A DNA stretch of 64,000 bases from contig OZ242311.1 of the NCBI GenBank assembly GCA_965207885.1, forward strand, positions 1,536,001 to 1,600,000, read 5' to 3'. Shown here one piece after another: positions 1 through 64,000 of the stretch. The notes beneath the pieces are model-generated. The model ran no database searches and was not told the origin of the DNA. It saw only the letters and a list, made by a program, of their open reading frames with translations. Position numbers and translations under genes: made by a program. The DNA comes from Candidatus Latescibacterota bacterium. GTDB lineage: Bacteria > Latescibacterota > UBA2968. Within the stretch, counting starts at the first letter, position 1; each line of letters opens with the position of its first letter.

Positions 1-1597
1 TCAACGAATAGGCCGTCACCGCAAAATAATAGGTTTTACCCGTCACCAGCCTACCGCCCAAAACCTTATCCTCGGTCAGTTCGATATAGCGCCGAATGCC
101 CGAGTCACCGCCAAATTGCGCGGGCGAGTTGACCACCACACCCGCACCTTCATCGAACTGATTGTCAAAAATGATGGCCGAGCCATTGATCACGTCATAA
201 GTCGCAAGACGCCTCCAGGGACCAGCGATCGACTCGCCCTGATACACGTTATAACCTTCGAATGCATAATCGCCCGAAGCGATTTCTGAGTCAGCGCCCC
301 AGGTCAACTGAACTTTGCCATTGCCCATGTGATCGCCCGTCACAGCCACCGACACTTTGGGTGAGGGCGGAGGCGATGGCAATGCAAAATTGGCATCAAA
401 AGCCGATTGTGCAAATGTATCGTTAAAACGCGCGGCTGTAATCGACGTGAGACGATCTTGGCCTTGCCCGATAATGATAGCGCCCACTACTTCTTGTGTA
501 TCGCCGGGCGCAAAGGTAAACGGACCCGCCGTGAGCATAAAACGGCGATCAGCCGGGTTTTCGTCAAGCCAGCCCGTGCCCGCAACCGGATCTCCATCGA
601 CCATAAAAGCCTTCACCTGACCCGTAATCGGATCGGTGTGATCGGCCACGCCGCCATCCGGGTCGAGACCCTTCATATAATTATAGGTCTCTTCTGCGGT
701 ATGAGGATCCGTACCGTTGATGTATTTATTAAACGACGTCATCGGCAATTCCACACCGTCATCGCCAATCGGACCCTTGAAAAAGTCATACCCCACGGCA
801 GGGGGTGACGAACCATACTGCGCATCTATGTTTGATCCGTTATAACAAAACCCAAAGCTGGTCTCCACATCGCAGCCCACCAGGTCGTTATCGAACTGCC
901 CCAGATCGGGATCAGACCACAGCGACACATAAGTGCTATCGATGGTATTGCCACCCTTGTTGATAATCAAAAATTTGACAAATATCACATTGCCAAGCGG
1001 ACCTGTGCGGTCAAATGCAAATGTCGTCTGCTGTATTTCAACGCCTAAAGGCGCAGTCTGCATATTGGTGTGGGAACCCGGATCGGCATCGTTATAAACC
1101 GCCCACAAGGTCTGGTCACCCAGCACCATTGGCGTACCATCGGAATTGACCGGCGCGCCGTCTTCAACCGGCCACTGCGCGTAATCCGGATTTTCCATGC
1201 CATCGCCTTTGCTAATCTTATACACGCGATAGCGGTCGAGTTGCGGATCGGCGGGTGTGCCATCGGGCAAAATAGGCCCGGGCGCAAACTCAAATGAATA
1301 CTCGGCAATCGCCACGCGAATCTCTCCATTGACCTTGCCCGCAATCCACGGACCGGAAGCAAATACCGCGGTTTTGCCCGTGCCCTTGGGAAATTCAAGG
1401 CCCGAAGATCCGGTCGCCAGGTCCCAGGCGAATGATCCCTGGTTGGTCACAAACATTTTGATATTGTTCACATCAATCACTTGATCATTGCTAATTTTAC
1501 CCAGCCGCGGCTTTTGCGAGGGCGATGCAGCCAGCGCAATGCCAGCCATGCTCACACTCATCAAAGCCAGCGTCAAAATATTCAAAAAGCTTTTCAT
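1..1597 (-). CDS. Large secreted protein partnered with the TonB receptor, with an FN3-like domain; 3'-truncated by the window edge
   Basis: Absent from the ORF track because it has no stop in the window. ATG at 1597 after GGGAG RBS; reads MKSFLNILTLALMSVSMAGIALA (signal peptide) ...IDVNNIKMFVTNQGSFAWD...GLEFPKGTGKTAVFASGPWIAG; the same frame gives LVTGKTYYFAVTAYS (FN3-like) at the window edge. Confidence 0.8.
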   Translation of the reverse strand, partial: MKSFLNILTLALMSVSMAGIALAASPSQKPRLGKISNDQVIDVNNIKMFVTNQGSFAWDLATGSSGLEFPKGTGKTAVFASGPWIAGKVNGEIRVAIAEYSFEFAPGPILPDGTPADPQLDRYRVYKISKGDGMENPDYAQWPVEDGAPVNSDGTPMVLGDQTLWAVYNDADPGSHTNMQTAPLGVEIQQTTFAFDRTGPLGNVIFVKFLIINKGGNTIDSTYVSLWSDPDLGQFDNDLVGCDVETSFGFCYNGSNIDAQYGSSPPAVGYDFFKGPIGDDGVELPMTSFNKYINGTDPHTAEETYNYMKGLDPDGGVADHTDPITGQVKAFMVDGDPVAGTGWLDENPADRRFMLTAGPFTFAPGDTQEVVGAIIIGQGQDRLTSITAARFNDTFAQSAFDANFALPSPPPSPKVSVAVTGDHMGNGKVQLTWGADSEIASGDYAFEGYNVYQGESIAGPWRRLATYDVINGSAIIFDNQFDEGAGVVVNSPAQFGGDSGIRRYIELTEDKVLGGRLVTGKTYYFAVTAYSL

Positions 1598-1612
1598 GTT
1601 CTAATCTCCCAT

Positions 1613-4501
1613 TTAGAAGCTGAGCGCGAGTCCGAAGCGAACCTGCCGCGGCGTGCCAAAGTTGAATGGGCTTTTCTCTTTGAGCTTGTATTTGTCTTCG
1701 CCCAGTTGACCAAAGCGCTCCACAAATTTGCGGCCTTCGTCTGTATTCAACCAGCCCGAAGTCATTGGGCTGCCCGTGCTCGAATACACAGGGCTGGTCG
1801 CGTTGGCGCGGTTGAGCAAATTGAGCACCCAGACGTATATGTCGCCCTGAAGCCCTATAATTTTGAAACGCTTATTTGCCTTCACATCGGTCCTGAATGT
1901 CCAGGGACCATAGCTGGAATTCACCGGTCCCGAAGGACGTGACGCCGAAGCCCCTGTGGTCACTTCATTAAACGTAAACGTGGGCGTATAAGGGAACCCA
2001 CTCCCGGCTTCGAACAACACATTGATCCCGGCATTGGACAGCGGCTGACCGCCCAGGATCCTCGGCCCATCTTTATCGACAAAGCGATAGTCGATCGATG
2101 CCGAAATTTTGTGGCGTTGATCAAAGTCGAGAGGTGAGGTCGATTTGGGCGGCTCGGTCACGCCGGGTTGGAAGCCCCAGGCGATCCGCCGCTGAGTTTG
2201 TGGGGTTGATCCCGTGCCCGTCGCATAAGCCAGAGAATAAGACAGACGCGCTGTTGTGCGCCCTATGCGACGCATGAGCAAACCAAAGTCTAGCCCCTTG
2301 ATGGTTCCGTAGTCGTTGTTGCGAAACGAGGAAAAGGCCGTGGGATCAGACGGAATTGTCGACACCTGAACGAGGTTTTCCACGGCTTTGTAATAAGCAG
2401 TGACATCGACACTGGCATGACCGCCCAACTGCTGCACCACACCCACTTCGTAAGCCGTGGTTTTTTCCGGCCTGAGATTCGGATTGCCAAAGGCGTAATA
2501 ATATCCCCCCAGTGGAACTTTGTATTCCAGATAATCCAGACCAACATACAGGTCTTCCAGCTTGGGTTGCTGGTAAAAAATGCCGTAGTTCATGTGGAAC
2601 ACGGTCTTATCTGTAACGGGAAACCCAACACCCAGGCGCGGGCTGATCTTGTGATACACGCTATTGCCAGCGAGATCCGATGGATCGAGTGTGGAATCGC
2701 CACCCAATGGCACGCCTTCATTGGCGAGCACATCGGTACTCGCATTCAAATAATCGTAACGCACGCCCGCATTGATGATCAACCCGTCGTATTCCATCTT
2801 GTCCTGCACGTAAAACGAAGCCAAAATGGGTTCTTTTTGCGCGTCTCGGGTCGAATCCAGAGGTTCGACTACCTGGCCATTCCAGTTGTAATCATACCCG
2901 TAGCGATCTACATCCTGAAAGCCACCCCTGTCGTCTGTGCTGACGAATGGACCGCGAAAGAGCAAAATGGGGGTCAGGTGCCGGTAATAACGCAACCGAT
3001 GCATCTGCACGTCAAAACCGAGCTTAAACTGGTGATTGCGGCTGATCTGGCTGGTCAAATCGAAGTCGATAGGCGTGAGATAAAATGAGCTGGTTTGCTC
3101 AAAGTCATCAAACACGCGCCCTTCATCGCCTTCAAAATACGTTATAGAGCGGTCATTGATGGTTTCCGTTGTCTGCGTAATCTCGGTGGAATCCACATCG
3201 CCGCGTGCAAACAAACTTTCCGCGTCATAACGCGAATTGCCCTGGGGGCGGGCATAGTCGTGCAAATTATCGAAATGAACCCCGTCGCCCGCCTTAAAAT
3301 TCTGGTCGAACAGACTTGTTTGCAAAGTAAAAAAGGTCTTTGCACCCATCGTATAGGTCACGCGGGCAAATGCCGAGTTGTTATTTCTTTTGACACGCGG
3401 CGCATGCCGCAAATTATAGCGATAGGTGTGACTATAGCTCAAGCGATCCGTTTTTGAGCCTACAATCCCTGCCTTCAGACCGATTTCGTCGGACAACCGA
3501 TACGCCAGCTTGGCCTGCCAGCCCCATTTTTCGAGCGTATAATGCGGCAATATGCCCTCGCTGAGCAAATCGTACTCTTCCTGTGACAACAGGTCTTTTT
3601 CCCACTCGTGGGCTTCCACCCCCCAGCGCGGGCTGCGGTCGAGGCGATCGATGTATTCTCCGGAAACAAAAAACGAAGGTCCGTTCGTTCCGGGAACGAG
3701 CGGACCACCAAATGTCGCATCGGTAGTGTTATACCCATAAGAAGGCGCACCGGCCCAACTGCGGTCATTCATCTCATCTGTAATATATTCCACAGACCCC
3801 GAATAATTCTGCCCGCCTTCGCGCGTCACCACCTTAACAACGCCCGACATCACGCGCCCGTACTCCGCTTCAAATCCACCCACAATCACAGATACCTGAT
3901 CTATAGCGCCATTGCTCAGGGTGGTGGTCGATGAGCCGAATTGCAAATCCTTCTGCGACACGCCATCGACGATGTAGTCAACTTCGGAAAACCGCCCACC
4001 GCGTATGTAAAGCGTGCCGTTCCGGTTCGTCACGCCCGCCTGCAAGGACGTGGCCGCTGCATACCCGCGAACCGGCATATACTCGAGTTCTTCGCTGGTT
4101 ACGAGGCGCATCGAGCTGGTCTTATCTTTCTGCACCAGCGGGCGCACCGCCACCACTTCGATAGTTTCGCCTTCCAGGGCTTGCTCTGCGAGCACAAAAT
4201 CAACTTCCGTAGTCAAATCGGGCAACACCTTGATGCCCTTGAGCACCACGTCTTGATACCCGATAAAACTGCATTTTACGTCAAAAGTGCCCGCCGGCAC
4301 ATTCAAAATCACAAAATTACCTTCGGGATCTGATGTCGCACCAAAGACACTGTGCAAGCCCAGAACCACCACATTGGCACCGGGCAATCCACCACCGTCG
4401 CCTTTATCGACAATCTGACCCGCAATTTTACCCGTCACCCCGGCCATTGCCGATGCGGATAAAAACGACATCGCAACAAATGCGATTATCCATCTCGTCA
4501 T
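1613..4501 (-). CDS. TonB-dependent receptor with N-terminal carboxypeptidase-regulatory-like domain
   Basis: Likely start MTRWII at 4501 (RBS AAGGGAG); signal peptide, GKIAGQIVD..LPGANV domain, plug motif YIRGGR..EVDYIVDG, GNPNLRPEKT, C-terminal Phe (RQVRFGLALSF). Confidence 0.93.
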   Translation of the reverse strand: MTRWIIAFVAMSFLSASAMAGVTGKIAGQIVDKGDGGGLPGANVVVLGLHSVFGATSDPEGNFVILNVPAGTFDVKCSFIGYQDVVLKGIKVLPDLTTEVDFVLAEQALEGETIEVVAVRPLVQKDKTSSMRLVTSEELEYMPVRGYAAATSLQAGVTNRNGTLYIRGGRFSEVDYIVDGVSQKDLQFGSSTTTLSNGAIDQVSVIVGGFEAEYGRVMSGVVKVVTREGGQNYSGSVEYITDEMNDRSWAGAPSYGYNTTDATFGGPLVPGTNGPSFFVSGEYIDRLDRSPRWGVEAHEWEKDLLSQEEYDLLSEGILPHYTLEKWGWQAKLAYRLSDEIGLKAGIVGSKTDRLSYSHTYRYNLRHAPRVKRNNNSAFARVTYTMGAKTFFTLQTSLFDQNFKAGDGVHFDNLHDYARPQGNSRYDAESLFARGDVDSTEITQTTETINDRSITYFEGDEGRVFDDFEQTSSFYLTPIDFDLTSQISRNHQFKLGFDVQMHRLRYYRHLTPILLFRGPFVSTDDRGGFQDVDRYGYDYNWNGQVVEPLDSTRDAQKEPILASFYVQDKMEYDGLIINAGVRYDYLNASTDVLANEGVPLGGDSTLDPSDLAGNSVYHKISPRLGVGFPVTDKTVFHMNYGIFYQQPKLEDLYVGLDYLEYKVPLGGYYYAFGNPNLRPEKTTAYEVGVVQQLGGHASVDVTAYYKAVENLVQVSTIPSDPTAFSSFRNNDYGTIKGLDFGLLMRRIGRTTARLSYSLAYATGTGSTPQTQRRIAWGFQPGVTEPPKSTSPLDFDQRHKISASIDYRFVDKDGPRILGGQPLSNAGINVLFEAGSGFPYTPTFTFNEVTTGASASRPSGPVNSSYGPWTFRTDVKANKRFKIIGLQGDIYVWVLNLLNRANATSPVYSSTGSPMTSGWLNTDEGRKFVERFGQLGEDKYKLKEKSPFNFGTPRQVRFGLALSF

Positions 4502-4645
4502 GGTTAACTCCCTTCTGAAATAATTTCGAAAACCAGACTTAAAAGATGCTCGCGCACCTCTGTCGTCTCCCCTCACGTAAATCGTTCTCAGCTATGTCGC
4601 TACTACATCACCTCCTTGTTCTCCCCCGACGATAAGTCATTTACC

Positions 4646-5737
4646 TCACACCGATGACAGCGACATACCCTGATGAATGGGTTTTCCCTGTGACCGGCGC
4701 ACCTGAACGAGTTCAGAAACAATACTCACGGCGATTTCTTCGGGTGTATCTGCGCCGATATCCAATCCAATCGGCGCGTGAACAACATCCAATTTTTCTC
4801 TCGGAATACCTTTGGCTTCAAACTCTTTCCACATCAGCGCGATCTTCCGACGGCTACCAATCATACCAATATACGCCGCCTGGGTATCAATCGCCTGCTC
4901 GATAACCGGTTTATCGTGCTGGTGTCCCCGCGTCACAGCCACCACATAAGACAAATCGTCAATAACCAGATGGTCAAAAGCCGTCTCCATCTCCAGCGTC
5001 AGCGTTTCACTCGCCATGGGAAACCGCTCTTTATTGGCAAACATGGGCCGGTCGTCAATAACCACAATCCGAAATCCGACCGAATGCGCGATCTGTGCGA
5101 TAGCATAGGAAACGTGCCCCCCGCCAAACAAAAACAGCGTAGGCTCGGGACAAATAGATTCCAAAAAGACCACAACGGGTTCTGACCCGATTTTTATGAC
5201 CTTGAGCAAACTTTCCGGAATCGCCTCAAAAGCTGCCACCTCTTCGCGCACACAGGCTTCGGCAAGGTCATGGCCCAGACTACCCACTGTTCTACCATCG
5301 GGATGGACCAATAACTTCGCACCCACCTGATCGCCGCCCGAAACCAGCGTTGCCAACACAGCCGAACCGCGCACTTTGCGAACCCGAGCAATATCGCCGA
5401 GCATGTCATCTGCGCGACCAGGCAACAGAGGTTCGGTAAAAATCTCGACATTACCGCCGCAATTGAGGCCATTTTCGCCCGCGTGTTTTTCCGTCAAAAT
5501 AAACTTCTGCAAAGTCGGTGCTTCGGTATCCATCACATGACGGGCTTCGGCCCACACATCGGCTTCCAAACAACCGCCGCCCACCGTACCTATAATCACG
5601 CCATCGGGACGCACGAGCATCTTGGCCTTTTTACTCATCGGCAAAGACCCCTTGCTCGACACAATCGTCGATAAGGCGGCCTTTTCACCCTGAGAAACCA
5701 GGATCAAAGCCTCTCGAAAAACATCTTGACCAGCCAT
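4646..5737 (-). CDS. xdhC: XdhC/CoxF family molybdo-hydroxylase maturation factor
   Basis: GTVGGGCLEA, LNCGG, second CoxI-like repeat (GAKLLV..DG..VGSLG), LFGGGHV, YIGMIGSRRK, HAPIGLDIGADTPEEIAVSI. Confidence 0.92.
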   Translation of the reverse strand: MAGQDVFREALILVSQGEKAALSTIVSSKGSLPMSKKAKMLVRPDGVIIGTVGGGCLEADVWAEARHVMDTEAPTLQKFILTEKHAGENGLNCGGNVEIFTEPLLPGRADDMLGDIARVRKVRGSAVLATLVSGGDQVGAKLLVHPDGRTVGSLGHDLAEACVREEVAAFEAIPESLLKVIKIGSEPVVVFLESICPEPTLFLFGGGHVSYAIAQIAHSVGFRIVVIDDRPMFANKERFPMASETLTLEMETAFDHLVIDDLSYVVAVTRGHQHDKPVIEQAIDTQAAYIGMIGSRRKIALMWKEFEAKGIPREKLDVVHAPIGLDIGADTPEEIAVSIVSELVQVRRSQGKPIHQGMSLSSV

Positions 5738-5746
5738 AACATCCCC

Positions 5747-6883
5747 CTACTTCCAAACAGACCGCAGTGTTCGGGCCAATTGAATCAAACTCTCCAGATT
5801 GTGTGCGGGCAAAAAATAATCCAGATATGGAAGTGCTGTCTTCATCCCCAAACACAGGGGCTGATACCCCGGCGTGCCCAAAAGTGGATTGAGCCACATC
5901 AACTTATGCACGCGCTTTCGCAATCGCGCCATCTCTTGCCGCATCAAATCGGGATCGCCCCGGTCCCAGCCGTCGCTCACAATAATCATCACAGTGCGCG
6001 AGTGCAACATATCGCGTGCAAACTGGTCGTTAAACTCGCGCAAACACCCGCCAATATCTGTGCCACCCGCCCAGTCGTGTACTGTATCAGCCACTTCTAC
6101 AAGTGATTCTTCAATGCCTTTTGTTTTGAGCAAACGCGAAATTGCGGTCATCCGCGTGGAAAACACCCCGACCTCCACATCTCGGATTTCGCGCTTGAGC
6201 GCGTAGATAAAGCGAATCAGAAACCGGCTATAACAATCCATAGACCCGCTCACATCACACAACAACATCAGCTTGGTCTTTTTGATGCGACGCCGCTTCA
6301 TCATCAATTCGACACCGTCAGAACCATACAGCGCATTGCGCCGCCATGTGCGCCTGAAATCCAGTTCAGCCCCCCGATTTTCGGGCACGCGCCTGCGACT
6401 GCGGCGGTTGGCAATGATATTCACAATTTCGTGGATCACCTTTCGGGCCTGCTCAATCTCGCGATCGGACATTGCGGCCAAATCTTTTCCCATCAAAGCC
6501 TCATCGGGGCTATACCCAACCTCCTCGGATTCGCCTTCCCCCTCGGCCTCTTCCTGCAAATCTGCAGTATCCACCACCTCATTGACATCTGCCTGAACAT
6601 CGAGATCCGGATCTCCGCCGGCATCCGTATCGGTCAGAGTCATATCGTCGGGCAAAATCGGTCGCGCCCAGAAAGCCCTGAAAACCTCGTCAAAAGTCTC
6701 CAGATCGTCATAGCGCGACACCAGTGTCGCACGCGCAGCAGCGTAAAAATCGCTCCGATTGTGCAGGCTGATATATTGAAAACTATCGCACAAATCAATG
6801 AGATTGCCCGCATTGACTTCAACGCCAGCACTGTGCAAAGCCCTTGAAAAACCGACAACTCGTCCCAGCATAGTTCTTGGCAT
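5747..6883 (-). CDS. coxE: CoxE-like VWA domain protein
   Basis: MIDAS motif CDVSGSMD, FSTR, WAGGTDIG, SDGWDRGD, WLNPL; follows a MoxR ATPase. Confidence 0.9.
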   Translation of the reverse strand: MPRTMLGRVVGFSRALHSAGVEVNAGNLIDLCDSFQYISLHNRSDFYAAARATLVSRYDDLETFDEVFRAFWARPILPDDMTLTDTDAGGDPDLDVQADVNEVVDTADLQEEAEGEGESEEVGYSPDEALMGKDLAAMSDREIEQARKVIHEIVNIIANRRSRRRVPENRGAELDFRRTWRRNALYGSDGVELMMKRRRIKKTKLMLLCDVSGSMDCYSRFLIRFIYALKREIRDVEVGVFSTRMTAISRLLKTKGIEESLVEVADTVHDWAGGTDIGGCLREFNDQFARDMLHSRTVMIIVSDGWDRGDPDLMRQEMARLRKRVHKLMWLNPLLGTPGYQPLCLGMKTALPYLDYFLPAHNLESLIQLARTLRSVWK

Positions 6884-6891
6884 GTGATCTC

Positions 6892-7803
6892 CTAAACGGC
6901 AACTTGTGTGCGTTCTTTCAGCAATCGGGCCTTCTCAATCAGTTGTGGTAGGCCGTCTTCCTGAATTTTTTCAATATCTTCTTTATACTTCAAAACACAT
7001 CCCAATGTCGCATCAACTATCTGCGGATCCAGTTCTTCAACACGCATAGCCATCAGAGCCAGTGCCCAATCAATCGTTTCGGCAACACCGGGCTTTTTGT
7101 AAAAATCGCGATTGCGCAACAATTGCATAAACCCGCAAACCTGTTGTGCCAATTCGTCCTGCACACCCGACACACGCGACCGCACAATATCCATTTCTTT
7201 GCTAAACGTGGGATAGTCAATCCACAAATACAAACACCGGCGCTTCAGCGCGTCGTGCAACTCGCGCGTTCGGTTGGACGTAAGCACGACAAACGGCACC
7301 TGCATCGCTCTTATCGCACCAATCTCGGGAATCGTAATCTGGAAATCGGATAACACTTCGAGCAAAAACGCTTCAAACTCTTCATCCGATCGATCCACTT
7401 CGTCAATCAACAACACCTGTTGCTTTTCTGCGCTACCCTCAAGAGCCGACAAAAGGGGACGCTTGAGCAAAAAATCTTCGCGAAAAATATTTTGACCAAT
7501 TTCGGCCTTGTCGATTCCCCGCGCTTCTTCGAGCCTTAGCTCCAGCATCTGACGCGGATAATTCCATTCGTACAATGCCGTATTGGCATCAATACCTTCA
7601 TAGCACTGCAATCGAATCAACTCAGTATCAAAAATACCGGCCATAACTTTGGCTACTTCTGTCTTTCCAACGCCTGGTTCCCCCTCCAGAAAAATTGGTT
7701 TGCCAAGCGACTGCGCCAAAAAAATCGTCGTTGCCAATGTGCGGTCCGTGATATACCCCTGCTCGGCAAACCGCTCTTCAACATCTTCAATAGAATTCAG
7801 CAT
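6892..7803 (-). CDS. coxD: CoxD-like MoxR AAA+ ATPase
   Basis: Walker A GEPGVGKT, RLQCYEG, YEWNY, LLIDEVDR, TSNRTRELHDALKRRC. Confidence 0.93.
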   Translation of the reverse strand: MLNSIEDVEERFAEQGYITDRTLATTIFLAQSLGKPIFLEGEPGVGKTEVAKVMAGIFDTELIRLQCYEGIDANTALYEWNYPRQMLELRLEEARGIDKAEIGQNIFREDFLLKRPLLSALEGSAEKQQVLLIDEVDRSDEEFEAFLLEVLSDFQITIPEIGAIRAMQVPFVVLTSNRTRELHDALKRRCLYLWIDYPTFSKEMDIVRSRVSGVQDELAQQVCGFMQLLRNRDFYKKPGVAETIDWALALMAMRVEELDPQIVDATLGCVLKYKEDIEKIQEDGLPQLIEKARLLKERTQVAV

Positions 7804-8354
7804 AATAACCTTTCTTTATCATACATTTCGCCATACTGCGCCACCCAAATTTGCAATGCCTCTCTGGTCGTGTCAAAAGCCAGATCATTCCATGGAATAT
7901 CCCGAGGGGCAAATGTAGCCACAGCCTGCGATTCAAAATTGCCTTCCAACTTTCCGCCCACAACCCGTCCAGTATAAACAATCAGCACCACCCGCTCCCC
8001 TTCATAAGACAACACGCCGAGCAACTCACCGATCTCGACCTCTAACCCCACTTCCTCGCGGGTTTCGCGCACAGCCGCGACATCGGTTGGCTCGCCTGCA
8101 TCCACATATCCGCCGGGGAACACCCACTTGCCAAACCCGGGATCAATATTGCGCCTGAGCAGTACAACGCCACCATCGAGGGTTACAATAACCCCAGCTG
8201 CTACCTTGGGGTCGAGATAAGCCACAAATCCACACGACGGACAACACGGTCTCTCCCGATCTTCAACTGCTTTTACAACCAGCAAAGTCCCACATCGCTC
8301 GCAAAACCGAGCTTCGGATTTTATGCAACTGGGCAAAGAGATCAACCACCTCAT
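7797..8354 (-). CDS. NUDIX hydrolase with N-terminal zinc ribbon
   Basis: FCERCG...CPSCG..Y.DPK zinc ribbon; Nudix box GGYVDAGE...AAVRETREEVGL. Exact start uncertain. Confidence 0.9.
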   Translation of the reverse strand: MRWLISLPSCIKSEARFCERCGTLLVVKAVEDRERPCCPSCGFVAYLDPKVAAGVIVTLDGGVVLLRRNIDPGFGKWVFPGGYVDAGEPTDVAAVRETREEVGLEVEIGELLGVLSYEGERVVLIVYTGRVVGGKLEGNFESQAVATFAPRDIPWNDLAFDTTREALQIWVAQYGEMYDKERLLC

Positions 8355-8396
8355 TGTTGTAATATTAATATAATATAGTAGTCTCTACCAGACAGT

Positions 8397-8425
8397 AAAA
8401 TACACAGGTACCAATTTTGGGTCAA
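8397..8425 (-). promoter_or_regulatory. Putative sigma70 promoter for the nudix-coxD-coxE-xdhC operon
   Basis: Minus strand TTGACC-17 nt-TATTTT with a TG extended -10. Confidence 0.5.
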
Positions 8426-8427
8426 CG

Positions 8428-8454
8428 AAAAAGCCCCGAATTTGAATTCGGGGC
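8428..8454 (-). terminator. Intrinsic terminator (distal of a tandem pair)
   Basis: Perfect 9-bp stem GCCCCGAAT/ATTCGGGGC, 4-nt loop, followed by U5 on the minus strand. Confidence 0.75.
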
Positions 8455-8490
8455 AAAAAAAATGGGAACCGGGTCGCGGGCCGGTTCCCA
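8455..8490 (-). terminator. Intrinsic terminator (proximal of a tandem pair)
   Basis: Perfect 10-bp stem TGGGAACCGG/CCGGTTCCCA, 8-nt loop, followed by U8 on the minus strand. Confidence 0.8.
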
Positions 8491-8511
8491 AGAGGGAGAA
8501 TACGTCGTGCT
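8455..8511 (-). ncRNA. Candidate ~57-nt Pho-regulated small RNA with a CU-rich anti-SD seed
   Basis: Own Pho-box/-10 promoter at 8518-8573, single-stranded UAUUCUCCCUCU, then an intrinsic terminator; no ORF. Confidence 0.5.
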
Positions 8512-8517
8512 TTGGGT

Positions 8518-8573
8518 ATAATATCATCGCCGTGTTACAATCGCGTGTCATTTACGCGACAGTGTTCGCCACA
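8518..8573 (-). promoter_or_regulatory. Pho-box array plus extended -10 downstream of phoU
   Basis: Minus strand TGTGGC/TGTCGC/TGACAC/TGTAAC at 12-11-11 spacing; last box exactly 10 nt upstream of TATTAT (preceded by TGA), the same geometry as the porin promoter. Confidence 0.6.
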
Positions 8574-8588
8574 AAAATACGGTGGAGA

Positions 8589-9272
8589 TTACTCGCCTGC
8601 GCGCAATTCCTCCTGTTGATGTCTCACGATGCGCCCTTGAACGAGATAGACGGCATTTTCGGCAATATTGGATGAATGATCGCCAATGCGCTCCAGATGT
8701 CTGGACACGAGAATGAGTAAAATAGCCTGATCCACAGTCGAGGGAATACCCGTGTTTAAGTACGTCAAAAACTCGCGGAAAATTTGATCGCGCAAGGCAT
8801 CCATAGTATCGTCAATTCGACGCACCTTATTGGCCAATTCCACATCGCGATTGACAAATGCATCCAGAGCATCCCTGACCATACCCCGTGCCAACTCGGC
8901 CATCCGCGGAATATCGATCAGCGGTTTCAATTGCGGCATGCGATTGAGCAAACGGGCGCGCTGAGCGATATTCACCGCCTGATCATTGATGCGCTCGAGA
9001 TCGTAATTGATCTTCATAATGCCCGCCACCAGGCGCAAATCGCCAGCCACGGGTTGCTGCACAGCCAACACCCTCAAACACTCTTCTTCTATCTCCACTT
9101 CCCAATCGTCAATGTGATGTCCACCCTCTTCAACCACATCAACGAGGTGATTGTCGCGTTCTACAAGCGATTGTACTGCCTGTTCAATAGACTCTTCTAC
9201 CGCACTACCCATCTTCAACAACTCACCTTTGAGGTGGTCGAGATGCTGGTCAAGAGTACGCTCCATAATCAT
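8589..9272 (-). CDS. phoU: Phosphate signalling complex protein PhoU
   Basis: QQPVAGDLR, DLERI.D.A.NIA, HLERIGDH..NIAE; follows pstB. Confidence 0.97.
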   Translation of the reverse strand: MIMERTLDQHLDHLKGELLKMGSAVEESIEQAVQSLVERDNHLVDVVEEGGHHIDDWEVEIEEECLRVLAVQQPVAGDLRLVAGIMKINYDLERINDQAVNIAQRARLLNRMPQLKPLIDIPRMAELARGMVRDALDAFVNRDVELANKVRRIDDTMDALRDQIFREFLTYLNTGIPSTVDQAILLILVSRHLERIGDHSSNIAENAVYLVQGRIVRHQQEELRAGE

Positions 9273-9283
9273 TACTCCTCTGC

Positions 9284-10096
9284 TTAGCCAAACCGCCCTG
9301 TCACATAATCTTCGGTTTGTTTGAGCTGCGGATTGGTAAACATCTCGCTCGTTTCGGCCATCTCAATCAAACGTCCCAAATAAAAAAACGCCGTATAGTC
9401 CGAAATGCGCGACGCCTGCTGCATATTGTGTGTTACAATCACAATCGTATATTGCTTTTTGAGCTCTTCAATTGTCTCTTCAATACGCCCCGTCGCAATT
9501 GGATCCAGTGCCGAACAGGGTTCATCCATCAAGATCACCGCAGGCTCAACAGCAATTGCACGCGCAATGCACAACCTTTGCTGTTGTCCTCCTGAAAGCC
9601 CCAGAGCACTGTCATTGAGCCGGTCTTTTACCTCATCCCAAAGCGCGGCAGCCTGCAAACTGCGTACCACCACCTCATCGAGCACCGCCCGCCGATTTTC
9701 ACCTGCAATTCTCAAACCGTAAACGAGATTCTCATAAATCGACTTGGGAAAGGGATTGGACTTTTGAAACACCATACCGACCTGGCGGCGCAACGAAATC
9801 ACATCGTATCCGGGACCGTAAATGTCGTCATTATCAATTTCAACCACACCCTCGATATGCACCGAATCGATCAAATCGTTCAGCCTATTCATGCACCGCA
9901 ACAGCGTTGACTTCCCGCATCCCGAAGGACCGATCAAAGCCGTTACCCGATACTCGGGAATCTGCATGTCAATGTCAAAAAGGGCCTGCGTCTCGCCGTA
10001 ATACAGGCTCAGATTCGATATGGTGACAATGGGATTCTGAATATCTGGAACAATTGCTTCGCCGGACCGTGTATTTGCAAGTTCTGCTTCAGCCAT
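9284..10096 (-). CDS. pstB: Phosphate ABC transporter ATP-binding protein
   Basis: [61 protein letters not shown]. Confidence 0.98.
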
Positions 10097-10119
10097 CGTG
10101 ATTCCTTTCTCTCACCTAT

Positions 10120-11727
10120 TTAAAACGTCGCACCACCAACGCGCTTGCGAAGCCGATTGCGAACCAGAATCGCCACCAGATTCAGAGCCAGTACAATCCC
10201 CATCAGCAATAAAGTCGTCGTATATACCATGGGGCGAGCCGCCTCGACATTGGGCGACTGGAAACCCACATCGTAAATGTGAAAACCCAGATGCATAAAT
10301 TTGCGTTCCAGGTGAAAAAAGGGCCAGATACCATCCACGGGCAATGCAGGAGCCAATTTCACAACGCCAGTAATCATCAGCGGAGCCACTTCGCCAGCAC
10401 CGCGTGCAATCACGAGAATAATGCCCGTGAGAATACCCGGCAAAGCGCCGGGCAAAACCACGCGCAAAATGGTCTGCAATTTGGTCGCCCCGAGTGCCAG
10501 CGACCCAGCACGCACATCGCTCGGCACAGCGGAAAGCGCTTCTTCGGCAGAAACAATCATCACCGGCACTGTCAGCAATGCCAGGGTCAACGAAGCCCAC
10601 AAAATGCCGCCAGTACCAAATGTGGGCGTGGGCAACGCCTCGGGAAAAAAGAACTGATCGATACTTCCGCCAATGCCGTAAACAAAAAATCCCAGGCCAA
10701 ACATCCCAAAAACAATAGAAGGTACACCCGCCAGATTATTAACCGCAATGCGAATCACTCTAACTAAGATACCTTGCCTGGCGTATTCGCGCAAATAGAG
10801 CGCGGCTAAGATACCAAATGGCACAGCCGCCAAACTCATCAAAAAAACCATCATAACAGTGCCAAAGATCGCGGGGAATACCCCACCTTCTGTATTGGAC
10901 TCACGGGGTTCATCAAATAAAAATTCCGCGACACGCGAAAAATAAACGCTCGTTTTTCCCAAAATTCCCAGTCGGTTAGGTCGATATGCACGCACGATAT
11001 CGGCCGTGGCAATCTGCCGCACCTCACCGCCAATTAACCGCACATCTATGCGGTAAACCTCGTTGGCTGCTCGCAATTGCGCCAGTTCGTCAGCCAATCG
11101 TTCATAAGCTTCCCAATAGGATCTGCTCTCTCGATCAATCGCGTCAATCTCATCGGTATCTCCATCACCCAATTCTATCTCGCGTTTTTTTAGTCGCAGG
11201 CTTTCAATTTGCCGATTTAAGTCGCCAATCGCATCTTTTTCAATTTGCCGAATCTGTTCGTGTCGTTCCCGGGTATTATCCAATTGCGCTTGTAGCATAT
11301 CCCATGTATTCAACACCTGGGTTTCACCTTCGTACAGAGCTTCGATAAACCCATAAAAATTGCCCCACTCACGCCGCTCAAAAACCACCGCATCTACGAG
11401 ATAATCCGTCGATTGAATATCCGATTCATCTATCCATTGAAAATCGCTGCCATACACATCGCGATTGCCCACTTTGAGCTGAATGCGAAATTGCCCGGAC
11501 CCCGTTCGATTCGACGCCGGAATCTCCTGTTTATCCCACCGCTGTCCCATTGCTTTCCGACCATCTTTGAGTATTACCGCTTCGATATCCGAGGGCCAAA
11601 AAAATCCAGTGCCATTGTACATAACCAGCGCGATCAGCCCTATAATCATGAGCAAACAAAGCGCCAGCGCGCTACCGGTCAACCAGATAAATGGCACACC
11701 TGTTTTCCAAAAATTCTTCACATCCAT
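10120..11727 (-). CDS. pstA: Phosphate ABC transporter permease PstA (long form with periplasmic insertion)
   Basis: PRESNTEGGVFPAIFGT, NLAGVPSIVFG, ARGAGEVAPL. Confidence 0.95.
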   Translation of the reverse strand: MDVKNFWKTGVPFIWLTGSALALCLLMIIGLIALVMYNGTGFFWPSDIEAVILKDGRKAMGQRWDKQEIPASNRTGSGQFRIQLKVGNRDVYGSDFQWIDESDIQSTDYLVDAVVFERREWGNFYGFIEALYEGETQVLNTWDMLQAQLDNTRERHEQIRQIEKDAIGDLNRQIESLRLKKREIELGDGDTDEIDAIDRESRSYWEAYERLADELAQLRAANEVYRIDVRLIGGEVRQIATADIVRAYRPNRLGILGKTSVYFSRVAEFLFDEPRESNTEGGVFPAIFGTVMMVFLMSLAAVPFGILAALYLREYARQGILVRVIRIAVNNLAGVPSIVFGMFGLGFFVYGIGGSIDQFFFPEALPTPTFGTGGILWASLTLALLTVPVMIVSAEEALSAVPSDVRAGSLALGATKLQTILRVVLPGALPGILTGIILVIARGAGEVAPLMITGVVKLAPALPVDGIWPFFHLERKFMHLGFHIYDVGFQSPNVEAARPMVYTTTLLLMGIVLALNLVAILVRNRLRKRVGGATF

Positions 11728-11737
11728 CTCCAGAACA

Positions 11738-13978
11738 TCAAATCCTGCTATACTTCTCGCGCAAACGCTGCCGCACCACTTCTGCCAGCGTATTCACCAA
11801 AAAAGTAATCGCCGCCAGCAAAACCCCTGTCAAAAACAACACGCGATAAAGCGTACCTTCATGGGGTGCTTCGGGAATCTCCACGGCGATATTGGCCGAC
11901 ATCGTGCGCATGCCATTAAAAATGGTCCAATCCAAAATCGGCGTATTGCCCGTAGCCATCAACACAATCATCGTTTCTCCCACAGCGCGGCCAAATCCAA
12001 TCATAGTCGCGGAAAAAATACCCGGGCTCGCCGTGGGCAACACCACGCGGATAGCCGTTTGCCATGGCGTTGCGCCCAGCGCGAGTGATCCAGCGCGCAG
12101 ATGCTGTGGCACGCTCGACAGAGCATCTTCGCAGATCGTGTAAATAATGGGTACCACGGCAAATCCCATCGCAAAGCCCACCACCAGACAATTGCGCTGA
12201 TCGTAGCGCGTACCCGTTGTGCCGAGCAGCCAGCTTTGAAAATTGCCGCCGAACAAAAGCGATTCGGCCAAAGGACCGAGTGCGAACGACAGATAGAGCG
12301 AAAACAACGCGATGCCAGCCAGCAAAGTTAGAATCCAGTGATCCGGTATTCTGCGTGCAAAATCTTCGGACATCTGTCCCCAGCCCCAGGCACATATCAC
12401 CACGACAATGGGCACACAGGGCAACAACAACAGGGCACCGACGATCCTCGTTTCCAGCAGCGGTGCCAGCCACAAACCAGCCAAAAAACCCAGAATCACA
12501 CTGGGAAGCGAAGCCATCAACTCCACCACGGGTTTGACCACACCACGCACGTTGGGAGAGGCAAATTCCGATGTGTAAATCGCTGCCAAAATAGCCAGAG
12601 GCAACGCGAATAACATCGCATAAAGCGTACCCTTAAAGGTACCAAATATCAAAGGTACAATACTCAGCTTAGGCTCAAAATCATCCGATCCACCCGTAGA
12701 TTGCCACACGTATTGAGGCTCCGTATATCCCTCGTACCACACTTTGCCAAAAAGTGTTTGTAACGTCACTTCGGGATGTGAATTTTGGAGGTCGAAATCC
12801 GTCACCTGTCCCGACTTACTCACAGTCAAAAAGCCATTTGCTTTTGGCGCAAAAGACAGGGATTGAATGGGTCTATCACCGGGCAATTGAAAAAACGTTT
12901 GTTCCGATGTCATGTGATGCAACGCAACCATCCCCGATACATCGCCCGATAAAAACTGTTTGTCGCGAGCAGACGACGCCAGTGCAGTCACCGCCGCCGG
13001 ATGAGACTGCAAAGTGTGGATCCTTTTGAACACCCTTTTATTGTCGCCCTCGCTCGTTCTGACGGGCATCCAGACAGACACACGACCACCCACATCGCCC
13101 ACGACGAGCGACACATCGCCCAGCACAAAATCCAACGCAGACACCTCCTGATCGGAAACCCGAAAATAATCCAACAACCTGGGATTGGAACTCGCCCGTC
13201 CAATTTCCCATCGAAATACTTCACCGCGGTCTGTGCCCACCAGAACATAGCGTCCCGATTTTGCCACGGCACCCACCCTGGCGCGCCCTTTGATCTCATC
13301 GGTCAAATCGTATGTGCGAACAGTCGTTTTGCCATCACCTAAAAGTCCTCGCTGTCTTTCGGAAATTCCCAAAACGAGTTGCCCGGAATCCGCAATGCCA
13401 AGTACTGTGCCGCGGGACTTTCCATCGTGTCGAAATACGAGATGCACAAGAGCTTCATCAGTTAAATCCATCGACGACTCAACTGAAAAAGACGGCGTCA
13501 CAATCTGCTTTCCCTCCGCATCGTAATCCACGGCAAAATTCACGCGGCAACCCAGCATTGTACCGTCATCCAGGCCCAGGCCAACATGCGTGTTATCCAG
13601 AGCGCGATAAGCCGCTCGAATGCGCCGTCCCTGTAGTTCAGGAATAGACACAGACTTTATCACCGACTTTGTAGTCATATCCAAAAAATCAATCCCCGCT
13701 TCATGCACGACAAACATCACTGCCTGATAGGGATCAACCCCCGTACACAGGACCGGCTGACGGTGCGAAAAATCAAAGGTATGCGCCCTGGACGCGCTCG
13801 GCTTCAAAAACAGGGGATAGGACTCCATCAACACAAAAAGAAAAATGCCCAGCACCGACAGGATCACCCCGATGCCGCCAGCAGTGATCACCCACCGTCC
13901 AGCGCGGTCCATCAGGCGTGCCTTTGGCGTGATGCCGGGCAATTGTCGCTTTGATGTTGGTTCTGTGGGAAGAAACAT
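11738..13978 (-). CDS. pstC: Phosphate ABC transporter permease PstC (long form with WD40-like periplasmic domain)
   Basis: KVWYEGY..P.YVWQSTGGSDDFEPKLS, ELMASLPSV, GRAVGETMIVLMATGNTP; WD-like GD..G.V.VW repeats. Confidence 0.93.
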   Translation of the reverse strand: MFLPTEPTSKRQLPGITPKARLMDRAGRWVITAGGIGVILSVLGIFLFVLMESYPLFLKPSASRAHTFDFSHRQPVLCTGVDPYQAVMFVVHEAGIDFLDMTTKSVIKSVSIPELQGRRIRAAYRALDNTHVGLGLDDGTMLGCRVNFAVDYDAEGKQIVTPSFSVESSMDLTDEALVHLVFRHDGKSRGTVLGIADSGQLVLGISERQRGLLGDGKTTVRTYDLTDEIKGRARVGAVAKSGRYVLVGTDRGEVFRWEIGRASSNPRLLDYFRVSDQEVSALDFVLGDVSLVVGDVGGRVSVWMPVRTSEGDNKRVFKRIHTLQSHPAAVTALASSARDKQFLSGDVSGMVALHHMTSEQTFFQLPGDRPIQSLSFAPKANGFLTVSKSGQVTDFDLQNSHPEVTLQTLFGKVWYEGYTEPQYVWQSTGGSDDFEPKLSIVPLIFGTFKGTLYAMLFALPLAILAAIYTSEFASPNVRGVVKPVVELMASLPSVILGFLAGLWLAPLLETRIVGALLLLPCVPIVVVICAWGWGQMSEDFARRIPDHWILTLLAGIALFSLYLSFALGPLAESLLFGGNFQSWLLGTTGTRYDQRNCLVVGFAMGFAVVPIIYTICEDALSSVPQHLRAGSLALGATPWQTAIRVVLPTASPGIFSATMIGFGRAVGETMIVLMATGNTPILDWTIFNGMRTMSANIAVEIPEAPHEGTLYRVLFLTGVLLAAITFLVNTLAEVVRQRLREKYSRI

Positions 13979-13984
13979 AATAAA

Positions 13985-14086
13985 GGTGAGACGTAAGAGG
14001 TTAGAAGTGAGAGAACAGAGACTGGGGACGGGTCGTAGCTATTACGTCTCAGGAAGAGGGGCTGGGTGGCCCTCTAACGTCTCACC
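13985..14086. repeat. Intergenic inverted-repeat element built of degenerate heptamers
   Basis: GGTGAGACGTAAGAGG (13985-14000) vs CCTCTAACGTCTCACC (14071-14086), 15/16 complementary; heptamers GTGAGAC-GTAAGAG-GTTAGAA-GTGAGAG; alternative partner TTACGTCTCA at 14042-14051. Confidence 0.7.
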
Positions 14087-14094
14087 GCTGGGAG

Positions 14095-15072
14095 TCAGGG
14101 ATTTAAGGTGGGGAATTGTAACTTCTCAAGTTCCTCTTTAACCACCTGATAGGGCACGGGCATATAGCCATCTTTAACGACAATCTCTTGCCCCTCTTTG
14201 GAGAAAATGAATTTACAAAATTCTCTCACGAGCGGATCGAGAGGTTTATTGGGTGCCTTGTTGATGTACAAATACAAAAAACGCCCCAGAGGATAAGATC
14301 CATCTATAACATTTTCTATCGTGCCCTCTCTAAAGGGTTCGCCAGTTTCCAACGCCAGAGGTACAACGCGCACGCCAGATGTCCTGTAACCAATGCCACT
14401 ATAACCAATACTATACCTGTCTTCGGCCACGCCCTGCACAACCGAAGCAGACCCCGGTTGCTCTTTTACTTCATCTTTGAAATCACCTTTAAACAGAGCG
14501 TGGTCTTTGAAGAAACCATAAGTGCCCGATGCAGAATTGCGCCCGTACAGGCTGAATGCGGCATTCCTCCAATCGCCTTCCAAACCCAACTGCCCCCATC
14601 TCGTCACATTTTCCCTGTAATCTCCGCGTCGCGTCTTAGAAAAAATCGCATCTACCTGCTGCAAAGTCAACCCATTAATCGGGTTGTCTTTATTGACAAA
14701 AACAGCCAGTGCATCCAACGAGATGCGCAACACCGTTGGCGGATATCCAAAATGCTTTTCAAATTTGTCAATTTCCGAAGCCTTCATCGCACGCGACATA
14801 GGCCCGAATTGCGCGGTACCTTCAATCAGCGCGGGAGGTGCAGTGCTCGACCCCTTGCCCTCGACTTGAATTGTCACATTGGGATAGTGTTTGCGAAAGC
14901 CTTCCAACCAGAGGGTCATCAAATTATTCATCGTATCTGACCCAATGCTATTAGCACTTCCGGAAATCCCACTCACTTTTTGATACGCGGAAACAGGAGA
15001 ATCCTGCTGTGCCTGAGCCGCAGCCTGTGTCAAAACAGCCACACATGCGATCATACAAATAAATCTGGTCAT
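14095..15072 (-). CDS. pstS: Phosphate ABC transporter substrate-binding protein
   Basis: Signal peptide; GSDTMNNL, EGKGSSTAPPAL, YGRNSASGTYGFFK, GYSGIGY. Confidence 0.97.
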   Translation of the reverse strand: MTRFICMIACVAVLTQAAAQAQQDSPVSAYQKVSGISGSANSIGSDTMNNLMTLWLEGFRKHYPNVTIQVEGKGSSTAPPALIEGTAQFGPMSRAMKASEIDKFEKHFGYPPTVLRISLDALAVFVNKDNPINGLTLQQVDAIFSKTRRGDYRENVTRWGQLGLEGDWRNAAFSLYGRNSASGTYGFFKDHALFKGDFKDEVKEQPGSASVVQGVAEDRYSIGYSGIGYRTSGVRVVPLALETGEPFREGTIENVIDGSYPLGRFLYLYINKAPNKPLDPLVREFCKFIFSKEGQEIVVKDGYMPVPYQVVKEELEKLQFPTLNP

Positions 15073-15124
15073 TCAATCTCTCCTAGCGTAGTGTTATAGC
15101 CTGAAAAAAATAAACCTGTATCGC

Positions 15125-15162
15125 GTTACACAGATGACGAAAACACGACATTTATGTGATAA
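15125..15162 (-). promoter_or_regulatory. Weak Pho-box-like array upstream of pstS
   Basis: Minus strand TTATCAC-N4-ATGTCGT-N4-TCGTCAT at 11-bp period, plus an off-register TGTAAC. Confidence 0.4.
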
Positions 15163-16116
15163 TCAAAACCTGACATATAGCGTTAGCCGGGGAACCATCT
15201 CAATATCCACATCTGGAGCCTGAAAATTTGTGGCCATCACATTGGGCATAATGTGAATATCCTTTACCGGTTCAATGTCAAGCCCTCCGAGAAAGCAATA
15301 TTCCCCATCGTCGTCAGACTTATCGTCTGGATCAAAGAAATCGCTACGAGCAAACACCTTTATCTTCTCGCTAATCTGTCCTGAGCCGAACAGTGAAAGT
15401 CCTCGCATCTGTGCGGTATGGTTGCGCCAGTGCACAAAGGCTTCCAATCCACCGTGGAAAATTTTCTTTTTCCACCCAATAAACGTAGCCAAAGTCGTGC
15501 GATCTAGATTGCCTGCGCGTTTTTCCCAATCTACATAAGTCGTCACATTCAGGGTACCAGGCTCAAAATGCAACAGACCGTAAACTTTCTTGTAGTGATC
15601 TGACTCGGACTGCTGTCCGCTGCCATTGGCCAGCATAATCTGGGCATTTAACTTTCCAGCTTCATCCAATCGCGCGCGATATGCAATGCCTATATCAGCC
15701 GAAGAGGCAACTTTTTTTCTATCCATGAGGGTCTTCTCGACCGAGCGATAACCCCAAACAGACTCCGATACGTTCCATGTTGGCGTACCCGACAGCCCCA
15801 TATAGAGCGCATGGCCATTTTTGCGATAGCGCAAATACGCGTGCTTTACAAAGGGTTCTATTTTCTTTTCGCTATTAAATCCCGCATCCTTGGCTTCCAG
15901 CCGAACCCGTCCAGAAAAAGCATCACTCCACTTCAGGTCATGGGTGAGATAAATGCGTCGAAACCTAAAGCCATTTTCTTCTTCTCCATTTCCTCTGACG
16001 ATATAATAATCGGCAAACATAACACCCTGAAGCCTGGTATCTACAGCTTCACCCCGTCCCGCCAAAACAAAACCCAAACACAACAGTATTCCCCAAATTG
16101 CTTTACAAATGCGCAT
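15163..16116 (-). CDS. Outer-membrane porin, probably phosphate-selective (OprO/OprP-like)
   Basis: Likely start MRICK at 16116 (RBS AAGGGAG); signal peptide, FRFRRIYL, KHAYL, SSADIG, C-terminal Phe; first gene of the pst cluster. Confidence 0.8.
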   Translation of the reverse strand: MRICKAIWGILLCLGFVLAGRGEAVDTRLQGVMFADYYIVRGNGEEENGFRFRRIYLTHDLKWSDAFSGRVRLEAKDAGFNSEKKIEPFVKHAYLRYRKNGHALYMGLSGTPTWNVSESVWGYRSVEKTLMDRKKVASSADIGIAYRARLDEAGKLNAQIMLANGSGQQSESDHYKKVYGLLHFEPGTLNVTTYVDWEKRAGNLDRTTLATFIGWKKKIFHGGLEAFVHWRNHTAQMRGLSLFGSGQISEKIKVFARSDFFDPDDKSDDDGEYCFLGGLDIEPVKDIHIMPNVMATNFQAPDVDIEMVPRLTLYVRF

Positions 16117-16160
16117 TTGCTCTCCCTTCGAATTGGTGAATAAACGACGTTCTCCGCGAT

Positions 16161-16237
16161 AAGATATCGCTATAATGTTACAAATCGCCTCCAAAACAGT
16201 TACGCTTTGGTCACAAAAACGTGACATTTTTGTTACA
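16161..16237 (-). promoter_or_regulatory. Pho-box array and -10 of the porin-pst operon
   Basis: Plus-strand hexamers at 16177, 16199, 16210, 16221, 16232 (exact 11-bp period; minus strand TGTAAC/CGTAAC/TGTGAC/TGTCAC/TGTAAC); last box 10 nt upstream of TATCTT. Confidence 0.75.
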
Positions 16238-16293
16238 AATACGCCATTTCATCCTTTCTTCGGGGATTCTTCCCGCTAACTCTCTTCTCAAAA

Positions 16294-16331
16294 GAAAAGG
16301 TCGGATGGATTTTTGCCCATCCGACCTTTTC
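16294..16331. terminator. Strong bidirectional terminator-like hairpin in a divergent intergenic region
   Basis: Perfect 15-bp stem GAAAAGGTCGGATGG/CCATCCGACCTTTTC, 8-nt loop. Confidence 0.6.
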
Positions 16332-16351
16332 CTCAAGATCGCCGTTTTTAT

Positions 16352-16381
16352 TTGACAAACTGCTCTATATCGCATTATAAT
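16352..16381 (+). promoter_or_regulatory. Consensus sigma70 promoter of ppk1
   Basis: TTGACA-18 nt-TATAAT ending 47 nt upstream of the ATG. Confidence 0.7.
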
Positions 16382-16427
16382 ACCTGACATTTAACGCAAT
16401 TCCGTCGCCTCTTCCCCGGAGTGTGTT

Positions 16428-18548
16428 ATGGACCTCGGCGATACCAGTCTCTATCTCAATAGAGAACTTTCATGGCTGCGTTTTAATCAGCGCGTATTAC
16501 AAGAAGCCCGCACCCCTGAAAATCCCCTGCTGGAACGAGTCAAATTCCTGGGCATCGTGGCCAACAACCTCGACGAATTTTTTGAAGTGCGCGTAGCGGG
16601 ACTGCTCCAACAAGTAGAAGCGGGCATTTCCGACTACGGCCCCGATGGCCTCCTCCCCGAAGAACAAATTTCAGCCATTGCAAAAGAAGCCCATCGCATG
16701 GTCGATGAGCAATACGCCTGCTGGAACGACGAACTCCTTCCCGCATTGCGCGATGCAGATGTCCACATTCGCACCATCAGTACGCTTTCTGCCCGCGAAA
16801 AATCCTTCCTCGACGACTATTGCCACGCAGAACTCTACCCGGTTTTAACTCCGCTCACCATCAGCCCTGCACACCCATTACCACGCCTGATTAACAAAGC
16901 CCTTTGCATCGCCCTTTTGCTCAAAAATCGCGAAGGCGAAACACTGCTCGGCGTCGTGCAGGTTCCTCGTCTATTGCCGCGTCTGATTCGCTTGCCCCGA
17001 GAAGAAGACAGCCAGCGCATCGACTTCGTCTTTCTCGCAGATATTGTCCAGGCACACATTCCCGAACTTTTCCGGGGATATCAAATTCTCGACTCGGCTG
17101 CATTCCGCATCACCCGAAACAGCGATCTCTACCTGGACGAAGAAGAAGCCGATGACTTATTGCTCGCCATTGAAGACGAATTGCAAAATCGGCGCAAAGG
17201 CGACACCGTCCGCCTCGAAATCGAAGCCGATGCCAGTCGGGCACTTGTCAAGCGCTTACAATCGACATATAGTCTGAAAAACAATCAGGTGTATCAAGTC
17301 AACGGACCGGTGAATCTCAACCGTTTAATGGGACTCTATAGCGCGACCCCCAGACCCGATTTGAAATATTTACCCTATCACCCGCCCGACCACACGTATG
17401 AGGAAGTCGATACCCTCTTTGACCAGATCAAACAAAAAGATATGTTGCTTCACCATCCCTACGATGCTTTTACACCCGTTGTTCAATTCGTCAATTCAGC
17501 GGCAACCGACCCCGATGTGCTCGCCATCAAACAGACGCTCTATCGCACCAGCGAAGATTCCCCCGTTATCGATGCACTGATTCGCGCAGCAGAAGCGGGC
17601 AAAGAAGTAACTGTGGTAGTTGAACTCAAAGCGCGATTTGACGAAGCATCCAATATTCGATGGGCGCGGCGCCTTCAGGATGCGGGTGTATGCGTCGTAT
17701 ATGGTGTCGTGGGCCTTAAAACGCACTGCAAACTCTCGATGCTGGTCAGGCGCGAAGCCAATAACGGGCTACGCCGCTACGCCCACATCGGCACGGGCAA
17801 TTACAATCCCTCAACAGCCCGACTTTATACGGACCTGGGATTGTTCACAGCACGCGAAGACATCACAAATGATGTAGCCGAAGTTTTTAACCTGCTCACC
17901 ACGCAATCTGCACATCCCCAGGTCAGCAAAATGCTCATTGCACCCTCTACCATGCTCGATTCCATCCTCAAAAAAATCGATCGCGAAATCGACCATGCAC
18001 GCCAGGGACGCACAGCCCGTATTGTTGCAAAAATGAATTCACTTCAAGACCCCAAAGTCATTCGCGCGCTGTATCGCGCATCGCAAAACGGCGTACAAAT
18101 TGACCTGATCGTGCGCGGTATATGCTGTCTGCGTGCGGGTGTCTCCGGTATAAGCGATAACATCAGAGTGCGCAGCATCATCGGGCGCTTTTTGGAACAC
18201 AGCCGCGTCTATTACTTTGAAAATGACGGAAATCCCGATGTGTACATTGGCAGTGCGGATTGGATGCCTCGAAATTTGCGCCGCCGCGTTGAAACACTTT
18301 GCCCCATCGAAGATCCGGATTTGATTACACGAATAAAATCAGAACTCCTCAGTGCATGTTTTGCCGACAATGTCAAATCGCGCGAAATACTCCCCGATGG
18401 CACAGACCGTCACATTGAATCCGCCCAAAACGAACCCGCATTCTGCGTGCACGACAAGCTCATGAATCTATCTTTGGGTGAACCCGTCGATATCCCCGAC
18501 TTCTTTGCCCAAACACCATCCTCAATCGAATCGACCGCTGCCACTTAA
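16428..18548 (+). CDS. ppk1: Polyphosphate kinase 1
   Basis: NRELSWL.FN.RVL, NLDEFFEVRVAG, LHHPY, ELKARFDE, KTHCK, GRFLEHSR, SADWMPRNL. Confidence 0.98.
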   Translation: MDLGDTSLYLNRELSWLRFNQRVLQEARTPENPLLERVKFLGIVANNLDEFFEVRVAGLLQQVEAGISDYGPDGLLPEEQISAIAKEAHRMVDEQYACWNDELLPALRDADVHIRTISTLSAREKSFLDDYCHAELYPVLTPLTISPAHPLPRLINKALCIALLLKNREGETLLGVVQVPRLLPRLIRLPREEDSQRIDFVFLADIVQAHIPELFRGYQILDSAAFRITRNSDLYLDEEEADDLLLAIEDELQNRRKGDTVRLEIEADASRALVKRLQSTYSLKNNQVYQVNGPVNLNRLMGLYSATPRPDLKYLPYHPPDHTYEEVDTLFDQIKQKDMLLHHPYDAFTPVVQFVNSAATDPDVLAIKQTLYRTSEDSPVIDALIRAAEAGKEVTVVVELKARFDEASNIRWARRLQDAGVCVVYGVVGLKTHCKLSMLVRREANNGLRRYAHIGTGNYNPSTARLYTDLGLFTAREDITNDVAEVFNLLTTQSAHPQVSKMLIAPSTMLDSILKKIDREIDHARQGRTARIVAKMNSLQDPKVIRALYRASQNGVQIDLIVRGICCLRAGVSGISDNIRVRSIIGRFLEHSRVYYFENDGNPDVYIGSADWMPRNLRRRVETLCPIEDPDLITRIKSELLSACFADNVKSREILPDGTDRHIESAQNEPAFCVHDKLMNLSLGEPVDIPDFFAQTPSSIESTAAT

Positions 18549-19220
18549 ATGCAGCCCCACCAGACGCGCAACCAGCACCGCCAGATAGGTTTGTCCCCAA
18601 ACAGCTTCCAAAACAGCCATATTTTTCGCCATCCGGCTTATAGGCATTATATCCCCATAGCCCAGAGTGGTCATTGTTATAAAAGAAAAATAAATTAGAT
18701 CTGAAAACGCACCCACGACATGATCCGAAAACAAAATCGCATCTGGATCAAATAATAACAGAGTTTGATAAAGAAATGCCCAAAACACGCCGCTTAAAAA
18801 ATAAATGGCTATTCCCCCTTGAATAGAATCTATAGTAACCGTCGTCTCTGAGAAAATCCGGTGCAAAAAGATGAGAAGGCATATCCCGTAAAACAGGGTA
18901 TAAGTACCCATTTTTCCCATCTCAAACACTCTGAATACTGCCCCAGAGAGATCAATATTGTGGATAAGTAAATGAAAGCCAAATCCCATAATTCCGGGCA
19001 CCAAACACAACGTCAATAACCATCTGGGAAGGCCTAAAGTCCAGAGCACTGTGGCCAGGAGCATTAAGAAGAGAAACCGTGCAAAATCCTGTCCTGCGCG
19101 GTCTAACAATGGCATTGCAAAAAAAAGAAAAACCACTGAAAGGGCGAGAATAGTGTATTTGTAGGTCGAAAAGTGCTCCCAGAATTTCAAATCTGGTCCT
19201 CTACTATTTGATCTCTCCAC
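18522..19220 (-). CDS. Potassium-channel-like (Ion_trans_2) membrane protein
   Basis: Multiple TM segments, YFSFITMTTLGYGDI.P pore motif, LVARLVG; overlaps the ppk1 3' end by 27 bp. Confidence 0.88.
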   Translation of the reverse strand: MERSNSRGPDLKFWEHFSTYKYTILALSVVFLFFAMPLLDRAGQDFARFLFLMLLATVLWTLGLPRWLLTLCLVPGIMGFGFHLLIHNIDLSGAVFRVFEMGKMGTYTLFYGICLLIFLHRIFSETTVTIDSIQGGIAIYFLSGVFWAFLYQTLLLFDPDAILFSDHVVGAFSDLIYFSFITMTTLGYGDIMPISRMAKNMAVLEAVWGQTYLAVLVARLVGLHLSGSGRFD

Positions 19221-19266
19221 GCCGGTCCTCCATTACTCCTCTCTCCATCCCCACCACGCTCCCCAA

Positions 19267-20559
19267 TCACCTCTTCACGCGCCTGTACCAATTTTGCAAC
19301 ACATCGTACAAATGCGCCTGTTTCTCAGCATTTTTGGGATCACCCAACAGATTATTCATCTCATAGGGATCATTCTCCAAATCGAACAGATGTGTTGCCT
19401 CAAAACTCTCTTTCTGCACCACCAGCTTAAATGCGCCTTCGCGCACCATACACCAGGGCTGCATTTCTGAAAACACAGGTCGGTCTAAAGTTTGCGAAGG
19501 ATCGCTCACCACAGGCGCGAAACTATCGCCCTCTACCGAAGGCTCGGGAGGTTGCCCCGCATAATCTACACACGTCGCAAAAAAATCCACACCAGACACC
19601 AGATCATCCACCACCGCACCTGAAGCACCTCCCGGTGCGCGAACAATCAGGGGAATGCGACTCGACTCCTCCCAAGCCTTGCCCTTATTCGTCTCTCCGT
19701 GGCTGCCCTGCAAATCCCCGTGATCCGACGTGAACATCACCACCGTATTATCCCGTAACCCGATGCGATCCAGCGCATCCATCATCCGCCCCACATTTGC
19801 ATCCAACTGCGTCACCATCGCGTAATACGCGCGCAGATATTCATCGAGATCATTGCCATAGCGTTGATAAATCGGGTCGTTCTCCTGCGGTTTGGGACTC
19901 GGCGGGCTATGCGTTCTCGTATAGGGATCAACCTCCACACAATTTGGACGTCGCGCAAGAGTCACGCCCCGATACATCTCGTCGTATTCGTATCCCGGTT
20001 GCTCGGGATAATGCGGATTCTGATAGGACACAAACAGCGCAAAGGGTGCGTTTTCCGCCATCTTCTCCATGCGCTCAATCGCAATATCACTCGTCACATC
20101 CGTTCTGTGATCATCATACCAATGCTCATCGCCCGCTTCATCGTAAAATTTCACACTGTGCAAAAAATCGTTATAACACTGATACCCGATAAACTCCGTA
20201 AAATCCGCCCGCAACTCGGGTGGGATCCACACATTACCCGTTGCGCCCAAATGCCACTTGCCCACCCAACCGGTTCGATACCCCGCGTCATTCAGCGCGC
20301 CTGCCAGTGTACGCGTCCCCTCGGGAATATACCGCCCATTGCGCAACGTATCTGTCTGCGACCCGTATTGTCCCGAAATCAGCGTCGCGCGAAACGGCGT
20401 ACAAACCGGTGCATTGGAATAACAATTGCGAAACAAAACCCCTTCACGCGCCAGCTTGTCCAGATTTGGCGTATGAATATCCTCAGTACCCATACACCCC
20501 ATCGCGAAAGCGTGCATCTGATCGGCAAAAAGAAAAAGAATATTCGGTCTATCGCTCAT
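19267..20559 (-). CDS. Sulfatase (Cys-type, formylglycine-dependent)
   Basis: RPNILFLFADQ, TPNLDKLA, CTPFR, GKWHL, SDHGD. Confidence 0.95.
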   Translation of the reverse strand: MSDRPNILFLFADQMHAFAMGCMGTEDIHTPNLDKLAREGVLFRNCYSNAPVCTPFRATLISGQYGSQTDTLRNGRYIPEGTRTLAGALNDAGYRTGWVGKWHLGATGNVWIPPELRADFTEFIGYQCYNDFLHSVKFYDEAGDEHWYDDHRTDVTSDIAIERMEKMAENAPFALFVSYQNPHYPEQPGYEYDEMYRGVTLARRPNCVEVDPYTRTHSPPSPKPQENDPIYQRYGNDLDEYLRAYYAMVTQLDANVGRMMDALDRIGLRDNTVVMFTSDHGDLQGSHGETNKGKAWEESSRIPLIVRAPGGASGAVVDDLVSGVDFFATCVDYAGQPPEPSVEGDSFAPVVSDPSQTLDRPVFSEMQPWCMVREGAFKLVVQKESFEATHLFDLENDPYEMNNLLGDPKNAEKQAHLYDVLQNWYRRVKR

Positions 20560-20573
20560 CTATTGCTCCTTTG

Positions 20574-20653
20574 TACGAATCAACGAATCTACGAATTGAA
20601 GCTCGTAACGACTTTGGGTGGTGGAGCGGGGTTCGTCTATTCGTCTATTCGTG
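20574..20653. repeat. Inverted octamer tandem-repeat hairpin
   Basis: ACGAAT at 20575, 20583, 20591 and (A/G)TTCGT at 20631, 20639, 20647, each with 8-bp period. Confidence 0.7.
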
Positions 20654-20663
20654 CTTTTATTTT

Positions 20664-21674
20664 TTAAAATCTCGACCCTTCAAATTCCCCAAACGGCGAC
20701 GAAACCCCGACACTATCGCCCACTTTCTCCAGCAGATCGCGGTGCTCATCAGTCATGGCAATACCGATCTCGCGGTGCTCTCTTTCCCATTGCCATTCCA
20801 TACCGCCAGCCAACTCGGCGCGATCGTGTCCCGGCAGGGGTTTTGTGGCACGCGCCTCGCCGACATAGCGATCCATCTCCCGCTTAAACATCTCCACATC
20901 GGCAAATCGCCTCACGTCAAACACCGCAATAAACGCACCTTGATGCGGCGCTGCACCTTTGCCTTCACCTGTAAACTCATATCCTTCATTCCAGATACCC
21001 GCCAAAATCCCCCCCATCGCCTGTAGCACAGCCGCCAGCCCCAATCCCTTGAAAACCGCCGCGGGAAACCTCTCGAATGATTCTTCACTATATGGGATAA
21101 AGTGCGCTGCCATATCCATAACCAGAGGGGGTTGTTCGCCAGCGGGCACGGCAATACTAATCGGCGATCCACCTGACGCACTCATAACCGTCGCATCTGG
21201 ACGCGGGCGATAGCGATGAGAAGACAGAGCCATCCCGATACAATCGCTGGCAAGAACCATACGGGAATAATTGCCCGCTGCCCCAAAGTGGAAGTGATTG
21301 CGCGTCGTCACCGTACTCACCCCCACCTTTAACGCCTTTTCAATCGCCATCTCCGTTCCCCGATGCGATGGGAAATATCCCAACCCGCCATCCCCATCCA
21401 GTATAGCAGTCGCCTCTGACTCGGACACCACCGTCACATTGGGCTGTGGATTGGTATGCCCATTCTTCATTTCGGATATATAACTGTGCACCTGACGCGT
21501 ACCGTGGCTGAACACACAGCGCAAATCATTTGCCGTCAACGTAACCGCCATGTGCTGCGCGTGTTCTTCAGACGTACCCACAGCGAGAAAAAGCTCACGA
21601 ACATAAGCTTCCATCACCTCGCCTGGCACGCGAATCCCGTGATCTGGATGTGAATTGAACAATCGCGATGGCAT
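20664..21674 (-). CDS. Ldh_2 family (malate/L-lactate/ureidoglycolate-type) oxidoreductase
   Basis: DLR.V.SHG, LDGDGGLG, RNHFHFGAAG.Y, DMA. Confidence 0.9.
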   Translation of the reverse strand: MPSRLFNSHPDHGIRVPGEVMEAYVRELFLAVGTSEEHAQHMAVTLTANDLRCVFSHGTRQVHSYISEMKNGHTNPQPNVTVVSESEATAILDGDGGLGYFPSHRGTEMAIEKALKVGVSTVTTRNHFHFGAAGNYSRMVLASDCIGMALSSHRYRPRPDATVMSASGGSPISIAVPAGEQPPLVMDMAAHFIPYSEESFERFPAAVFKGLGLAAVLQAMGGILAGIWNEGYEFTGEGKGAAPHQGAFIAVFDVRRFADVEMFKREMDRYVGEARATKPLPGHDRAELAGGMEWQWEREHREIGIAMTDEHRDLLEKVGDSVGVSSPFGEFEGSRF

Positions 21675-21686
21675 AAATCCTCCTTC

Positions 21687-23162
21687 TCACGCATGCCATT
21701 GAATCTGGGGCATATCGGATTTTGGTGGTGGAGGCCAGTGCTGTCCGCGCTGGCTGGTCAGCCCCCGGTTGGGACCGGGGTGATACGGCTGGTCTGGCAG
21801 GCCCACCAACTGTCCATTCTCGACCCATGTTTCATCCTCGCCGTAAAGTTCGCCAATCAAGAGCGCGGTTAACCGCGCCAGAATCTCGGCGTGTTGCGGA
21901 TCGGAAGACAAATCCACGAGTTCCTGGGGATCGTCTTTCAGATCAAAAAGCTGCCGACAATTTCCCACAGAATAGTAGATCAACTTGTAGCGGCCATCGC
22001 AAATCATCCGCGTCGAATGGGCATCTTCGCCAACCTCGCCGTAAAACCAATCCCGCTCTTGCTCGCCAACCATCGACATTCCCTCCACAGTATCGGGAAT
22101 ATCTATCCCCGCCAGATCCAGCAACGTGGGCATCACATCTTGCCACCCCACCAGGCGATCATCCACGCGATTGAACCCGACCCGCTCATCGCCAGCAGTA
22201 CCGAGCAAAATCATCGGAATATTGGCCGACCCCTCGTAGAAAAGCCGCTTCGCCAGCATATTGTGATTGCCCAACATATCACCGTGATCCGACGTAAAAC
22301 AAATAACCGTATTGTCGAGCAAGCCCTCCTCCCTCAGCGTGCCGATCAGCACGCGCAGGCTGTGGTCAATATGAGTACACAGGGCATAAAAGGCACGCCG
22401 CGCCATCTCAATTTGAACCGCACTGTGTTTGTCTCCTCGCGCAGTCATCGATTGAAGACTATAGGGAAGATTTCCAGACTGAACCCAATCGCCCATAAAC
22501 GGCGTATCCATCTCCACATCCCGATAAAAATCCAGATACTTCTGCAACGGCACAATCGGCGGATGTGGATGCCGATAGGAAATAAACCAGAACGAAGGGC
22601 GCGTGGGATCTCGCCTTTTAATAAATCGCGCCATATTTTGAGTCGCCCAATTTGTCGCATGGGTTTCGTCGGGCAAATGCCAGGGTATCGCACTATACTC
22701 GTTATTGCTCATGCCGTGATTAAAATGCTGGCCCGCATAGCCCTGATCGCCTAAAAAAAGCTCGTAATCGTCGAGAACTCCGTACTGCGTGCGCCCCTCC
22801 TCGTCTAAAATCACATCGTCAAACCCAATGCGATCCCGCTGCGGAAACACATGCAACTTACCCACGGCATACGCCTGATAACCCGCATTGCGAAATGTCT
22901 GCGCCATCGTTGGCATATCGGGCATTTCGAGCGTCTCCTTAAACACCCGATCCCCGTGTGTTCGCGGCGTGGTGCCCGTCATCAATGTGCGTCGCGCCGG
23001 AATGCACACCGGGCATTCGGCATAACAATTGGTAAAACGCACGCCACTTCGCGCCAATTCATCCAGCGTTGGCGTCTGAATAACAGGATGGCCAGCACAT
23101 CCCAAAAGATGCGCTGGCCAGTGGTCTGTCGAAATCAACAAGACGTTCGGTTGTGCAGACAT
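21687..23162 (-). CDS. Sulfatase (Cys-type)
   Basis: Likely start MSAQPNVLL at 23162; CIPAR, GKLH, SDHGDMLG. Confidence 0.94.
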   Translation of the reverse strand: MSAQPNVLLISTDHWPAHLLGCAGHPVIQTPTLDELARSGVRFTNCYAECPVCIPARRTLMTGTTPRTHGDRVFKETLEMPDMPTMAQTFRNAGYQAYAVGKLHVFPQRDRIGFDDVILDEEGRTQYGVLDDYELFLGDQGYAGQHFNHGMSNNEYSAIPWHLPDETHATNWATQNMARFIKRRDPTRPSFWFISYRHPHPPIVPLQKYLDFYRDVEMDTPFMGDWVQSGNLPYSLQSMTARGDKHSAVQIEMARRAFYALCTHIDHSLRVLIGTLREEGLLDNTVICFTSDHGDMLGNHNMLAKRLFYEGSANIPMILLGTAGDERVGFNRVDDRLVGWQDVMPTLLDLAGIDIPDTVEGMSMVGEQERDWFYGEVGEDAHSTRMICDGRYKLIYYSVGNCRQLFDLKDDPQELVDLSSDPQHAEILARLTALLIGELYGEDETWVENGQLVGLPDQPYHPGPNRGLTSQRGQHWPPPPKSDMPQIQWHA

Positions 23163-23223
23163 AAAATTCCTCGCGTTTCGGTTGGCAGTTATCAACCTCT
23201 CTGACGAGCCGTGATACAGAGAC

Positions 23224-23252
23224 TTGACACCGTGCAAAAGGTTCACTAAGTT
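23224..23252 (+). promoter_or_regulatory. Putative sigma70 promoter
   Basis: TTGACA-17 nt-TAAGTT upstream of the ATG at 23307. Confidence 0.5.
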
Positions 23253-23306
23253 CGATTGTTAGCTATTAGTTGTCTTTCAAAAAGCTGCGTTTTGTGGGAG
23301 ATTGCC

Positions 23307-24446
23307 ATGGCGACAATTGTTGATGGCAAAAAAAGGATTCCATTTTTGCGGGGCATGCTGGCGCACTACTTAATTGAGCATGGATTCGCATTCCAAGAGG
23401 CATACAAATTCGCAGATGGCATCCGTCGGTCACTTCAAAAAGCGAAAGACATCAAAGCCGAAGATATGGCCGACCTGGTTCGTAAACAGGTGCAACGCGA
23501 ATTTGGTGATCGGATAATTGGCGATGCCATCTTTTGGGAACCCACATCGCGACAAATTTTTATCGAAGAAGGCGAAGATAGAACACTATTTTCTCTGGAG
23601 CGGCTTGCCGATTCGCTCGAAGCCATTGGGCTGGATCACGACCTCACACACCAGATTGCCTCAGAGGTTGAGCAACAACTTTCGAGATCACAAGGCACGG
23701 TAATTAAGCGATCACAGATTTTTAAAATCACACTGAAAAGCTTAAAAGACGGCTATGGGTCTCAGTATGCCGGGCGCTATGAGGCCTGGTATCGATTTCG
23801 CAGGGACCAACAGCACAAACCACTCATTATTCTCATCAGCGGCGCAACTGGGGTGGGCAAAACATCCGTGGGAGTGGCATTGGCCAACCAGCTAAAAATT
23901 TCGCGCGTCGCATCCACCGATGCCATTCGACAGATTATGCGGTTGATGATCGCACCCGAACTGATGCCCGCGTTGCACGCCTCCTCATTTTCTGCCTGGC
24001 AACATACAGGTGCAGAATTAGGTGGTGAGCATCCACCAGTAGTGCAGGCATTTCGCGAACAAGCTGTTCGCGTTGGTGTTGGCGTGAGAGCAATGATAGA
24101 GCGCGCCATTGAAGAGCATGTCAACCTGATAATTGACGGGGTACATCTCCTGCCCGATTTGATCGATTTGAGCACCTATAAAGATCAGGCAACATTTATC
24201 TGGATGACCCTGTACTTAGATGACAAAAAGCAATATGCCGAGCGTTTTGAATTTCGCAGTGAAGAAGCAACGCAAAGAACGTCACACCACTATGTAGAAA
24301 ATCTCGATGCCATTTTGGAAATTCAAAAACATATCTTAGAAGTAGGCGAAGCACATCGCATCATAACTGTTGAGAATGTAAATTTTGACGAAACCGTGCA
24401 ATCGCTCTCTGCGCACATTATGGATGTGTTGCGCAAACGCTACTGA
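23307..24446 (+). CDS. 2-phosphoglycerate kinase-like P-loop kinase with two ATP-cone domains
   Basis: Start MATIVDG (RBS GGGAG); PFLRGML and FSLERL cone repeats; PLIILISGATGVGKT, STDAIRQIMR, LHASSF, IIDGVHL.P. Confidence 0.85.
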   Translation: MATIVDGKKRIPFLRGMLAHYLIEHGFAFQEAYKFADGIRRSLQKAKDIKAEDMADLVRKQVQREFGDRIIGDAIFWEPTSRQIFIEEGEDRTLFSLERLADSLEAIGLDHDLTHQIASEVEQQLSRSQGTVIKRSQIFKITLKSLKDGYGSQYAGRYEAWYRFRRDQQHKPLIILISGATGVGKTSVGVALANQLKISRVASTDAIRQIMRLMIAPELMPALHASSFSAWQHTGAELGGEHPPVVQAFREQAVRVGVGVRAMIERAIEEHVNLIIDGVHLLPDLIDLSTYKDQATFIWMTLYLDDKKQYAERFEFRSEEATQRTSHHYVENLDAILEIQKHILEVGEAHRIITVENVNFDETVQSLSAHIMDVLRKRY

Positions 24447-24454
24447 TTGCCCAC

Positions 24455-24760
24455 TCATTTTCTAATAATTACGGCGTATTGAAGCGGGCCATCGCCGATA
24501 TTTTTTATTCCGTGCAAAATACTGCATTCCAGGTGCATGGCTTCACCCGTGTTGACCGAGTGTGCTTGATCTCCGTAAAGAACTTCGCCATTCCCCTTGA
24601 TCACATAGAAAATCTCCCACCCATCGTGTCGGTGTGGCGGGTGGGCGCGCTGACCTGGACCAACTTCTGAAACATGCAAGTGCAAACGATCGGCATCTGT
24701 GCCTTCGGTAAAAAGAAAACGAGAAATGCCCTTGATATCGGTGCGGGTTTCGACAGACAT
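24455..24760 (-). CDS. Cupin domain protein
   Basis: HPPHRH..WEIFYV..G...HGIKN cupin motifs. Confidence 0.88.
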   Translation of the reverse strand: MSVETRTDIKGISRFLFTEGTDADRLHLHVSEVGPGQRAHPPHRHDGWEIFYVIKGNGEVLYGDQAHSVNTGEAMHLECSILHGIKNIGDGPLQYAVIIRK

Positions 24761-24777
24761 AGCTGAACTCCTGAAAA

Positions 24778-25029
24778 TTAATGGGGATGGTCGTCGCAGT
24801 CGGGGCGGTTGGGGTCGTCGGTAAAAGTGCCCGTATCGAGATACTCAAGCGCCTTGGTATAACTACGGCGCTCGAGAAAATGTCTGAGTTGTGCTGGCGT
24901 ATCGCGATCAAGGCTGCGCTGAATATCGTCGAGTTTGAGCAAATGCTCGGCGATATTTTCTTTTTTTTCAATAGCCTCAAACATCTCGATGAGCGTGGAT
25001 CGAATTTCAGCGGCCTGGCTTACTGTCAT
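24778..25029 (-). CDS. Small hypothetical protein
   Basis: RBS GGAGG before ATG 25029; P.QLRHFLERRSY.KAL.YL looks like a conserved motif. Confidence 0.7.
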   Translation of the reverse strand: MTVSQAAEIRSTLIEMFEAIEKKENIAEHLLKLDDIQRSLDRDTPAQLRHFLERRSYTKALEYLDTGTFTDDPNRPDCDDHPH

Positions 25030-25081
25030 GAGGGCCTCCAAAAATAAATATAGAACTTAAAATAGAAGTGTCAAATTATGC

Positions 25082-25137
25082 AAAAAACGCCCGTCGGGAT
25101 CAACGGCTACCGCAGTTGTACACCAATCGACGGGCGT
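25082..25137 (-). terminator. Putative terminator after speD
   Basis: 10-bp stem ACGCCCGTCG/CGACGGGCGT enclosing an inner CAAC/GTTG stem; U-tract on the minus strand. Confidence 0.55.
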
Positions 25138-25172
25138 CTTACTATTTTAATCTCACAAGTTACGGATCACCA

Positions 25173-25568
25173 TCAGCCCCCAAAATTGCGGCTGGAGCCA
25201 GTCTTTGCAGGCGATGCATCGCCTTGCCCACGCCTGAATTGTCGTACTTCGATCCGTGTAGATTGAAGTGCGCGTTTTAAGTGAGTCAAAGCACGCCGCG
25301 GTTTGGTCTGCGTGCCACATGTAAACAGGTCAATAGCTGCAAAACCCTGCTCTGGCCAGGTGTGGATGGTCAGATGGCTCTCCTGAATGACCACAACACC
25401 CGATACCCCAAAAGGCGAAAAGTGATGAAACATGCTATTGATCACCGTGGCACCTGCGCGTTGGGCGGCTTCAATCATAACCGTTTCAAGCCCAGTGACA
25501 TCATTGAGCAGATCGGCGGGGCAACCGTACAGATCGACGAGCAGATGTTTGCTCAGTGCATGGGACAT
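25173..25568 (-). CDS. speD: S-adenosylmethionine decarboxylase proenzyme (class 1B)
   Basis: HHFSPFGVSGVVVIQESHLTIHTWPE (E-S cleavage site), DLFTCG. Confidence 0.93.
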   Translation of the reverse strand: MSHALSKHLLVDLYGCPADLLNDVTGLETVMIEAAQRAGATVINSMFHHFSPFGVSGVVVIQESHLTIHTWPEQGFAAIDLFTCGTQTKPRRALTHLKRALQSTRIEVRQFRRGQGDASPAKTGSSRNFGG

Positions 25569-25576
25569 AGGCTCAT

Positions 25577-26347
25577 TCAGGATAGGATTTTTTCGACATA
25601 TTTACGTGCAGCAGCGCAGGCCTGGACGGGTTCACCCCAGGTGACTTTTTCCAGTTCAATGACAAGTTCGCCCTCATAACCCGCGCCCTTGAGAATACCG
25701 ATAACATCTACAAAAGGCAAATCGCCCTCGCCAAAAGGCACGGGAGTTTCACCCTTCTGATCTCTAAGGTGAACAAGACCAATGCGATCGGCAAAAGCTT
25801 CCGCAAAAGCCCGCACATCGACACCTGCCGACAGCAGATGCCCTGTATCCATCAGCACTTTGGCGCGATCGGGAATCTCGGGCAAAATACCCTGATAATC
25901 TTCGATATTCTCGAACAAATTCCCCTTGTGATTGCCTATGTTGAGGGTAAAGTTAGAGATGCGATCGAGCACGTGATTAATACCCGTAATAAAATCCTCG
26001 CGTGCTTCGTTTGTGCGATCACCGCCTTTGAGATTGGCACACTGTAGCCGCAGAGCGCGAGAAAGATGGATATCCCATTCGACCTGACGCATATTGTATC
26101 TCAGATCGCGTTCGTCCTTGCTGGAATCGCGTCCCGTGATATTGCGAATATTGAGGCCCGTGAGCGTAACGCCTGCATTGTCCAGACGCTCGCGCACCAT
26201 ACGCACCGATGTATCCGCGTGAACCGGCGAACTCTCGGAAAACGTGCGAAAAAGTTCAATGCGATTAAAACCCGCTTCTGTAGCAACGTTCAGCGCATCG
26301 GGCAAAAGTAAATCGGGACAAACGGTCGTGCTAAAAGTAAGTTGCAT
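25577..26347 (-). CDS. Sugar phosphate isomerase/epimerase (xylose isomerase-like TIM barrel)
   Basis: Likely start MQLTFST at 26347; GF..IEL, DTGH, VHLRD, PFGEGDL, GYEG.L.IE.E. Confidence 0.85.
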   Translation of the reverse strand: MQLTFSTTVCPDLLLPDALNVATEAGFNRIELFRTFSESSPVHADTSVRMVRERLDNAGVTLTGLNIRNITGRDSSKDERDLRYNMRQVEWDIHLSRALRLQCANLKGGDRTNEAREDFITGINHVLDRISNFTLNIGNHKGNLFENIEDYQGILPEIPDRAKVLMDTGHLLSAGVDVRAFAEAFADRIGLVHLRDQKGETPVPFGEGDLPFVDVIGILKGAGYEGELVIELEKVTWGEPVQACAAARKYVEKILS

Positions 26348-26403
26348 AAGATTTCTCTTTAAAAAGTTGTAGCCAGTGGTCAGTCCACTCATCCCCTCAC
26401 ATC

Positions 26404-26778
26404 TCACCTTAGATAAAGCACAACATCATCACCCTCGGCCTCCACGCGATAGGTACGCACGCGCAAATCGTCATCCGTAATGGACTTACCGGTCTTCAAC
26501 TCAAACTCCCAGTTGTGCCACGGGCACTTGATAATTTCGTTTTCGCGTTCGTGGCCGATATCGGTAAAGCGCCCACCGCCCACCTCTTCGCCCTCCCAAA
26601 CGACCAGTGGACGCACGCGGCCCTTGCAGATCGGACCCAGGCGGTGGGGACAGATATTGCGCAGAGCATAGAGATTGCCATCCACATTGAGAACACCAAT
26701 TTCCCGGTTATTAATCGTCACAATTTTGCGCTCGCCAGGGGGCAAATCCGCTATTTTCGCTACCCTGTGTTTCGACAT
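26404..26778 (-). CDS. Rieske [2Fe-2S] ferredoxin
   Basis: CPH...CPWHNW; start overlaps the upstream stop codon. Confidence 0.93.
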   Translation of the reverse strand: MSKHRVAKIADLPPGERKIVTINNREIGVLNVDGNLYALRNICPHRLGPICKGRVRPLVVWEGEEVGGGRFTDIGHERENEIIKCPWHNWEFELKTGKSITDDDLRVRTYRVEAEGDDVVLYLR

Positions 26779-27890
26779 CAGAAAAGCCCAAATATTTCGC
26801 TGGCATTCTCGCCCATAATACGCTTTTTCAGATCGCGGTCAATATTGCGAAGGACATGACCGGGTTCATCCCAGTCCCAATGTGGATAGTCACTGGCAAA
26901 AACAAGGGTATCTTCGGCGTGCATCCAGCGCAAATACGTCTCCAGATCTTCCTTTCCTCCCGGTATATCGGGCATAGGTTGCGTGCCCAGGCGAATATGC
27001 TCGCGGATATATTCGCTGGGCAGGCGTTTGACCCACGGCGTATAATCGCGCAGCGCGCGCCAATCGAGATCGAGGTGCCACATAAGACCCGGCAGCCAGA
27101 AAGTATCCATCTCGACAAATATAAAGTGGAAATTCTGGAATTTCTCAAACACGCCTTCCACAACGAGACTGGTGACATGAGCCTGTGCAATTTGAGGCCG
27201 CGCCATCCGCATCTCGAGATAATAGGTGGGATAGCCAGCAGCAGTGGGCGGTGCTGCAAGACCTGCGCCTTCAGCACCGAAATGAACCGAAACGGGCAAC
27301 CCGTGTCTCTCACAGGCCTCGTAAATGGGATGATAGTGGCGGTTGCCAAAAGGCATGCGAGCGCCCGCGGGCATCATAACCTGCACAAAATCCGGATCGG
27401 GACCCAGACGGTCAATTTCCTTGACCGCGAGTTGCGGATCTACAGGACAAATATGGATTGAAGCCCGAAACCGCGGATCGGCACTGATCCAGTGGTCTTT
27501 TGTCCAATCGTTAAACGCACTGCAATAAGCCGATGCGTAATCCGGGTTGTTGTGAACAGCTGCTGCATAAGGCCCACCCGTGAGAACCGCGTAATCTATA
27601 TCATACACATCGAGATGCTTCTCAATACAAACCTGTGGCTGATGGGCGGGATTTTCCTTTGGATCTTCCCACAGATCTTTTCGCGCACCGCCTCCCGGCA
27701 TATTGGTATATCCGAGTCTCGGCATCATCGTACCAAAATCTTTGATATACTCGACAAAGTGGCGCGGCATATACGGATAGAGCGCGTCACCCTTGTCCGG
27801 AGAATGATGTACATCGCAATCTACAATCGTCATTTTTGTAAGCGCATTAGCCCTGCCATTGGCACGCGGGGCAGTTGTAGTAGCAGACAT
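26778..27890 (-). CDS. Amidohydro_2-fold protein, possibly an amidohydrolase-related dinuclear oxygenase
   Basis: DCDVH, PFG.R.Y.PIY, HFGAEG, EGVFEKF, PSEY, FASDYPHWD; coupled to the Rieske gene. Confidence 0.88.
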   Translation of the reverse strand: MSATTTAPRANGRANALTKMTIVDCDVHHSPDKGDALYPYMPRHFVEYIKDFGTMMPRLGYTNMPGGGARKDLWEDPKENPAHQPQVCIEKHLDVYDIDYAVLTGGPYAAAVHNNPDYASAYCSAFNDWTKDHWISADPRFRASIHICPVDPQLAVKEIDRLGPDPDFVQVMMPAGARMPFGNRHYHPIYEACERHGLPVSVHFGAEGAGLAAPPTAAGYPTYYLEMRMARPQIAQAHVTSLVVEGVFEKFQNFHFIFVEMDTFWLPGLMWHLDLDWRALRDYTPWVKRLPSEYIREHIRLGTQPMPDIPGGKEDLETYLRWMHAEDTLVFASDYPHWDWDEPGHVLRNIDRDLKKRIMGENASEIFGLF

Positions 27891-27945
27891 CGCAACCTCC
27901 TATGTGATGGTCAGGAGAATAGATTACTTCCTTTTCAATGTCAAG

Positions 27946-28692
27946 TCAAACGATATCAAACGTACGAGCCACCACCCAATCGGGTCGGGGATTATCCACC
28001 GCACGGGGCTTATTGGATATGGCATTGTACGCGATGATAAATGTCTTGCGTGGCAATGGCGACATATTGTGACCAGAGCCATGCACAATATTGCAATCAA
28101 AAAACAGCACATCGCCCGGCTTTCCCGTAATATGCTCAATATCTTCCTCGCAGATTTTTTCTTTCAGAGTATCTGTATCAATGCACCACTGCTTATAGCT
28201 CGTCGTAACCGTGTCTGCATAGTGCTCCTGGCGCCCCCATTTATGAGACCCCGATACCACCATCAAACAGCCATTGTTGAGCGTGGCCCGATCCAGAAAA
28301 ACCATAGCGGATACGAGACGCGGATCAACTCCATCCCACATCCAGTAGCCATAGTCCTGATGCCACAGCCAGACCGTGCCTTCAAAAGCATCCTTGACAT
28401 TGAGTTTCGAGTGCCAGACATACACATCGTCTTTGAGAACTTGCCGAACGGGATGCAGGATTTCCGGATGACTGATAAGCTCCTGAAAAGCGTCAACACT
28501 CCGATGGGCGAGATAAACCTGACGCACAGCCCCACCGCGTTCGCGTTCCCGATGCAACCCATCGTTCTCCCCACTGAGCAAAAGCGGAACATCGCCATTG
28601 AGTGCATCGACCTCATCGGATGAAAGCAGACCGGGCATAAAAAGATAACCCTGTTCATCGTATTGTGCGAGTTGTTCGTCTGTCCATTTCAT
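27946..28692 (-). CDS. PhyH-family 2-oxoglutarate/Fe(II) dioxygenase (ectoine/proline hydroxylase-like)
   Basis: KLN.K..F.G..W.WHQDY, GSH, VHGSGHNMSP.PR. Confidence 0.92.
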   Translation of the reverse strand: MKWTDEQLAQYDEQGYLFMPGLLSSDEVDALNGDVPLLLSGENDGLHRERERGGAVRQVYLAHRSVDAFQELISHPEILHPVRQVLKDDVYVWHSKLNVKDAFEGTVWLWHQDYGYWMWDGVDPRLVSAMVFLDRATLNNGCLMVVSGSHKWGRQEHYADTVTTSYKQWCIDTDTLKEKICEEDIEHITGKPGDVLFFDCNIVHGSGHNMSPLPRKTFIIAYNAISNKPRAVDNPRPDWVVARTFDIV

Positions 28693-28802
28693 GGGTAACT
28701 CCCAAGTATTGTTAATTCCCCATCACGTGTATCTGAAGCGTTTCAAAACCTTCCAAAAATAAATCGACATCTTTCTCCATAGAAACGGGTGCAGTCGTGT
28801 TC

Positions 28803-30698
28803 TCAATACCACGAGGACCACGTGGTGGGGGGTCTGGGCAAATTGTCAGGCGACGCGCTTTCCTCAAATGGCATAACAAATGTCAAACGCGTCTTTAAGA
28901 TAACATTTTCATCAATTCTATTCACGCGAACAAAAAAATCTTCGAGCGTTTCATCACGCCCAAAAGGATCAAAAAATCCAAAAGGACCGCCACCGTCTTC
29001 AGCAGAATCTGGCCCTAATGTCGCTACAGAACCCACTTCGAGTTCATAAACACCCGCGGGAAGCGTATCGGGCAGGCTAAATGCCATCTCGATTTCCCGA
29101 TCCTCACGCCGCCCCACGCGCAGCGAAGTCGCAACAGACAACGTACTCCCGGCACTGGCAACCGTATCTGCAGCAACGCCTACTATCTTTGCAAAACGCG
29201 ATTCGGAGAATATATCAACATGAATCTCTGCCTCGCGCATCTGCACGGCGTAATCATTCCTTGTCATGAGTTGCGAGAGTATCCTTCTCAGGTCAGCAGA
29301 GGCATTGTCAGCCAAATACCAAAGCCGTCCTTCTGGCTCTACATAGAGCCGAGAGCGAGCCAGTATTGAATCTGTCTCCACAAAAGAAATATCCGTCCTG
29401 ACACGCACACTGCGATTCGGCTCGTTTTCAACCCGGCTAACCAAAGGCCAGAACAAAGCCTCTGCAACGAGATCGGCTGTCGTAAAGGGTTCGAGGCCAA
29501 CCGCCGCCACCCTGTGCGTAAGCTCAAGTACATGCCCCGAAGAAAACGTATATACGCTCTTGACAGGTATCAATTCTGGCCCCTCGCCAAGCACACCGCG
29601 AACCGCGGGCAAACGGTCCTCAGTCAGCGTCCCCCGCACCGTTGGATTCAGCGTTGCAAACTTAAACGGCGCTCTTAGATTGGATATTTGACCGAGCACC
29701 ACTGCTTCTATGATAGGCAGTTCTACCGCACCCAAATCGTCCATCGAATGCCCAAAACCATATATCCGATTGCCATCGACGTATGATATGGTCCCCAAAG
29801 AACCGAACGTAACCTCACCCAGCATCAAACCAACAGCCAGTGGCCTACCCGCCGCAAAACTATCCTGACTTTGTGCGGCTCTCCCCGCTGGCGTCAACTC
29901 ACCTTGAAAGGGCGAATCAGATAGCTGGTATGCCGGATTGAATCCCGTGCCCAGCAGGGGAATAGTCAGAGGTTTAATACCATTCCCCTCCCAGGTAGTT
30001 AGGCGTTTAGCCAATGGAATCGCGCCCTTATTGCCAATTATCCATTCTATCGGCGTTGCAAAAAAATAATACGGCGGGCTATCCTGTGAATTAAAACCAT
30101 ACGCAATAGCACCCCATGTGCCTTGCTCAGTAAAAATTGGAGAACCACTCATACCCTGGGCAATTCCCCCGAGTTGTATCAAAACAGGATCGGAAGCTTC
30201 GACCATATAAACAGGCATTGGCGGGAGTAAATCATCAACCACCTGGATGAACGTCATTTCGAGATCTGCAAGCTGTCCATTGGCAAATTCGGTCCGCATG
30301 AATACGGGCGTGCCTACAGGCATATTACGAACCTCGTCAATCGAAACAATAGATGAAAGATCCCATGGCTTTAATTCCCCTGTTGGACGCACAATATCTT
30401 CTGTGTCTCTAAACACTGCTTTACCAAAATGCTCGACAAATAACAGAAAATCGTCAAAAGCAATCTCGCCATCGCCATTCAGATCGTACCTGGATTCGTA
30501 CGCCGCATCGCCACGACTGAACCCGAACTTATCTACAAATTGCAAAAAGTCGGGGAAATCGACAACACCGCTTCCATCAAAATCTGGATTGAAGCCCGAT
30601 TGTAACGCGCTCTGAAGGGGTTGAATTAGAAACAAAATGGATAGGCTTGCAAAGACCAAAACCTGCGCCAAACAGGTATAGAATCGCAGTTTCCGCAT
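28803..30698 (-). CDS. Secreted SpoIVB (S55) peptidase-like protein with N-terminal dockerin/EF-hand domain; C-terminus probably frameshifted
   Basis: DFDGSGVVDFPDF/DLNGDGEIAFDDF repeats; GIAQGMSGSP, GAIAYG, GTISY, GFGH; a plausible C-terminus continues in the +1 frame to 28712. Confidence 0.85.
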   Translation of the reverse strand: MRKLRFYTCLAQVLVFASLSILFLIQPLQSALQSGFNPDFDGSGVVDFPDFLQFVDKFGFSRGDAAYESRYDLNGDGEIAFDDFLLFVEHFGKAVFRDTEDIVRPTGELKPWDLSSIVSIDEVRNMPVGTPVFMRTEFANGQLADLEMTFIQVVDDLLPPMPVYMVEASDPVLIQLGGIAQGMSGSPIFTEQGTWGAIAYGFNSQDSPPYYFFATPIEWIIGNKGAIPLAKRLTTWEGNGIKPLTIPLLGTGFNPAYQLSDSPFQGELTPAGRAAQSQDSFAAGRPLAVGLMLGEVTFGSLGTISYVDGNRIYGFGHSMDDLGAVELPIIEAVVLGQISNLRAPFKFATLNPTVRGTLTEDRLPAVRGVLGEGPELIPVKSVYTFSSGHVLELTHRVAAVGLEPFTTADLVAEALFWPLVSRVENEPNRSVRVRTDISFVETDSILARSRLYVEPEGRLWYLADNASADLRRILSQLMTRNDYAVQMREAEIHVDIFSESRFAKIVGVAADTVASAGSTLSVATSLRVGRREDREIEMAFSLPDTLPAGVYELEVGSVATLGPDSAEDGGGPFGFFDPFGRDETLEDFFVRVNRIDENVILKTRLTFVMPFEESASPDNLPRPPTTWSSWY

Positions 30699-30807
30699 TA
30701 GTTTTCTCCTCTCATTGGATTTTAAAAGCTATTTTAAACTATATCCCAATCACATACGTCAAACAGATTACATCATACCCTCCTCCTCTCTCCCCCAGCC
30801 TTCACTA

Positions 30808-31644
30808 TTACTGAACGAGCTTGATCTCAAACAATTTGGGCCACCACTTACCCGTAACAAAAATGCGGTCAGTCGCGGCATCATAGGCAATGCCATTTAG
30901 CACACCAACGCGGTGGTGCAAACGATCGGTTTGAGAGAGAATACCCGCGAGATTGATCCATCCTGTAATCCTCCCACTTTGGGGATCGATGCGGGCAATG
31001 CGATCGGTTTGCCATACATTGGCGAAAATCTGTCCCTTGATATATTCAAGCTCGTTGAGATAATGAACAGGACCCGTGCTATCGGTCACTTCAATGCGCC
31101 CAACTTCTCTAAATGTATTGGGATCCCGAAAATAAATAATATTCGTACCATCGCTCATAATCAGCTTTTCGCCATCGTGAGTAAGCCCCCAGCCCTCCGT
31201 AGAATATGTAAATTTGACCTGTAACTCAAATGTGTTCTTGTCGTACACAAAGCATATACCCGATTTCCACGTAAGTTGATACAGGCGGTCGCCAAAAATC
31301 GCGACACCCTCGCCAAAAAAATTGGACGCAATGCTTTTCTGCGCCAAAACCGCGCCTGTGGCAGGCATAATCTTGCGAATGGTTGAAGCACCGTAGTTTC
31401 CGGTACCTTCATAAAAAAAACCATCTTCAAAAACCAAACCCTGGGTAAAAGCATTGGGATCGTGTAAATAGGTATTGACAATAGTGTAGGTATAGACAGA
31501 CGGAAGTGCAGATTCCTCTACTTCTGAATCTGCACCTGGAAGAGGCGGCGTCTGGTTGCACATCGTAAAAAAGAATATGCACCAACAAATACAGAAAACG
31601 CGCACCCATCTTTTGGCATAGGCAATCAATGGCTTAATTCCCAA
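30808..31644 (-). CDS. Glutaminyl-peptide cyclotransferase
   Basis: HD..AFTQGL, EGTG.YG, FGEG, QLTWK, EGWGL, SDGT, LNELE, VLNGIAYD, TGKWWP. Start uncertain. Confidence 0.93.
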   Translation of the reverse strand: MGIKPLIAYAKRWVRVFCICWCIFFFTMCNQTPPLPGADSEVEESALPSVYTYTIVNTYLHDPNAFTQGLVFEDGFFYEGTGNYGASTIRKIMPATGAVLAQKSIASNFFGEGVAIFGDRLYQLTWKSGICFVYDKNTFELQVKFTYSTEGWGLTHDGEKLIMSDGTNIIYFRDPNTFREVGRIEVTDSTGPVHYLNELEYIKGQIFANVWQTDRIARIDPQSGRITGWINLAGILSQTDRLHHRVGVLNGIAYDAATDRIFVTGKWWPKLFEIKLVQ

Positions 31645-31756
31645 AAATTTCAGACAGTTAATGCGACAGACCTCACATCGTCCTTGTTAAATATAAGATT
31701 ATAGCACATAATACTCAAGAAGATGAATATCCGAAAAACGCAATTGGAGGTAAGTC

Positions 31757-33010
31757 ATGGCCGAAGGTAAATTCGACCTGCTGTTAAAAGGCGGGCGGGT
31801 GATTGATCCCGCCAATAAGGTAAATGGATTATGCGATGTGGGAATTGCAGATAGCAAAATTGCAAAAGTAGAAGCGGATATCGCCGCAGAAGAAGCAGAC
31901 CATGTGGTAGATGTATCTGGTCTGCTGGTAACACCCGGATTGATCGATATTCACATCCACGCCTACTTCACCCGAGCGCCAGGAGAGGGCCTATTCGGTT
32001 CAAGCCTGAATCCAGACGCACATTTCCCACATTCTGGCGTAACAACATGCGTAGATACGGGCACTGCAGGATGTGAGGAAATAGCGCATTTTCGCCAAAC
32101 CGTCATGGAACATGCAAAAACGCGAGTACTGGCTTACGTAAATATTTCTGCACCCGGTATGGGCGCGCCCGAACAGGATATCCGAACTTTTGACGTAGAT
32201 GGCGCTGCGCGAGCCGCCCTCGAACACAGCGAAGTAGTCGTCGGCATCAAAACAGCACATTACTGGACAAGCGCGCCATTTGACGACATGCACCCCCCCT
32301 GGGAATCGGTGGAAAAAGCAGTAGAAGCGGGCGATGGATGTGGCATGCCCGTCATGGTCGATTTTTGGCCGCGTCCGCCCGAACGATCCTACCCCGCATT
32401 AATCCTCGAAAAACTCCGTCCAGGTGATATTCACACCCATGTCTATGCGCGACAATTCCCCGTAGTAGATGACAGCGGAAACGTCCAGCCGTATATGTTT
32501 GAAGCCAGAGAACGCGGAATCTGGTTTGACCTGGGGCACGGTGCCGCGAGTTTCTGGTATCGCAACGGAGCGCGAGCCATTGCCAATGGATTTGCCCCCG
32601 ACTCCATCAGCACAGACCTGCACATGGGTAATATCTCCGGTACCGTATTCAGCATGCAAGACACCATGTCAAAATGTCTGGCAATGGGCATGGCCCTCGA
32701 AGACGTAATTTACAGATCAACCGCGACACCAGCCCGTGCAATCGGACGCCCGGAATTGGGCACACTATCGGTAGGAGCAGAAGCGGACATCGCAGTATTG
32801 GCCCTCGAAACCGGAAACTTCTCATTTCAAGACTGCGGCTATACGCGAATAGACACAGATCAACGCCTGATCTGTCGGCTCACAATTCGCAATGGACAGA
32901 TCATCTTTGATCGAGACGCACGCACCGTACCCCATTGGGAAGACGCACCCCCCGAATACTGGCCAGTAACTGAAACACCCGTCAGGGTCCCCAGATTGTG
33001 GCGGGCATAA
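31757..33010 (+). CDS. Amidohydrolase/deacetylase family metallohydrolase (dihydroorotase-like)
   Basis: RBS GGAGG; PGLIDIHIH, GVTT.VD.G, VGIK, LRPGDI.TH, FDLGHG, ISTDLH. Confidence 0.9.
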   Translation: MAEGKFDLLLKGGRVIDPANKVNGLCDVGIADSKIAKVEADIAAEEADHVVDVSGLLVTPGLIDIHIHAYFTRAPGEGLFGSSLNPDAHFPHSGVTTCVDTGTAGCEEIAHFRQTVMEHAKTRVLAYVNISAPGMGAPEQDIRTFDVDGAARAALEHSEVVVGIKTAHYWTSAPFDDMHPPWESVEKAVEAGDGCGMPVMVDFWPRPPERSYPALILEKLRPGDIHTHVYARQFPVVDDSGNVQPYMFEARERGIWFDLGHGAASFWYRNGARAIANGFAPDSISTDLHMGNISGTVFSMQDTMSKCLAMGMALEDVIYRSTATPARAIGRPELGTLSVGAEADIAVLALETGNFSFQDCGYTRIDTDQRLICRLTIRNGQIIFDRDARTVPHWEDAPPEYWPVTETPVRVPRLWRA

Positions 33011-33023
33011 GTGATAGATAACG

Positions 33024-34031
33024 TCAATCCAGCGTTTCTGGGCGCACCATCTCGCCTCGTTCGGCCGATGTATCGGCTGCACATGCCGCCGCGAGCGAAT
33101 CGAAGGCATCTTCACCGGTCACCGCGATCGGTGCATTGTTCACGACCGAATCGACAAACGCGCAAACGGCCCCCGTGATCCCCGACGCTGTACTGTTGTC
33201 CAAACCGCTTAAATCTTCCCAGTCCTCTGCCCCTTCGCGATAGACATGCGGTCCCACAATCATGCCTTCAGAAGCAACCACTCGGAACATATCGTCGAGA
33301 AAATTCGAGCGCGGGCATCGCGCCTCATAGGTCACCGTAACCTGACCCACAACGCCACCTGCAAACTGGAACAGGGCGGATGTTGTTTTGTCTCTCGGAA
33401 ACTCCAGATTGCCAAGCCGATTGGCGAAAGCACAGACAGACTCCACAGGTCGTCCTGCGAAATGTCGCGCAAGATCCACTTCGTGAATGCCCGAACCGTT
33501 CAAGGCACTCCGACCCGCCTCTACCGACGCATACCACGGCGAACGCGCAAATTGCCCACGCTTGTCCTGGATCGCATCGATACGGAGGTGGATCAGATCG
33601 CCTACTTCGCCAGCATCGAGAATCGCTTTGATTCGCTTGAAGCGTGGCCGGAACCTGCGCTCGTGCGCAACCATCACTTTCTTCCCTGTCGCCTTCGCCG
33701 CGGCCAAAATTGCACGCGCGTCCTCGAGATTCGTCGCAAGCGGTTTTGTCTGCAACACATGGGCTCCAGCCTCGAAGCAAGCCGTTGAATGTGGCCGATG
33801 GAGATGGTCGGGGGTCACGACACACACCGCGTCAGGACGCTCCTTTTCGAGCATAACCTCAATCATCTCATAGACGGCATCCACCTTGTCGTGCTCCCTT
33901 TGAACCATTTCGGCTCGATCGGCGTCCAGATCTACCAGGACAATCCTATCTACATCCGGATGCCCAACCAGTCCACGAACAAAATGCTGGCCCAACCCAA
34001 GCCCCACTACTGCTGCCTTTATTGATCCCAT
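33024..34031 (-). CDS. Gfo/Idh/MocA family oxidoreductase
   Basis: Start MGSIKAAVVGLGLG at 34031 (RBS AAGGAG); TPDHLH, KP, GIHEVD. Confidence 0.9.
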   Translation of the reverse strand: MGSIKAAVVGLGLGQHFVRGLVGHPDVDRIVLVDLDADRAEMVQREHDKVDAVYEMIEVMLEKERPDAVCVVTPDHLHRPHSTACFEAGAHVLQTKPLATNLEDARAILAAAKATGKKVMVAHERRFRPRFKRIKAILDAGEVGDLIHLRIDAIQDKRGQFARSPWYASVEAGRSALNGSGIHEVDLARHFAGRPVESVCAFANRLGNLEFPRDKTTSALFQFAGGVVGQVTVTYEARCPRSNFLDDMFRVVASEGMIVGPHVYREGAEDWEDLSGLDNSTASGITGAVCAFVDSVVNNAPIAVTGEDAFDSLAAACAADTSAERGEMVRPETLD

Positions 34032-34053
34032 AACGTCTCCTTTATGGATTAGC

Positions 34054-34086
34054 AAAAAGGCGATCCACCGCAATGGACCGCCTTTT
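34054..34086 (-). terminator. Putative intrinsic terminator after the ZIP gene
   Basis: Minus strand AAAAGGCGGTCCA-loop-TGGATCGCCTTTTT. Confidence 0.6.
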
Positions 34087-34108
34087 CTTTTTTTAACATT
34101 CCTCAGCG

Positions 34109-34942
34109 TCAATGCATTTCGTGCGTCTCCAACCCGTGCATAGCTCCGGACTCGATAAAATACAGCCCATACGCGAGAGCGATCCCTACGAGAAAGCACA
34201 CAGTGAGCTTGACTCGGTCGTGACTGTGAAAATGGATTTCCGGTAGCAGATCGCTCAGGGAAATACACAGAAACGCGCCGGCTGCAAAGACCAGCACATA
34301 CCCGATCACCTGTTCCTCCCAATGCCCCAAAAGACCAATCCCCCAAAAAGTCAGTAAAGCCACCACCGGACAGAGCAGGGCGAATCCGATATTAACTGCT
34401 ATACGAGCACGGAGGCTATGACCCGCGGCCTGCAACAAACCGATAATAGAGAACGCGTCGAGTGGCTTGTGGAAAAGAATCGCAAGAAACACTCCGAGTC
34501 CTGCTAAACCGGCTTCGCCTTCATGCAGTTCACCAACCCGGATGCTGGTGCCCAAAGCGATGCCCTCGGTCACCGTATGCAGACCCAGCCCCAGAGCAAT
34601 GCCGATCACCCTGCTTTCGGGACTGGTATGCTCGTGGAGAAAATCACCTGCCTCATCGCTGAAATCGTGCTGGTGAAAGTGAAAGATACGCAGCAACAGA
34701 ACCATCAGTACGATGCCAAACACCATCAATCCCATGGCTTTTTCGACAGCACCTGGCCCGGGAATCCATACCAGACCGTGTGGCACGAGATGATACAGGG
34801 CAATCCCCAGAATGAAACCCGCAACAAAACTCATCACCGTCTGGATGCGCGTATGCGTCATGGTAACCTTTGCTGGCAAATATCCGCCGAGCAAAGACGC
34901 GGCAATGATAGCGATAGAGTATCCTATAAAAAGAGGTAGCAA
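34109..34942 (-). CDS. ZIP family metal transporter
   Basis: His-rich loop HFHQH, LHTVTEGIALG, HKPLD, DLLPE.HFHSHD. Confidence 0.92.
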   Translation of the reverse strand: MLPLFIGYSIAIIAASLLGGYLPAKVTMTHTRIQTVMSFVAGFILGIALYHLVPHGLVWIPGPGAVEKAMGLMVFGIVLMVLLLRIFHFHQHDFSDEAGDFLHEHTSPESRVIGIALGLGLHTVTEGIALGTSIRVGELHEGEAGLAGLGVFLAILFHKPLDAFSIIGLLQAAGHSLRARIAVNIGFALLCPVVALLTFWGIGLLGHWEEQVIGYVLVFAAGAFLCISLSDLLPEIHFHSHDRVKLTVCFLVGIALAYGLYFIESGAMHGLETHEMH

Positions 34943-35000
34943 ATTCGAATCCGCAGTGATTTAAACCAAAAACTCAAATGATCTGGATTGATTATAGATA

Positions 35001-36251
35001 TCACAGTTTGAACAGAGGGCGGATATTGAACAACATATCCTCATAGCCACTCTTAAAAGCACCTGCGCGGAATCGCCAAACAATCAGGGCGATCATGGCA
35101 AAAGCACTACCCCATTGGATGAGTTGAATGGTCTCTGACTCCGAGGGACCAAGGTACACGGGAATCGTCACGCCGATGGCGAGAAGCAGAATATCAACCG
35201 CAATGCCCAGCACGACAGTAACTGCGATCACCGATGAGACATAGATGGATGTAAAGCGCGTGCCGAACTGGCTGACAATAATCGCAATAGTGCCCGTATT
35301 GGTCGCCGGTCCAGTCATCAGAAAAATCATCGCCGCGCCAGGACTAAACCCCTTGGCGACCAGCGCGGCGGCTATCGGAGTACTCGCGGACGCACAGATA
35401 TAGAGAGGTACACCAACCAGCACCATAACGGGGTAGGACAACCAGCGCGCATACGCATTTGACATCAGATCGCTCGGAATCGCCAGATAGATCACGCCTC
35501 CCAGCGCGATGCCCACGATCAACGCAAACAGAATATCGTCCGCTATTTCGACAAAGCCATAGCGAAAAATATGCCTGACGACTTTTTTAAAAGTCAAATC
35601 GTCCGCAGAAATTTGTTTGTCGTTGGCCCGAACCATATCGCGTTTGTCGTGATTGACCTTCCTCACCCAACCAAAAAATAACGTCTTCAGTTGTGAGGGA
35701 CTAACGTAGCAATCATCGCTTCCAGACACCAGAGGTTCGTGCCCATGGTCGTGGTCACATTCATGATCGCAGTCGTGACCGTGGTCAAGACTGCGATCGC
35801 TCCTCTCAGTCTCGTCGCGATCATCTCGTATGAGACCAATACAAAATATACCGGCGACAACTGCGGTAATAAAACTGATGAAGGGCCTGACAATAGCGAC
35901 AATAAATCCAAAAAATGCGTTCGTGACCAGAATCGAATCCGCACCTGTTTCCGGCGCCGTGATCAGAAAAGACATACAGGACGAACGGGACGCACCCTTA
36001 TTGCGCATCTCGGCAACTACTGGCACAACCGAGCAACTGCAAAGCGGCACCGGCACGCCGACGGCAGCACTTGTGCTTACGGATTTCAAGCTATCCTCAC
36101 GCAACCACCGCAAAATAGCCTCACGCGAGATAAATACGTGAATCAGGCCAGAAAGAAATAGCCCGAGGATTAGCATAGGCGCTAACAACAAAAACGATAA
36201 CCAGAGAAAATCAAGAAAACTGGTCAATACCTGGAGAACTTTTAAAACCAA
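35001..36251 (-). CDS. Predicted metal permease (ArsP/DUF318, SO_0444-like)
   Basis: PLCSCSVVP, APETGADS, His/Cys loop HGHDCDHECDHDHGH, PLYICASASTP, GPATN. Confidence 0.9.
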   Translation of the reverse strand: MVLKVLQVLTSFLDFLWLSFLLLAPMLILGLFLSGLIHVFISREAILRWLREDSLKSVSTSAAVGVPVPLCSCSVVPVVAEMRNKGASRSSCMSFLITAPETGADSILVTNAFFGFIVAIVRPFISFITAVVAGIFCIGLIRDDRDETERSDRSLDHGHDCDHECDHDHGHEPLVSGSDDCYVSPSQLKTLFFGWVRKVNHDKRDMVRANDKQISADDLTFKKVVRHIFRYGFVEIADDILFALIVGIALGGVIYLAIPSDLMSNAYARWLSYPVMVLVGVPLYICASASTPIAAALVAKGFSPGAAMIFLMTGPATNTGTIAIIVSQFGTRFTSIYVSSVIAVTVVLGIAVDILLLAIGVTIPVYLGPSESETIQLIQWGSAFAMIALIVWRFRAGAFKSGYEDMLFNIRPLFKL

Positions 36252-36357
36252 TTGACCTCACTCTCTCTGCCAGACAGATGACGTGCTGGCCATCAACCCG
36301 GGCGGTTGTTGGCCTTTATCATTTCCATTTGTATTTACAGTTTTTTTAACTTCTAAC

Positions 36358-37620
36358 TCATTCACATGTAAGACCGAGCCAGACATCCACCTGACCCGCT
36401 GTGAGAAGCCACTCGAACCAGGCCTGCCAGACCTGCCCGCGCAGATCAAGGGCACTTTCCTGTACATCCAGGGTCTCTCCCAATTGACTCAAATAATCGA
36501 CCGTACTGAGATCCCCAGCCTGCCAGAGTCGGCGCAGTTGCTCGCTTTGTCGGTCCAGGCTCTTCCGCCCTGTATGTTCCCACTCATCCCAGGCAGAGCG
36601 CGATAACTCGTATCGCGCTGCCGCACTGGTCAGGGAAGCGTGTGCCATCTGCACTGCGTCATCGGCGAGTTGTTGCGCCTGGACGCGCGCTGCCATGGCC
36701 GCGGTAACCTCATGTGCAAAGCGGTTCCGAATCGGAAGCGGAATGGACAGACCCAAACCGATCAACCTTTCACCATCTTCGTATCCACCAGTGAGACTCA
36801 GTGTCGGGTCTGGACGACGTTCGCGTCGTTGCAATCCCACCACAGCATCAGCCATAGTGACCCGCTGCCGCGTAGCTACAACCCCGGGTAGTGCCAGCAC
36901 CAGGGCCTGCGAATCAGCACTTTGCTCAGGTATCTCTGGTAGTTTTTCGGGAAGAGAGGGCCACTGCGCCTCGGGTATTCGCGGGCCAAGGCTGTACACC
37001 GCTTGTCGCGCTTCGGCCAGATCGGCGGCCACCATTGCTTTTTGAATACGCACCTCGGTCAGGGAAAGGATGGCCTGATCGAGTGCCACCTGGTCTAACT
37101 CACCAGCCTCAAACTGACGCTGCGCCAATGTCGCAAACTCCTCCATCAACTGCTGGCGCGTCTGGGCCAGGCGAGCGCGTTCAACGCCAGTCTGGTATTG
37201 CACGAGACCATTGAGCAAATCTACCGCAACCGCCCATCGGGCATCCAAGTACTCCGCCTCGGCAACGAGGCGGTCTAACTCCGCCACTGCGGTACGCGCC
37301 TTGCGTTTGCCGCCCCAGTCCAGTGTCTGACTAATCGATAGTGTGCGTATTCTGGCTTGTGCATTCTCAGCATCCAACGACAATTCGGGATTGTAGAGGG
37401 GGCGCGACGCGGCATCCCTAAGCGCACTACTCGCTTCTAAACCCGCGCGTGCTGCCTGCACACGAGGATTAGAATCGACAACAGCTTGCACAAAACGCGT
37501 TAACGCGATACTCGCCCGGGCATTTTCCAGAACCGTTGTCTCAGCGACCAGTGTCGTCCAGGACACCAATATCAGGCCACACAATACGAAGGCGTGTCGA
37601 TAACATAGTTTGAGCATCAA
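36358..37620 (-). CDS. TolC/CzcC-like outer membrane efflux protein
   Basis: Signal peptide, NPEL, SQTLDWGGKR.AR, RPDPTL, GLSIPLP.RNR. Confidence 0.9.
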   Translation of the reverse strand: MMLKLCYRHAFVLCGLILVSWTTLVAETTVLENARASIALTRFVQAVVDSNPRVQAARAGLEASSALRDAASRPLYNPELSLDAENAQARIRTLSISQTLDWGGKRKARTAVAELDRLVAEAEYLDARWAVAVDLLNGLVQYQTGVERARLAQTRQQLMEEFATLAQRQFEAGELDQVALDQAILSLTEVRIQKAMVAADLAEARQAVYSLGPRIPEAQWPSLPEKLPEIPEQSADSQALVLALPGVVATRQRVTMADAVVGLQRRERRPDPTLSLTGGYEDGERLIGLGLSIPLPIRNRFAHEVTAAMAARVQAQQLADDAVQMAHASLTSAAARYELSRSAWDEWEHTGRKSLDRQSEQLRRLWQAGDLSTVDYLSQLGETLDVQESALDLRGQVWQAWFEWLLTAGQVDVWLGLTCE

Positions 37621-37725
37621 TCATCCTCCTGATGGTGACAATGAAAATCCCCTGCGAATCAAAAGTAATCTGGAAAATTTTATCGCGAAAATATAGAGCC
37701 AAACCAACCAATTGTCTATAAACGA

Positions 37726-39108
37726 TTAAATTTGGTGCTTTTTCCAATGGCCCTGGGCGAATTTGCGAACGGTAAGCACACCCTGTACAATACTGTAAAC
37801 AATAAGCGCGGCCCAGATACCGTAAATATCAAACCCAAGCGTAAACCCCAGAACATAAGCGACGGGCAGGCGAACGAGCCACTGGGCAATCAGAGTATAA
37901 TACATCGGAGGCATCGTATCGCCAGCACCTCTGAGACTCCCGCTACTCGTATTGGAAGCACACAAAAAAGGTTCGGCAATAACCATCGCGTAAAGATAGA
38001 TGACACCGGTACTGATCACCTCTTGTGCATCCGTAAATATCGACATGAAAACGCCAGCAAACACCACGGCGGGCAGCGACAGAGCGATATTGGTCACAAC
38101 AGAAATAAAGAGAATAGTCCAACCGTGGCGCTCTGCACCTGCGGGATCTCTCGCCCCCAAATGCTGCCCCACCATAGCCGTTGCAACCGTACCAAAAGAC
38201 AGCCCGGTTCGCCGCAAAATGTGTTCCAACTGACTCCCAATCGCATACGCTGCAACCGCAGTTGTAGATAATGTGGACATGGCAATGAATTTGAGATAAA
38301 CCACACCTGAGCCATTGCGCAAAATGCCTTGCAGGCCAGAAGGCACACCAATTTTGAGAATGCGGCGCGCAACATCCCAGTTAAATCTGTAGGACGTATC
38401 GGGCAAAAGTGTGAGCGCAAAACGCCCGCTATAAAGACACCCAAGTCCAATCAAGGTTGCCGTACTGCGCCCTAAAAGACCGGCAACAGCAGCCCCCACA
38501 ACGCCCAATTCCGGCAAACCCCAGTGACCAAAGATTAGGAGATAACACATCACAATTTGAATGCTACTACTCATCAAACTCAAAAAGAAAGGCGTGCGCG
38601 TATCCCCAGCACCCTGAAAGCAACTCGCAATCGCGCGATTCAGCGTCATAAAAGGAACGCCCAGAAAAAAAACCTGTAAATACGGCGTACCCAGCGCCGC
38701 CACCTCGGAATCAGAGGTCATCATCGGAATCAAAAAAGGCGAAAGAGCCAAACTGCCCAGACCAAAAGCGATACTAAAGAAAAAAAGCAGGGAAAACGCC
38801 TGCTTCGCCGATGCACTGGCTTCGCGCATAGAATCTGCGCCAATCGCCTGTGCGACCATCGTGAGCGCGCCTCGCGAAATGGACATCATCGCCGTAAAAA
38901 GAACGCGCGTAAACACCTGAGCAATACCCACCGCAGAAAGGGCGACCGGACCGAGCGTCCCGATAAAAATGAGTTGAACCATCATTACAACACTCTCGAT
39001 CTGACCGCCCGCAGCAACGGGCAAGGTCATCCAGAGAATTTTGCGGGTAAGCGAAAGATCGACTTTGCGCTCGGTGGATTCTATTGTCGTTTCGAGTGGT
39101 TTGGACAT
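37726..39108 (-). CDS. MATE family efflux transporter
   Basis: About 12 TM; AQAIGA, QGAGDTRTP, LIFG..G.P.LGV.GAA, LRGAGDT. Confidence 0.93.
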   Translation of the reverse strand: MSKPLETTIESTERKVDLSLTRKILWMTLPVAAGGQIESVVMMVQLIFIGTLGPVALSAVGIAQVFTRVLFTAMMSISRGALTMVAQAIGADSMREASASAKQAFSLLFFFSIAFGLGSLALSPFLIPMMTSDSEVAALGTPYLQVFFLGVPFMTLNRAIASCFQGAGDTRTPFFLSLMSSSIQIVMCYLLIFGHWGLPELGVVGAAVAGLLGRSTATLIGLGCLYSGRFALTLLPDTSYRFNWDVARRILKIGVPSGLQGILRNGSGVVYLKFIAMSTLSTTAVAAYAIGSQLEHILRRTGLSFGTVATAMVGQHLGARDPAGAERHGWTILFISVVTNIALSLPAVVFAGVFMSIFTDAQEVISTGVIYLYAMVIAEPFLCASNTSSGSLRGAGDTMPPMYYTLIAQWLVRLPVAYVLGFTLGFDIYGIWAALIVYSIVQGVLTVRKFAQGHWKKHQI

Positions 39109-39863
39109 GAAATTAAAAGATGTTCAGGAATACCCTGTCCCATCACCATAGCCGCGACATCGTCCTGCGTGACATCACAGATCGAAAAATCGCCGACCTT
39201 TTCGCCGTGGCTGAGAATAGTTGCCCGGTCAGCAACCTCAAACACATGGGTAATATTATGCGTAATAAAAATAACACCTATACCTTTTTCTTTAGCAGCC
39301 GCAATATAGCCGAGCACCTTGCGCGTTTCGCCAACAGAAAGGGCAGAAGTCGGCTCATCGAGAATGAGCACGCGAGACCCAAAGTGAAGAGCGCGGGCTA
39401 TGGCAATCGATTGTCGCTCGCCACCGGAAAGACGGGCAACGGATTCACTCGCGTTGCGAATGTGAATACCTATCTCACCCAGCGCTGCGGCCGCACCTGC
39501 ATCCATCGCTGCCTGGTCGAAAAGCGCAAACGGACCGACCCGCTTGACGAGTTCTCTCCCCAGATAAAAATTGCGCGCAATGCTCATACTCGGCACGAGC
39601 GCGAGGTCCTGATAAACAGTCTCAATACCCAGATCTCGGGCATCCTGCGGCGAGTCGAATCGAATGACTTCATCCCCAAAATACATATCGCCTTCGCTCG
39701 GCGGATAAACACCCGTAATCACCTTAATCAGCGTAGATTTACCCGCTCCATTATCGCCTAAAAGCGCGAGAACTTCGCCATCCTCAAGCGTGAAATCAAT
39801 GCCTTTCAGCGCGACAATATGCCCAAAGCGCCGACCGATATTTTTGAGTTCGAGCAAAGCCAC
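39081..39863 (-). CDS. Sugar ABC transporter ATP-binding protein
   Basis: GDNGAGKST, GIETVYQDLAL, LSGGERQ, LDEPT. Confidence 0.95.
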   Translation of the reverse strand: MALLELKNIGRRFGHIVALKGIDFTLEDGEVLALLGDNGAGKSTLIKVITGVYPPSEGDMYFGDEVIRFDSPQDARDLGIETVYQDLALVPSMSIARNFYLGRELVKRVGPFALFDQAAMDAGAAAALGEIGIHIRNASESVARLSGGERQSIAIARALHFGSRVLILDEPTSALSVGETRKVLGYIAAAKEKGIGVIFITHNITHVFEVADRATILSHGEKVGDFSICDVTQDDVAAMVMGQGIPEHLLISCPNHSKRQ

Positions 39864-39871
39864 ATGTAGCC

Positions 39872-41050
39872 TCAGCGTTCTTTCCGCACAAAATTATTAA
39901 TCACAACAGCCGCAATCATAATAGCACCAATAGCACCCCGAAAGGCATTGGAGGGAACCTGCATAAGAACAAGTCCCGTGCGCAACATGCCCGTCAGCGC
40001 AGTGCCAATAGCCGAACCGATCAGACTGCCATACCCCCCTGTGAGCAGCGTACCACCAATGACAACCGCGGCGATAACCTCGAGTTCCAGCCCCGTACCG
40101 CGCAATGGATCGACGCTTTTGAGGCGTGCGACCTGAATAATACCCGCAAGTGCGGCGAGAAATCCCGAAATGACAAAATTAGTCACGCGCACGCGATCGA
40201 TACGAATACCCTGCAAACGCGCCGCCTGGGCATTGCCCCCCGTGGCAAAAACAGCGTTACCGAAACGAGATTGACTCAAGATAATCGCAAAAGCCGCGGT
40301 CAGTCCTATCCACCACAGAATGCCAGTGCGGTAGTTCCCCGGTTCAATGCGTCCGTTGAGCGCGTAAAAAAAATCAATTTTAACCGGCATCAAAGGATGG
40401 GGTATAAGTGCCTCAATGGCGAGATAAGCGACAAAAAGAAGCGCAACAGCAACCAGAATCCTGGACTTTGCGGATTGATTTCTCGCCCGCCAGATATCCC
40501 GCGCTATCCACAGAACAATAAAAAAAAGTGTGAGCGTCAAAATAAAAACTACCAGACCGGGCACTTCGAGAATTGGAGACTCGCGCGAATAGTCGGCATA
40601 TCGTATAATGCGCCCACCAGAAATAGCCGTAAGAGGAATGGCGCGATACGCGAGCATCGTCCCCAACGTAATAATAAACGATGGAATGCCCGTGGATATG
40701 AGAAGCAACCCATTGATCAGGCCGAGCAAACAGCCGACAATTAATCCAATGGCTGCCGCGAGTAAAACAGGTACACCATTTACAGTTGCATAGAGAAATG
40801 CGAGAGAAGACACCCCCAGAATAGAACCAACTGAAAGGTCAAACTCTCCAGAAATCATCAAAAGCGTAATACCAATAGCGAGGATGCCTGGAACGGCCTG
40901 ACTGTTGAGAATGGATGAAATCGCGCTATGGGAGAGAAATGTATCTGGCGCAGCGAGTGCAAAGACCAAAAATATAACGGAAAAACCCGCTGCAGCGCCA
41001 GCTTCTGGAGAGCGCGCAAGGCGGGTGCGAATGGCGTCATAAGGCTTCAA
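39872..41050 (-). CDS. Sugar ABC transporter permease (CUT2/BPD_transp_2)
   Basis: GEFDLSVGS, IPSFIITLG, GGN..AA...GI, ELEVIAAVVIGG. Confidence 0.94.
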   Translation of the reverse strand: MKPYDAIRTRLARSPEAGAAAGFSVIFLVFALAAPDTFLSHSAISSILNSQAVPGILAIGITLLMISGEFDLSVGSILGVSSLAFLYATVNGVPVLLAAAIGLIVGCLLGLINGLLLISTGIPSFIITLGTMLAYRAIPLTAISGGRIIRYADYSRESPILEVPGLVVFILTLTLFFIVLWIARDIWRARNQSAKSRILVAVALLFVAYLAIEALIPHPLMPVKIDFFYALNGRIEPGNYRTGILWWIGLTAAFAIILSQSRFGNAVFATGGNAQAARLQGIRIDRVRVTNFVISGFLAALAGIIQVARLKSVDPLRGTGLELEVIAAVVIGGTLLTGGYGSLIGSAIGTALTGMLRTGLVLMQVPSNAFRGAIGAIMIAAVVINNFVRKER

Positions 41051-41058
41051 CAGAAATC

Positions 41059-42027
41059 CTATCTATAACCTGCGGTCACTAATCTGGCAATGCGGTCAAC
41101 ATTTGATGCATTAATGGCGAACGGGCCTGTGAGCACATCCTGTGCGAGAGTAAGACCATAGGCATTATTCAAATACAAAAAAGAAACAGTCAAATAACCC
41201 TGCAAATAGGGCTGTTGATCGACAGCCTGAACCGTATATCCCCTCCGAATATGCTCAAATATGGACGTACTCGTATCGTGGGTAACATGCAAAATTTCGC
41301 CAGCTTTTTTTCCCTCTTCCTCCACAAAAAGATAAAAAGCATCCGCTGGCAGTGGTCCCAGGGTAGCGATGGCATTGGTCTCGGGATGCCCGAGAAAATA
41401 GTCGCGCAACAAGCCCGCGGACTGCTCGACATCGTTAGATATGGTCAAGCCATCAACCACAATGCCCCTTTCCCCAAAAATGCTCGAAAAACCAGCAAAC
41501 CGCGCTTCGAGACCACTGTGCCCGAGTTCCTGAATAGGACATACCGCGCGCTGAACCGCTATCCCGCGCTTTTCCGCCTCGGCGAGAATAGCTCTTGCAT
41601 TGGATTGACCGCCGAGATACTCGCTGGCACCCACATAAAATTGCGTGGGCAGCGCATTATCTCCACCCGCGTTGGGATCCGCCGTATTGAGCACAATAAT
41701 GGAAATACCCGCCGCGTGTGCGCGCACAACGCTCTCCCGAATAGCTTCGGGATCCGGACACGTAATACCAATACCATTAACCTTATTTGCAATAGCGTCA
41801 TCGAGAAAATTGGGCATATCCGCAATTGAAAATGTGGGATTGCTCAACCATTGCACATCCACATCATAGCGTTTGGCCGCATCTTCCATACCCTTAATCA
41901 CCACATTCCAGAATGGATTTCCCGGCCCGCCATGCGTGACAAAAGCAAATTTGTAACGTTCCTGAGCAATTGCGGGATGCAGACAAGAGAAAGCAAAAAA
42001 AAGCGCGAAAATATAGCGAATAACCAT
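41059..42027 (-). CDS. Sugar ABC transporter substrate-binding protein
   Basis: Signal peptide, VTHG..PFW.V..G, AVDQQPYLQGY. Confidence 0.93.
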   Translation of the reverse strand: MVIRYIFALFFAFSCLHPAIAQERYKFAFVTHGGPGNPFWNVVIKGMEDAAKRYDVDVQWLSNPTFSIADMPNFLDDAIANKVNGIGITCPDPEAIRESVVRAHAAGISIIVLNTADPNAGGDNALPTQFYVGASEYLGGQSNARAILAEAEKRGIAVQRAVCPIQELGHSGLEARFAGFSSIFGERGIVVDGLTISNDVEQSAGLLRDYFLGHPETNAIATLGPLPADAFYLFVEEEGKKAGEILHVTHDTSTSIFEHIRRGYTVQAVDQQPYLQGYLTVSFLYLNNAYGLTLAQDVLTGPFAINASNVDRIARLVTAGYR

Positions 42028-42079
42028 TGAGAACTCCTATCTCGAAATAATGACTTCGCAAGATACGCGCCCAAAAAGA

Positions 42080-42760
42080 TCAAGTCAAGTTCGACAAACA
42101 GGCATGCGTGTACGGTAAGGGATCTATGCCCGTAGCGAGTATTGTAGCGCGCGCATGGGCGAGAAGAAAATCGAGTTCATCAGGGGTATCGACATCAAAC
42201 CAGGGAGGAACGAGACCGAGCGTATTCCCCGCGCACTGAACGCGGTCAATAGTCTGCGCCAGAACACTGGGCGTACTCCATGCCACATCCTCAAAAATTT
42301 CCGGCGTAGATTTTGAAACACCAACGAGATAGTATCCACCATCTATACTCGGACCTAAAACGACATCCTTTGTGTGCAGCAGATCGAATGCCTGTGTAAT
42401 ATGATGGGCTGGCAGAGAAGGGATATCCGTACCAATGAGAACGGCTGCAGATGCACCAGCGTCGAGTTGTTGAACCAGTGCTTCTCGCATACGCGCACCG
42501 AGATCATCCTGCACCTGGGGAACGTACTCCCATAGAGCCTTCACCCCCCCACCAAAAAGTACGCTGACCTCGGACTCTGCATCGGGCGGATCAAAAGCGA
42601 TCACCCGTCTATCGACATTGATACTTTCGGCCCGAGCCAACACATCGCGCACAAACGCAGTGTACAGAGCTGCAACCTGATCGGGTGCATAGCGCGTCTG
42701 CAAGCGGGTCTTGACCGCTCCGGGAATTGGATTTTTGACAAAAACGATTAGAGAAGTCAT
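42080..42760 (-). CDS. DUF2064/TIGR04282-type glycosyltransferase-like protein
   Basis: FVK.P.PG.VKTRL, Q..DLG.RM, IGTD.P, LGP..DGGYYL, WST, DVDT..D. Confidence 0.88.
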   Translation of the reverse strand: MTSLIVFVKNPIPGAVKTRLQTRYAPDQVAALYTAFVRDVLARAESINVDRRVIAFDPPDAESEVSVLFGGGVKALWEYVPQVQDDLGARMREALVQQLDAGASAAVLIGTDIPSLPAHHITQAFDLLHTKDVVLGPSIDGGYYLVGVSKSTPEIFEDVAWSTPSVLAQTIDRVQCAGNTLGLVPPWFDVDTPDELDFLLAHARATILATGIDPLPYTHACLSNLT

Positions 42761-42888
42761 ATAAGAAGTGAGAATAGGCTGTTTACCCAAACATAAAATT
42801 TTTGTATGATAAATGACATAGTACCGGAAAATGCTCTAAAAATCAAATTTTTGAGTCGCCCTCTCAATCCCAAAGGAGAACCAGAAAC

Positions 42889-44802
42889 ATGAGTTCCCGC
42901 ACCCGAACATCTGATTTTATCCCCCTCACATATACCACACCCGACCGTCTGGTCACAGATTTTACAAGCCGGGGCATAGTCATCCTTTCCCCCGAAGACC
43001 TGGGCATCCCCGCCGAAGTCCACAAACGCGTTTACAACTTCGAAAAAAAGGCTAAAAAAGAGAAAAAACGCGTCACAACGGGCATCATCCCCGACGTACT
43101 CGAAGTCCTCAACGCACCCGGCCTCGTCTCAGCCTGTGACCAGCTCGCAGGTAAAAATTGGGCCATCGTCCCCTTTACCCACAACGCAGTCTTTACCAGC
43201 GGACCCAGAGATCAACACTGGCACAAAGACGACAACGGCCCATACAACGGCCGAAAACAGCGCCACCATCAGGCCGTCCAACTGGAAATGCTGTATTATC
43301 CTCAAGATGTCAAAGCAGAAATGGGGCCCACGGCAACCATCCCCTACTCACAATATTGGACCTTTAACCACGAAGAAAACCACGACAACTTTGCGGGCGC
43401 AGACCACCTCGATTTTGCCTACTTCTTCGACATGCAAAGCGAACACGTCAGCGGGCCCCAATCCAAATACGATATCGAAGACATTGTCAACCAACGCACC
43501 GCCCATGACATTCGCATGCGCGATGCCGTCACCGACACACAATGGCCTCTCGTACTCCCCTTTGAAGCAGAGCCACTCCGCGCAGGTAGCGTGATCATTT
43601 ACTCGCACAACACCTTCCACAGGGGCAACCACCGGCGCGATGACTGGCGCACCTGGGACGACAACCCACGCTTCATGTGGCGCTTCTGGCTCTATCGCAC
43701 CACCGATCCATCACCCAACGGGTCAACCACCGTTGTACCAATGAACGACCTCGGCATCGACCCCATCACCAACGTCAACCTCTCCGAAGCACCGGACGAT
43801 GCCACCGAAGTGTGGCACTATCATCATCACTGGATCAAAACCGGCCAGGCACCGCCACCCCGTCCCGAATCAAAATCTGCCTCGCCAAAAGAAAAAGAGT
43901 GCAAAGCCGAAGCCCTATTCGAACAACTCCACGCCAAATACGACGAAGCTGAACCCGTCCGAATTGGAGCAGCTTACAAACTCGCCTCAATTGGCGACCC
44001 GGCATTGGCCACCAAATTCCTCGGACGCGCGCTCCACACCGACCGCGAAAATGTGCGACGCGCCGCCACATACGGCCTGATCGCCGTGGGACCAGATGCG
44101 ACAGACACACTCATCGAAGCAACCCGATCACCCATCAAATGGATTCGCAAAGCAGGCATCTATGGCCTGGGCGACGCCAGCCATCTCACAAAGGATGTAC
44201 TCGACGCAGTTACCTCCTGCTTACACAACGACTCCTCTGTCTATGTCCGCTCTGTAGCCGCGGGAACCCTGGGCTGTTTGGGACGCCGTGCTGTAGCTAC
44301 TGGTAAAGGCACTGATCTGATTCCCACTTGCATCGATGCGCTCTTGCAAAGCCTCAGCCGCGAAGAAAACCGCCCCGGCATGGACAGGGCACAAAAACGA
44401 AGCATCAAATTTGTGCGTCCAACCGACGACTGCGACGTCTGCGAAGGCAGTGGCGTCGATTTTGGCCTCGACCGATTTGAGCCTGTTCGCTCTGCCGTCC
44501 GGGAAAATGCCCTGTGGTCCATCGTTATCCTCTGTTCTCACGGCGCTAAAATCCTCGGCAATGCACTTGAGCCGACAATCGAAACCTTAAAAGACATCAT
44601 CCAAACCGACAAAAATGTCATCGACGTCGGATTCGCCATGGACGCGCTGATTCGCCTGGTCAAATTGAGCCCGGATGAAGTTTCTCAAATCAACCGGGAA
44701 AATCTTTTGGATATCTTAAAAGAACTCCCCGTACACAGTTGGGAAACATTCATCCGCGGAGGCCTTAGTCTGGATACCGTATCAAAATTTAACAATTCCT
44801 GA
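42889..44802 (+). CDS. PhyH-like dioxygenase fused to HEAT repeats
   Basis: RBS AAGGAG; QHWHKD, MGPT..P.S, FHRG; C-terminal VRRAA.YGL / IRKAG.YGLG / VRSVAA..LG repeats. Confidence 0.82.
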   Translation: MSSRTRTSDFIPLTYTTPDRLVTDFTSRGIVILSPEDLGIPAEVHKRVYNFEKKAKKEKKRVTTGIIPDVLEVLNAPGLVSACDQLAGKNWAIVPFTHNAVFTSGPRDQHWHKDDNGPYNGRKQRHHQAVQLEMLYYPQDVKAEMGPTATIPYSQYWTFNHEENHDNFAGADHLDFAYFFDMQSEHVSGPQSKYDIEDIVNQRTAHDIRMRDAVTDTQWPLVLPFEAEPLRAGSVIIYSHNTFHRGNHRRDDWRTWDDNPRFMWRFWLYRTTDPSPNGSTTVVPMNDLGIDPITNVNLSEAPDDATEVWHYHHHWIKTGQAPPPRPESKSASPKEKECKAEALFEQLHAKYDEAEPVRIGAAYKLASIGDPALATKFLGRALHTDRENVRRAATYGLIAVGPDATDTLIEATRSPIKWIRKAGIYGLGDASHLTKDVLDAVTSCLHNDSSVYVRSVAAGTLGCLGRRAVATGKGTDLIPTCIDALLQSLSREENRPGMDRAQKRSIKFVRPTDDCDVCEGSGVDFGLDRFEPVRSAVRENALWSIVILCSHGAKILGNALEPTIETLKDIIQTDKNVIDVGFAMDALIRLVKLSPDEVSQINRENLLDILKELPVHSWETFIRGGLSLDTVSKFNNS

Positions 44803-44829
44803 CAACACACATCAAAGAATGGAGAACCT

Positions 44830-46188
44830 ATGTCTCAGGACCGACCGAATATTCTCTATATCATGGACGACCAGCACCGATGGGATTATCTGGGATCAAT
44901 GGGCGCTGATTTTGTCAAAACGCCCAATCTGGATCGGCTGGCAGAGCGCGGCATACAGTTTACACAATGCACGACAAATTGCCCGGTTTGCGCGCCATCT
45001 CGCATTGCGGTCGCATCGGGCCTGCAACCCGTTCGCCTGGGAGCGCTGGGTAACAACAATTTTCTGCCGCGCACAGCCACAACCTATTACCAACGGCTAC
45101 GCGATCACAATTACTACGTGGGATGCGTGGGCAAACTGGATCTGGCAAAACCCGATGGGTACAATGGACGCGATGGCGATAGGCCAGCTACGTATATGTG
45201 GGGGTTCACGCATCCCGTCGAAGTTGAAGGCAAAAGCCATGCTGGCAGGGGCAGAATTCCCCAGGGACCCTACAATCATTTTTTAAAAGAAAAAGGATTA
45301 CTCGATGCGTTTGTCGATGATTATTCAGCGCGAAGTGGCCCCGCCTCGTGTCATGATTCGGTACTCCCAACAGAAGCATTTGCAGATACGTACATCGGAC
45401 AGCGATCTGTACAGTGGATCGAAGACATACCAGACGATTTCCCCTGGCACTTATTCGTGAGTTTTGTGGGACCACACAGCCCATTTGATCCACCGACTGA
45501 ATATGCAGATCGATATCGCAACGCCGAAATGCCAGCTCCGATCCCAGCAACGAGCAAAGGTAAACCAAAAAATATTGAAAGCAGCAGAAAAGGTCTGACC
45601 GGGGCTGAGGTCCTAAAGACGCGACAGCAATATTGTGCGTATATCGAACTGATTGACGCTCAAATTGGCGAAATATTAGACGCGGTTGAAAAGCGGGGCA
45701 TGATGGACAATACGTACATTATTTTTGCCAGCGATCACGGTGAAATGCTTGGCGACCACGGACTTTATGGCAAGAGCGTGTCCTATGAGGCATCGTTGCG
45801 CGTGCCGCTTATTGTGGCTGGACCAGGTATTGAAGGCGGCAGGGTATCGGCAGAACCAGTAGAACTGATTGATACCAACGCGACAATCTGCGAATGGGCT
45901 GGGTTGCCACCACAGGAAAATATCGACGCGCAGTCATTGGGACCCGTTTTGAGAGGCGAGACGGATGATCATCGCACAGAATCGGTCAGCCAAATTGGTC
46001 GTTTCAGGTTAATCCGCACGAAAACACACAAACTGGTCGAAAACCAAAACGATATCAATGAGCTTTACGACCTGGAAAATGATCCGAATGAACTGAACAA
46101 TATAGCGCGTGAAAATCCAGATATCGCAAAGAAACTGGGCAGCCGGTTAGACGAGAGATTCACAGAGGGAGCCTGGCTACGCGGTTAG
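44830..46188 (+). CDS. Sulfatase (Cys-type)
   Basis: RPNILYIMDDQHR, TPNLDRLA, CAPSR, SDHGEMLGDHG. Confidence 0.95.
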   Translation: MSQDRPNILYIMDDQHRWDYLGSMGADFVKTPNLDRLAERGIQFTQCTTNCPVCAPSRIAVASGLQPVRLGALGNNNFLPRTATTYYQRLRDHNYYVGCVGKLDLAKPDGYNGRDGDRPATYMWGFTHPVEVEGKSHAGRGRIPQGPYNHFLKEKGLLDAFVDDYSARSGPASCHDSVLPTEAFADTYIGQRSVQWIEDIPDDFPWHLFVSFVGPHSPFDPPTEYADRYRNAEMPAPIPATSKGKPKNIESSRKGLTGAEVLKTRQQYCAYIELIDAQIGEILDAVEKRGMMDNTYIIFASDHGEMLGDHGLYGKSVSYEASLRVPLIVAGPGIEGGRVSAEPVELIDTNATICEWAGLPPQENIDAQSLGPVLRGETDDHRTESVSQIGRFRLIRTKTHKLVENQNDINELYDLENDPNELNNIARENPDIAKKLGSRLDERFTEGAWLRG

Positions 46189-46261
46189 GGATTGTCATAC
46201 TTCGTAAAAAGGTATAAAAATTCGGATTTGTACCAACAAACAAGATCCCTAAAGGAGCATC

Positions 46262-47818
46262 ATGTCTGCCATAGACCGTAACCCTTCAACCACGGAACTC
46301 ACGTTAGATACATTTCACGTCCCTGTTGACACCGATTTCCGAATCTATGTTTGCCAGCCGATACTTCTGCACATCTATTTGCTTTTTGTGTGTATTGGTA
46401 TTCTCGCACTGATTCCGAATGTATATGCAGAGGGTATTCCAGCATTTCCGGGTGCCGAAGGTTATGGCGCAATGACGCGCGGAGGTAGGGGCGGAAAAGT
46501 CATCATTGTAACGAATCTGAACGACTCCGGACCAGGCAGCTTGCGCGAGGCATGCGAGGCAGAAGGTCCGCGGATAGTTGTGTTCCAGGTTTCTGGGACA
46601 ATTACCCTTGAAAAGCGTTTGAGAATCTCCAACCCGCACATCACCATCGCCGGACAAACTGCCCCAGGTGATGGGATTTGCATCAGGAGATATCCGCTCT
46701 CAATTAATACCAGCGAAGTTATTATCAGGTATATAAGGGTAAGATTGGGAGATGAAACCGGCGATGATACAGATGCCATATCCGGCAGGTATCACAAGAA
46801 TATTATCCTCGATCATGTGTCAGCGAGTTGGAGTATTGATGAAACGGTGTCTATTTACCATTGCGAAAATGTAACCGTTCAATGGTGTCTGATATCGGAA
46901 AGTTTGTACTATGCTGGTCACGCTAAAGGTGCGCATGGATTTGGAGGAATATGGGGATCAAACCGCAGCACGTACCATCACAACCTGCTGGCACACCACA
47001 CCAGCCGGAATCCGCGTTTTGCTTCTGGTTGCGGATATAACGATTTTAGAAACAACGTGGTGTACAACTGGGGTTATAACAGTGCCTATGGTGGTGAGAA
47101 ACAACAGGCAGGCAATGAGAAGTTTAACTTTACCGTAGTCAACATGGTAGCCAATTACTACAAGCCGGGACCTGCAACCCGTTCGGGTGCGGTGACGTAC
47201 CGCATTGTTAATCCTACATCAAATGATTCAGCAGACGGTTTCGGCAAATGGTATGTTGCCGATAATGTGGTTCATGGCAATTCCGCAGTTACTGCGAATA
47301 ACTGGGATGGTGGCGTGCAGCCTGAGGACGGTAGTTCGTATATTCCAAAATTAAAACTCGACCGACCTTTTGACGCTATACCTATCAACCAGCAAACGGC
47401 TGAAGATGCCTATCACGCTGTTCTTGAGAATGCAGGCGCCTCACTGCCCAAACGCGATGCAGTGGATACACGCATTATTGACGAAACCCGTAATGGCTAT
47501 GCCACTTATGAAGGCGGAACATACGAGAAGAATAACCGCGTGCCTGATGAATCAAAAAAATGCGGTATTATTGATTCACAGACAGATGTTGGTGGGTGGC
47601 CCGAACTCAAAAGTCTGCCTGCCCCGCTTGACAGTGATGCGGACGGTATGCCAGACGAATGGGAAAAGAGATATGGGTTTGATCCGCATGACGCTGCCGA
47701 CACCTCAAAGGACAAGGACAACGACGGATACACCAACATTGAGGAATACCTCAATGGAACAAATCCGACCGAGTTTATCGACTATACCAGGCCCGAGAAT
47801 AACGTGAACACACTATAG
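46262..47818 (+). CDS. Pectate lyase (PL1-like) with C-terminal Ca-binding repeats
   Basis: PAFPGAEGYG, GGRGG, VTNLNDSGPGSLR, TIAGQTAPGDG, DHVSASW..DE, SRNPR, D.D.DGMPD.WE. Confidence 0.92.
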   Translation: MSAIDRNPSTTELTLDTFHVPVDTDFRIYVCQPILLHIYLLFVCIGILALIPNVYAEGIPAFPGAEGYGAMTRGGRGGKVIIVTNLNDSGPGSLREACEAEGPRIVVFQVSGTITLEKRLRISNPHITIAGQTAPGDGICIRRYPLSINTSEVIIRYIRVRLGDETGDDTDAISGRYHKNIILDHVSASWSIDETVSIYHCENVTVQWCLISESLYYAGHAKGAHGFGGIWGSNRSTYHHNLLAHHTSRNPRFASGCGYNDFRNNVVYNWGYNSAYGGEKQQAGNEKFNFTVVNMVANYYKPGPATRSGAVTYRIVNPTSNDSADGFGKWYVADNVVHGNSAVTANNWDGGVQPEDGSSYIPKLKLDRPFDAIPINQQTAEDAYHAVLENAGASLPKRDAVDTRIIDETRNGYATYEGGTYEKNNRVPDESKKCGIIDSQTDVGGWPELKSLPAPLDSDADGMPDEWEKRYGFDPHDAADTSKDKDNDGYTNIEEYLNGTNPTEFIDYTRPENNVNTL

Positions 47819-47827
47819 TAAATTCCA

Positions 47828-48076
47828 TACCATACATCACCAGGTCAGGGGATGTTTGCGATCAGGAAGGGCAAGTGGAAACTGGTGTTGGGACAGGAGT
47901 CAGGGGGTAGTCAGACGGATCACAAGGTTGAAACTGAGGGACAGCTCTATAACATGGAAACAGACAAAGAAGAAACCACGAATGTATATGAAGAACATCC
48001 CAAAGTGGTAGCAGAACTGACGGCTTTGTTGGAAAAGTATGAGCGCGAGGGACGGAGTGCTCCGGTGATGGCTTAA
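47828..48076 (+). pseudogene. C-terminal remnant of an arylsulfatase
   Basis: MFAIRKGKWKL..G..SGG...QLYN...D..E..N.Y..HP..V..L; inserting one T at 47840/47841 restores the upstream TIHHSGQG motif; no N-terminal domain. Confidence 0.75.
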
Positions 48077-48497
48077 GGGGGGGAGGCAACAATTCTAAAA
48101 GTGCAAAGAGATGACACACACTTTTTCTCAATATTCTACGAGGAACTTGACATGCGAACAGGCAGGCGCAAGAAGAAGGAGGATATTTGGCGGTAGAAAA
48201 AGCGACCTACAAAGTTGTTATCACACCAGATAAGAAGGGTTGACAGGGGCGGACGAATCTTAATAAAATAAGGGACTATGTAGAATAGTGCCGAAATTCG
48301 TTTCAACATAAGGAATTGTTGAGAGAAAGGGTAATAAGATGAAGAAAAAACAAAAGAAAAAAAGCCGTGAGGTGACCAAAATAAAAGCCAAATGGGAATT
48401 ACATACCAAAGTGCCCGTCCATAGATCCTAAAAGCACTTGACTTTTTGAAAAGGGTTTTTGTTATTCTACAACGTAACCTTGATGGGGGATAGATAT

Positions 48498-49049
48498 ATG
48501 GACGCATTAGAAAACATTGTGCAGAAACGTGTCTGGAACCATCGTCTTAACGTTCAGATTGATTACAATATCCTGTACTCTAAATTTAAAGAGAGAGAAG
48601 AGAAGAAAGAGGCGCAGGAAAAATGGCAATGGTGGATTACTCTGGTTATGTTTGTTTTACCAGTGCTCCCTTTATGCTTTTACGTTTTTGAATGGTATCC
48701 GCTACAGACTTCGGTGATTGCCCTAATCGTCGAACTGATTTTATCGGGTAGCCTTCTTATGCTTTCTTATCAAGTGAAGATTCTCAACGCTGATATTGAA
48801 AAAATTGAAACAGGGTCGGACGAGATAGCTAAGATTTTAGATGATTACCACGATTTATATCATGAGTTTGAAACCAGAGAGATAGATGACGTTGTAGAGA
48901 TAGACAAGGATCTCTACGAAAAATACGAACTAATAACTCAAATATCAATGAAGGGTGTTACTGTTGAAGACTGTGAAAATGATCGGGCCTCCGATGATGC
49001 AAACATGCAAATCGACAATTACGATGGAAAGGCGGTAGCAAATGGGTAA
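48498..49049 (+). CDS. 2-TM membrane protein, SLATT-like architecture
   Basis: Start MDALEN after GGGGGA; N-terminal helix, two adjacent hydrophobic helices, acidic helical tail (DDYHDLY); upstream TTGACT and TG-T-TATTCT promoter elements at 48438-48468. Confidence 0.7.
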   Translation: MDALENIVQKRVWNHRLNVQIDYNILYSKFKEREEKKEAQEKWQWWITLVMFVLPVLPLCFYVFEWYPLQTSVIALIVELILSGSLLMLSYQVKILNADIEKIETGSDEIAKILDDYHDLYHEFETREIDDVVEIDKDLYEKYELITQISMKGVTVEDCENDRASDDANMQIDNYDGKAVANG

Positions 49050-49176
49050 ACGAAGTTCCGGAGGAAGTCAATCGCGTAGAGTGCAGAGCAATAGGCAGAT
49101 GGCGCGAAGACCAAAAACGCCGAATACTCCGCGCAAACAACCGTCAGGCGGGAAAAAATCGGGGGGTAAAAAGTAA
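49042..49176 (+). CDS. 44-aa highly basic peptide
   Basis: Not in ORF track; MGKRSSGGSQSRRVQSNRQMARRPKTPNTPRKQPSGGKKSGGKK; start overlaps the upstream gene end (ATGGGTAA). Confidence 0.45.
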   Translation: MGKRSSGGSQSRRVQSNRQMARRPKTPNTPRKQPSGGKKSGGKK

Positions 49177-49202
49177 AGAGTGTGTCAGGATAGGAGACTT
49201 AT

Positions 49203-49364
49203 ATGCCTGCAAAAACAAAAGAAAAACCAAAACGCATCCGCTTTCCCGGATATACCAAAGAAGAATCAGACGCTATACACGATAGGGCCGAGAGATTGGC
49301 ACAAGCACTTGTAACGCCGGTTCCGAAGACAAGAGATAAAAAGGAGAAAAACGTAAATGCCTGA
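49203..49364 (+). CDS. 53-aa small protein
   Basis: Not in ORF track; RBS AGGAG; MPAKTKEKPKRIRFPGYTKEESDAIHDRAERLAQALVTPVPKTRDKKEKNVNA. Confidence 0.6.
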   Translation: MPAKTKEKPKRIRFPGYTKEESDAIHDRAERLAQALVTPVPKTRDKKEKNVNA

Positions 49365-49572
49365 CAATCCGTACATTGGTATTACCATTATCGATAAGGA
49401 AACCAAAGAGGATAAATTTTCGGTCATTATCGATGTGAAGACGGCAGAGGATGGGGCTATTGTGTATGACCCAAGAGATACTGAAAGACCAAAGAGATAC
49501 GATATTTCTATTACGGAGTACACGCCCGGTCCTGATGGCTTAGAAACTAAAGACATATTAAATACGTTTTGA
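49357..49572 (+). CDS. 71-aa hypothetical protein
   Basis: RBS AAGGAG; ATGCCTGA overlap with the upstream ORF; beta-rich, acidic sequence. Confidence 0.6.
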   Translation: MPDNPYIGITIIDKETKEDKFSVIIDVKTAEDGAIVYDPRDTERPKRYDISITEYTPGPDGLETKDILNTF

Positions 49573-49597
49573 TCTTTAACAAAAAACGTATTTATAT

Positions 49598-49851
49598 AAA
49601 AACCCCCACCATAATTGGTGGGGCATACGCATCAAGTTAAGGGTTGAACAAGAGGCAGTTCCCGAGGTATCTTACTGTTGACCAAGACAGTAAACATACC
49701 CAAGGAGCTGCCTCAATGTGTAAGTGGACTTGACCCGTTTTAGATGCTGTTGCCGAATTGGTCGAGAGGTAGTCAGCAGTTGTAAAAACGGCTGTTTGTG
49801 GCCTGAATACAAGCTCTGTATGGACAGAATTTGGAATTCGGCAACAGCATC
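49598..49851 (+). ncRNA. Candidate ~250-nt structured non-coding RNA
   Basis: Hairpin CCCCACCA/TGGTGGGG; nested stems GAGGCAGTTCC/GGAGCTGCCTC, GGTAT/ATACC, TTACTGT/ACAGTAA; perfect 17-bp stem 49743-49759/49835-49851 enclosing two hairpins; G-U wobbles favour the plus strand. Confidence 0.55.
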
Positions 49852-49915
49852 GTTTTAGTGGACAACTTATCTCTTTCGGCACTATTCTACATAGTCCCCA
49901 ATCTTTAATAGCTAT

Positions 49916-50134
49916 TTACGCAAACATCAAACGTCCTTTTGGCTCGGGAATGGGACGACCTAAATTTTTCGCCGTTTCAATCCATTCTTCGATAATGACA
50001 TCAACATTTTGCAATGCCTCATAATAAGTCGAACCATCTGCTGCACAGCCCGCAAGTTCCGGGACCTCAGCGATAAATGCCTCGTCTTCCTCACTCCAAT
50101 AAATGATGATTTCGTATTTGTGAATAGTAGTCAT
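49916..50134 (-). CDS. hicB: HicB family antitoxin (short form, orphan)
   Basis: KYEIIIYWSEED..FIAEVPEL.GC.ADG.TY.EAL...I.EWIETA...GRPIPEPKG. Confidence 0.9.
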   Translation of the reverse strand: MTTIHKYEIIIYWSEEDEAFIAEVPELAGCAADGSTYYEALQNVDVIIEEWIETAKNLGRPIPEPKGRLMFA

Positions 50135-50165
50135 TGGTTTGATTCCTGAAAAGAAGTGTTTTTGG

Positions 50166-50954
50166 TCAAACAGATTCGCCAAAAGCACTTTCTTTATAGT
50201 GTTTCTTATGTTCTTCATCTATCAGTTCTGTAGAAGATACATCCTCAAGAAGGGCATAATCCTCAACGAACTCTTTGAATTTTGCTCCTCGTTCGCTCAG
50301 ACAATTGTAAAAGAGAAGCCCCAATTCATAACTTGATAATTGTGCGCGGACGAGATTGGTATAGCGTTTTGTATCTTCTTCGAGAAGATCGCTATGATGA
50401 TCAACAAATTTGACAACATTGTACAGATGTCTAAAGTAATACCCCACAACTGGTTCATAGGGAATTAAAAAACTTTCATAAGTATCATTGAGAATCTTTG
50501 CTTCAGGAGTATTACTATTTGCAGCTTGTTGGATTTCGGGATAATGTTCTTCTTTCAAATCATTAAGCATTCTAATAAAGCACCCCCGTCCGTGTGCTCT
50601 ACCCTGAATCTCTATAGCATTAACAATATCATTATGCAGGCTAAGAAGTTGAAAAAAGGCATTTCCAAAATTCTGCTTTTGAAGTTGTTCTTTTTGGAGT
50701 GCGAGTTCCTGCTGCTGAACGTGTAGCGTCCAAATGAGAATAGCAAAAGCCAGTCCAGTAAACAAAGCGGTGACGAAGCCAAAAGAATCGCCCCATTGTC
50801 CCCTTTTTTCAACGTGAGGGACAAAATCTGGGAAAATCCATACTCCCCAAAGAATGAGCAAACCAGAGAGACCGACAAATATTCCCAAACCTTTCAAACC
50901 TGTTTTAATTTTTTTCCACCAGTCCATTTTCGATTTATCAGAATTTTTGTTCAT
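50166..50954 (-). CDS. Putative phage abortive infection protein (putAbiC-like)
   Basis: 2 TM, GQWGDSFG, FFQLL..H, GYYFRHLY..VKF, Y..LVRAQLS..EL.LLFYN. Confidence 0.82.
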   Translation of the reverse strand: MNKNSDKSKMDWWKKIKTGLKGLGIFVGLSGLLILWGVWIFPDFVPHVEKRGQWGDSFGFVTALFTGLAFAILIWTLHVQQQELALQKEQLQKQNFGNAFFQLLSLHNDIVNAIEIQGRAHGRGCFIRMLNDLKEEHYPEIQQAANSNTPEAKILNDTYESFLIPYEPVVGYYFRHLYNVVKFVDHHSDLLEEDTKRYTNLVRAQLSSYELGLLFYNCLSERGAKFKEFVEDYALLEDVSSTELIDEEHKKHYKESAFGESV

Positions 50955-50968
50955 GTAAACAATCGTTT

Positions 50969-53557
50969 CTATATTTGCTCGTGGTCATTTATTTTTAATG
51001 CCTGGTACAGGCTGTCCTTAAACTTATTTTCGTCTTCGTTGTTGTAAAACGGCACGCCTATCAAACGGTATTTCTCGTTCTCAAACGTCAAGGTTTGGCA
51101 GTCAAACTCAGAAGTGATCTCCTGTAAGAAGATTTCCTTCCAACGGTCACTCTCTTTCAGATGCTTGCCCTTGGGTTCGATAAACATCTGATAGGTAAGC
51201 ATATTTCCATCTTGTTCGCGCAGGAACAGAACAAAATCTGGCTCAAATGCCTGTCCATCGTCAAAATTGTAAATTTTGAAATGCCTCTCGTTTCGCAGCA
51301 GATATATCTCGTCGTAATTTTCTGTTAGCTTGCTCATCTGGCGGTCAAGCATTCGCACAAATGCCTTTTCTTCGCTTGTGCCGTAAACCGTATTGAAGGC
51401 AAACCAGTCTTTGGAAGATACGAAATGCGCGAATTGTGCGTCTTCTTCAGCCTGCGGGTTTTGAACGTCAAATTTTAACACTTTATCCTTGAAGATTTTA
51501 TGCACCCTATCGCGCCTGAAATCTCGCGAGCCTTCGTATTCGGTAATTTGTTGGCGAATTTCAGATTCAATTTGGTGCAACAGCCCACACACGGCTTCGC
51601 GTTGTTCAGCACGGTTGTCTTGCAGCGCAGACACCTGGCCTTCAAAGGTGATCTCCAGCCCCCCAAGATAATTTTCAGAACTAATGAATTCTCGAATAGA
51701 TGCTATATTGGGGAAATAGCGTTTGAGGGACGCGAACGTAAAGAACGGATTGCGTGCAATAGCAGATTGAACAATGTTCCGTCCGAAGTCTTTAACCTTC
51801 ATATCCCGACGGTTTTCGTCTTTTACCACTGTCCCCTGATGTTCGCTTGCCAAAACTGTTTGTGTGCCACCGTGACCTGTGGCGATGGTATGAACGTAGT
51901 TTTGCATCGTCACGCCTAAATCTTCAAAAGATTGTACCCTCTGATAATTTTTAGGGAGACGGTCATTGAGCCAGACCACACCATATTTGTAGAAATCGGT
52001 TTTCTTGAACGGGTCTTTGAGGTTCAGTTTGCGGGTCACTTCGCGCTCATCCATCATACCCTGTTCAACCAGCGCGGTACGAAGTTCGGAAATATAGCGG
52101 GAATCATGGATACTGTGATAATGCAACTCCTCCAGCACGCGCAGTTCATTTTCGAGGTCATCGTCAAATTTCCGACAGAAGCGGTCAGTGTTCTCAGATA
52201 AAACAAAAGGGAAATAACGCGCTCCGCGACCGATGAGTTGCGCTTCGGACATGGTTGTTCTCCCAATTCTATTCTTTCCCGAGTCACGCGCTTCGTAACA
52301 GCGAACAATGTCGAACAGATTCAGTACATCCCAACCCTCATTGAGTTTTTGTACAGCAAAAATAGCGCGGATGAGATTGTCCCGATCTTCGAGCGTGTTG
52401 ACCAGTATTTGGTAGTTCTCCTTCTCTTTTTCTGCGTTGACTGAGATACAGTAATCTTCCTGAAATGCTCGCTTCAAGCGTTCTGCCAACTGCGCGTCGA
52501 TGATATTATGATCATCAAAGAATTGAAATGCCCGCTGAACAAGGGGAATATCTGACCTGCGAACGCGAGCAATCTGTCCTGCAGTGAGACCATCAACAAG
52601 CGTATGAAAGTTGGCCTTATTCTCTTGCGATTGTGCAATCGTACGCTGTGCTTTGAACAAAATCACGGGTTTGAGGTTGATCTGATATTTCGCCGCCACT
52701 TCCTGCTTGTACTGGCTCAAAATCAGAGCTTGCAGGATGCGCTCATTCAGGTCGAAGTCGGATTGCACAATGACCACATCTTTTGAAAAACGGTCGTTGC
52801 GGAATTGCAGCAAGTCATAGCGATATAACACCTTGTTGCGGTATTTTTCCACCATCGCAGGCGTCTCGTAATCGTGCGTGGCGGTAAATTCCAGTAGCAG
52901 GTTGTCTTCATTCTGAGAGAAAATGCGCTCGACGGTATTTTCCCAACTCTCGAACATCTCCCGCTGAGACTTGGTCGTAACGTTCATGTGATGGGCTTCA
53001 TCGGCAATCAACACAACCTGGTGTTTGCGGAAGTCTTCAAAAGTAATGGCATTTTCTTTTTCAGTGGTCAGATCGGAGTGTAGTTTTTGAATGGTGGTAA
53101 AACAGATATTGATATCGTTGGGATTAACCGACTCAAAGTTCTCCACTGTCGAGATCCGCACGGAGCGGTTGGCGATGTGAATGTCCGTGTTGAACAGGTA
53201 TTTAATACTGGCAGGGTTGAGGAAATTGTCCCGCGTCTTTTCGATGATATTGGTAGAATTGACAAAAAAGAGAAAGTTTCGATAGCCCTTTTCATACAAG
53301 TAGAGAATCAGCCCCGCCATGATAAGCGTCTTGCCACTGCCTGTCGCCATGTTAAACAAAAAATGCAGTGGTCGTTCCTTGCCGGGAAACTCGTTATCAA
53401 GACAGTGGAAGAAACGGGCAAACGCCTCTTCTTGATAAGGGCGAAGTTCAAATTTGGGATTCAGATTGTCTTTGAGGTAGGGAGGGATTTCATTTGAGAG
53501 AAATCCCATTTGGGAAACAGCATTAAGCGTCTCATATAAGAACTTATCTGCCATCAT
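50969..53557 (-). CDS. res: Type III restriction endonuclease Res subunit
   Basis: LRPYQ, MATGSGKT, DEAHH, LEFTAT, KLNEGWDVLNLFDIVR, QLIGRGAR, C-terminal FEPDF...FIEPKG nuclease motif. Confidence 0.93.
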   Translation of the reverse strand: MMADKFLYETLNAVSQMGFLSNEIPPYLKDNLNPKFELRPYQEEAFARFFHCLDNEFPGKERPLHFLFNMATGSGKTLIMAGLILYLYEKGYRNFLFFVNSTNIIEKTRDNFLNPASIKYLFNTDIHIANRSVRISTVENFESVNPNDINICFTTIQKLHSDLTTEKENAITFEDFRKHQVVLIADEAHHMNVTTKSQREMFESWENTVERIFSQNEDNLLLEFTATHDYETPAMVEKYRNKVLYRYDLLQFRNDRFSKDVVIVQSDFDLNERILQALILSQYKQEVAAKYQINLKPVILFKAQRTIAQSQENKANFHTLVDGLTAGQIARVRRSDIPLVQRAFQFFDDHNIIDAQLAERLKRAFQEDYCISVNAEKEKENYQILVNTLEDRDNLIRAIFAVQKLNEGWDVLNLFDIVRCYEARDSGKNRIGRTTMSEAQLIGRGARYFPFVLSENTDRFCRKFDDDLENELRVLEELHYHSIHDSRYISELRTALVEQGMMDEREVTRKLNLKDPFKKTDFYKYGVVWLNDRLPKNYQRVQSFEDLGVTMQNYVHTIATGHGGTQTVLASEHQGTVVKDENRRDMKVKDFGRNIVQSAIARNPFFTFASLKRYFPNIASIREFISSENYLGGLEITFEGQVSALQDNRAEQREAVCGLLHQIESEIRQQITEYEGSRDFRRDRVHKIFKDKVLKFDVQNPQAEEDAQFAHFVSSKDWFAFNTVYGTSEEKAFVRMLDRQMSKLTENYDEIYLLRNERHFKIYNFDDGQAFEPDFVLFLREQDGNMLTYQMFIEPKGKHLKESDRWKEIFLQEITSEFDCQTLTFENEKYRLIGVPFYNNEDENKFKDSLYQALKINDHEQI

Positions 53558-53559
53558 AT

Positions 53560-53820
53560 CTAATCTCTGTACACTTCTCGCCGATGCCGGACCCGATAGA
53601 CTTCAATCTCCCGCTTTTTTCGGTCAACAGCATAGACGACGCGATAATCGCCCACGCGCAGTCTGAACTGGCCTTGCTTCGGTCCAGTGAGTGCCGTCAG
53701 TTTGGTAGCCTCAAAGTTCTCGGCTAACCACCGCAGTTTTCCAATTACGCGCTGTGCTGTTGCCCTACCCAAACGTCGTACATCAGATTGAGCACGATCC
53801 GAAAATACCACATCATACAT
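53560..53820 (-). CDS. relE: RelE/ParE family toxin
   Basis: ATG in TAATG overlap with the mod stop; MYDVVFS..A..D...L, L.G...G.FRLRVGDYRVVY, V.HRREVY. Confidence 0.92.
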   Translation of the reverse strand: MYDVVFSDRAQSDVRRLGRATAQRVIGKLRWLAENFEATKLTALTGPKQGQFRLRVGDYRVVYAVDRKKREIEVYRVRHRREVYRD

Positions 53821-55904
53821 TACCAATTAAGCCCCAATTCTTCGGCGACTTTCTCGGCAGGGATAGTCTTTCCACCGGCTTCCACATCGGCGATGGTCTG
53901 CTGGAGTTCTGCGACAAATTCGTCGCGCAATTCCAAACCCTCGTCGGGATCCTGTCCGTAGAACTCCTCGTTTAATTCCTTGTCTTCCGCGCTTATGCCA
54001 AATTCCTCGTCGTCAATTTCTGAAAAATTGACATAGAGTTGGTTCTTATCCAGCAGTTCCGCGAGCAGTTTTTTTTGTTTCTTCAGTCCATTTTCGCCTT
54101 CGCCGATGGCGATGAAAGTATCAACCGCATCTTCCGGGACTTCAGGGTTCACATACCAGTTCAAAAATGAGTTTTCTGCAATATCTCGCCAGAGTTTTAC
54201 AAGCTCTTCAGAGGATTGCGCGGCTTGAATTTTACCCATATAGGCTTCGTTGTATTGCATCAGTTCACAATAGACAAAGTCGCCACCGCCCTGCCAGTCG
54301 ACGGATTCAGAGATGCCACCAGTGTCATATTCAATTTCTTCTGGTAGCTTGTCCTCCTGCCCTAATTTTTTGCCGACAACTTTTTTTACCCGTTCAACGG
54401 GTATGGTTTCCATATAATCCATCTGTTCAACAGTAATCCATTGTCGATGCATCTTGTGAGCAACTGCGGCAGTGGTGCCGGAGCCGGCGAAGAAGTCGAG
54501 AATAAGATCGCCTTCATTTGTAGACATCTCAATGATTTGTTTAATTAATCCTTCCGGTTTTGGAGTGTCAAAGATATTTACACTACCAAACAGACTTTGA
54601 ATTTCACTGGTTCCCTTATTTCCTAAAGGAATATCATCCCATATCGTTCCATAAGGGACTCCCTCTTTTACATCACAAAGAAATCTTTTTAATTTTGGAC
54701 GGCCTTTTCCATCTTTACCAAAATAAATCTCTTTATTTGCCAATAATGTCTCGATTTTCTCTTTATTGAAACGCCAATTGCCTTTTGATGAAGGATAATG
54801 CTGTTTTCCTGTCTCGGGATTCACGATTGGAAAATAGAGAGACTTTACATATCTGCCTCCCTTTACATTCGCCATCAAATTATCCGGAGCCCATACACCT
54901 TTAGGATGGTTGTCCGGGTTTTTATACCTTGAAAGTTGTTGTTCGGTTCTCTGTCTTCGGTTCAAGACTCTTTCCAGCGTTCCATTTTTGCAGAAGGACA
55001 GAACAAATTCATGAGTTGCTCCAATTTTTTTGTCATTTGGTGCACTCCCTCTTTTTTTCCAAATAATTTGTTGATAGTTCTCCTCAGAACAATTGAAAAT
55101 TTCATCACAAAGTATCTTCAAGTAAGGTTGCTCCTTATCTGTTATCTGTATAAACAACAAACCACCATTCATAAGTAAATCAGACGCAATTTGTAAACGA
55201 TTCTTCATGAAGGTAAGCCATGAAGAATGATTAAAATTGTCATTATATTTGAATCCATCTTTTCCTGTGTTATACGGTGGATCAATATAAATCAGCTTTA
55301 CCTTGCCCTGGAATTGCTTTTTAAGCGTATGCAAAGCCAGGAGATTATTGCCCTTTATAATTAGGTTTTCACGGATGGTACCGCGCTCATCACGCCTCAA
55401 CCCCATCACGTCCTCTTCGCCATCCACCGTATAGCGTTTCCAGTTGGTCAATACCTTTGGATCAAATAGCCGGTCAATTTCGTCCTGTGCCAGAATTTCA
55501 TTAAAAAAAATCTCCATACGCTTTTCTTCATGCTTGGTTTGTCCGCCCTCCAATACGCAGTCCTTGTACGGCCATACCAGAGACACTTCACCTCGCTCCC
55601 GCAGAAACTTATCGTCGATATTCAAACCAATCCTGTTGCGGAATCGGGTGTATGAGTCGGCGAGAAAGTTCTTATCGGAAACGTATTCAATGAAGGCGTT
55701 GAGATTGAAAATCCAGTGGCCTTCGATCTCGTCAAAGAATTTTGTCTTGATTTCCGCATCACCAAGCAGCAGTCTCACAAGGTCATGGTCAATCTTCCAG
55801 GCTCGATCTGTCACCGCCGCTTTGACCAACTCGCCTTCGTCGTCAATGAAACGGGCGTCGGTTTTGAGCAATTCGATCAATTTTTCGTTAAAGTTTTTTA
55901 GCAT
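53820..55904 (-). CDS. mod: Type III R-M DNA adenine methyltransferase Mod, with C-terminal antitoxin-like extension
   Basis: Likely start MLKNFNEK at 55904; NLIIKGNNL, IYIDPPY, TPKPE, DFFAGSGTT; extra 44-aa tail QDPDEGLELR...AEELGLNW. Confidence 0.92.
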   Translation of the reverse strand: MLKNFNEKLIELLKTDARFIDDEGELVKAAVTDRAWKIDHDLVRLLLGDAEIKTKFFDEIEGHWIFNLNAFIEYVSDKNFLADSYTRFRNRIGLNIDDKFLRERGEVSLVWPYKDCVLEGGQTKHEEKRMEIFFNEILAQDEIDRLFDPKVLTNWKRYTVDGEEDVMGLRRDERGTIRENLIIKGNNLLALHTLKKQFQGKVKLIYIDPPYNTGKDGFKYNDNFNHSSWLTFMKNRLQIASDLLMNGGLLFIQITDKEQPYLKILCDEIFNCSEENYQQIIWKKRGSAPNDKKIGATHEFVLSFCKNGTLERVLNRRQRTEQQLSRYKNPDNHPKGVWAPDNLMANVKGGRYVKSLYFPIVNPETGKQHYPSSKGNWRFNKEKIETLLANKEIYFGKDGKGRPKLKRFLCDVKEGVPYGTIWDDIPLGNKGTSEIQSLFGSVNIFDTPKPEGLIKQIIEMSTNEGDLILDFFAGSGTTAAVAHKMHRQWITVEQMDYMETIPVERVKKVVGKKLGQEDKLPEEIEYDTGGISESVDWQGGGDFVYCELMQYNEAYMGKIQAAQSSEELVKLWRDIAENSFLNWYVNPEVPEDAVDTFIAIGEGENGLKKQKKLLAELLDKNQLYVNFSEIDDEEFGISAEDKELNEEFYGQDPDEGLELRDEFVAELQQTIADVEAGGKTIPAEKVAEELGLNW

Positions 55905-56044
55905 GGTACAATCCTTAAAGTGGAAGGATAGGCAACCTGTGGACACGGATGCGGTCACGCCAGCGCGGATACTTGATCTTTAGCATGTCCAATCGCCGGA
56001 CATTGAAGGCGATTTCGTTGGTCTTGGAAATGGTCTGAGAAAGG

Positions 56045-56590
56045 TCAGTCTATTTGAATGACATCATCCGAAAGTTTTCGATCCAACTCAGGTGACGGAA
56101 TAATATCGACCTCAGTCAGCATCTCTTTCTTCAATGTACTTTTTAGAAAATTTCGCAACTTGTCTCTCAGGTGGTCCAGCAGAACAGAAGAATCCGGCGA
56201 ATCCGTAGTCGTTATAAGCCAGTAGTGAAATTGATGCTCTGGCAGAAACGCTTTTACTCGTGCCCACCAACTGGACAGACGACAAAGGACCAACATGGAA
56301 CCGTAAAGTTTAAGGCGGTGCTCTCTGAGAACATCTTCGTAAAGCAAGGCAGTTTGATCTTCGTCATTAAGGTAGCCATGTCTTTGTTTGAAAGCAACGA
56401 TCGTCTGCCCTAAATCGGTTTCCTCAATCAAAACGACGCTTTGTCCATCCTTGCTGACCGTCACATAGTCGCAGCACTCACAGGTCCCAAGCCCGGCAGC
56501 GTGGCGCATGTCGTTTGCTGTGTTGTCCATCCGATATGCTGTGAAGCCGCTGGCAGACTCAATTTCCTCAGCAAATTGTGATAAGCGCAT
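56045..56590 (-). CDS. Hypothetical protein paired with the AAA ATPase; possible PD-(D/E)xK-like nuclease
   Basis: Starts 1 nt after the ATPase stop; CECCDY...VVLIEET acidic motif; KL.GS. Confidence 0.65.
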   Translation of the reverse strand: MRLSQFAEEIESASGFTAYRMDNTANDMRHAAGLGTCECCDYVTVSKDGQSVVLIEETDLGQTIVAFKQRHGYLNDEDQTALLYEDVLREHRLKLYGSMLVLCRLSSWWARVKAFLPEHQFHYWLITTTDSPDSSVLLDHLRDKLRNFLKSTLKKEMLTEVDIIPSPELDRKLSDDVIQID

Positions 56591-56591
56591 T

Positions 56592-57941
56592 CTACAACCC
56601 CGTGATATAGAGGTCGGAGAAAGGCTGAGTCAACGATTGTTTGGCTTCTGCCATCACCGCGTCCATATCGTCATTCCATTCGGCATCCGGCGGAAACTTA
56701 TTCAACCTGACGAATGCCCGGTCTTTCGATTCTTTCTTTAGATGCACCTCAAGCCACTTGAGGATCGTCATGCTATGGGTGGAGATCACTACATGAACCC
56801 CCTGACGAGCCAACTCAAAAAGGAACTCCGCCATCTCAACCTGCCAGGCTGGATGCAGATTCGCCTCGGGTTCATCAATGAACAGGAAAGAACCGGGTTC
56901 TAATGCCCCTCGTTCAATTAGCAACGCCAACATACCCATGTTGGCAACCCCAGCCGACGTAAGAGAGAGCGGAAATGACCCACCACTTGTTTGAAATTCG
57001 AGATCGCCCGCCTCACTCAGCACAATTTTCCCTCCAATCGCATTGTGCAGACCTTTGTGAATCTCGGCGAAAGGATGATCAATGCGCTGTCTTCTGAGAG
57101 CGACGACCACATCGTAAAAATAAGATGGGACTCCGCTCAAGGACCTCCAGGAAGAGGAACTCGAGTCGAGCTTAATTGATTCCAGAGGATTTTTCAGCTT
57201 CCAATAGAGTTGGGACTCTAAATAGAAGGCTTCGGGAAATGATTGCGAATTTTGAACGATTTGCGGATCGAGTATGAAATTGAATTGGTTTGCTTCTTCC
57301 AAACTCCCTAATCCTTGGACGCTGAAAGACAAGGGGGAATCACCGACTCCTTTGAGCTGTGAAATATCAGATACTTGAAAATTTCCGCTTACATTCTGGC
57401 GAAACTTCCAGGCCCATCCGATATTAATCATCAGTTCCTCATTCCTGAAAACCTTGTCCAACGCATCTATGCTATCTTTGATGTATCCGTGAAGCTGTAA
57501 TACCTCGGAGCGGTCTTCTTCTCTTTCAATGTTGTTTTTTAGGATTTGGAAATGGGTCTTCATCGCCTCAATTTCTGCTATCACTTCGGGTTGCACCGAC
57601 TTGAGCACATCGAGTTCATTTTGGCTCACACTGCTTGAGGCCGCTTCCCGCAAGAGAGAATCAATTTTTTGCAATGCCCTTCTAATGCCAGACCTGGCGC
57701 GTTCTCCTGTCGCACCAAAATCTCTATTCAATTCTAAGATGCGGTAAATCAAACTGACGTCGTGCGCTTCAAAAAACACGAGCGCAGGATTCGCGTTTAT
57801 CGCTCCAAGCATCGAATAGAGCATCTTCGCCACAAAGGTCTTGCCAGTATTGTTTGGCCCAGCGAAGACCGTGAACCGGCCCACCTGTATGGTCGCTTCG
57901 TCAATTGGCCCAAAATTCTGAATTTTTAACTCGAGGTCCAT
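56592..57941 (-). CDS. ABC-type AAA ATPase (AAA_15/AAA_21-like)
   Basis: RBS AAGGAGG; IQNFGPI, GPNNTGKT, SAG signature-like, FIDEPEANLHP, STHS. Confidence 0.9.
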   Translation of the reverse strand: MDLELKIQNFGPIDEATIQVGRFTVFAGPNNTGKTFVAKMLYSMLGAINANPALVFFEAHDVSLIYRILELNRDFGATGERARSGIRRALQKIDSLLREAASSSVSQNELDVLKSVQPEVIAEIEAMKTHFQILKNNIEREEDRSEVLQLHGYIKDSIDALDKVFRNEELMINIGWAWKFRQNVSGNFQVSDISQLKGVGDSPLSFSVQGLGSLEEANQFNFILDPQIVQNSQSFPEAFYLESQLYWKLKNPLESIKLDSSSSSWRSLSGVPSYFYDVVVALRRQRIDHPFAEIHKGLHNAIGGKIVLSEAGDLEFQTSGGSFPLSLTSAGVANMGMLALLIERGALEPGSFLFIDEPEANLHPAWQVEMAEFLFELARQGVHVVISTHSMTILKWLEVHLKKESKDRAFVRLNKFPPDAEWNDDMDAVMAEAKQSLTQPFSDLYITGL

Positions 57942-57989
57942 AAGTCCCTCCTTAACAGCCGTACGACAAACCGTGCCCTAACGCGTATT

Positions 57990-59441
57990 TTATCCCAATT
58001 TCTCCCGCAATAGTTGACTCGCCTTTTGGGGATTGGCCTGGCCTTTTGTAGCTCTCATAAGTTGCCCCATAAAGAACCCCATAAGCTTTTGGTCGCCGCC
58101 TTTAAACCGCTCAACCTCGTCGGGATTATCCGCAATAATCTGATCGATCACGCCATCGAGTTCACCCGCATCGCTGATCTGTACAAGCCCCTTCTTCTCA
58201 ACAATAGCCGCAGGACTATCCCCTGTCTCCACCATATCGTCGAAAACCGTTCGCGCGATACTGGTGCTAATATCGCCCTTATCGATCAAACCAATCAATT
58301 CCGCGAGATATTCGGCTGAAACACACAAATCGCCAATCGCGATCTTCCGATCATTCAGAACGCGCATCACATCGCCCTGTATCCAATTGGCCGCGAGCCT
58401 GCTCTGCACACCCACCGCAACCGCAGCTTCAAAATAATCCGCAATATCTCGATCTGCGGTAAGCACATCGATCTGATCGCCGGAAATATCGTAAACCTCT
58501 GCAAAACGCGCGCGTTTGTCCTCTGGCAACTCTGGAATCTGGCTCTGAACGCGCGCGACCCAGGCATCATCTACGACCAATGGGACCAGATCCGGATCGG
58601 GAAAATAGCGATAATCGTCCGACTCCTCTTTTGTACGCATAGCCCGCAAAATATTGCGATCGGGATCATAGAGCATCGTCGCCTGCTCGATCTCACCCCC
58701 GGTCTCAACCAAATCAATCTGCCGTTGAATCTCGGACTCGATAGCGCGCTGGCAATTGCGAAAAGAATTGACGTTCTTGATCTCGACCTTCGTACCGAGT
58801 CGTGTTTCCCCAACGGGCCGAATCGACACATTGGCATCGATCCGCATATGTCCCTTTTCCATATCGCCTTCGGACACCCCCGTGTACACCAGCAATTGAT
58901 GCAAACTCGTCAGATAGTGAAAAACTTCCTCCGACGTCGAAAGATCCGGCTCACTCACAATCTCGATAAGCGGCACGCCACAGCGATTGACATCCACGAG
59001 AGACTCCCCTGCAGCCACAAAGGCCTCCTGGTGGATGCTCTTGCCAGCATCTTCTTCCATATGGATACGCGTAAGGCGAATGGTCTTCCTACCACCGTCA
59101 GCCGTGGGCACATCAACACCCCCACCAGTAGCCAGAGGCATTTCTTCATTGGATTGAAACTGCGAGATTTGATACCCCTTGGGCAGATCGGGATAAAAAT
59201 AATTCTTCCGCAAAAAACGGCTGCGAGGTTGAATCGCGCAACCCGCAGATAGTGCAACGCGCATCGCCAGTTCAACCACATTCTGATTCAACACGGGAAG
59301 CGCGCCAGGCAAGCCCAAACACACCGGACAGACATGGGTATTGGGATCGGCGCCAAATTCAGCGCTACATCCGCAAAAAATTTTCGTAGTGGTCGCAAGT
59401 TGGGCGTGCACTTCCAGACCGATGACAGACTCGTAATTCAT
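57990..59441 (-). CDS. gatB: Asp-tRNA(Asn)/Glu-tRNA(Gln) amidotransferase subunit B
   Basis: [48 protein letters not shown]. Confidence 0.98.
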
Positions 59442-60895
59442 GACGCCAACTCTCTTTCAACAACCGCAGACGCGCTCAAAATGGTCTCTTCGGCAAAAGT
59501 ATTGCCGAGCAACTGCAAGCCTATGGGCAAGCCTTCGGTCGATGTACCACATGGCACCGAAATACCGGGAATACCAGCGAGATTCACGGAAACAGTATAA
59601 ATATCGGAAAGATACATCTGAAGCGGATCGTCGAGTTTTTCACCCAGCTTAAATGCCGGAGTAGGCGATACGGGCGAAGCGAGGAGATCGCAGGATTCAA
59701 ACGCGCGCTCAAAATCCCGACGAATAAGCGTGCGCACCTGTTGCGCCTTGCGATAATACGCATCGTAATACCCCGCACTCAGCGCATAAGTCCCCAGCAT
59801 AATGCGACGCTTGACCTCTGCGCCAAAACCCTTGCTCCGCGTTTGAACATACATATCAATCAGGTTTTCTGCCTCATCGCGGAACCCGTATTTCACCCCA
59901 TCATAACGCGACAAATTTGACGATGCCTCAGCCGTAGCGATAATATAATATGCGGCAATTGCAAAAGCGGGATGTCCGGCAGTTGGCAGCGAAACTTCGC
60001 GAATAGACGCGCCATTTTTTTTCAGAATTTCAACCCCCTGCATGACAGCATTGCGAACATCGGATTGCAGACCTTCGCCGAAAAACTCCATCGGCAAGCC
60101 AATGGTGAGACCATCAACGCCTCTTTGGCAAGCCAAAAGGTAATCGGGTACCGGTACATGGGCAGAGGTAGAATCTCGGGAATCGTGCCCGGCGATGACA
60201 CCGAGCAGGGTGGCCGCATCTTCGACAGTACGCGCAAATGGACCAATCTGGTCGAGAGAAGAGGCATAAGCGATCAAGCCATAACGAGAAACGCGACCAT
60301 AAGTGGGTTTGAGGCCCACCACACCGCAGAAAGATGCGGGCAAACGAACAGACCCCCCAGTGTCAGACCCCAGAGTCATAAGAGCCTGACCGGCAGCAAC
60401 AGCAGCTGCAGAACCACCGCTGGACCCGCCTGTTACTCGGGTCTGATCGCGTGGATTTTTGACCGCACCAAAATGGGAATTTTCGCTGGAAGAGCCCATG
60501 GCAAACTCATCCATATTGAGTTTGCCCAGGATGATTGCATCGGCTTGACGCAGACGGGTAACAACGGTTGCATCATAAGGTGGGGTAAAATTGTCGAGAA
60601 TTTTTGAAGCACAGGTCGTGCGCAGCCCTTTGGTACACAACACATCTTTCAGGGCAATCGGGATGCCGGCAAGAGGGCCAGGGGCCTGACCCTCTGCGGC
60701 CTTTTGATCGACAGCATCTGCAGCTTTGAGCGCGCCTTCTTCATCAATGGTGATGAAGGCATTGATATCGGGATTTGTATTTTGGATGTGCGCGAGGATT
60801 TCTTCCGTTATTTCGCGGGCAGTGTGCGTACCCCTGCGAATGCCCTGTACAAGCTCCCGCGCTGTTTGGACGGAAAAAACAGAGTCGTCAGACAC
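59438..60895 (-). CDS. gatA: Asp-tRNA(Asn)/Glu-tRNA(Gln) amidotransferase subunit A
   Basis: GTG start; amidase signature [36 protein letters not shown]. Confidence 0.98.
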
Positions 60896-60907
60896 CCTGC
60901 CTCCAGA

Positions 60908-61162
60908 TTACGATTTTGTTTCTGTACCCGATGTGGTCTGTGTGGTCTGTGTGGTCTGCGTGGTCTGCGCGGGTTGCTGTTCGGGGGGCAGATCAGTATT
61001 GACGTTATTTTCTATTTCGGTCTGAACGTCTTTCACACCACGCTTAAATTCGGTAATGCCCTTGCCCAGTGACTGGGCAATTTCGGGAATGCGTTTTGCA
61101 CCAAATACCAGCAAAACAACGACCAAAATCATCACGATTTCCCATGGTCCCATGCCGAACAT
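60908..61162 (-). CDS. tatA: Twin-arginine translocase TatA/E
   Basis: MFGMGPWE...LLVFG.KRIPE....GKGI.EFK. Confidence 0.95.
   Translation of the reverse strand: MFGMGPWEIVMILVVVLLVFGAKRIPEIAQSLGKGITEFKRGVKDVQTEIENNVNTDLPPEQQPAQTTQTTQTTQTTSGTETKS
60932..60967. repeat. 9-bp tandem repeat x4 in the tatA tail (QTT)4
   Basis: (TGTGGTCTG)3 CGTGGTCTG. Confidence 0.9.
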
Positions 61163-61183
61163 ATCGCACCTCCAAAAATTAAC

Positions 61184-61462
61184 TCAATAGGAATACTTGA
61201 CGTAATACCAGGCTATTCCTATACCGAGAAAGCTCAACACATTGAAGTTGAGCGAAAAACCAAGTGTAAGGGTCATAACGATCAAGTTGATCTCAATGGG
61301 ATTGAGCTTATAGACATAAGATTCAATAAGCACTTTTTCTACCACATTATTTTCCAAACCGAGACCGTCAAAAATAACAGCGAGGATCTGACCAACCACG
61401 TTACCGGCAAGAATGCCGATAACAATCGCAACAATGAGAATTCCCAGACTTTTTCGCCCCAT
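61184..61462 (-). CDS. Small membrane protein (DUF4321-like)
   Basis: TM helix with G..VG.IL; INL.V.TLTLGFSLNFNVLS..G. Confidence 0.75.
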   Translation of the reverse strand: MGRKSLGILIVAIVIGILAGNVVGQILAVIFDGLGLENNVVEKVLIESYVYKLNPIEINLIVMTLTLGFSLNFNVLSFLGIGIAWYYVKYSY

Positions 61463-61490
61463 AACCGCGCTTTTTTAAAAAGGTGAATTT

Positions 61491-62222
61491 TTAGTCCCGT
61501 ACATCTGCCACTTCGCGGTTTGTGATAGTGTAATACAACCATCTGAACAGGCCAGATAAGGAAATGGCGAGTGCCATGGGAAAGAATACTTCATAAGTAT
61601 AAAAAAACATAAGCACAATAACACATAGTAGAAAAATCAAGCGAACGCGATCGCGTCTGGTTTCAATAGATAACCTCGAAAATACACTGTATTCGATTGT
61701 ACTGATCATGAGAAATGAGAGCACAACGCACAGGGCAATGGCAATATGAGGCGCGTGGGTACTACTCTGCCACACCCGTTCTGTAAAAAGAATATATGCG
61801 GCCAGAGTACCCGCTGCCGTTGGAATCGGGAGGCCGAAGAAACTCTCTTTGTCAAATCCCTTTAATTGTGCGTTGAAACGCGCCAGCCTCAGCGCACCGC
61901 ACAGAAGAAACAAAAAACAAACGACAAAAGGCAACCAGCGAATGACCAGCAAGGTATCGAGATAGTACAACATGAGCAGAGCCGGGGCCACGCCAAAAGA
62001 GCAGACATCGACAATGGAGTCAAATTGGACGCCAAAGTTGCTGGACGTATGGAAGTATCGCGCAATTTTTCCGTCGCACGCATCGAGAAGTCCCGCAATA
62101 ACGATGAGAAGTGCTGCTCCGATAAAACGCCCATTCACAGCGTAGTACATAGATAAAAAGCCACAAAACAAACTGCTAATGGTAAACAGGCTGGGCAGTG
62201 CTGCTTTGGCATTCATTGACAT
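61491..62222 (-). CDS. pssA: CDP-diacylglycerol--serine O-phosphatidyltransferase
   Basis: LPSLFT, D..DG.IAR.....S.FG..FDS..D..SFGVAP, LRLARFN, F.GLPIP. Confidence 0.92.
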   Translation of the reverse strand: MSMNAKAALPSLFTISSLFCGFLSMYYAVNGRFIGAALLIVIAGLLDACDGKIARYFHTSSNFGVQFDSIVDVCSFGVAPALLMLYYLDTLLVIRWLPFVVCFLFLLCGALRLARFNAQLKGFDKESFFGLPIPTAAGTLAAYILFTERVWQSSTHAPHIAIALCVVLSFLMISTIEYSVFSRLSIETRRDRVRLIFLLCVIVLMFFYTYEVFFPMALAISLSGLFRWLYYTITNREVADVRD

Positions 62223-62237
62223 GACTCCAATCGGGAA

Positions 62238-63362
62238 TTACTCGTTGCGCGGGTCGGCCTCTAAGACGAGTTGGGTATCAAATACGCGACCTCCTCGACC
62301 ACGCAAAATTTTGAGACCAAATGTATCGCCAACAGCCGCGTACCGAAAAGCATCTACGACATCATCTGCACTACTGGTGTGTTTATCGTTGACCATCACA
62401 ATCACATCGCCGGGCAGCAACCCGGCACTTTCGCCCGGGCTGAGGGGATCAACGACGGTGATCAAAGCACCTTTAATTGTCTGAACCCCAAGGGTGCGAG
62501 CAATGTGCGAGTTGATGTTGTGAATGTCCAGCCCGGTCCAGAACTCGCGGCTACCCTGGTCAATGAGCTGGCAGGCCACCTGGATTGCGCGATCAATGGG
62601 CACTGCAAAACCGATACCCAATGATCCGCCCTGTGAAAAAATAAATGAATTAACGCCAATAACTCGGCCGAGACTGTTCACCAGAGGGCCGCCGCTGTTG
62701 CCCGGATTAATTGAAGCATCCGTTTGAATCATGCCTTTGTACGCGCGTTCGTTTTGCTCTGGGCGAACAATGCGATCTACTGCACTAATAACACCAACCG
62801 TAACGGTGGGGTTGAGATCTTCAAAGTGCAGGCCGAAAGGATTTCCAAGCGCGATTGCCCATTCGCCTATAATGACGCTTTCAGATGTCCCAATCTCGGG
62901 AACATAGAGGCTATCGGAATCGATTTGCAAAACTGCAAGGTCCCACTGGCGATCTATAAAAACGTCGAGAACATCAAAACCACGCCCGTCGGGAAAAATT
63001 ACAAAAATTTCCTTAGCACCATCGACAACATGGCTGCTGGTCAGGATATAACCATCGGTTTGGATCACGAACCCCGAGCCGATTCCGGGAATGCGCTGCC
63101 TGTTGGACAAAGGTTCAAAGGGTTCAAAAAAGCGATCGGGATATCGGGGATAATCCCGATCGTAAACCGTGTTGATACTAACGACGGCTGGTGCCACATT
63201 TTCAATCGCTCGAACAATGGCATTTCGGCGCGAAGTATCAATACTTGTACTTACCGCGCTCGTGTTGGACGAAGACCGATTGAGCAGGGGAAATAGTGCC
63301 AGGCCAATGCACAGGCCCAATAGCAAAATCAGCAGGGGGTGCTTCACGGCACTCATCCTCAC
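62238..63362 (-). CDS. HtrA/DegS-like trypsin serine protease with PDZ domain
   Basis: GSGF, HVV, DLAVL, IQTDASINPGNSGGPL, one PDZ domain. Confidence 0.94.
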   Translation of the reverse strand: MRMSAVKHPLLILLLGLCIGLALFPLLNRSSSNTSAVSTSIDTSRRNAIVRAIENVAPAVVSINTVYDRDYPRYPDRFFEPFEPLSNRQRIPGIGSGFVIQTDGYILTSSHVVDGAKEIFVIFPDGRGFDVLDVFIDRQWDLAVLQIDSDSLYVPEIGTSESVIIGEWAIALGNPFGLHFEDLNPTVTVGVISAVDRIVRPEQNERAYKGMIQTDASINPGNSGGPLVNSLGRVIGVNSFIFSQGGSLGIGFAVPIDRAIQVACQLIDQGSREFWTGLDIHNINSHIARTLGVQTIKGALITVVDPLSPGESAGLLPGDVIVMVNDKHTSSADDVVDAFRYAAVGDTFGLKILRGRGGRVFDTQLVLEADPRNE

Positions 63363-64000
63363 GGAAGTTCATCGTCGTAAATCACCCTTTCGAGAAACAA
63401 ACCCTGGGCAGGAGCGGATTCTCCGGCACTTTGGCGGTTGCGAGCACCGAGAATATCGTGCATAGATTCGGCTGGTCGCGCCCCTCGGCCCATTTCTACG
63501 AGGGTGCCAACGATGCTGCGCACCATTGCGCGTAAAAAGCGATCACCGGAAATATGAAATGTAAGCCCGTCACTCTGCCGTTGCCAATCGCAGGTATAGA
63601 CCTGGCAGACTCGATTTTCTTTTTCATTGGCCGCCACGCAAAAGGACGTGAAGTCGTGCCGACCAATGAGAACTTTGCTCGCCCGTTTTATCACATTCAG
63701 GTCGAGTTTGCGACGTATATACCACGCATAGTGCCGGCCGATGGGCTGTTTGTTATACCGGATGCAATAAAAATAATAACGGCGCTGGGCATCGAAACGC
63801 GCGTGAAAGTCAAGATCGACATAATCGGCACTTTTGACGGCAACATCGGGTGGTAACATGCCATTGAGCGCGTGCTGCAAGCGATCGAGCGGAATATCGC
63901 GCGAAGGCGTAAAATTGACGACCTGCCCGAGTGCGTGAACGCCCGCATCTGTGCGACCAGACGCCGTAACCGATATCGATGCACCATAGAGTTGCTCAAG
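63359..64000 (-). CDS. truA: tRNA pseudouridine(38-40) synthase, 5'-truncated by the window edge
   Basis: Frame extends to the edge: ASGRTDAGVHALGQV, FHARFDA..R.Y, G.HDF.SF, FLRAMVRSIVG, APAQGLFL. Confidence 0.96.
   Translation of the reverse strand, partial: LEQLYGASISVTASGRTDAGVHALGQVVNFTPSRDIPLDRLQHALNGMLPPDVAVKSADYVDLDFHARFDAQRRYYFYCIRYNKQPIGRHYAWYIRRKLDLNVIKRASKVLIGRHDFTSFCVAANEKENRVCQVYTCDWQRQSDGLTFHISGDRFLRAMVRSIVGTLVEMGRGARPAESMHDILGARNRQSAGESAPAQGLFLERVIYDDELP

Follow-up and report, generated by a model that had tools for sequence, protein, structure and literature searches.

Sponge-symbiont genomes are rich in both restriction-modification (R-M) and toxin-antitoxin systems. [quoted passage not shown] This raises the question of how such a toxin might be held in check. 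The original prediction was that Mod itself acts as the antitoxin, through additional residues at its C-terminal end. The features of the locus are listed here.

53820-55904, minus strand: mod, type III Mod methyltransferase, 694 aa including the 44-residue tail
53955-55904, minus strand: Mod core, the first 650 residues in the 694-aa reading, with PF12564 and PF01555
53823-53954, minus strand: Mod tail, 44 residues, QDPDEGLELRDEF...AEELGLNW, predicted antitoxin-derived domain
53818-53822, minus strand: TAATG overlap of the mod stop and the relE start, read from the sequence
53560-53820, minus strand: relE, gene for a predicted 86-aa RelE/ParE-superfamily toxin, with PF05016
50969-53557, minus strand: res, type III Res restriction subunit, 862 aa, with PF04851

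The gene order, as read from the sequence, is mod, relE, res, with all three genes on the minus strand. The stop codon of mod (TAA, 53822-53820) overlaps the start codon of relE (ATG, 53820-53818) as TAATG, an overlap that would couple the translation of the two genes, and the ATG of res (53557) lies 2 nt past the relE stop. There is no separate antitoxin ORF of at least 40 aa between mod and res in the ORF list, which gives only relE and frames antisense to relE in this interval. The original prediction had described this gene order, the TAATG overlap, the 2 nt gap, the RelE motifs given below and the lack of a separate antitoxin ORF adjoining relE, and each of these statements was borne out when the sequence was re-read.

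The open frame of mod spans 53820-55958. Its likely start is the ATG at 55904, giving a protein of 694 aa, and the in-frame GTG further upstream, at 55958, is unlikely to be used; the 694-aa reading is supported by the homologues, which are 687-710 aa long and start at the equivalent of M19. Mod matches PF01555 (2.3e-50) and PF12564 (3.8e-20) in Pfam and the PADLOC model MTase_III PDLC03635 (8e-171, residues 123-652 of 694), and the DPPY and FAGSGTT motifs are present in its translation. Res matches PF04851 (1.3e-33) and, over its full length, the PADLOC model REase_III PDLC03651 (1.6e-144). A Mod with a methyltransferase domain and the type III N-terminal domain, with a Res carrying a superfamily-2 helicase/ATPase domain encoded downstream, is typical of a type III R-M system, and judged by its domain content the mod-res pair is predicted to be such a system.

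The product of relE is 86 aa long and contains the motifs RLRVGDYR and HRREVY. It matches PF05016 at 1.1e-12 with 48.7 bits against a cut-off of 23, which places it in the RelE/ParE superfamily; the cut-off of the narrower TIGR02385 RelE_StbE model (27.9) is not reached (23.9 bits). A profile of 27 RelE homologues compared with PDB matches 2khe (4e-14), 3g5o (5e-9), 9g12 (Toxin RelE, 1e-7), 1wmi (5e-5) and 4v7k (5e-3), and these matches show likeness to structurally characterised RelE-type mRNA interferases. The residues that are invariant in the family (G57, R60, Y63, H79 and R80) are all retained. The profile matches identify the relE product as a predicted toxin of the RelE/ParE superfamily.

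The tail of Mod (QDPDEG...LGLNW, 53823-53954) comes directly after ...LNEEFYG. Among the 120 best Mod C-terminal homologues, 84 stop 0-20 residues past FYG and the tail is present in the other 36. Additionally, the type III methylase model PDLC03635 stops at Mod residue 652 of 694, before the tail. By this comparison the last 44 residues of Mod are an addition to a type III Mod. It had been proposed that Mod runs on past its usual end, and the absence of the tail from 84 of the 120 best homologues upholds this; nor did the tail prove to be a normal Mod C-terminus in loci that never had relE. There are two diverged tail types, A (...LGLNW) and B (...LGxKL), which are ~45% identical and are each accompanied by their own relE. 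Both keep DPDEGL, A37 and G41, which are invariant in a family of free-standing proteins described below.

The tail also occurs in reduced proteins. Internally deleted "Mods" of 458 aa retain it, and at one locus of this kind (L003/G075) relE and most of res are gone, so the tail is able to persist without the toxin. Fifteen of the Mod clusters have this reduced length of 457-458 aa. Mini-Mods of 183 aa retain it as well, in a decayed context, and there are proteins of 47-55 aa that consist almost wholly of the tail domain.

A search for shorter proteins with Mod residues 666-712 (in the 712-aa numbering from the GTG) gave 27 matches, 18 of which are free proteins of 73-85 aa with the same ...LGLxW end and 63-79% identity to the tail. 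The identity of 63-79% holds between the tail and the C-terminal 43 residues of the free-standing 73-74 aa proteins. The tail matches positions 31-74 of a 74-position profile of this free family (E 2.9e-20) and not its full length, which makes it a C-terminal fragment and not a full member of the family. In the alignment, the Mod fusions lack the first ~30 residues of the free proteins and with them the N-terminal helix.

A RelE homologue lies directly downstream of the gene for the free 73-74 aa antitoxin-like protein in 67 of 80 metagenome loci (49 full RelEs, 14 partial and 4 detected by tblastn only); two of the 13 loci without RelE are cut by a contig end. The RelEs beside the free antitoxins are 87-89 aa long and 47-62% identical to that of the window. 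At one of these free-standing antitoxin/relE junctions (L056) there is the same TAATG overlap, and one protein (P0251) is a natural single-chain antitoxin-RelE fusion. The tail had been likened to the C-terminal half of the small antitoxins that precede RelE genes, and the homology now found supports its derivation from the C-terminal part of the antitoxin-like protein that RelEs of this subfamily usually have upstream of them. The pairing of antitoxin and toxin genes that is expected of a type II system is present here in altered form, with the 44 antitoxin-homologous residues ending the preceding gene.

Comparison with named antitoxin families gave weak matches that agree with one another. 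The tail weakly matches NF048017 antitoxin_RelB_like (E 0.0065), and weak matches among 28 family members are to NF048017 (14 of 28), TIGR02574 (7 of 28, best 2.1e-5) and NF050811 (4 of 28). All of these fall below the curated cut-offs (NF048017, best 15.8-16.7 bits against 50; TIGR02574, 16.6 bits against 31.9) and indicate likeness only. The automatic name given in the ESM Atlas to the 74-aa cluster is 'Addiction module antitoxin RelB family' (score 0.96). Pfam matches of the tail and the 74-aa proteins, such as those to HAAS, FlgM and DUF2683, are all at chance level and were discounted. The 74-aa family profile has no meaningful match among PDB sequences (a designed repeat protein, E 0.055; Dishevelled, E 1.4), a tblastn search of the PLSDB plasmids with one 74-aa member gave no match, and Pfam and NCBIfam profiles revealed no DNA-binding family, either for the tail or for the 74-aa proteins in their free form.

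Within 50 species-representative loci the tail is present in 11, with an intact relE in seven, relE remnants in three and a trace in one, and relE is present in none of the 39 tail-less loci, so that relE without the tail does not occur in this set; few independent events underlie this count, with two clades for the Mods that bear a tail and one group for their RelEs. In L001, L003, L006 and L013 relE is deleted or truncated and the tail is retained in all four, and loss of the toxin only is what a toxin-antitoxin pair predicts. The tail-bearing loci are in MAGs labelled Latescibacterota, Poribacteria, Opitutales, Gammaproteobacteria and Poriferihabitans. The arrangement of tailed mod, relE and res, which the original prediction expected to recur in other genomes if it were more than an accidental one-off, is thus found in several phyla and always with relE or its remnants or trace, and the 11 tail-bearing species-representative loci speak against a single occurrence.

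Both the tail and relE are under purifying selection, with dN/dS values, pooled over the seven intact loci, of 0.27 (tail) and 0.22 (relE); the value for the Mod C-domain is 0.09. The tail and relE are 95-99% identical at the nucleotide level, compared with 83-90% for the flanking Mod C-domain, and no other part of the operon is as well conserved in nucleotides. In a tree of Mod cores, the 13 rows of type A and the 6 rows of type B fall into two separate starred clades among tail-less Mods. In the RelE tree all eight Mod-linked RelEs lie together on one side of a starred branch, but the only RelE of type B is placed on a very long branch. These trees are compatible both with a single fusion whose 3' block then spread laterally and with two fusions.

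Taken together, the data indicate that the locus is likely to be a hybrid, a type III R-M operon joined to a RelE toxin-antitoxin cassette of type II, in which the tail is a Mod-tethered antitoxin, and that Mod probably keeps RelE in check through it. An antitoxin-relE cassette of the common free-standing family (a 73-74 aa protein and an 87-89 aa RelE) would have been inserted at the mod-res junction, and an in-frame fusion would then have deleted the Mod stop codon and the first ~30 antitoxin codons. The outcome would be a Mod that ends in the C-terminal 44 residues of the antitoxin and a relE that retains its native overlapping start. The TAATG overlap would yield Mod and RelE at roughly 1:1, and the tail would wrap and neutralise RelE, with one silenced toxin for each Mod subunit. 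RelE would become active only upon cleavage or degradation of the tail or when its synthesis ends.

Since Res depends on Mod for cutting, type III R-M systems are not regarded as addictive. In the hybrid operon the toxin would punish the loss of Mod synthesis, and such addiction, a lock on the operon, is the most likely consequence. RelE may also give a second-line growth arrest upon phage attack on the restriction complex. Fusion to a large and stable enzyme may deprive the tail of the lability that both addiction and activation require. More tentatively, the locus could be a self-guarded type III system, in which RelE rides on Mod and is freed when a phage disables or degrades Mod-Res or stops host expression. 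Failure of restriction would then lead to translation arrest as a form of abortive infection, Mod would serve as both sensor and antitoxin, and the shared tail-coding DNA would be an adapter for swapping toxins (RelE or PIN) behind Mod by recombination. We consider this possible, at rather less than even chances.

Other explanations have to be weighed against a Mod-tethered antitoxin. A missed stop or frameshift, in which case a small antitoxin gene is truly split from mod, would make the fusion an artefact of assembly or gene calling. Contigs from two independent DNA runs of other studies span the Mod/tail/relE junctions and have no indels there, and a stop or frameshift separating the tail from Mod, as the original prediction had allowed for, is not seen in them. 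In X5 a single contig covers 53402-54500, with indels at 53492-53531 only, inside res, and in X6 a contig covers 53550-54500 with no gaps. Contigs from RNA libraries span parts of the stretch only and may include DNA, and the lack of cover in X15 and X18 is uninformative; one RNA-library contig stems from a relE-deleted variant. The frame is also continuous in 10 other tail-bearing species-representative loci, several of which are single-contig chromosomes, and in 36 protein clusters. Nothing was found in favour of an artefact, which is refuted as far as the contigs allow and is vanishingly improbable. The arrangement might instead be the neutral accident of a decaying cassette, with a functionless tail and a RelE that has no activity, has very low expression or is kept neutral in trans by a further copy of the module to which the tail belongs. 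Cargo collects at the mod-res junction, with at least 300 nt inserted in 20 of 30 tail-less loci that have res downstream and with RhuM, Uma2, DUF4145 and other genes among the cargo, and relE has decayed in four of the 11 tail-bearing loci. The 458-aa and 183-aa mini-Mods that keep the tail amid decay fit with this, as does a second copy of the module in the same genome, within a 125-aa protein. However, purifying selection acts on the tail (0.27) and relE (0.22), family-invariant residues are retained in the tail and in RelE, the arrangement persists across MAGs of the five labelled lineages with two tail types that are ~45% identical, and relE is never present without the tail in any locus. 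A relic is unlikely in view of these points.

The module, including the tail region, is also the N-terminal part of antitoxin-like proteins of 125-134 aa that are followed by PIN toxins, for example at L051 in the same genome (the 125-aa protein) and at G089/L202, with no RelE nearby. Since it occurs within these PIN-paired proteins, the module is not exclusively a RelE-binding piece, and there it may serve dimerisation or regulation instead of toxin binding. Separately, it is joined to unrelated N-terminal domains in proteins of 230-249 aa. Classical antitoxins have their DNA-binding or dimerisation domain at the N-terminal position. On this basis the tail could be a dimerisation or regulatory module and RelE could be controlled otherwise, for instance by expression level or by surfaces of Res or Mod; the position of the module ahead of a separate C-terminal extension in the PIN-paired proteins and its fusion to unrelated domains are in keeping with such a role. 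In contrast, the free 73-74 aa proteins hold nothing else able to neutralise RelE, the Mod fusions retain exactly the C-terminal 44 residues and have dropped the N-terminal helix, and the 47-55 aa proteins are made almost only of the tail domain. A purely dimerising or regulatory tail is improbable for these reasons, and a tail that binds and neutralises RelE is the reading that we prefer.

To our knowledge, a link between back-up toxins and restriction enzymes has been described in very few cases, among them PrrC, PARIS and EcoR22I. A Mod-tethered antitoxin can be set beside several known arrangements. As in the free pairs of a 73-74 aa antitoxin-like protein and RelE, the toxin is of the same subfamily (47-62%), the C-terminal 44-residue domain is the same to the last residue, and the antitoxin and toxin genes are equally close or overlapping. 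Unlike in the free pairs, a 650-residue DNA methyltransferase stands in for the N-terminal ~30 residues of the antitoxin, a separate antitoxin gene and a dedicated promoter are lacking, and res follows 2 nt after relE. The gene for the PrrC anticodon nuclease is embedded in the type Ic EcoprrI locus, and PrrC is silenced by the R-M proteins, as described in the accessible part of the source (PMC12707154). The present locus is alike in having a gene for an RNA-targeting toxin inside an R-M operon and would, by a similar logic, back up restriction; for PrrC the silencing is established, and here it is predicted. There is no homology between the two, as PrrC is of the ABC-ATPase type and belongs to a type I system whose methylase has no antitoxin-derived domain, whereas here a classical RelE is combined with a recognisable antitoxin fragment on a type III Mod. 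RelE is not itself a PrrC/RloC-type anticodon nuclease, being 86 aa long and matching PF05016 only, and the resemblance is one of logic.

EcoR22I is a type III R-M system that, according to the portion of the preprint available, causes cell death upon expression of the Ocr DNA mimic (bioRxiv 10.1101/2023.04.06.535777). It is similar in its mod-res pair and joins frontline restriction to a death or arrest response, but there mod and res suffice with no extra toxin gene, whereas here there is a dedicated relE. Non-canonical architectures in the RelE superfamily include single-gene fusions of toxin and antitoxin as well as a tripartite operon in which one protein is type IV restriction-like, as given in the available text of PMC11980606. 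The present locus likewise has a RelE-superfamily toxin in a non-canonical architecture, and differs from those fusions, which join a toxin to an antitoxin or to other domains, in that the antitoxin fragment is on a methyltransferase and the toxin is separate. The words methyltransferase, methylase and 'type III' have no occurrence in that available text. No description of an antitoxin domain on Mod or on another R-M methyltransferase was found in the literature as far as the texts were accessible, supplementary tables (Table S2 of multidomain RelE/ParE proteins in PMC11980606; PMC3632139) being outside the search. The Mod-tethered antitoxin is read as a new variant of the coupling between toxin-antitoxin and restriction-modification systems.

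In summary, accessory defence genes in sponge symbionts have a hot spot at the mod-res junction, and at this junction a housekeeping-like enzyme subunit has acquired the part of an antitoxin that is predicted to bind the toxin. Should the tail neutralise RelE, one in-frame deletion would be a simple route for wiring a selfish cassette physically into an immune complex. The tail would then also be a natural minimal RelE-neutralising domain of 44 residues, usable as a portable tag, and the operon would provide a testable model of restriction coupled to abortive infection or addiction.

The type III genes and their neighbours are arranged as follows.

49916-50954, minus strand: 262-aa AbiP/AbiC-like protein and 100-aa HicB-like antitoxin, just downstream of res
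50969-53557, minus strand: res, encoding 862 aa
53560-53820, minus strand: relE, encoding 86 aa
53820-55904, minus strand: mod, type III methylase, start read as ATG
56045-57941, minus strand: 449-aa AAA_15/AAA_21 ATPase and 181-aa protein without a family, directly upstream of mod

The genes mod, relE and res follow one another head to tail, all on the minus strand. The open frame of mod reaches up to an in-frame GTG at 55958, but the homologues of 687-710 aa start at the equivalent of the ATG. Mod matches PF12564 and PF01555, RelE matches PF05016 above the family cut-off and Res matches PF04851; the PADLOC type III models match Mod (methylase, 8e-171) and Res (restriction, 1.6e-144). The gene order mod-relE-res of the original prediction can be read directly in the sequence, with the Mod stop overlapping the relE start in TAATG and a gap of 2 nt between the relE stop and the res ATG. 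As it also proposed, no separate antitoxin gene adjoins relE: apart from relE and frames antisense to it, there is no ORF of at least 40 aa between mod and res. The relE gene is thus tightly coupled to its neighbours on both sides.

The Mod/tail/relE junctions are crossed without an indel by contigs of two independent DNA runs from other studies, which, as far as contigs can show, rules out an assembly artefact and the stop or frameshift that might have separated Mod from its tail. In contig-level data, a 204-nt in-frame deletion within relE (53614-53817) is seen in locus L001 and in a sponge RNA library (run X15). It removes relE codons 2-69, keeps the start, the stop and the spacing to res, and may preserve translational coupling to res.

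The C-termini of Mod homologues were compared using residues 540-712 as query. Among the best 120 of 2000 matches, 84 stop 0-20 residues past the conserved ...LN..FYG and 36 run on into the tail, 30 with a type A tail (...DPDEGLELRDEF...LGLNW) and six with a divergent type B tail (...VDPDEGLELREEF...LGxxL). The PADLOC MTase_III model stops at residue 652 of 694, directly ahead of the tail. The 44 residues are therefore, as claimed, an extension beyond the usual end of Mod.

When Mod residues 666-712 were searched against shorter proteins, 27 matched: 18 were free proteins (73-85 aa), five were fragments of Mod, three were proteins 132-134 aa long and one was an over-extended frame. The free proteins (consensus M..DLTVDEFKKLIREVVIQTLSEMLGDPDEGLELRDEF...VAAKLGLTW) share 63-79% identity with the tail and stop exactly where it does, and a profile built from 16 of them (A1) matches the tail over positions 31-74 with an E value of 2.9e-20, bearing out the predicted likeness to the C-terminal part of small antitoxins that precede RelE genes. 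Invariant features of the family are preserved in the tail: the DPD.GL.L motif (with the nearly invariant E5 and E8), A37 and G41. Among 28 members or tails scanned there were weak matches to NF048017 antitoxin_RelB_like (14), TIGR02574 (seven, best 2.1e-5) and NF050811 (four), but the family has no significant match in Pfam or NCBIfam. Its nearest ESM Atlas cluster carries the automatic name 'Addiction module antitoxin RelB family' (score 0.96), and no solved structure is related to it by sequence.

The free antitoxin-like family really is a partner of RelE. A metagenome scan with A1 gave 80 loci, and in 67 of them a RelE homologue lies directly downstream (49 full-length, 14 partial or truncated and four found by tblastn only); a contig end cuts two of the 13 loci without one. 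These RelEs are 47-62% identical to that of the window (median 56%). Five genomes of the window's own genus have free pairs; there, the antitoxin C-termini share 70-81% identity with the Mod tail, and the RelEs 51-59% with that of the window. By homology, the tail corresponds to the C-terminal two-thirds of this RelE-associated antitoxin-like protein, and it originates from an antitoxin-like gene.

The mod-tail-relE-res arrangement recurs elsewhere, which the original prediction had left to be checked. The C-terminal 173 residues of Mod were scanned against one genome per species, and 11 of the resulting 50 loci have a tail. Their MAG labels are Latescibacterota, Poribacteria, Opitutales, Gammaproteobacteria and Poriferihabitans, and the titles of several indicate sponge metagenomes. 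The relE gene is intact in seven of the 11 and survives as a remnant in three (L001, last 17 codons; L003, first 25; L013, residues 2-47). In the last, L006 (region 6501-6715), it is deleted and replaced by a repeat-containing insert, about 190 nt with a twice-repeated motif and hairpin potential, resembling a small mobile repeat. This is followed by a 35-nt piece of the 3' end of a 132-aa antitoxin gene, a short trace like the last few bases of relE, and res. There is no relE in any of the 39 tail-less loci, and no locus among the 50 has relE without the tail. The linkage between tail and relE is obligate.

The tail can outlast the toxin, as shortened and decayed forms show. Fifteen tail-bearing Mod clusters of 457-458 aa (P0005, P0006, P0008-P0018, P0021 and P0025) have lost residues 287-510 of the window Mod in frame, and with them the target-recognition region and SAM-binding motif I. 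P0157 is a 183-aa type B mini-Mod in which the PF12564 N-domain is joined straight to the tail. The sole short-Mod locus with readable context (L003, genome G075) is decayed: its reading frame is interrupted by a stop, and relE is reduced to its first 25 codons, which run straight into the final ~100 codons of res.

Both tail and relE are constrained. Pooled dN/dS (Nei-Gojobori, seven intact type A loci, pairs not independent) is lowest in the Mod C-domain (0.09), against 0.27 in the tail and 0.22 in relE, and RelE keeps the family-invariant G57, R60, Y63, H79 and R80. At the nucleotide level, L002, L004 and L005 are 83-90% identical to the window in the Mod C-domain, 95-99% in tail plus relE and 85-97% in res. 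The sharp jump is at the start of the tail, so the tail travels with relE and not with Mod. In L007, Mod-tail-relE is 87-91% identical to the window but most of res only 66-78%, which shows recombination within the operon.

The tail-bearing loci are kin rather than independent events. In a Mod-core tree, from which tail and target-recognition columns were excluded, type A (13 rows, support 98) and type B (six rows, support 100) form separate clades among tail-less Mods. In the RelE tree all eight Mod-linked RelEs fall on one side of a starred branch, apart from 19 free-pair RelEs, the sole type B RelE being on a long branch. Taken together, the trees indicate that the fusion arose once or twice and that the 3' block moved between mod backgrounds.

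The junction between mod and res serves as a cargo site. In the 30 tail-less loci with res downstream, mod and res abut (within 160 nt) in nine and are at least 300 nt apart in 20 (L017, L019, L020, L039-L042, L045, L050 and others), with 300-5200 nt of cargo encoding RhuM (8e-113), Uma2, DUF4145, LPD3 and several proteins without a family. Other toxin-antitoxin cassettes can also occupy the junction within the genus. In L015, where mod is tail-less and res fragmented, the junction contains a 91-aa protein followed by an 84-aa ParE_like toxin (PF24732, 6e-6) at 6383-6913; this pair is unrelated to the module pair, and a 125-aa module protein is found just beyond. In genome G089 a tail-less Mod is followed by a 37-nt spacer, a 132-aa antitoxin-like protein, a PIN toxin and res. 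This looks like a pre-fusion state, from which one deletion of ~130 nt would yield a Mod-tail fusion. Separately, L018 (Poribacteria, 6001-12407) contains four tandem copies of the conserved C-terminal region of Mod (at ~6001, 7939, 9898 and 12048), suggesting a series of mod genes or alleles.

The longer module proteins lie within the following positions.

G000:C1:5134149-5134972 (L051 1501-2324), the window's own genome
L202 896-1740, genome G089
L015 6943-7320

These antitoxin-like proteins of 125-134 aa carry the whole 74-aa module, including the tail region, as their N-terminal part, at the usual spot of a dimerisation or DNA-binding domain, with a C-terminal extension whose last residues are ...REGLYEDHL. 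A 147-aa PIN-domain toxin is encoded 2 nt downstream in L051 and L202, so the module is not found with RelE alone. A profile of the 44-residue domain gave 419 representatives (E <=0.001). Of the 150 listed, the majority are 60-100 aa long and have the domain at the C-terminal end; some of 47-55 aa consist of little else, and some of 230-249 aa end in it after a repeated N-terminal domain of no known family. Other architectures occur among P0176, P0218, P0235, P0289, P0293 and P0251, including a 163-aa tandem duplication of the module and a 182-aa single-chain antitoxin-RelE fusion (P0251, one database protein).

The ATPase upstream of mod has its best PADLOC matches to HEC-02A (1e-33), PD-T4-4_A (8e-30) and AriA (1e-23), and the pair it forms with the 181-aa protein resembles a two-gene defence system. 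If so, the region would be a defence island. Downstream of res, the AbiP/AbiC-like protein matches PF16872 (1.4e-24) and PADLOC AbiP (3e-16), and the HicB-like antitoxin PF15919 and PF21748.

Searches of article texts turned up no restriction-modification methyltransferase with an antitoxin domain fused to it, in line with the view in the original prediction that no type III system with such a RelE fusion is known to have been described. The arrangement builds on known kinds, namely toxins that lie within restriction-modification operons and type II toxin-antitoxin modules, and is not a categorically new system. In type II RelBE-type systems the C-terminal part of the antitoxin wraps the toxin (PMC12301738, abstract). 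By analogy, the Mod tail would bind and silence RelE, and it probably does neutralise it. The TAATG overlap would give matched synthesis of Mod and RelE, and RelE would act once Mod loses its tail by clipping or degradation, or once synthesis of the tail stops. A role as a guard or in abortive infection, by analogy with PrrC and PARIS (PMC12707154, in extract) and EcoR22I (bioRxiv 10.1101/2023.04.06.535777, in extract), is a bolder and rather doubtful reading. The simplest reading seems to be that the tail and RelE would stabilise an otherwise non-addictive operon.
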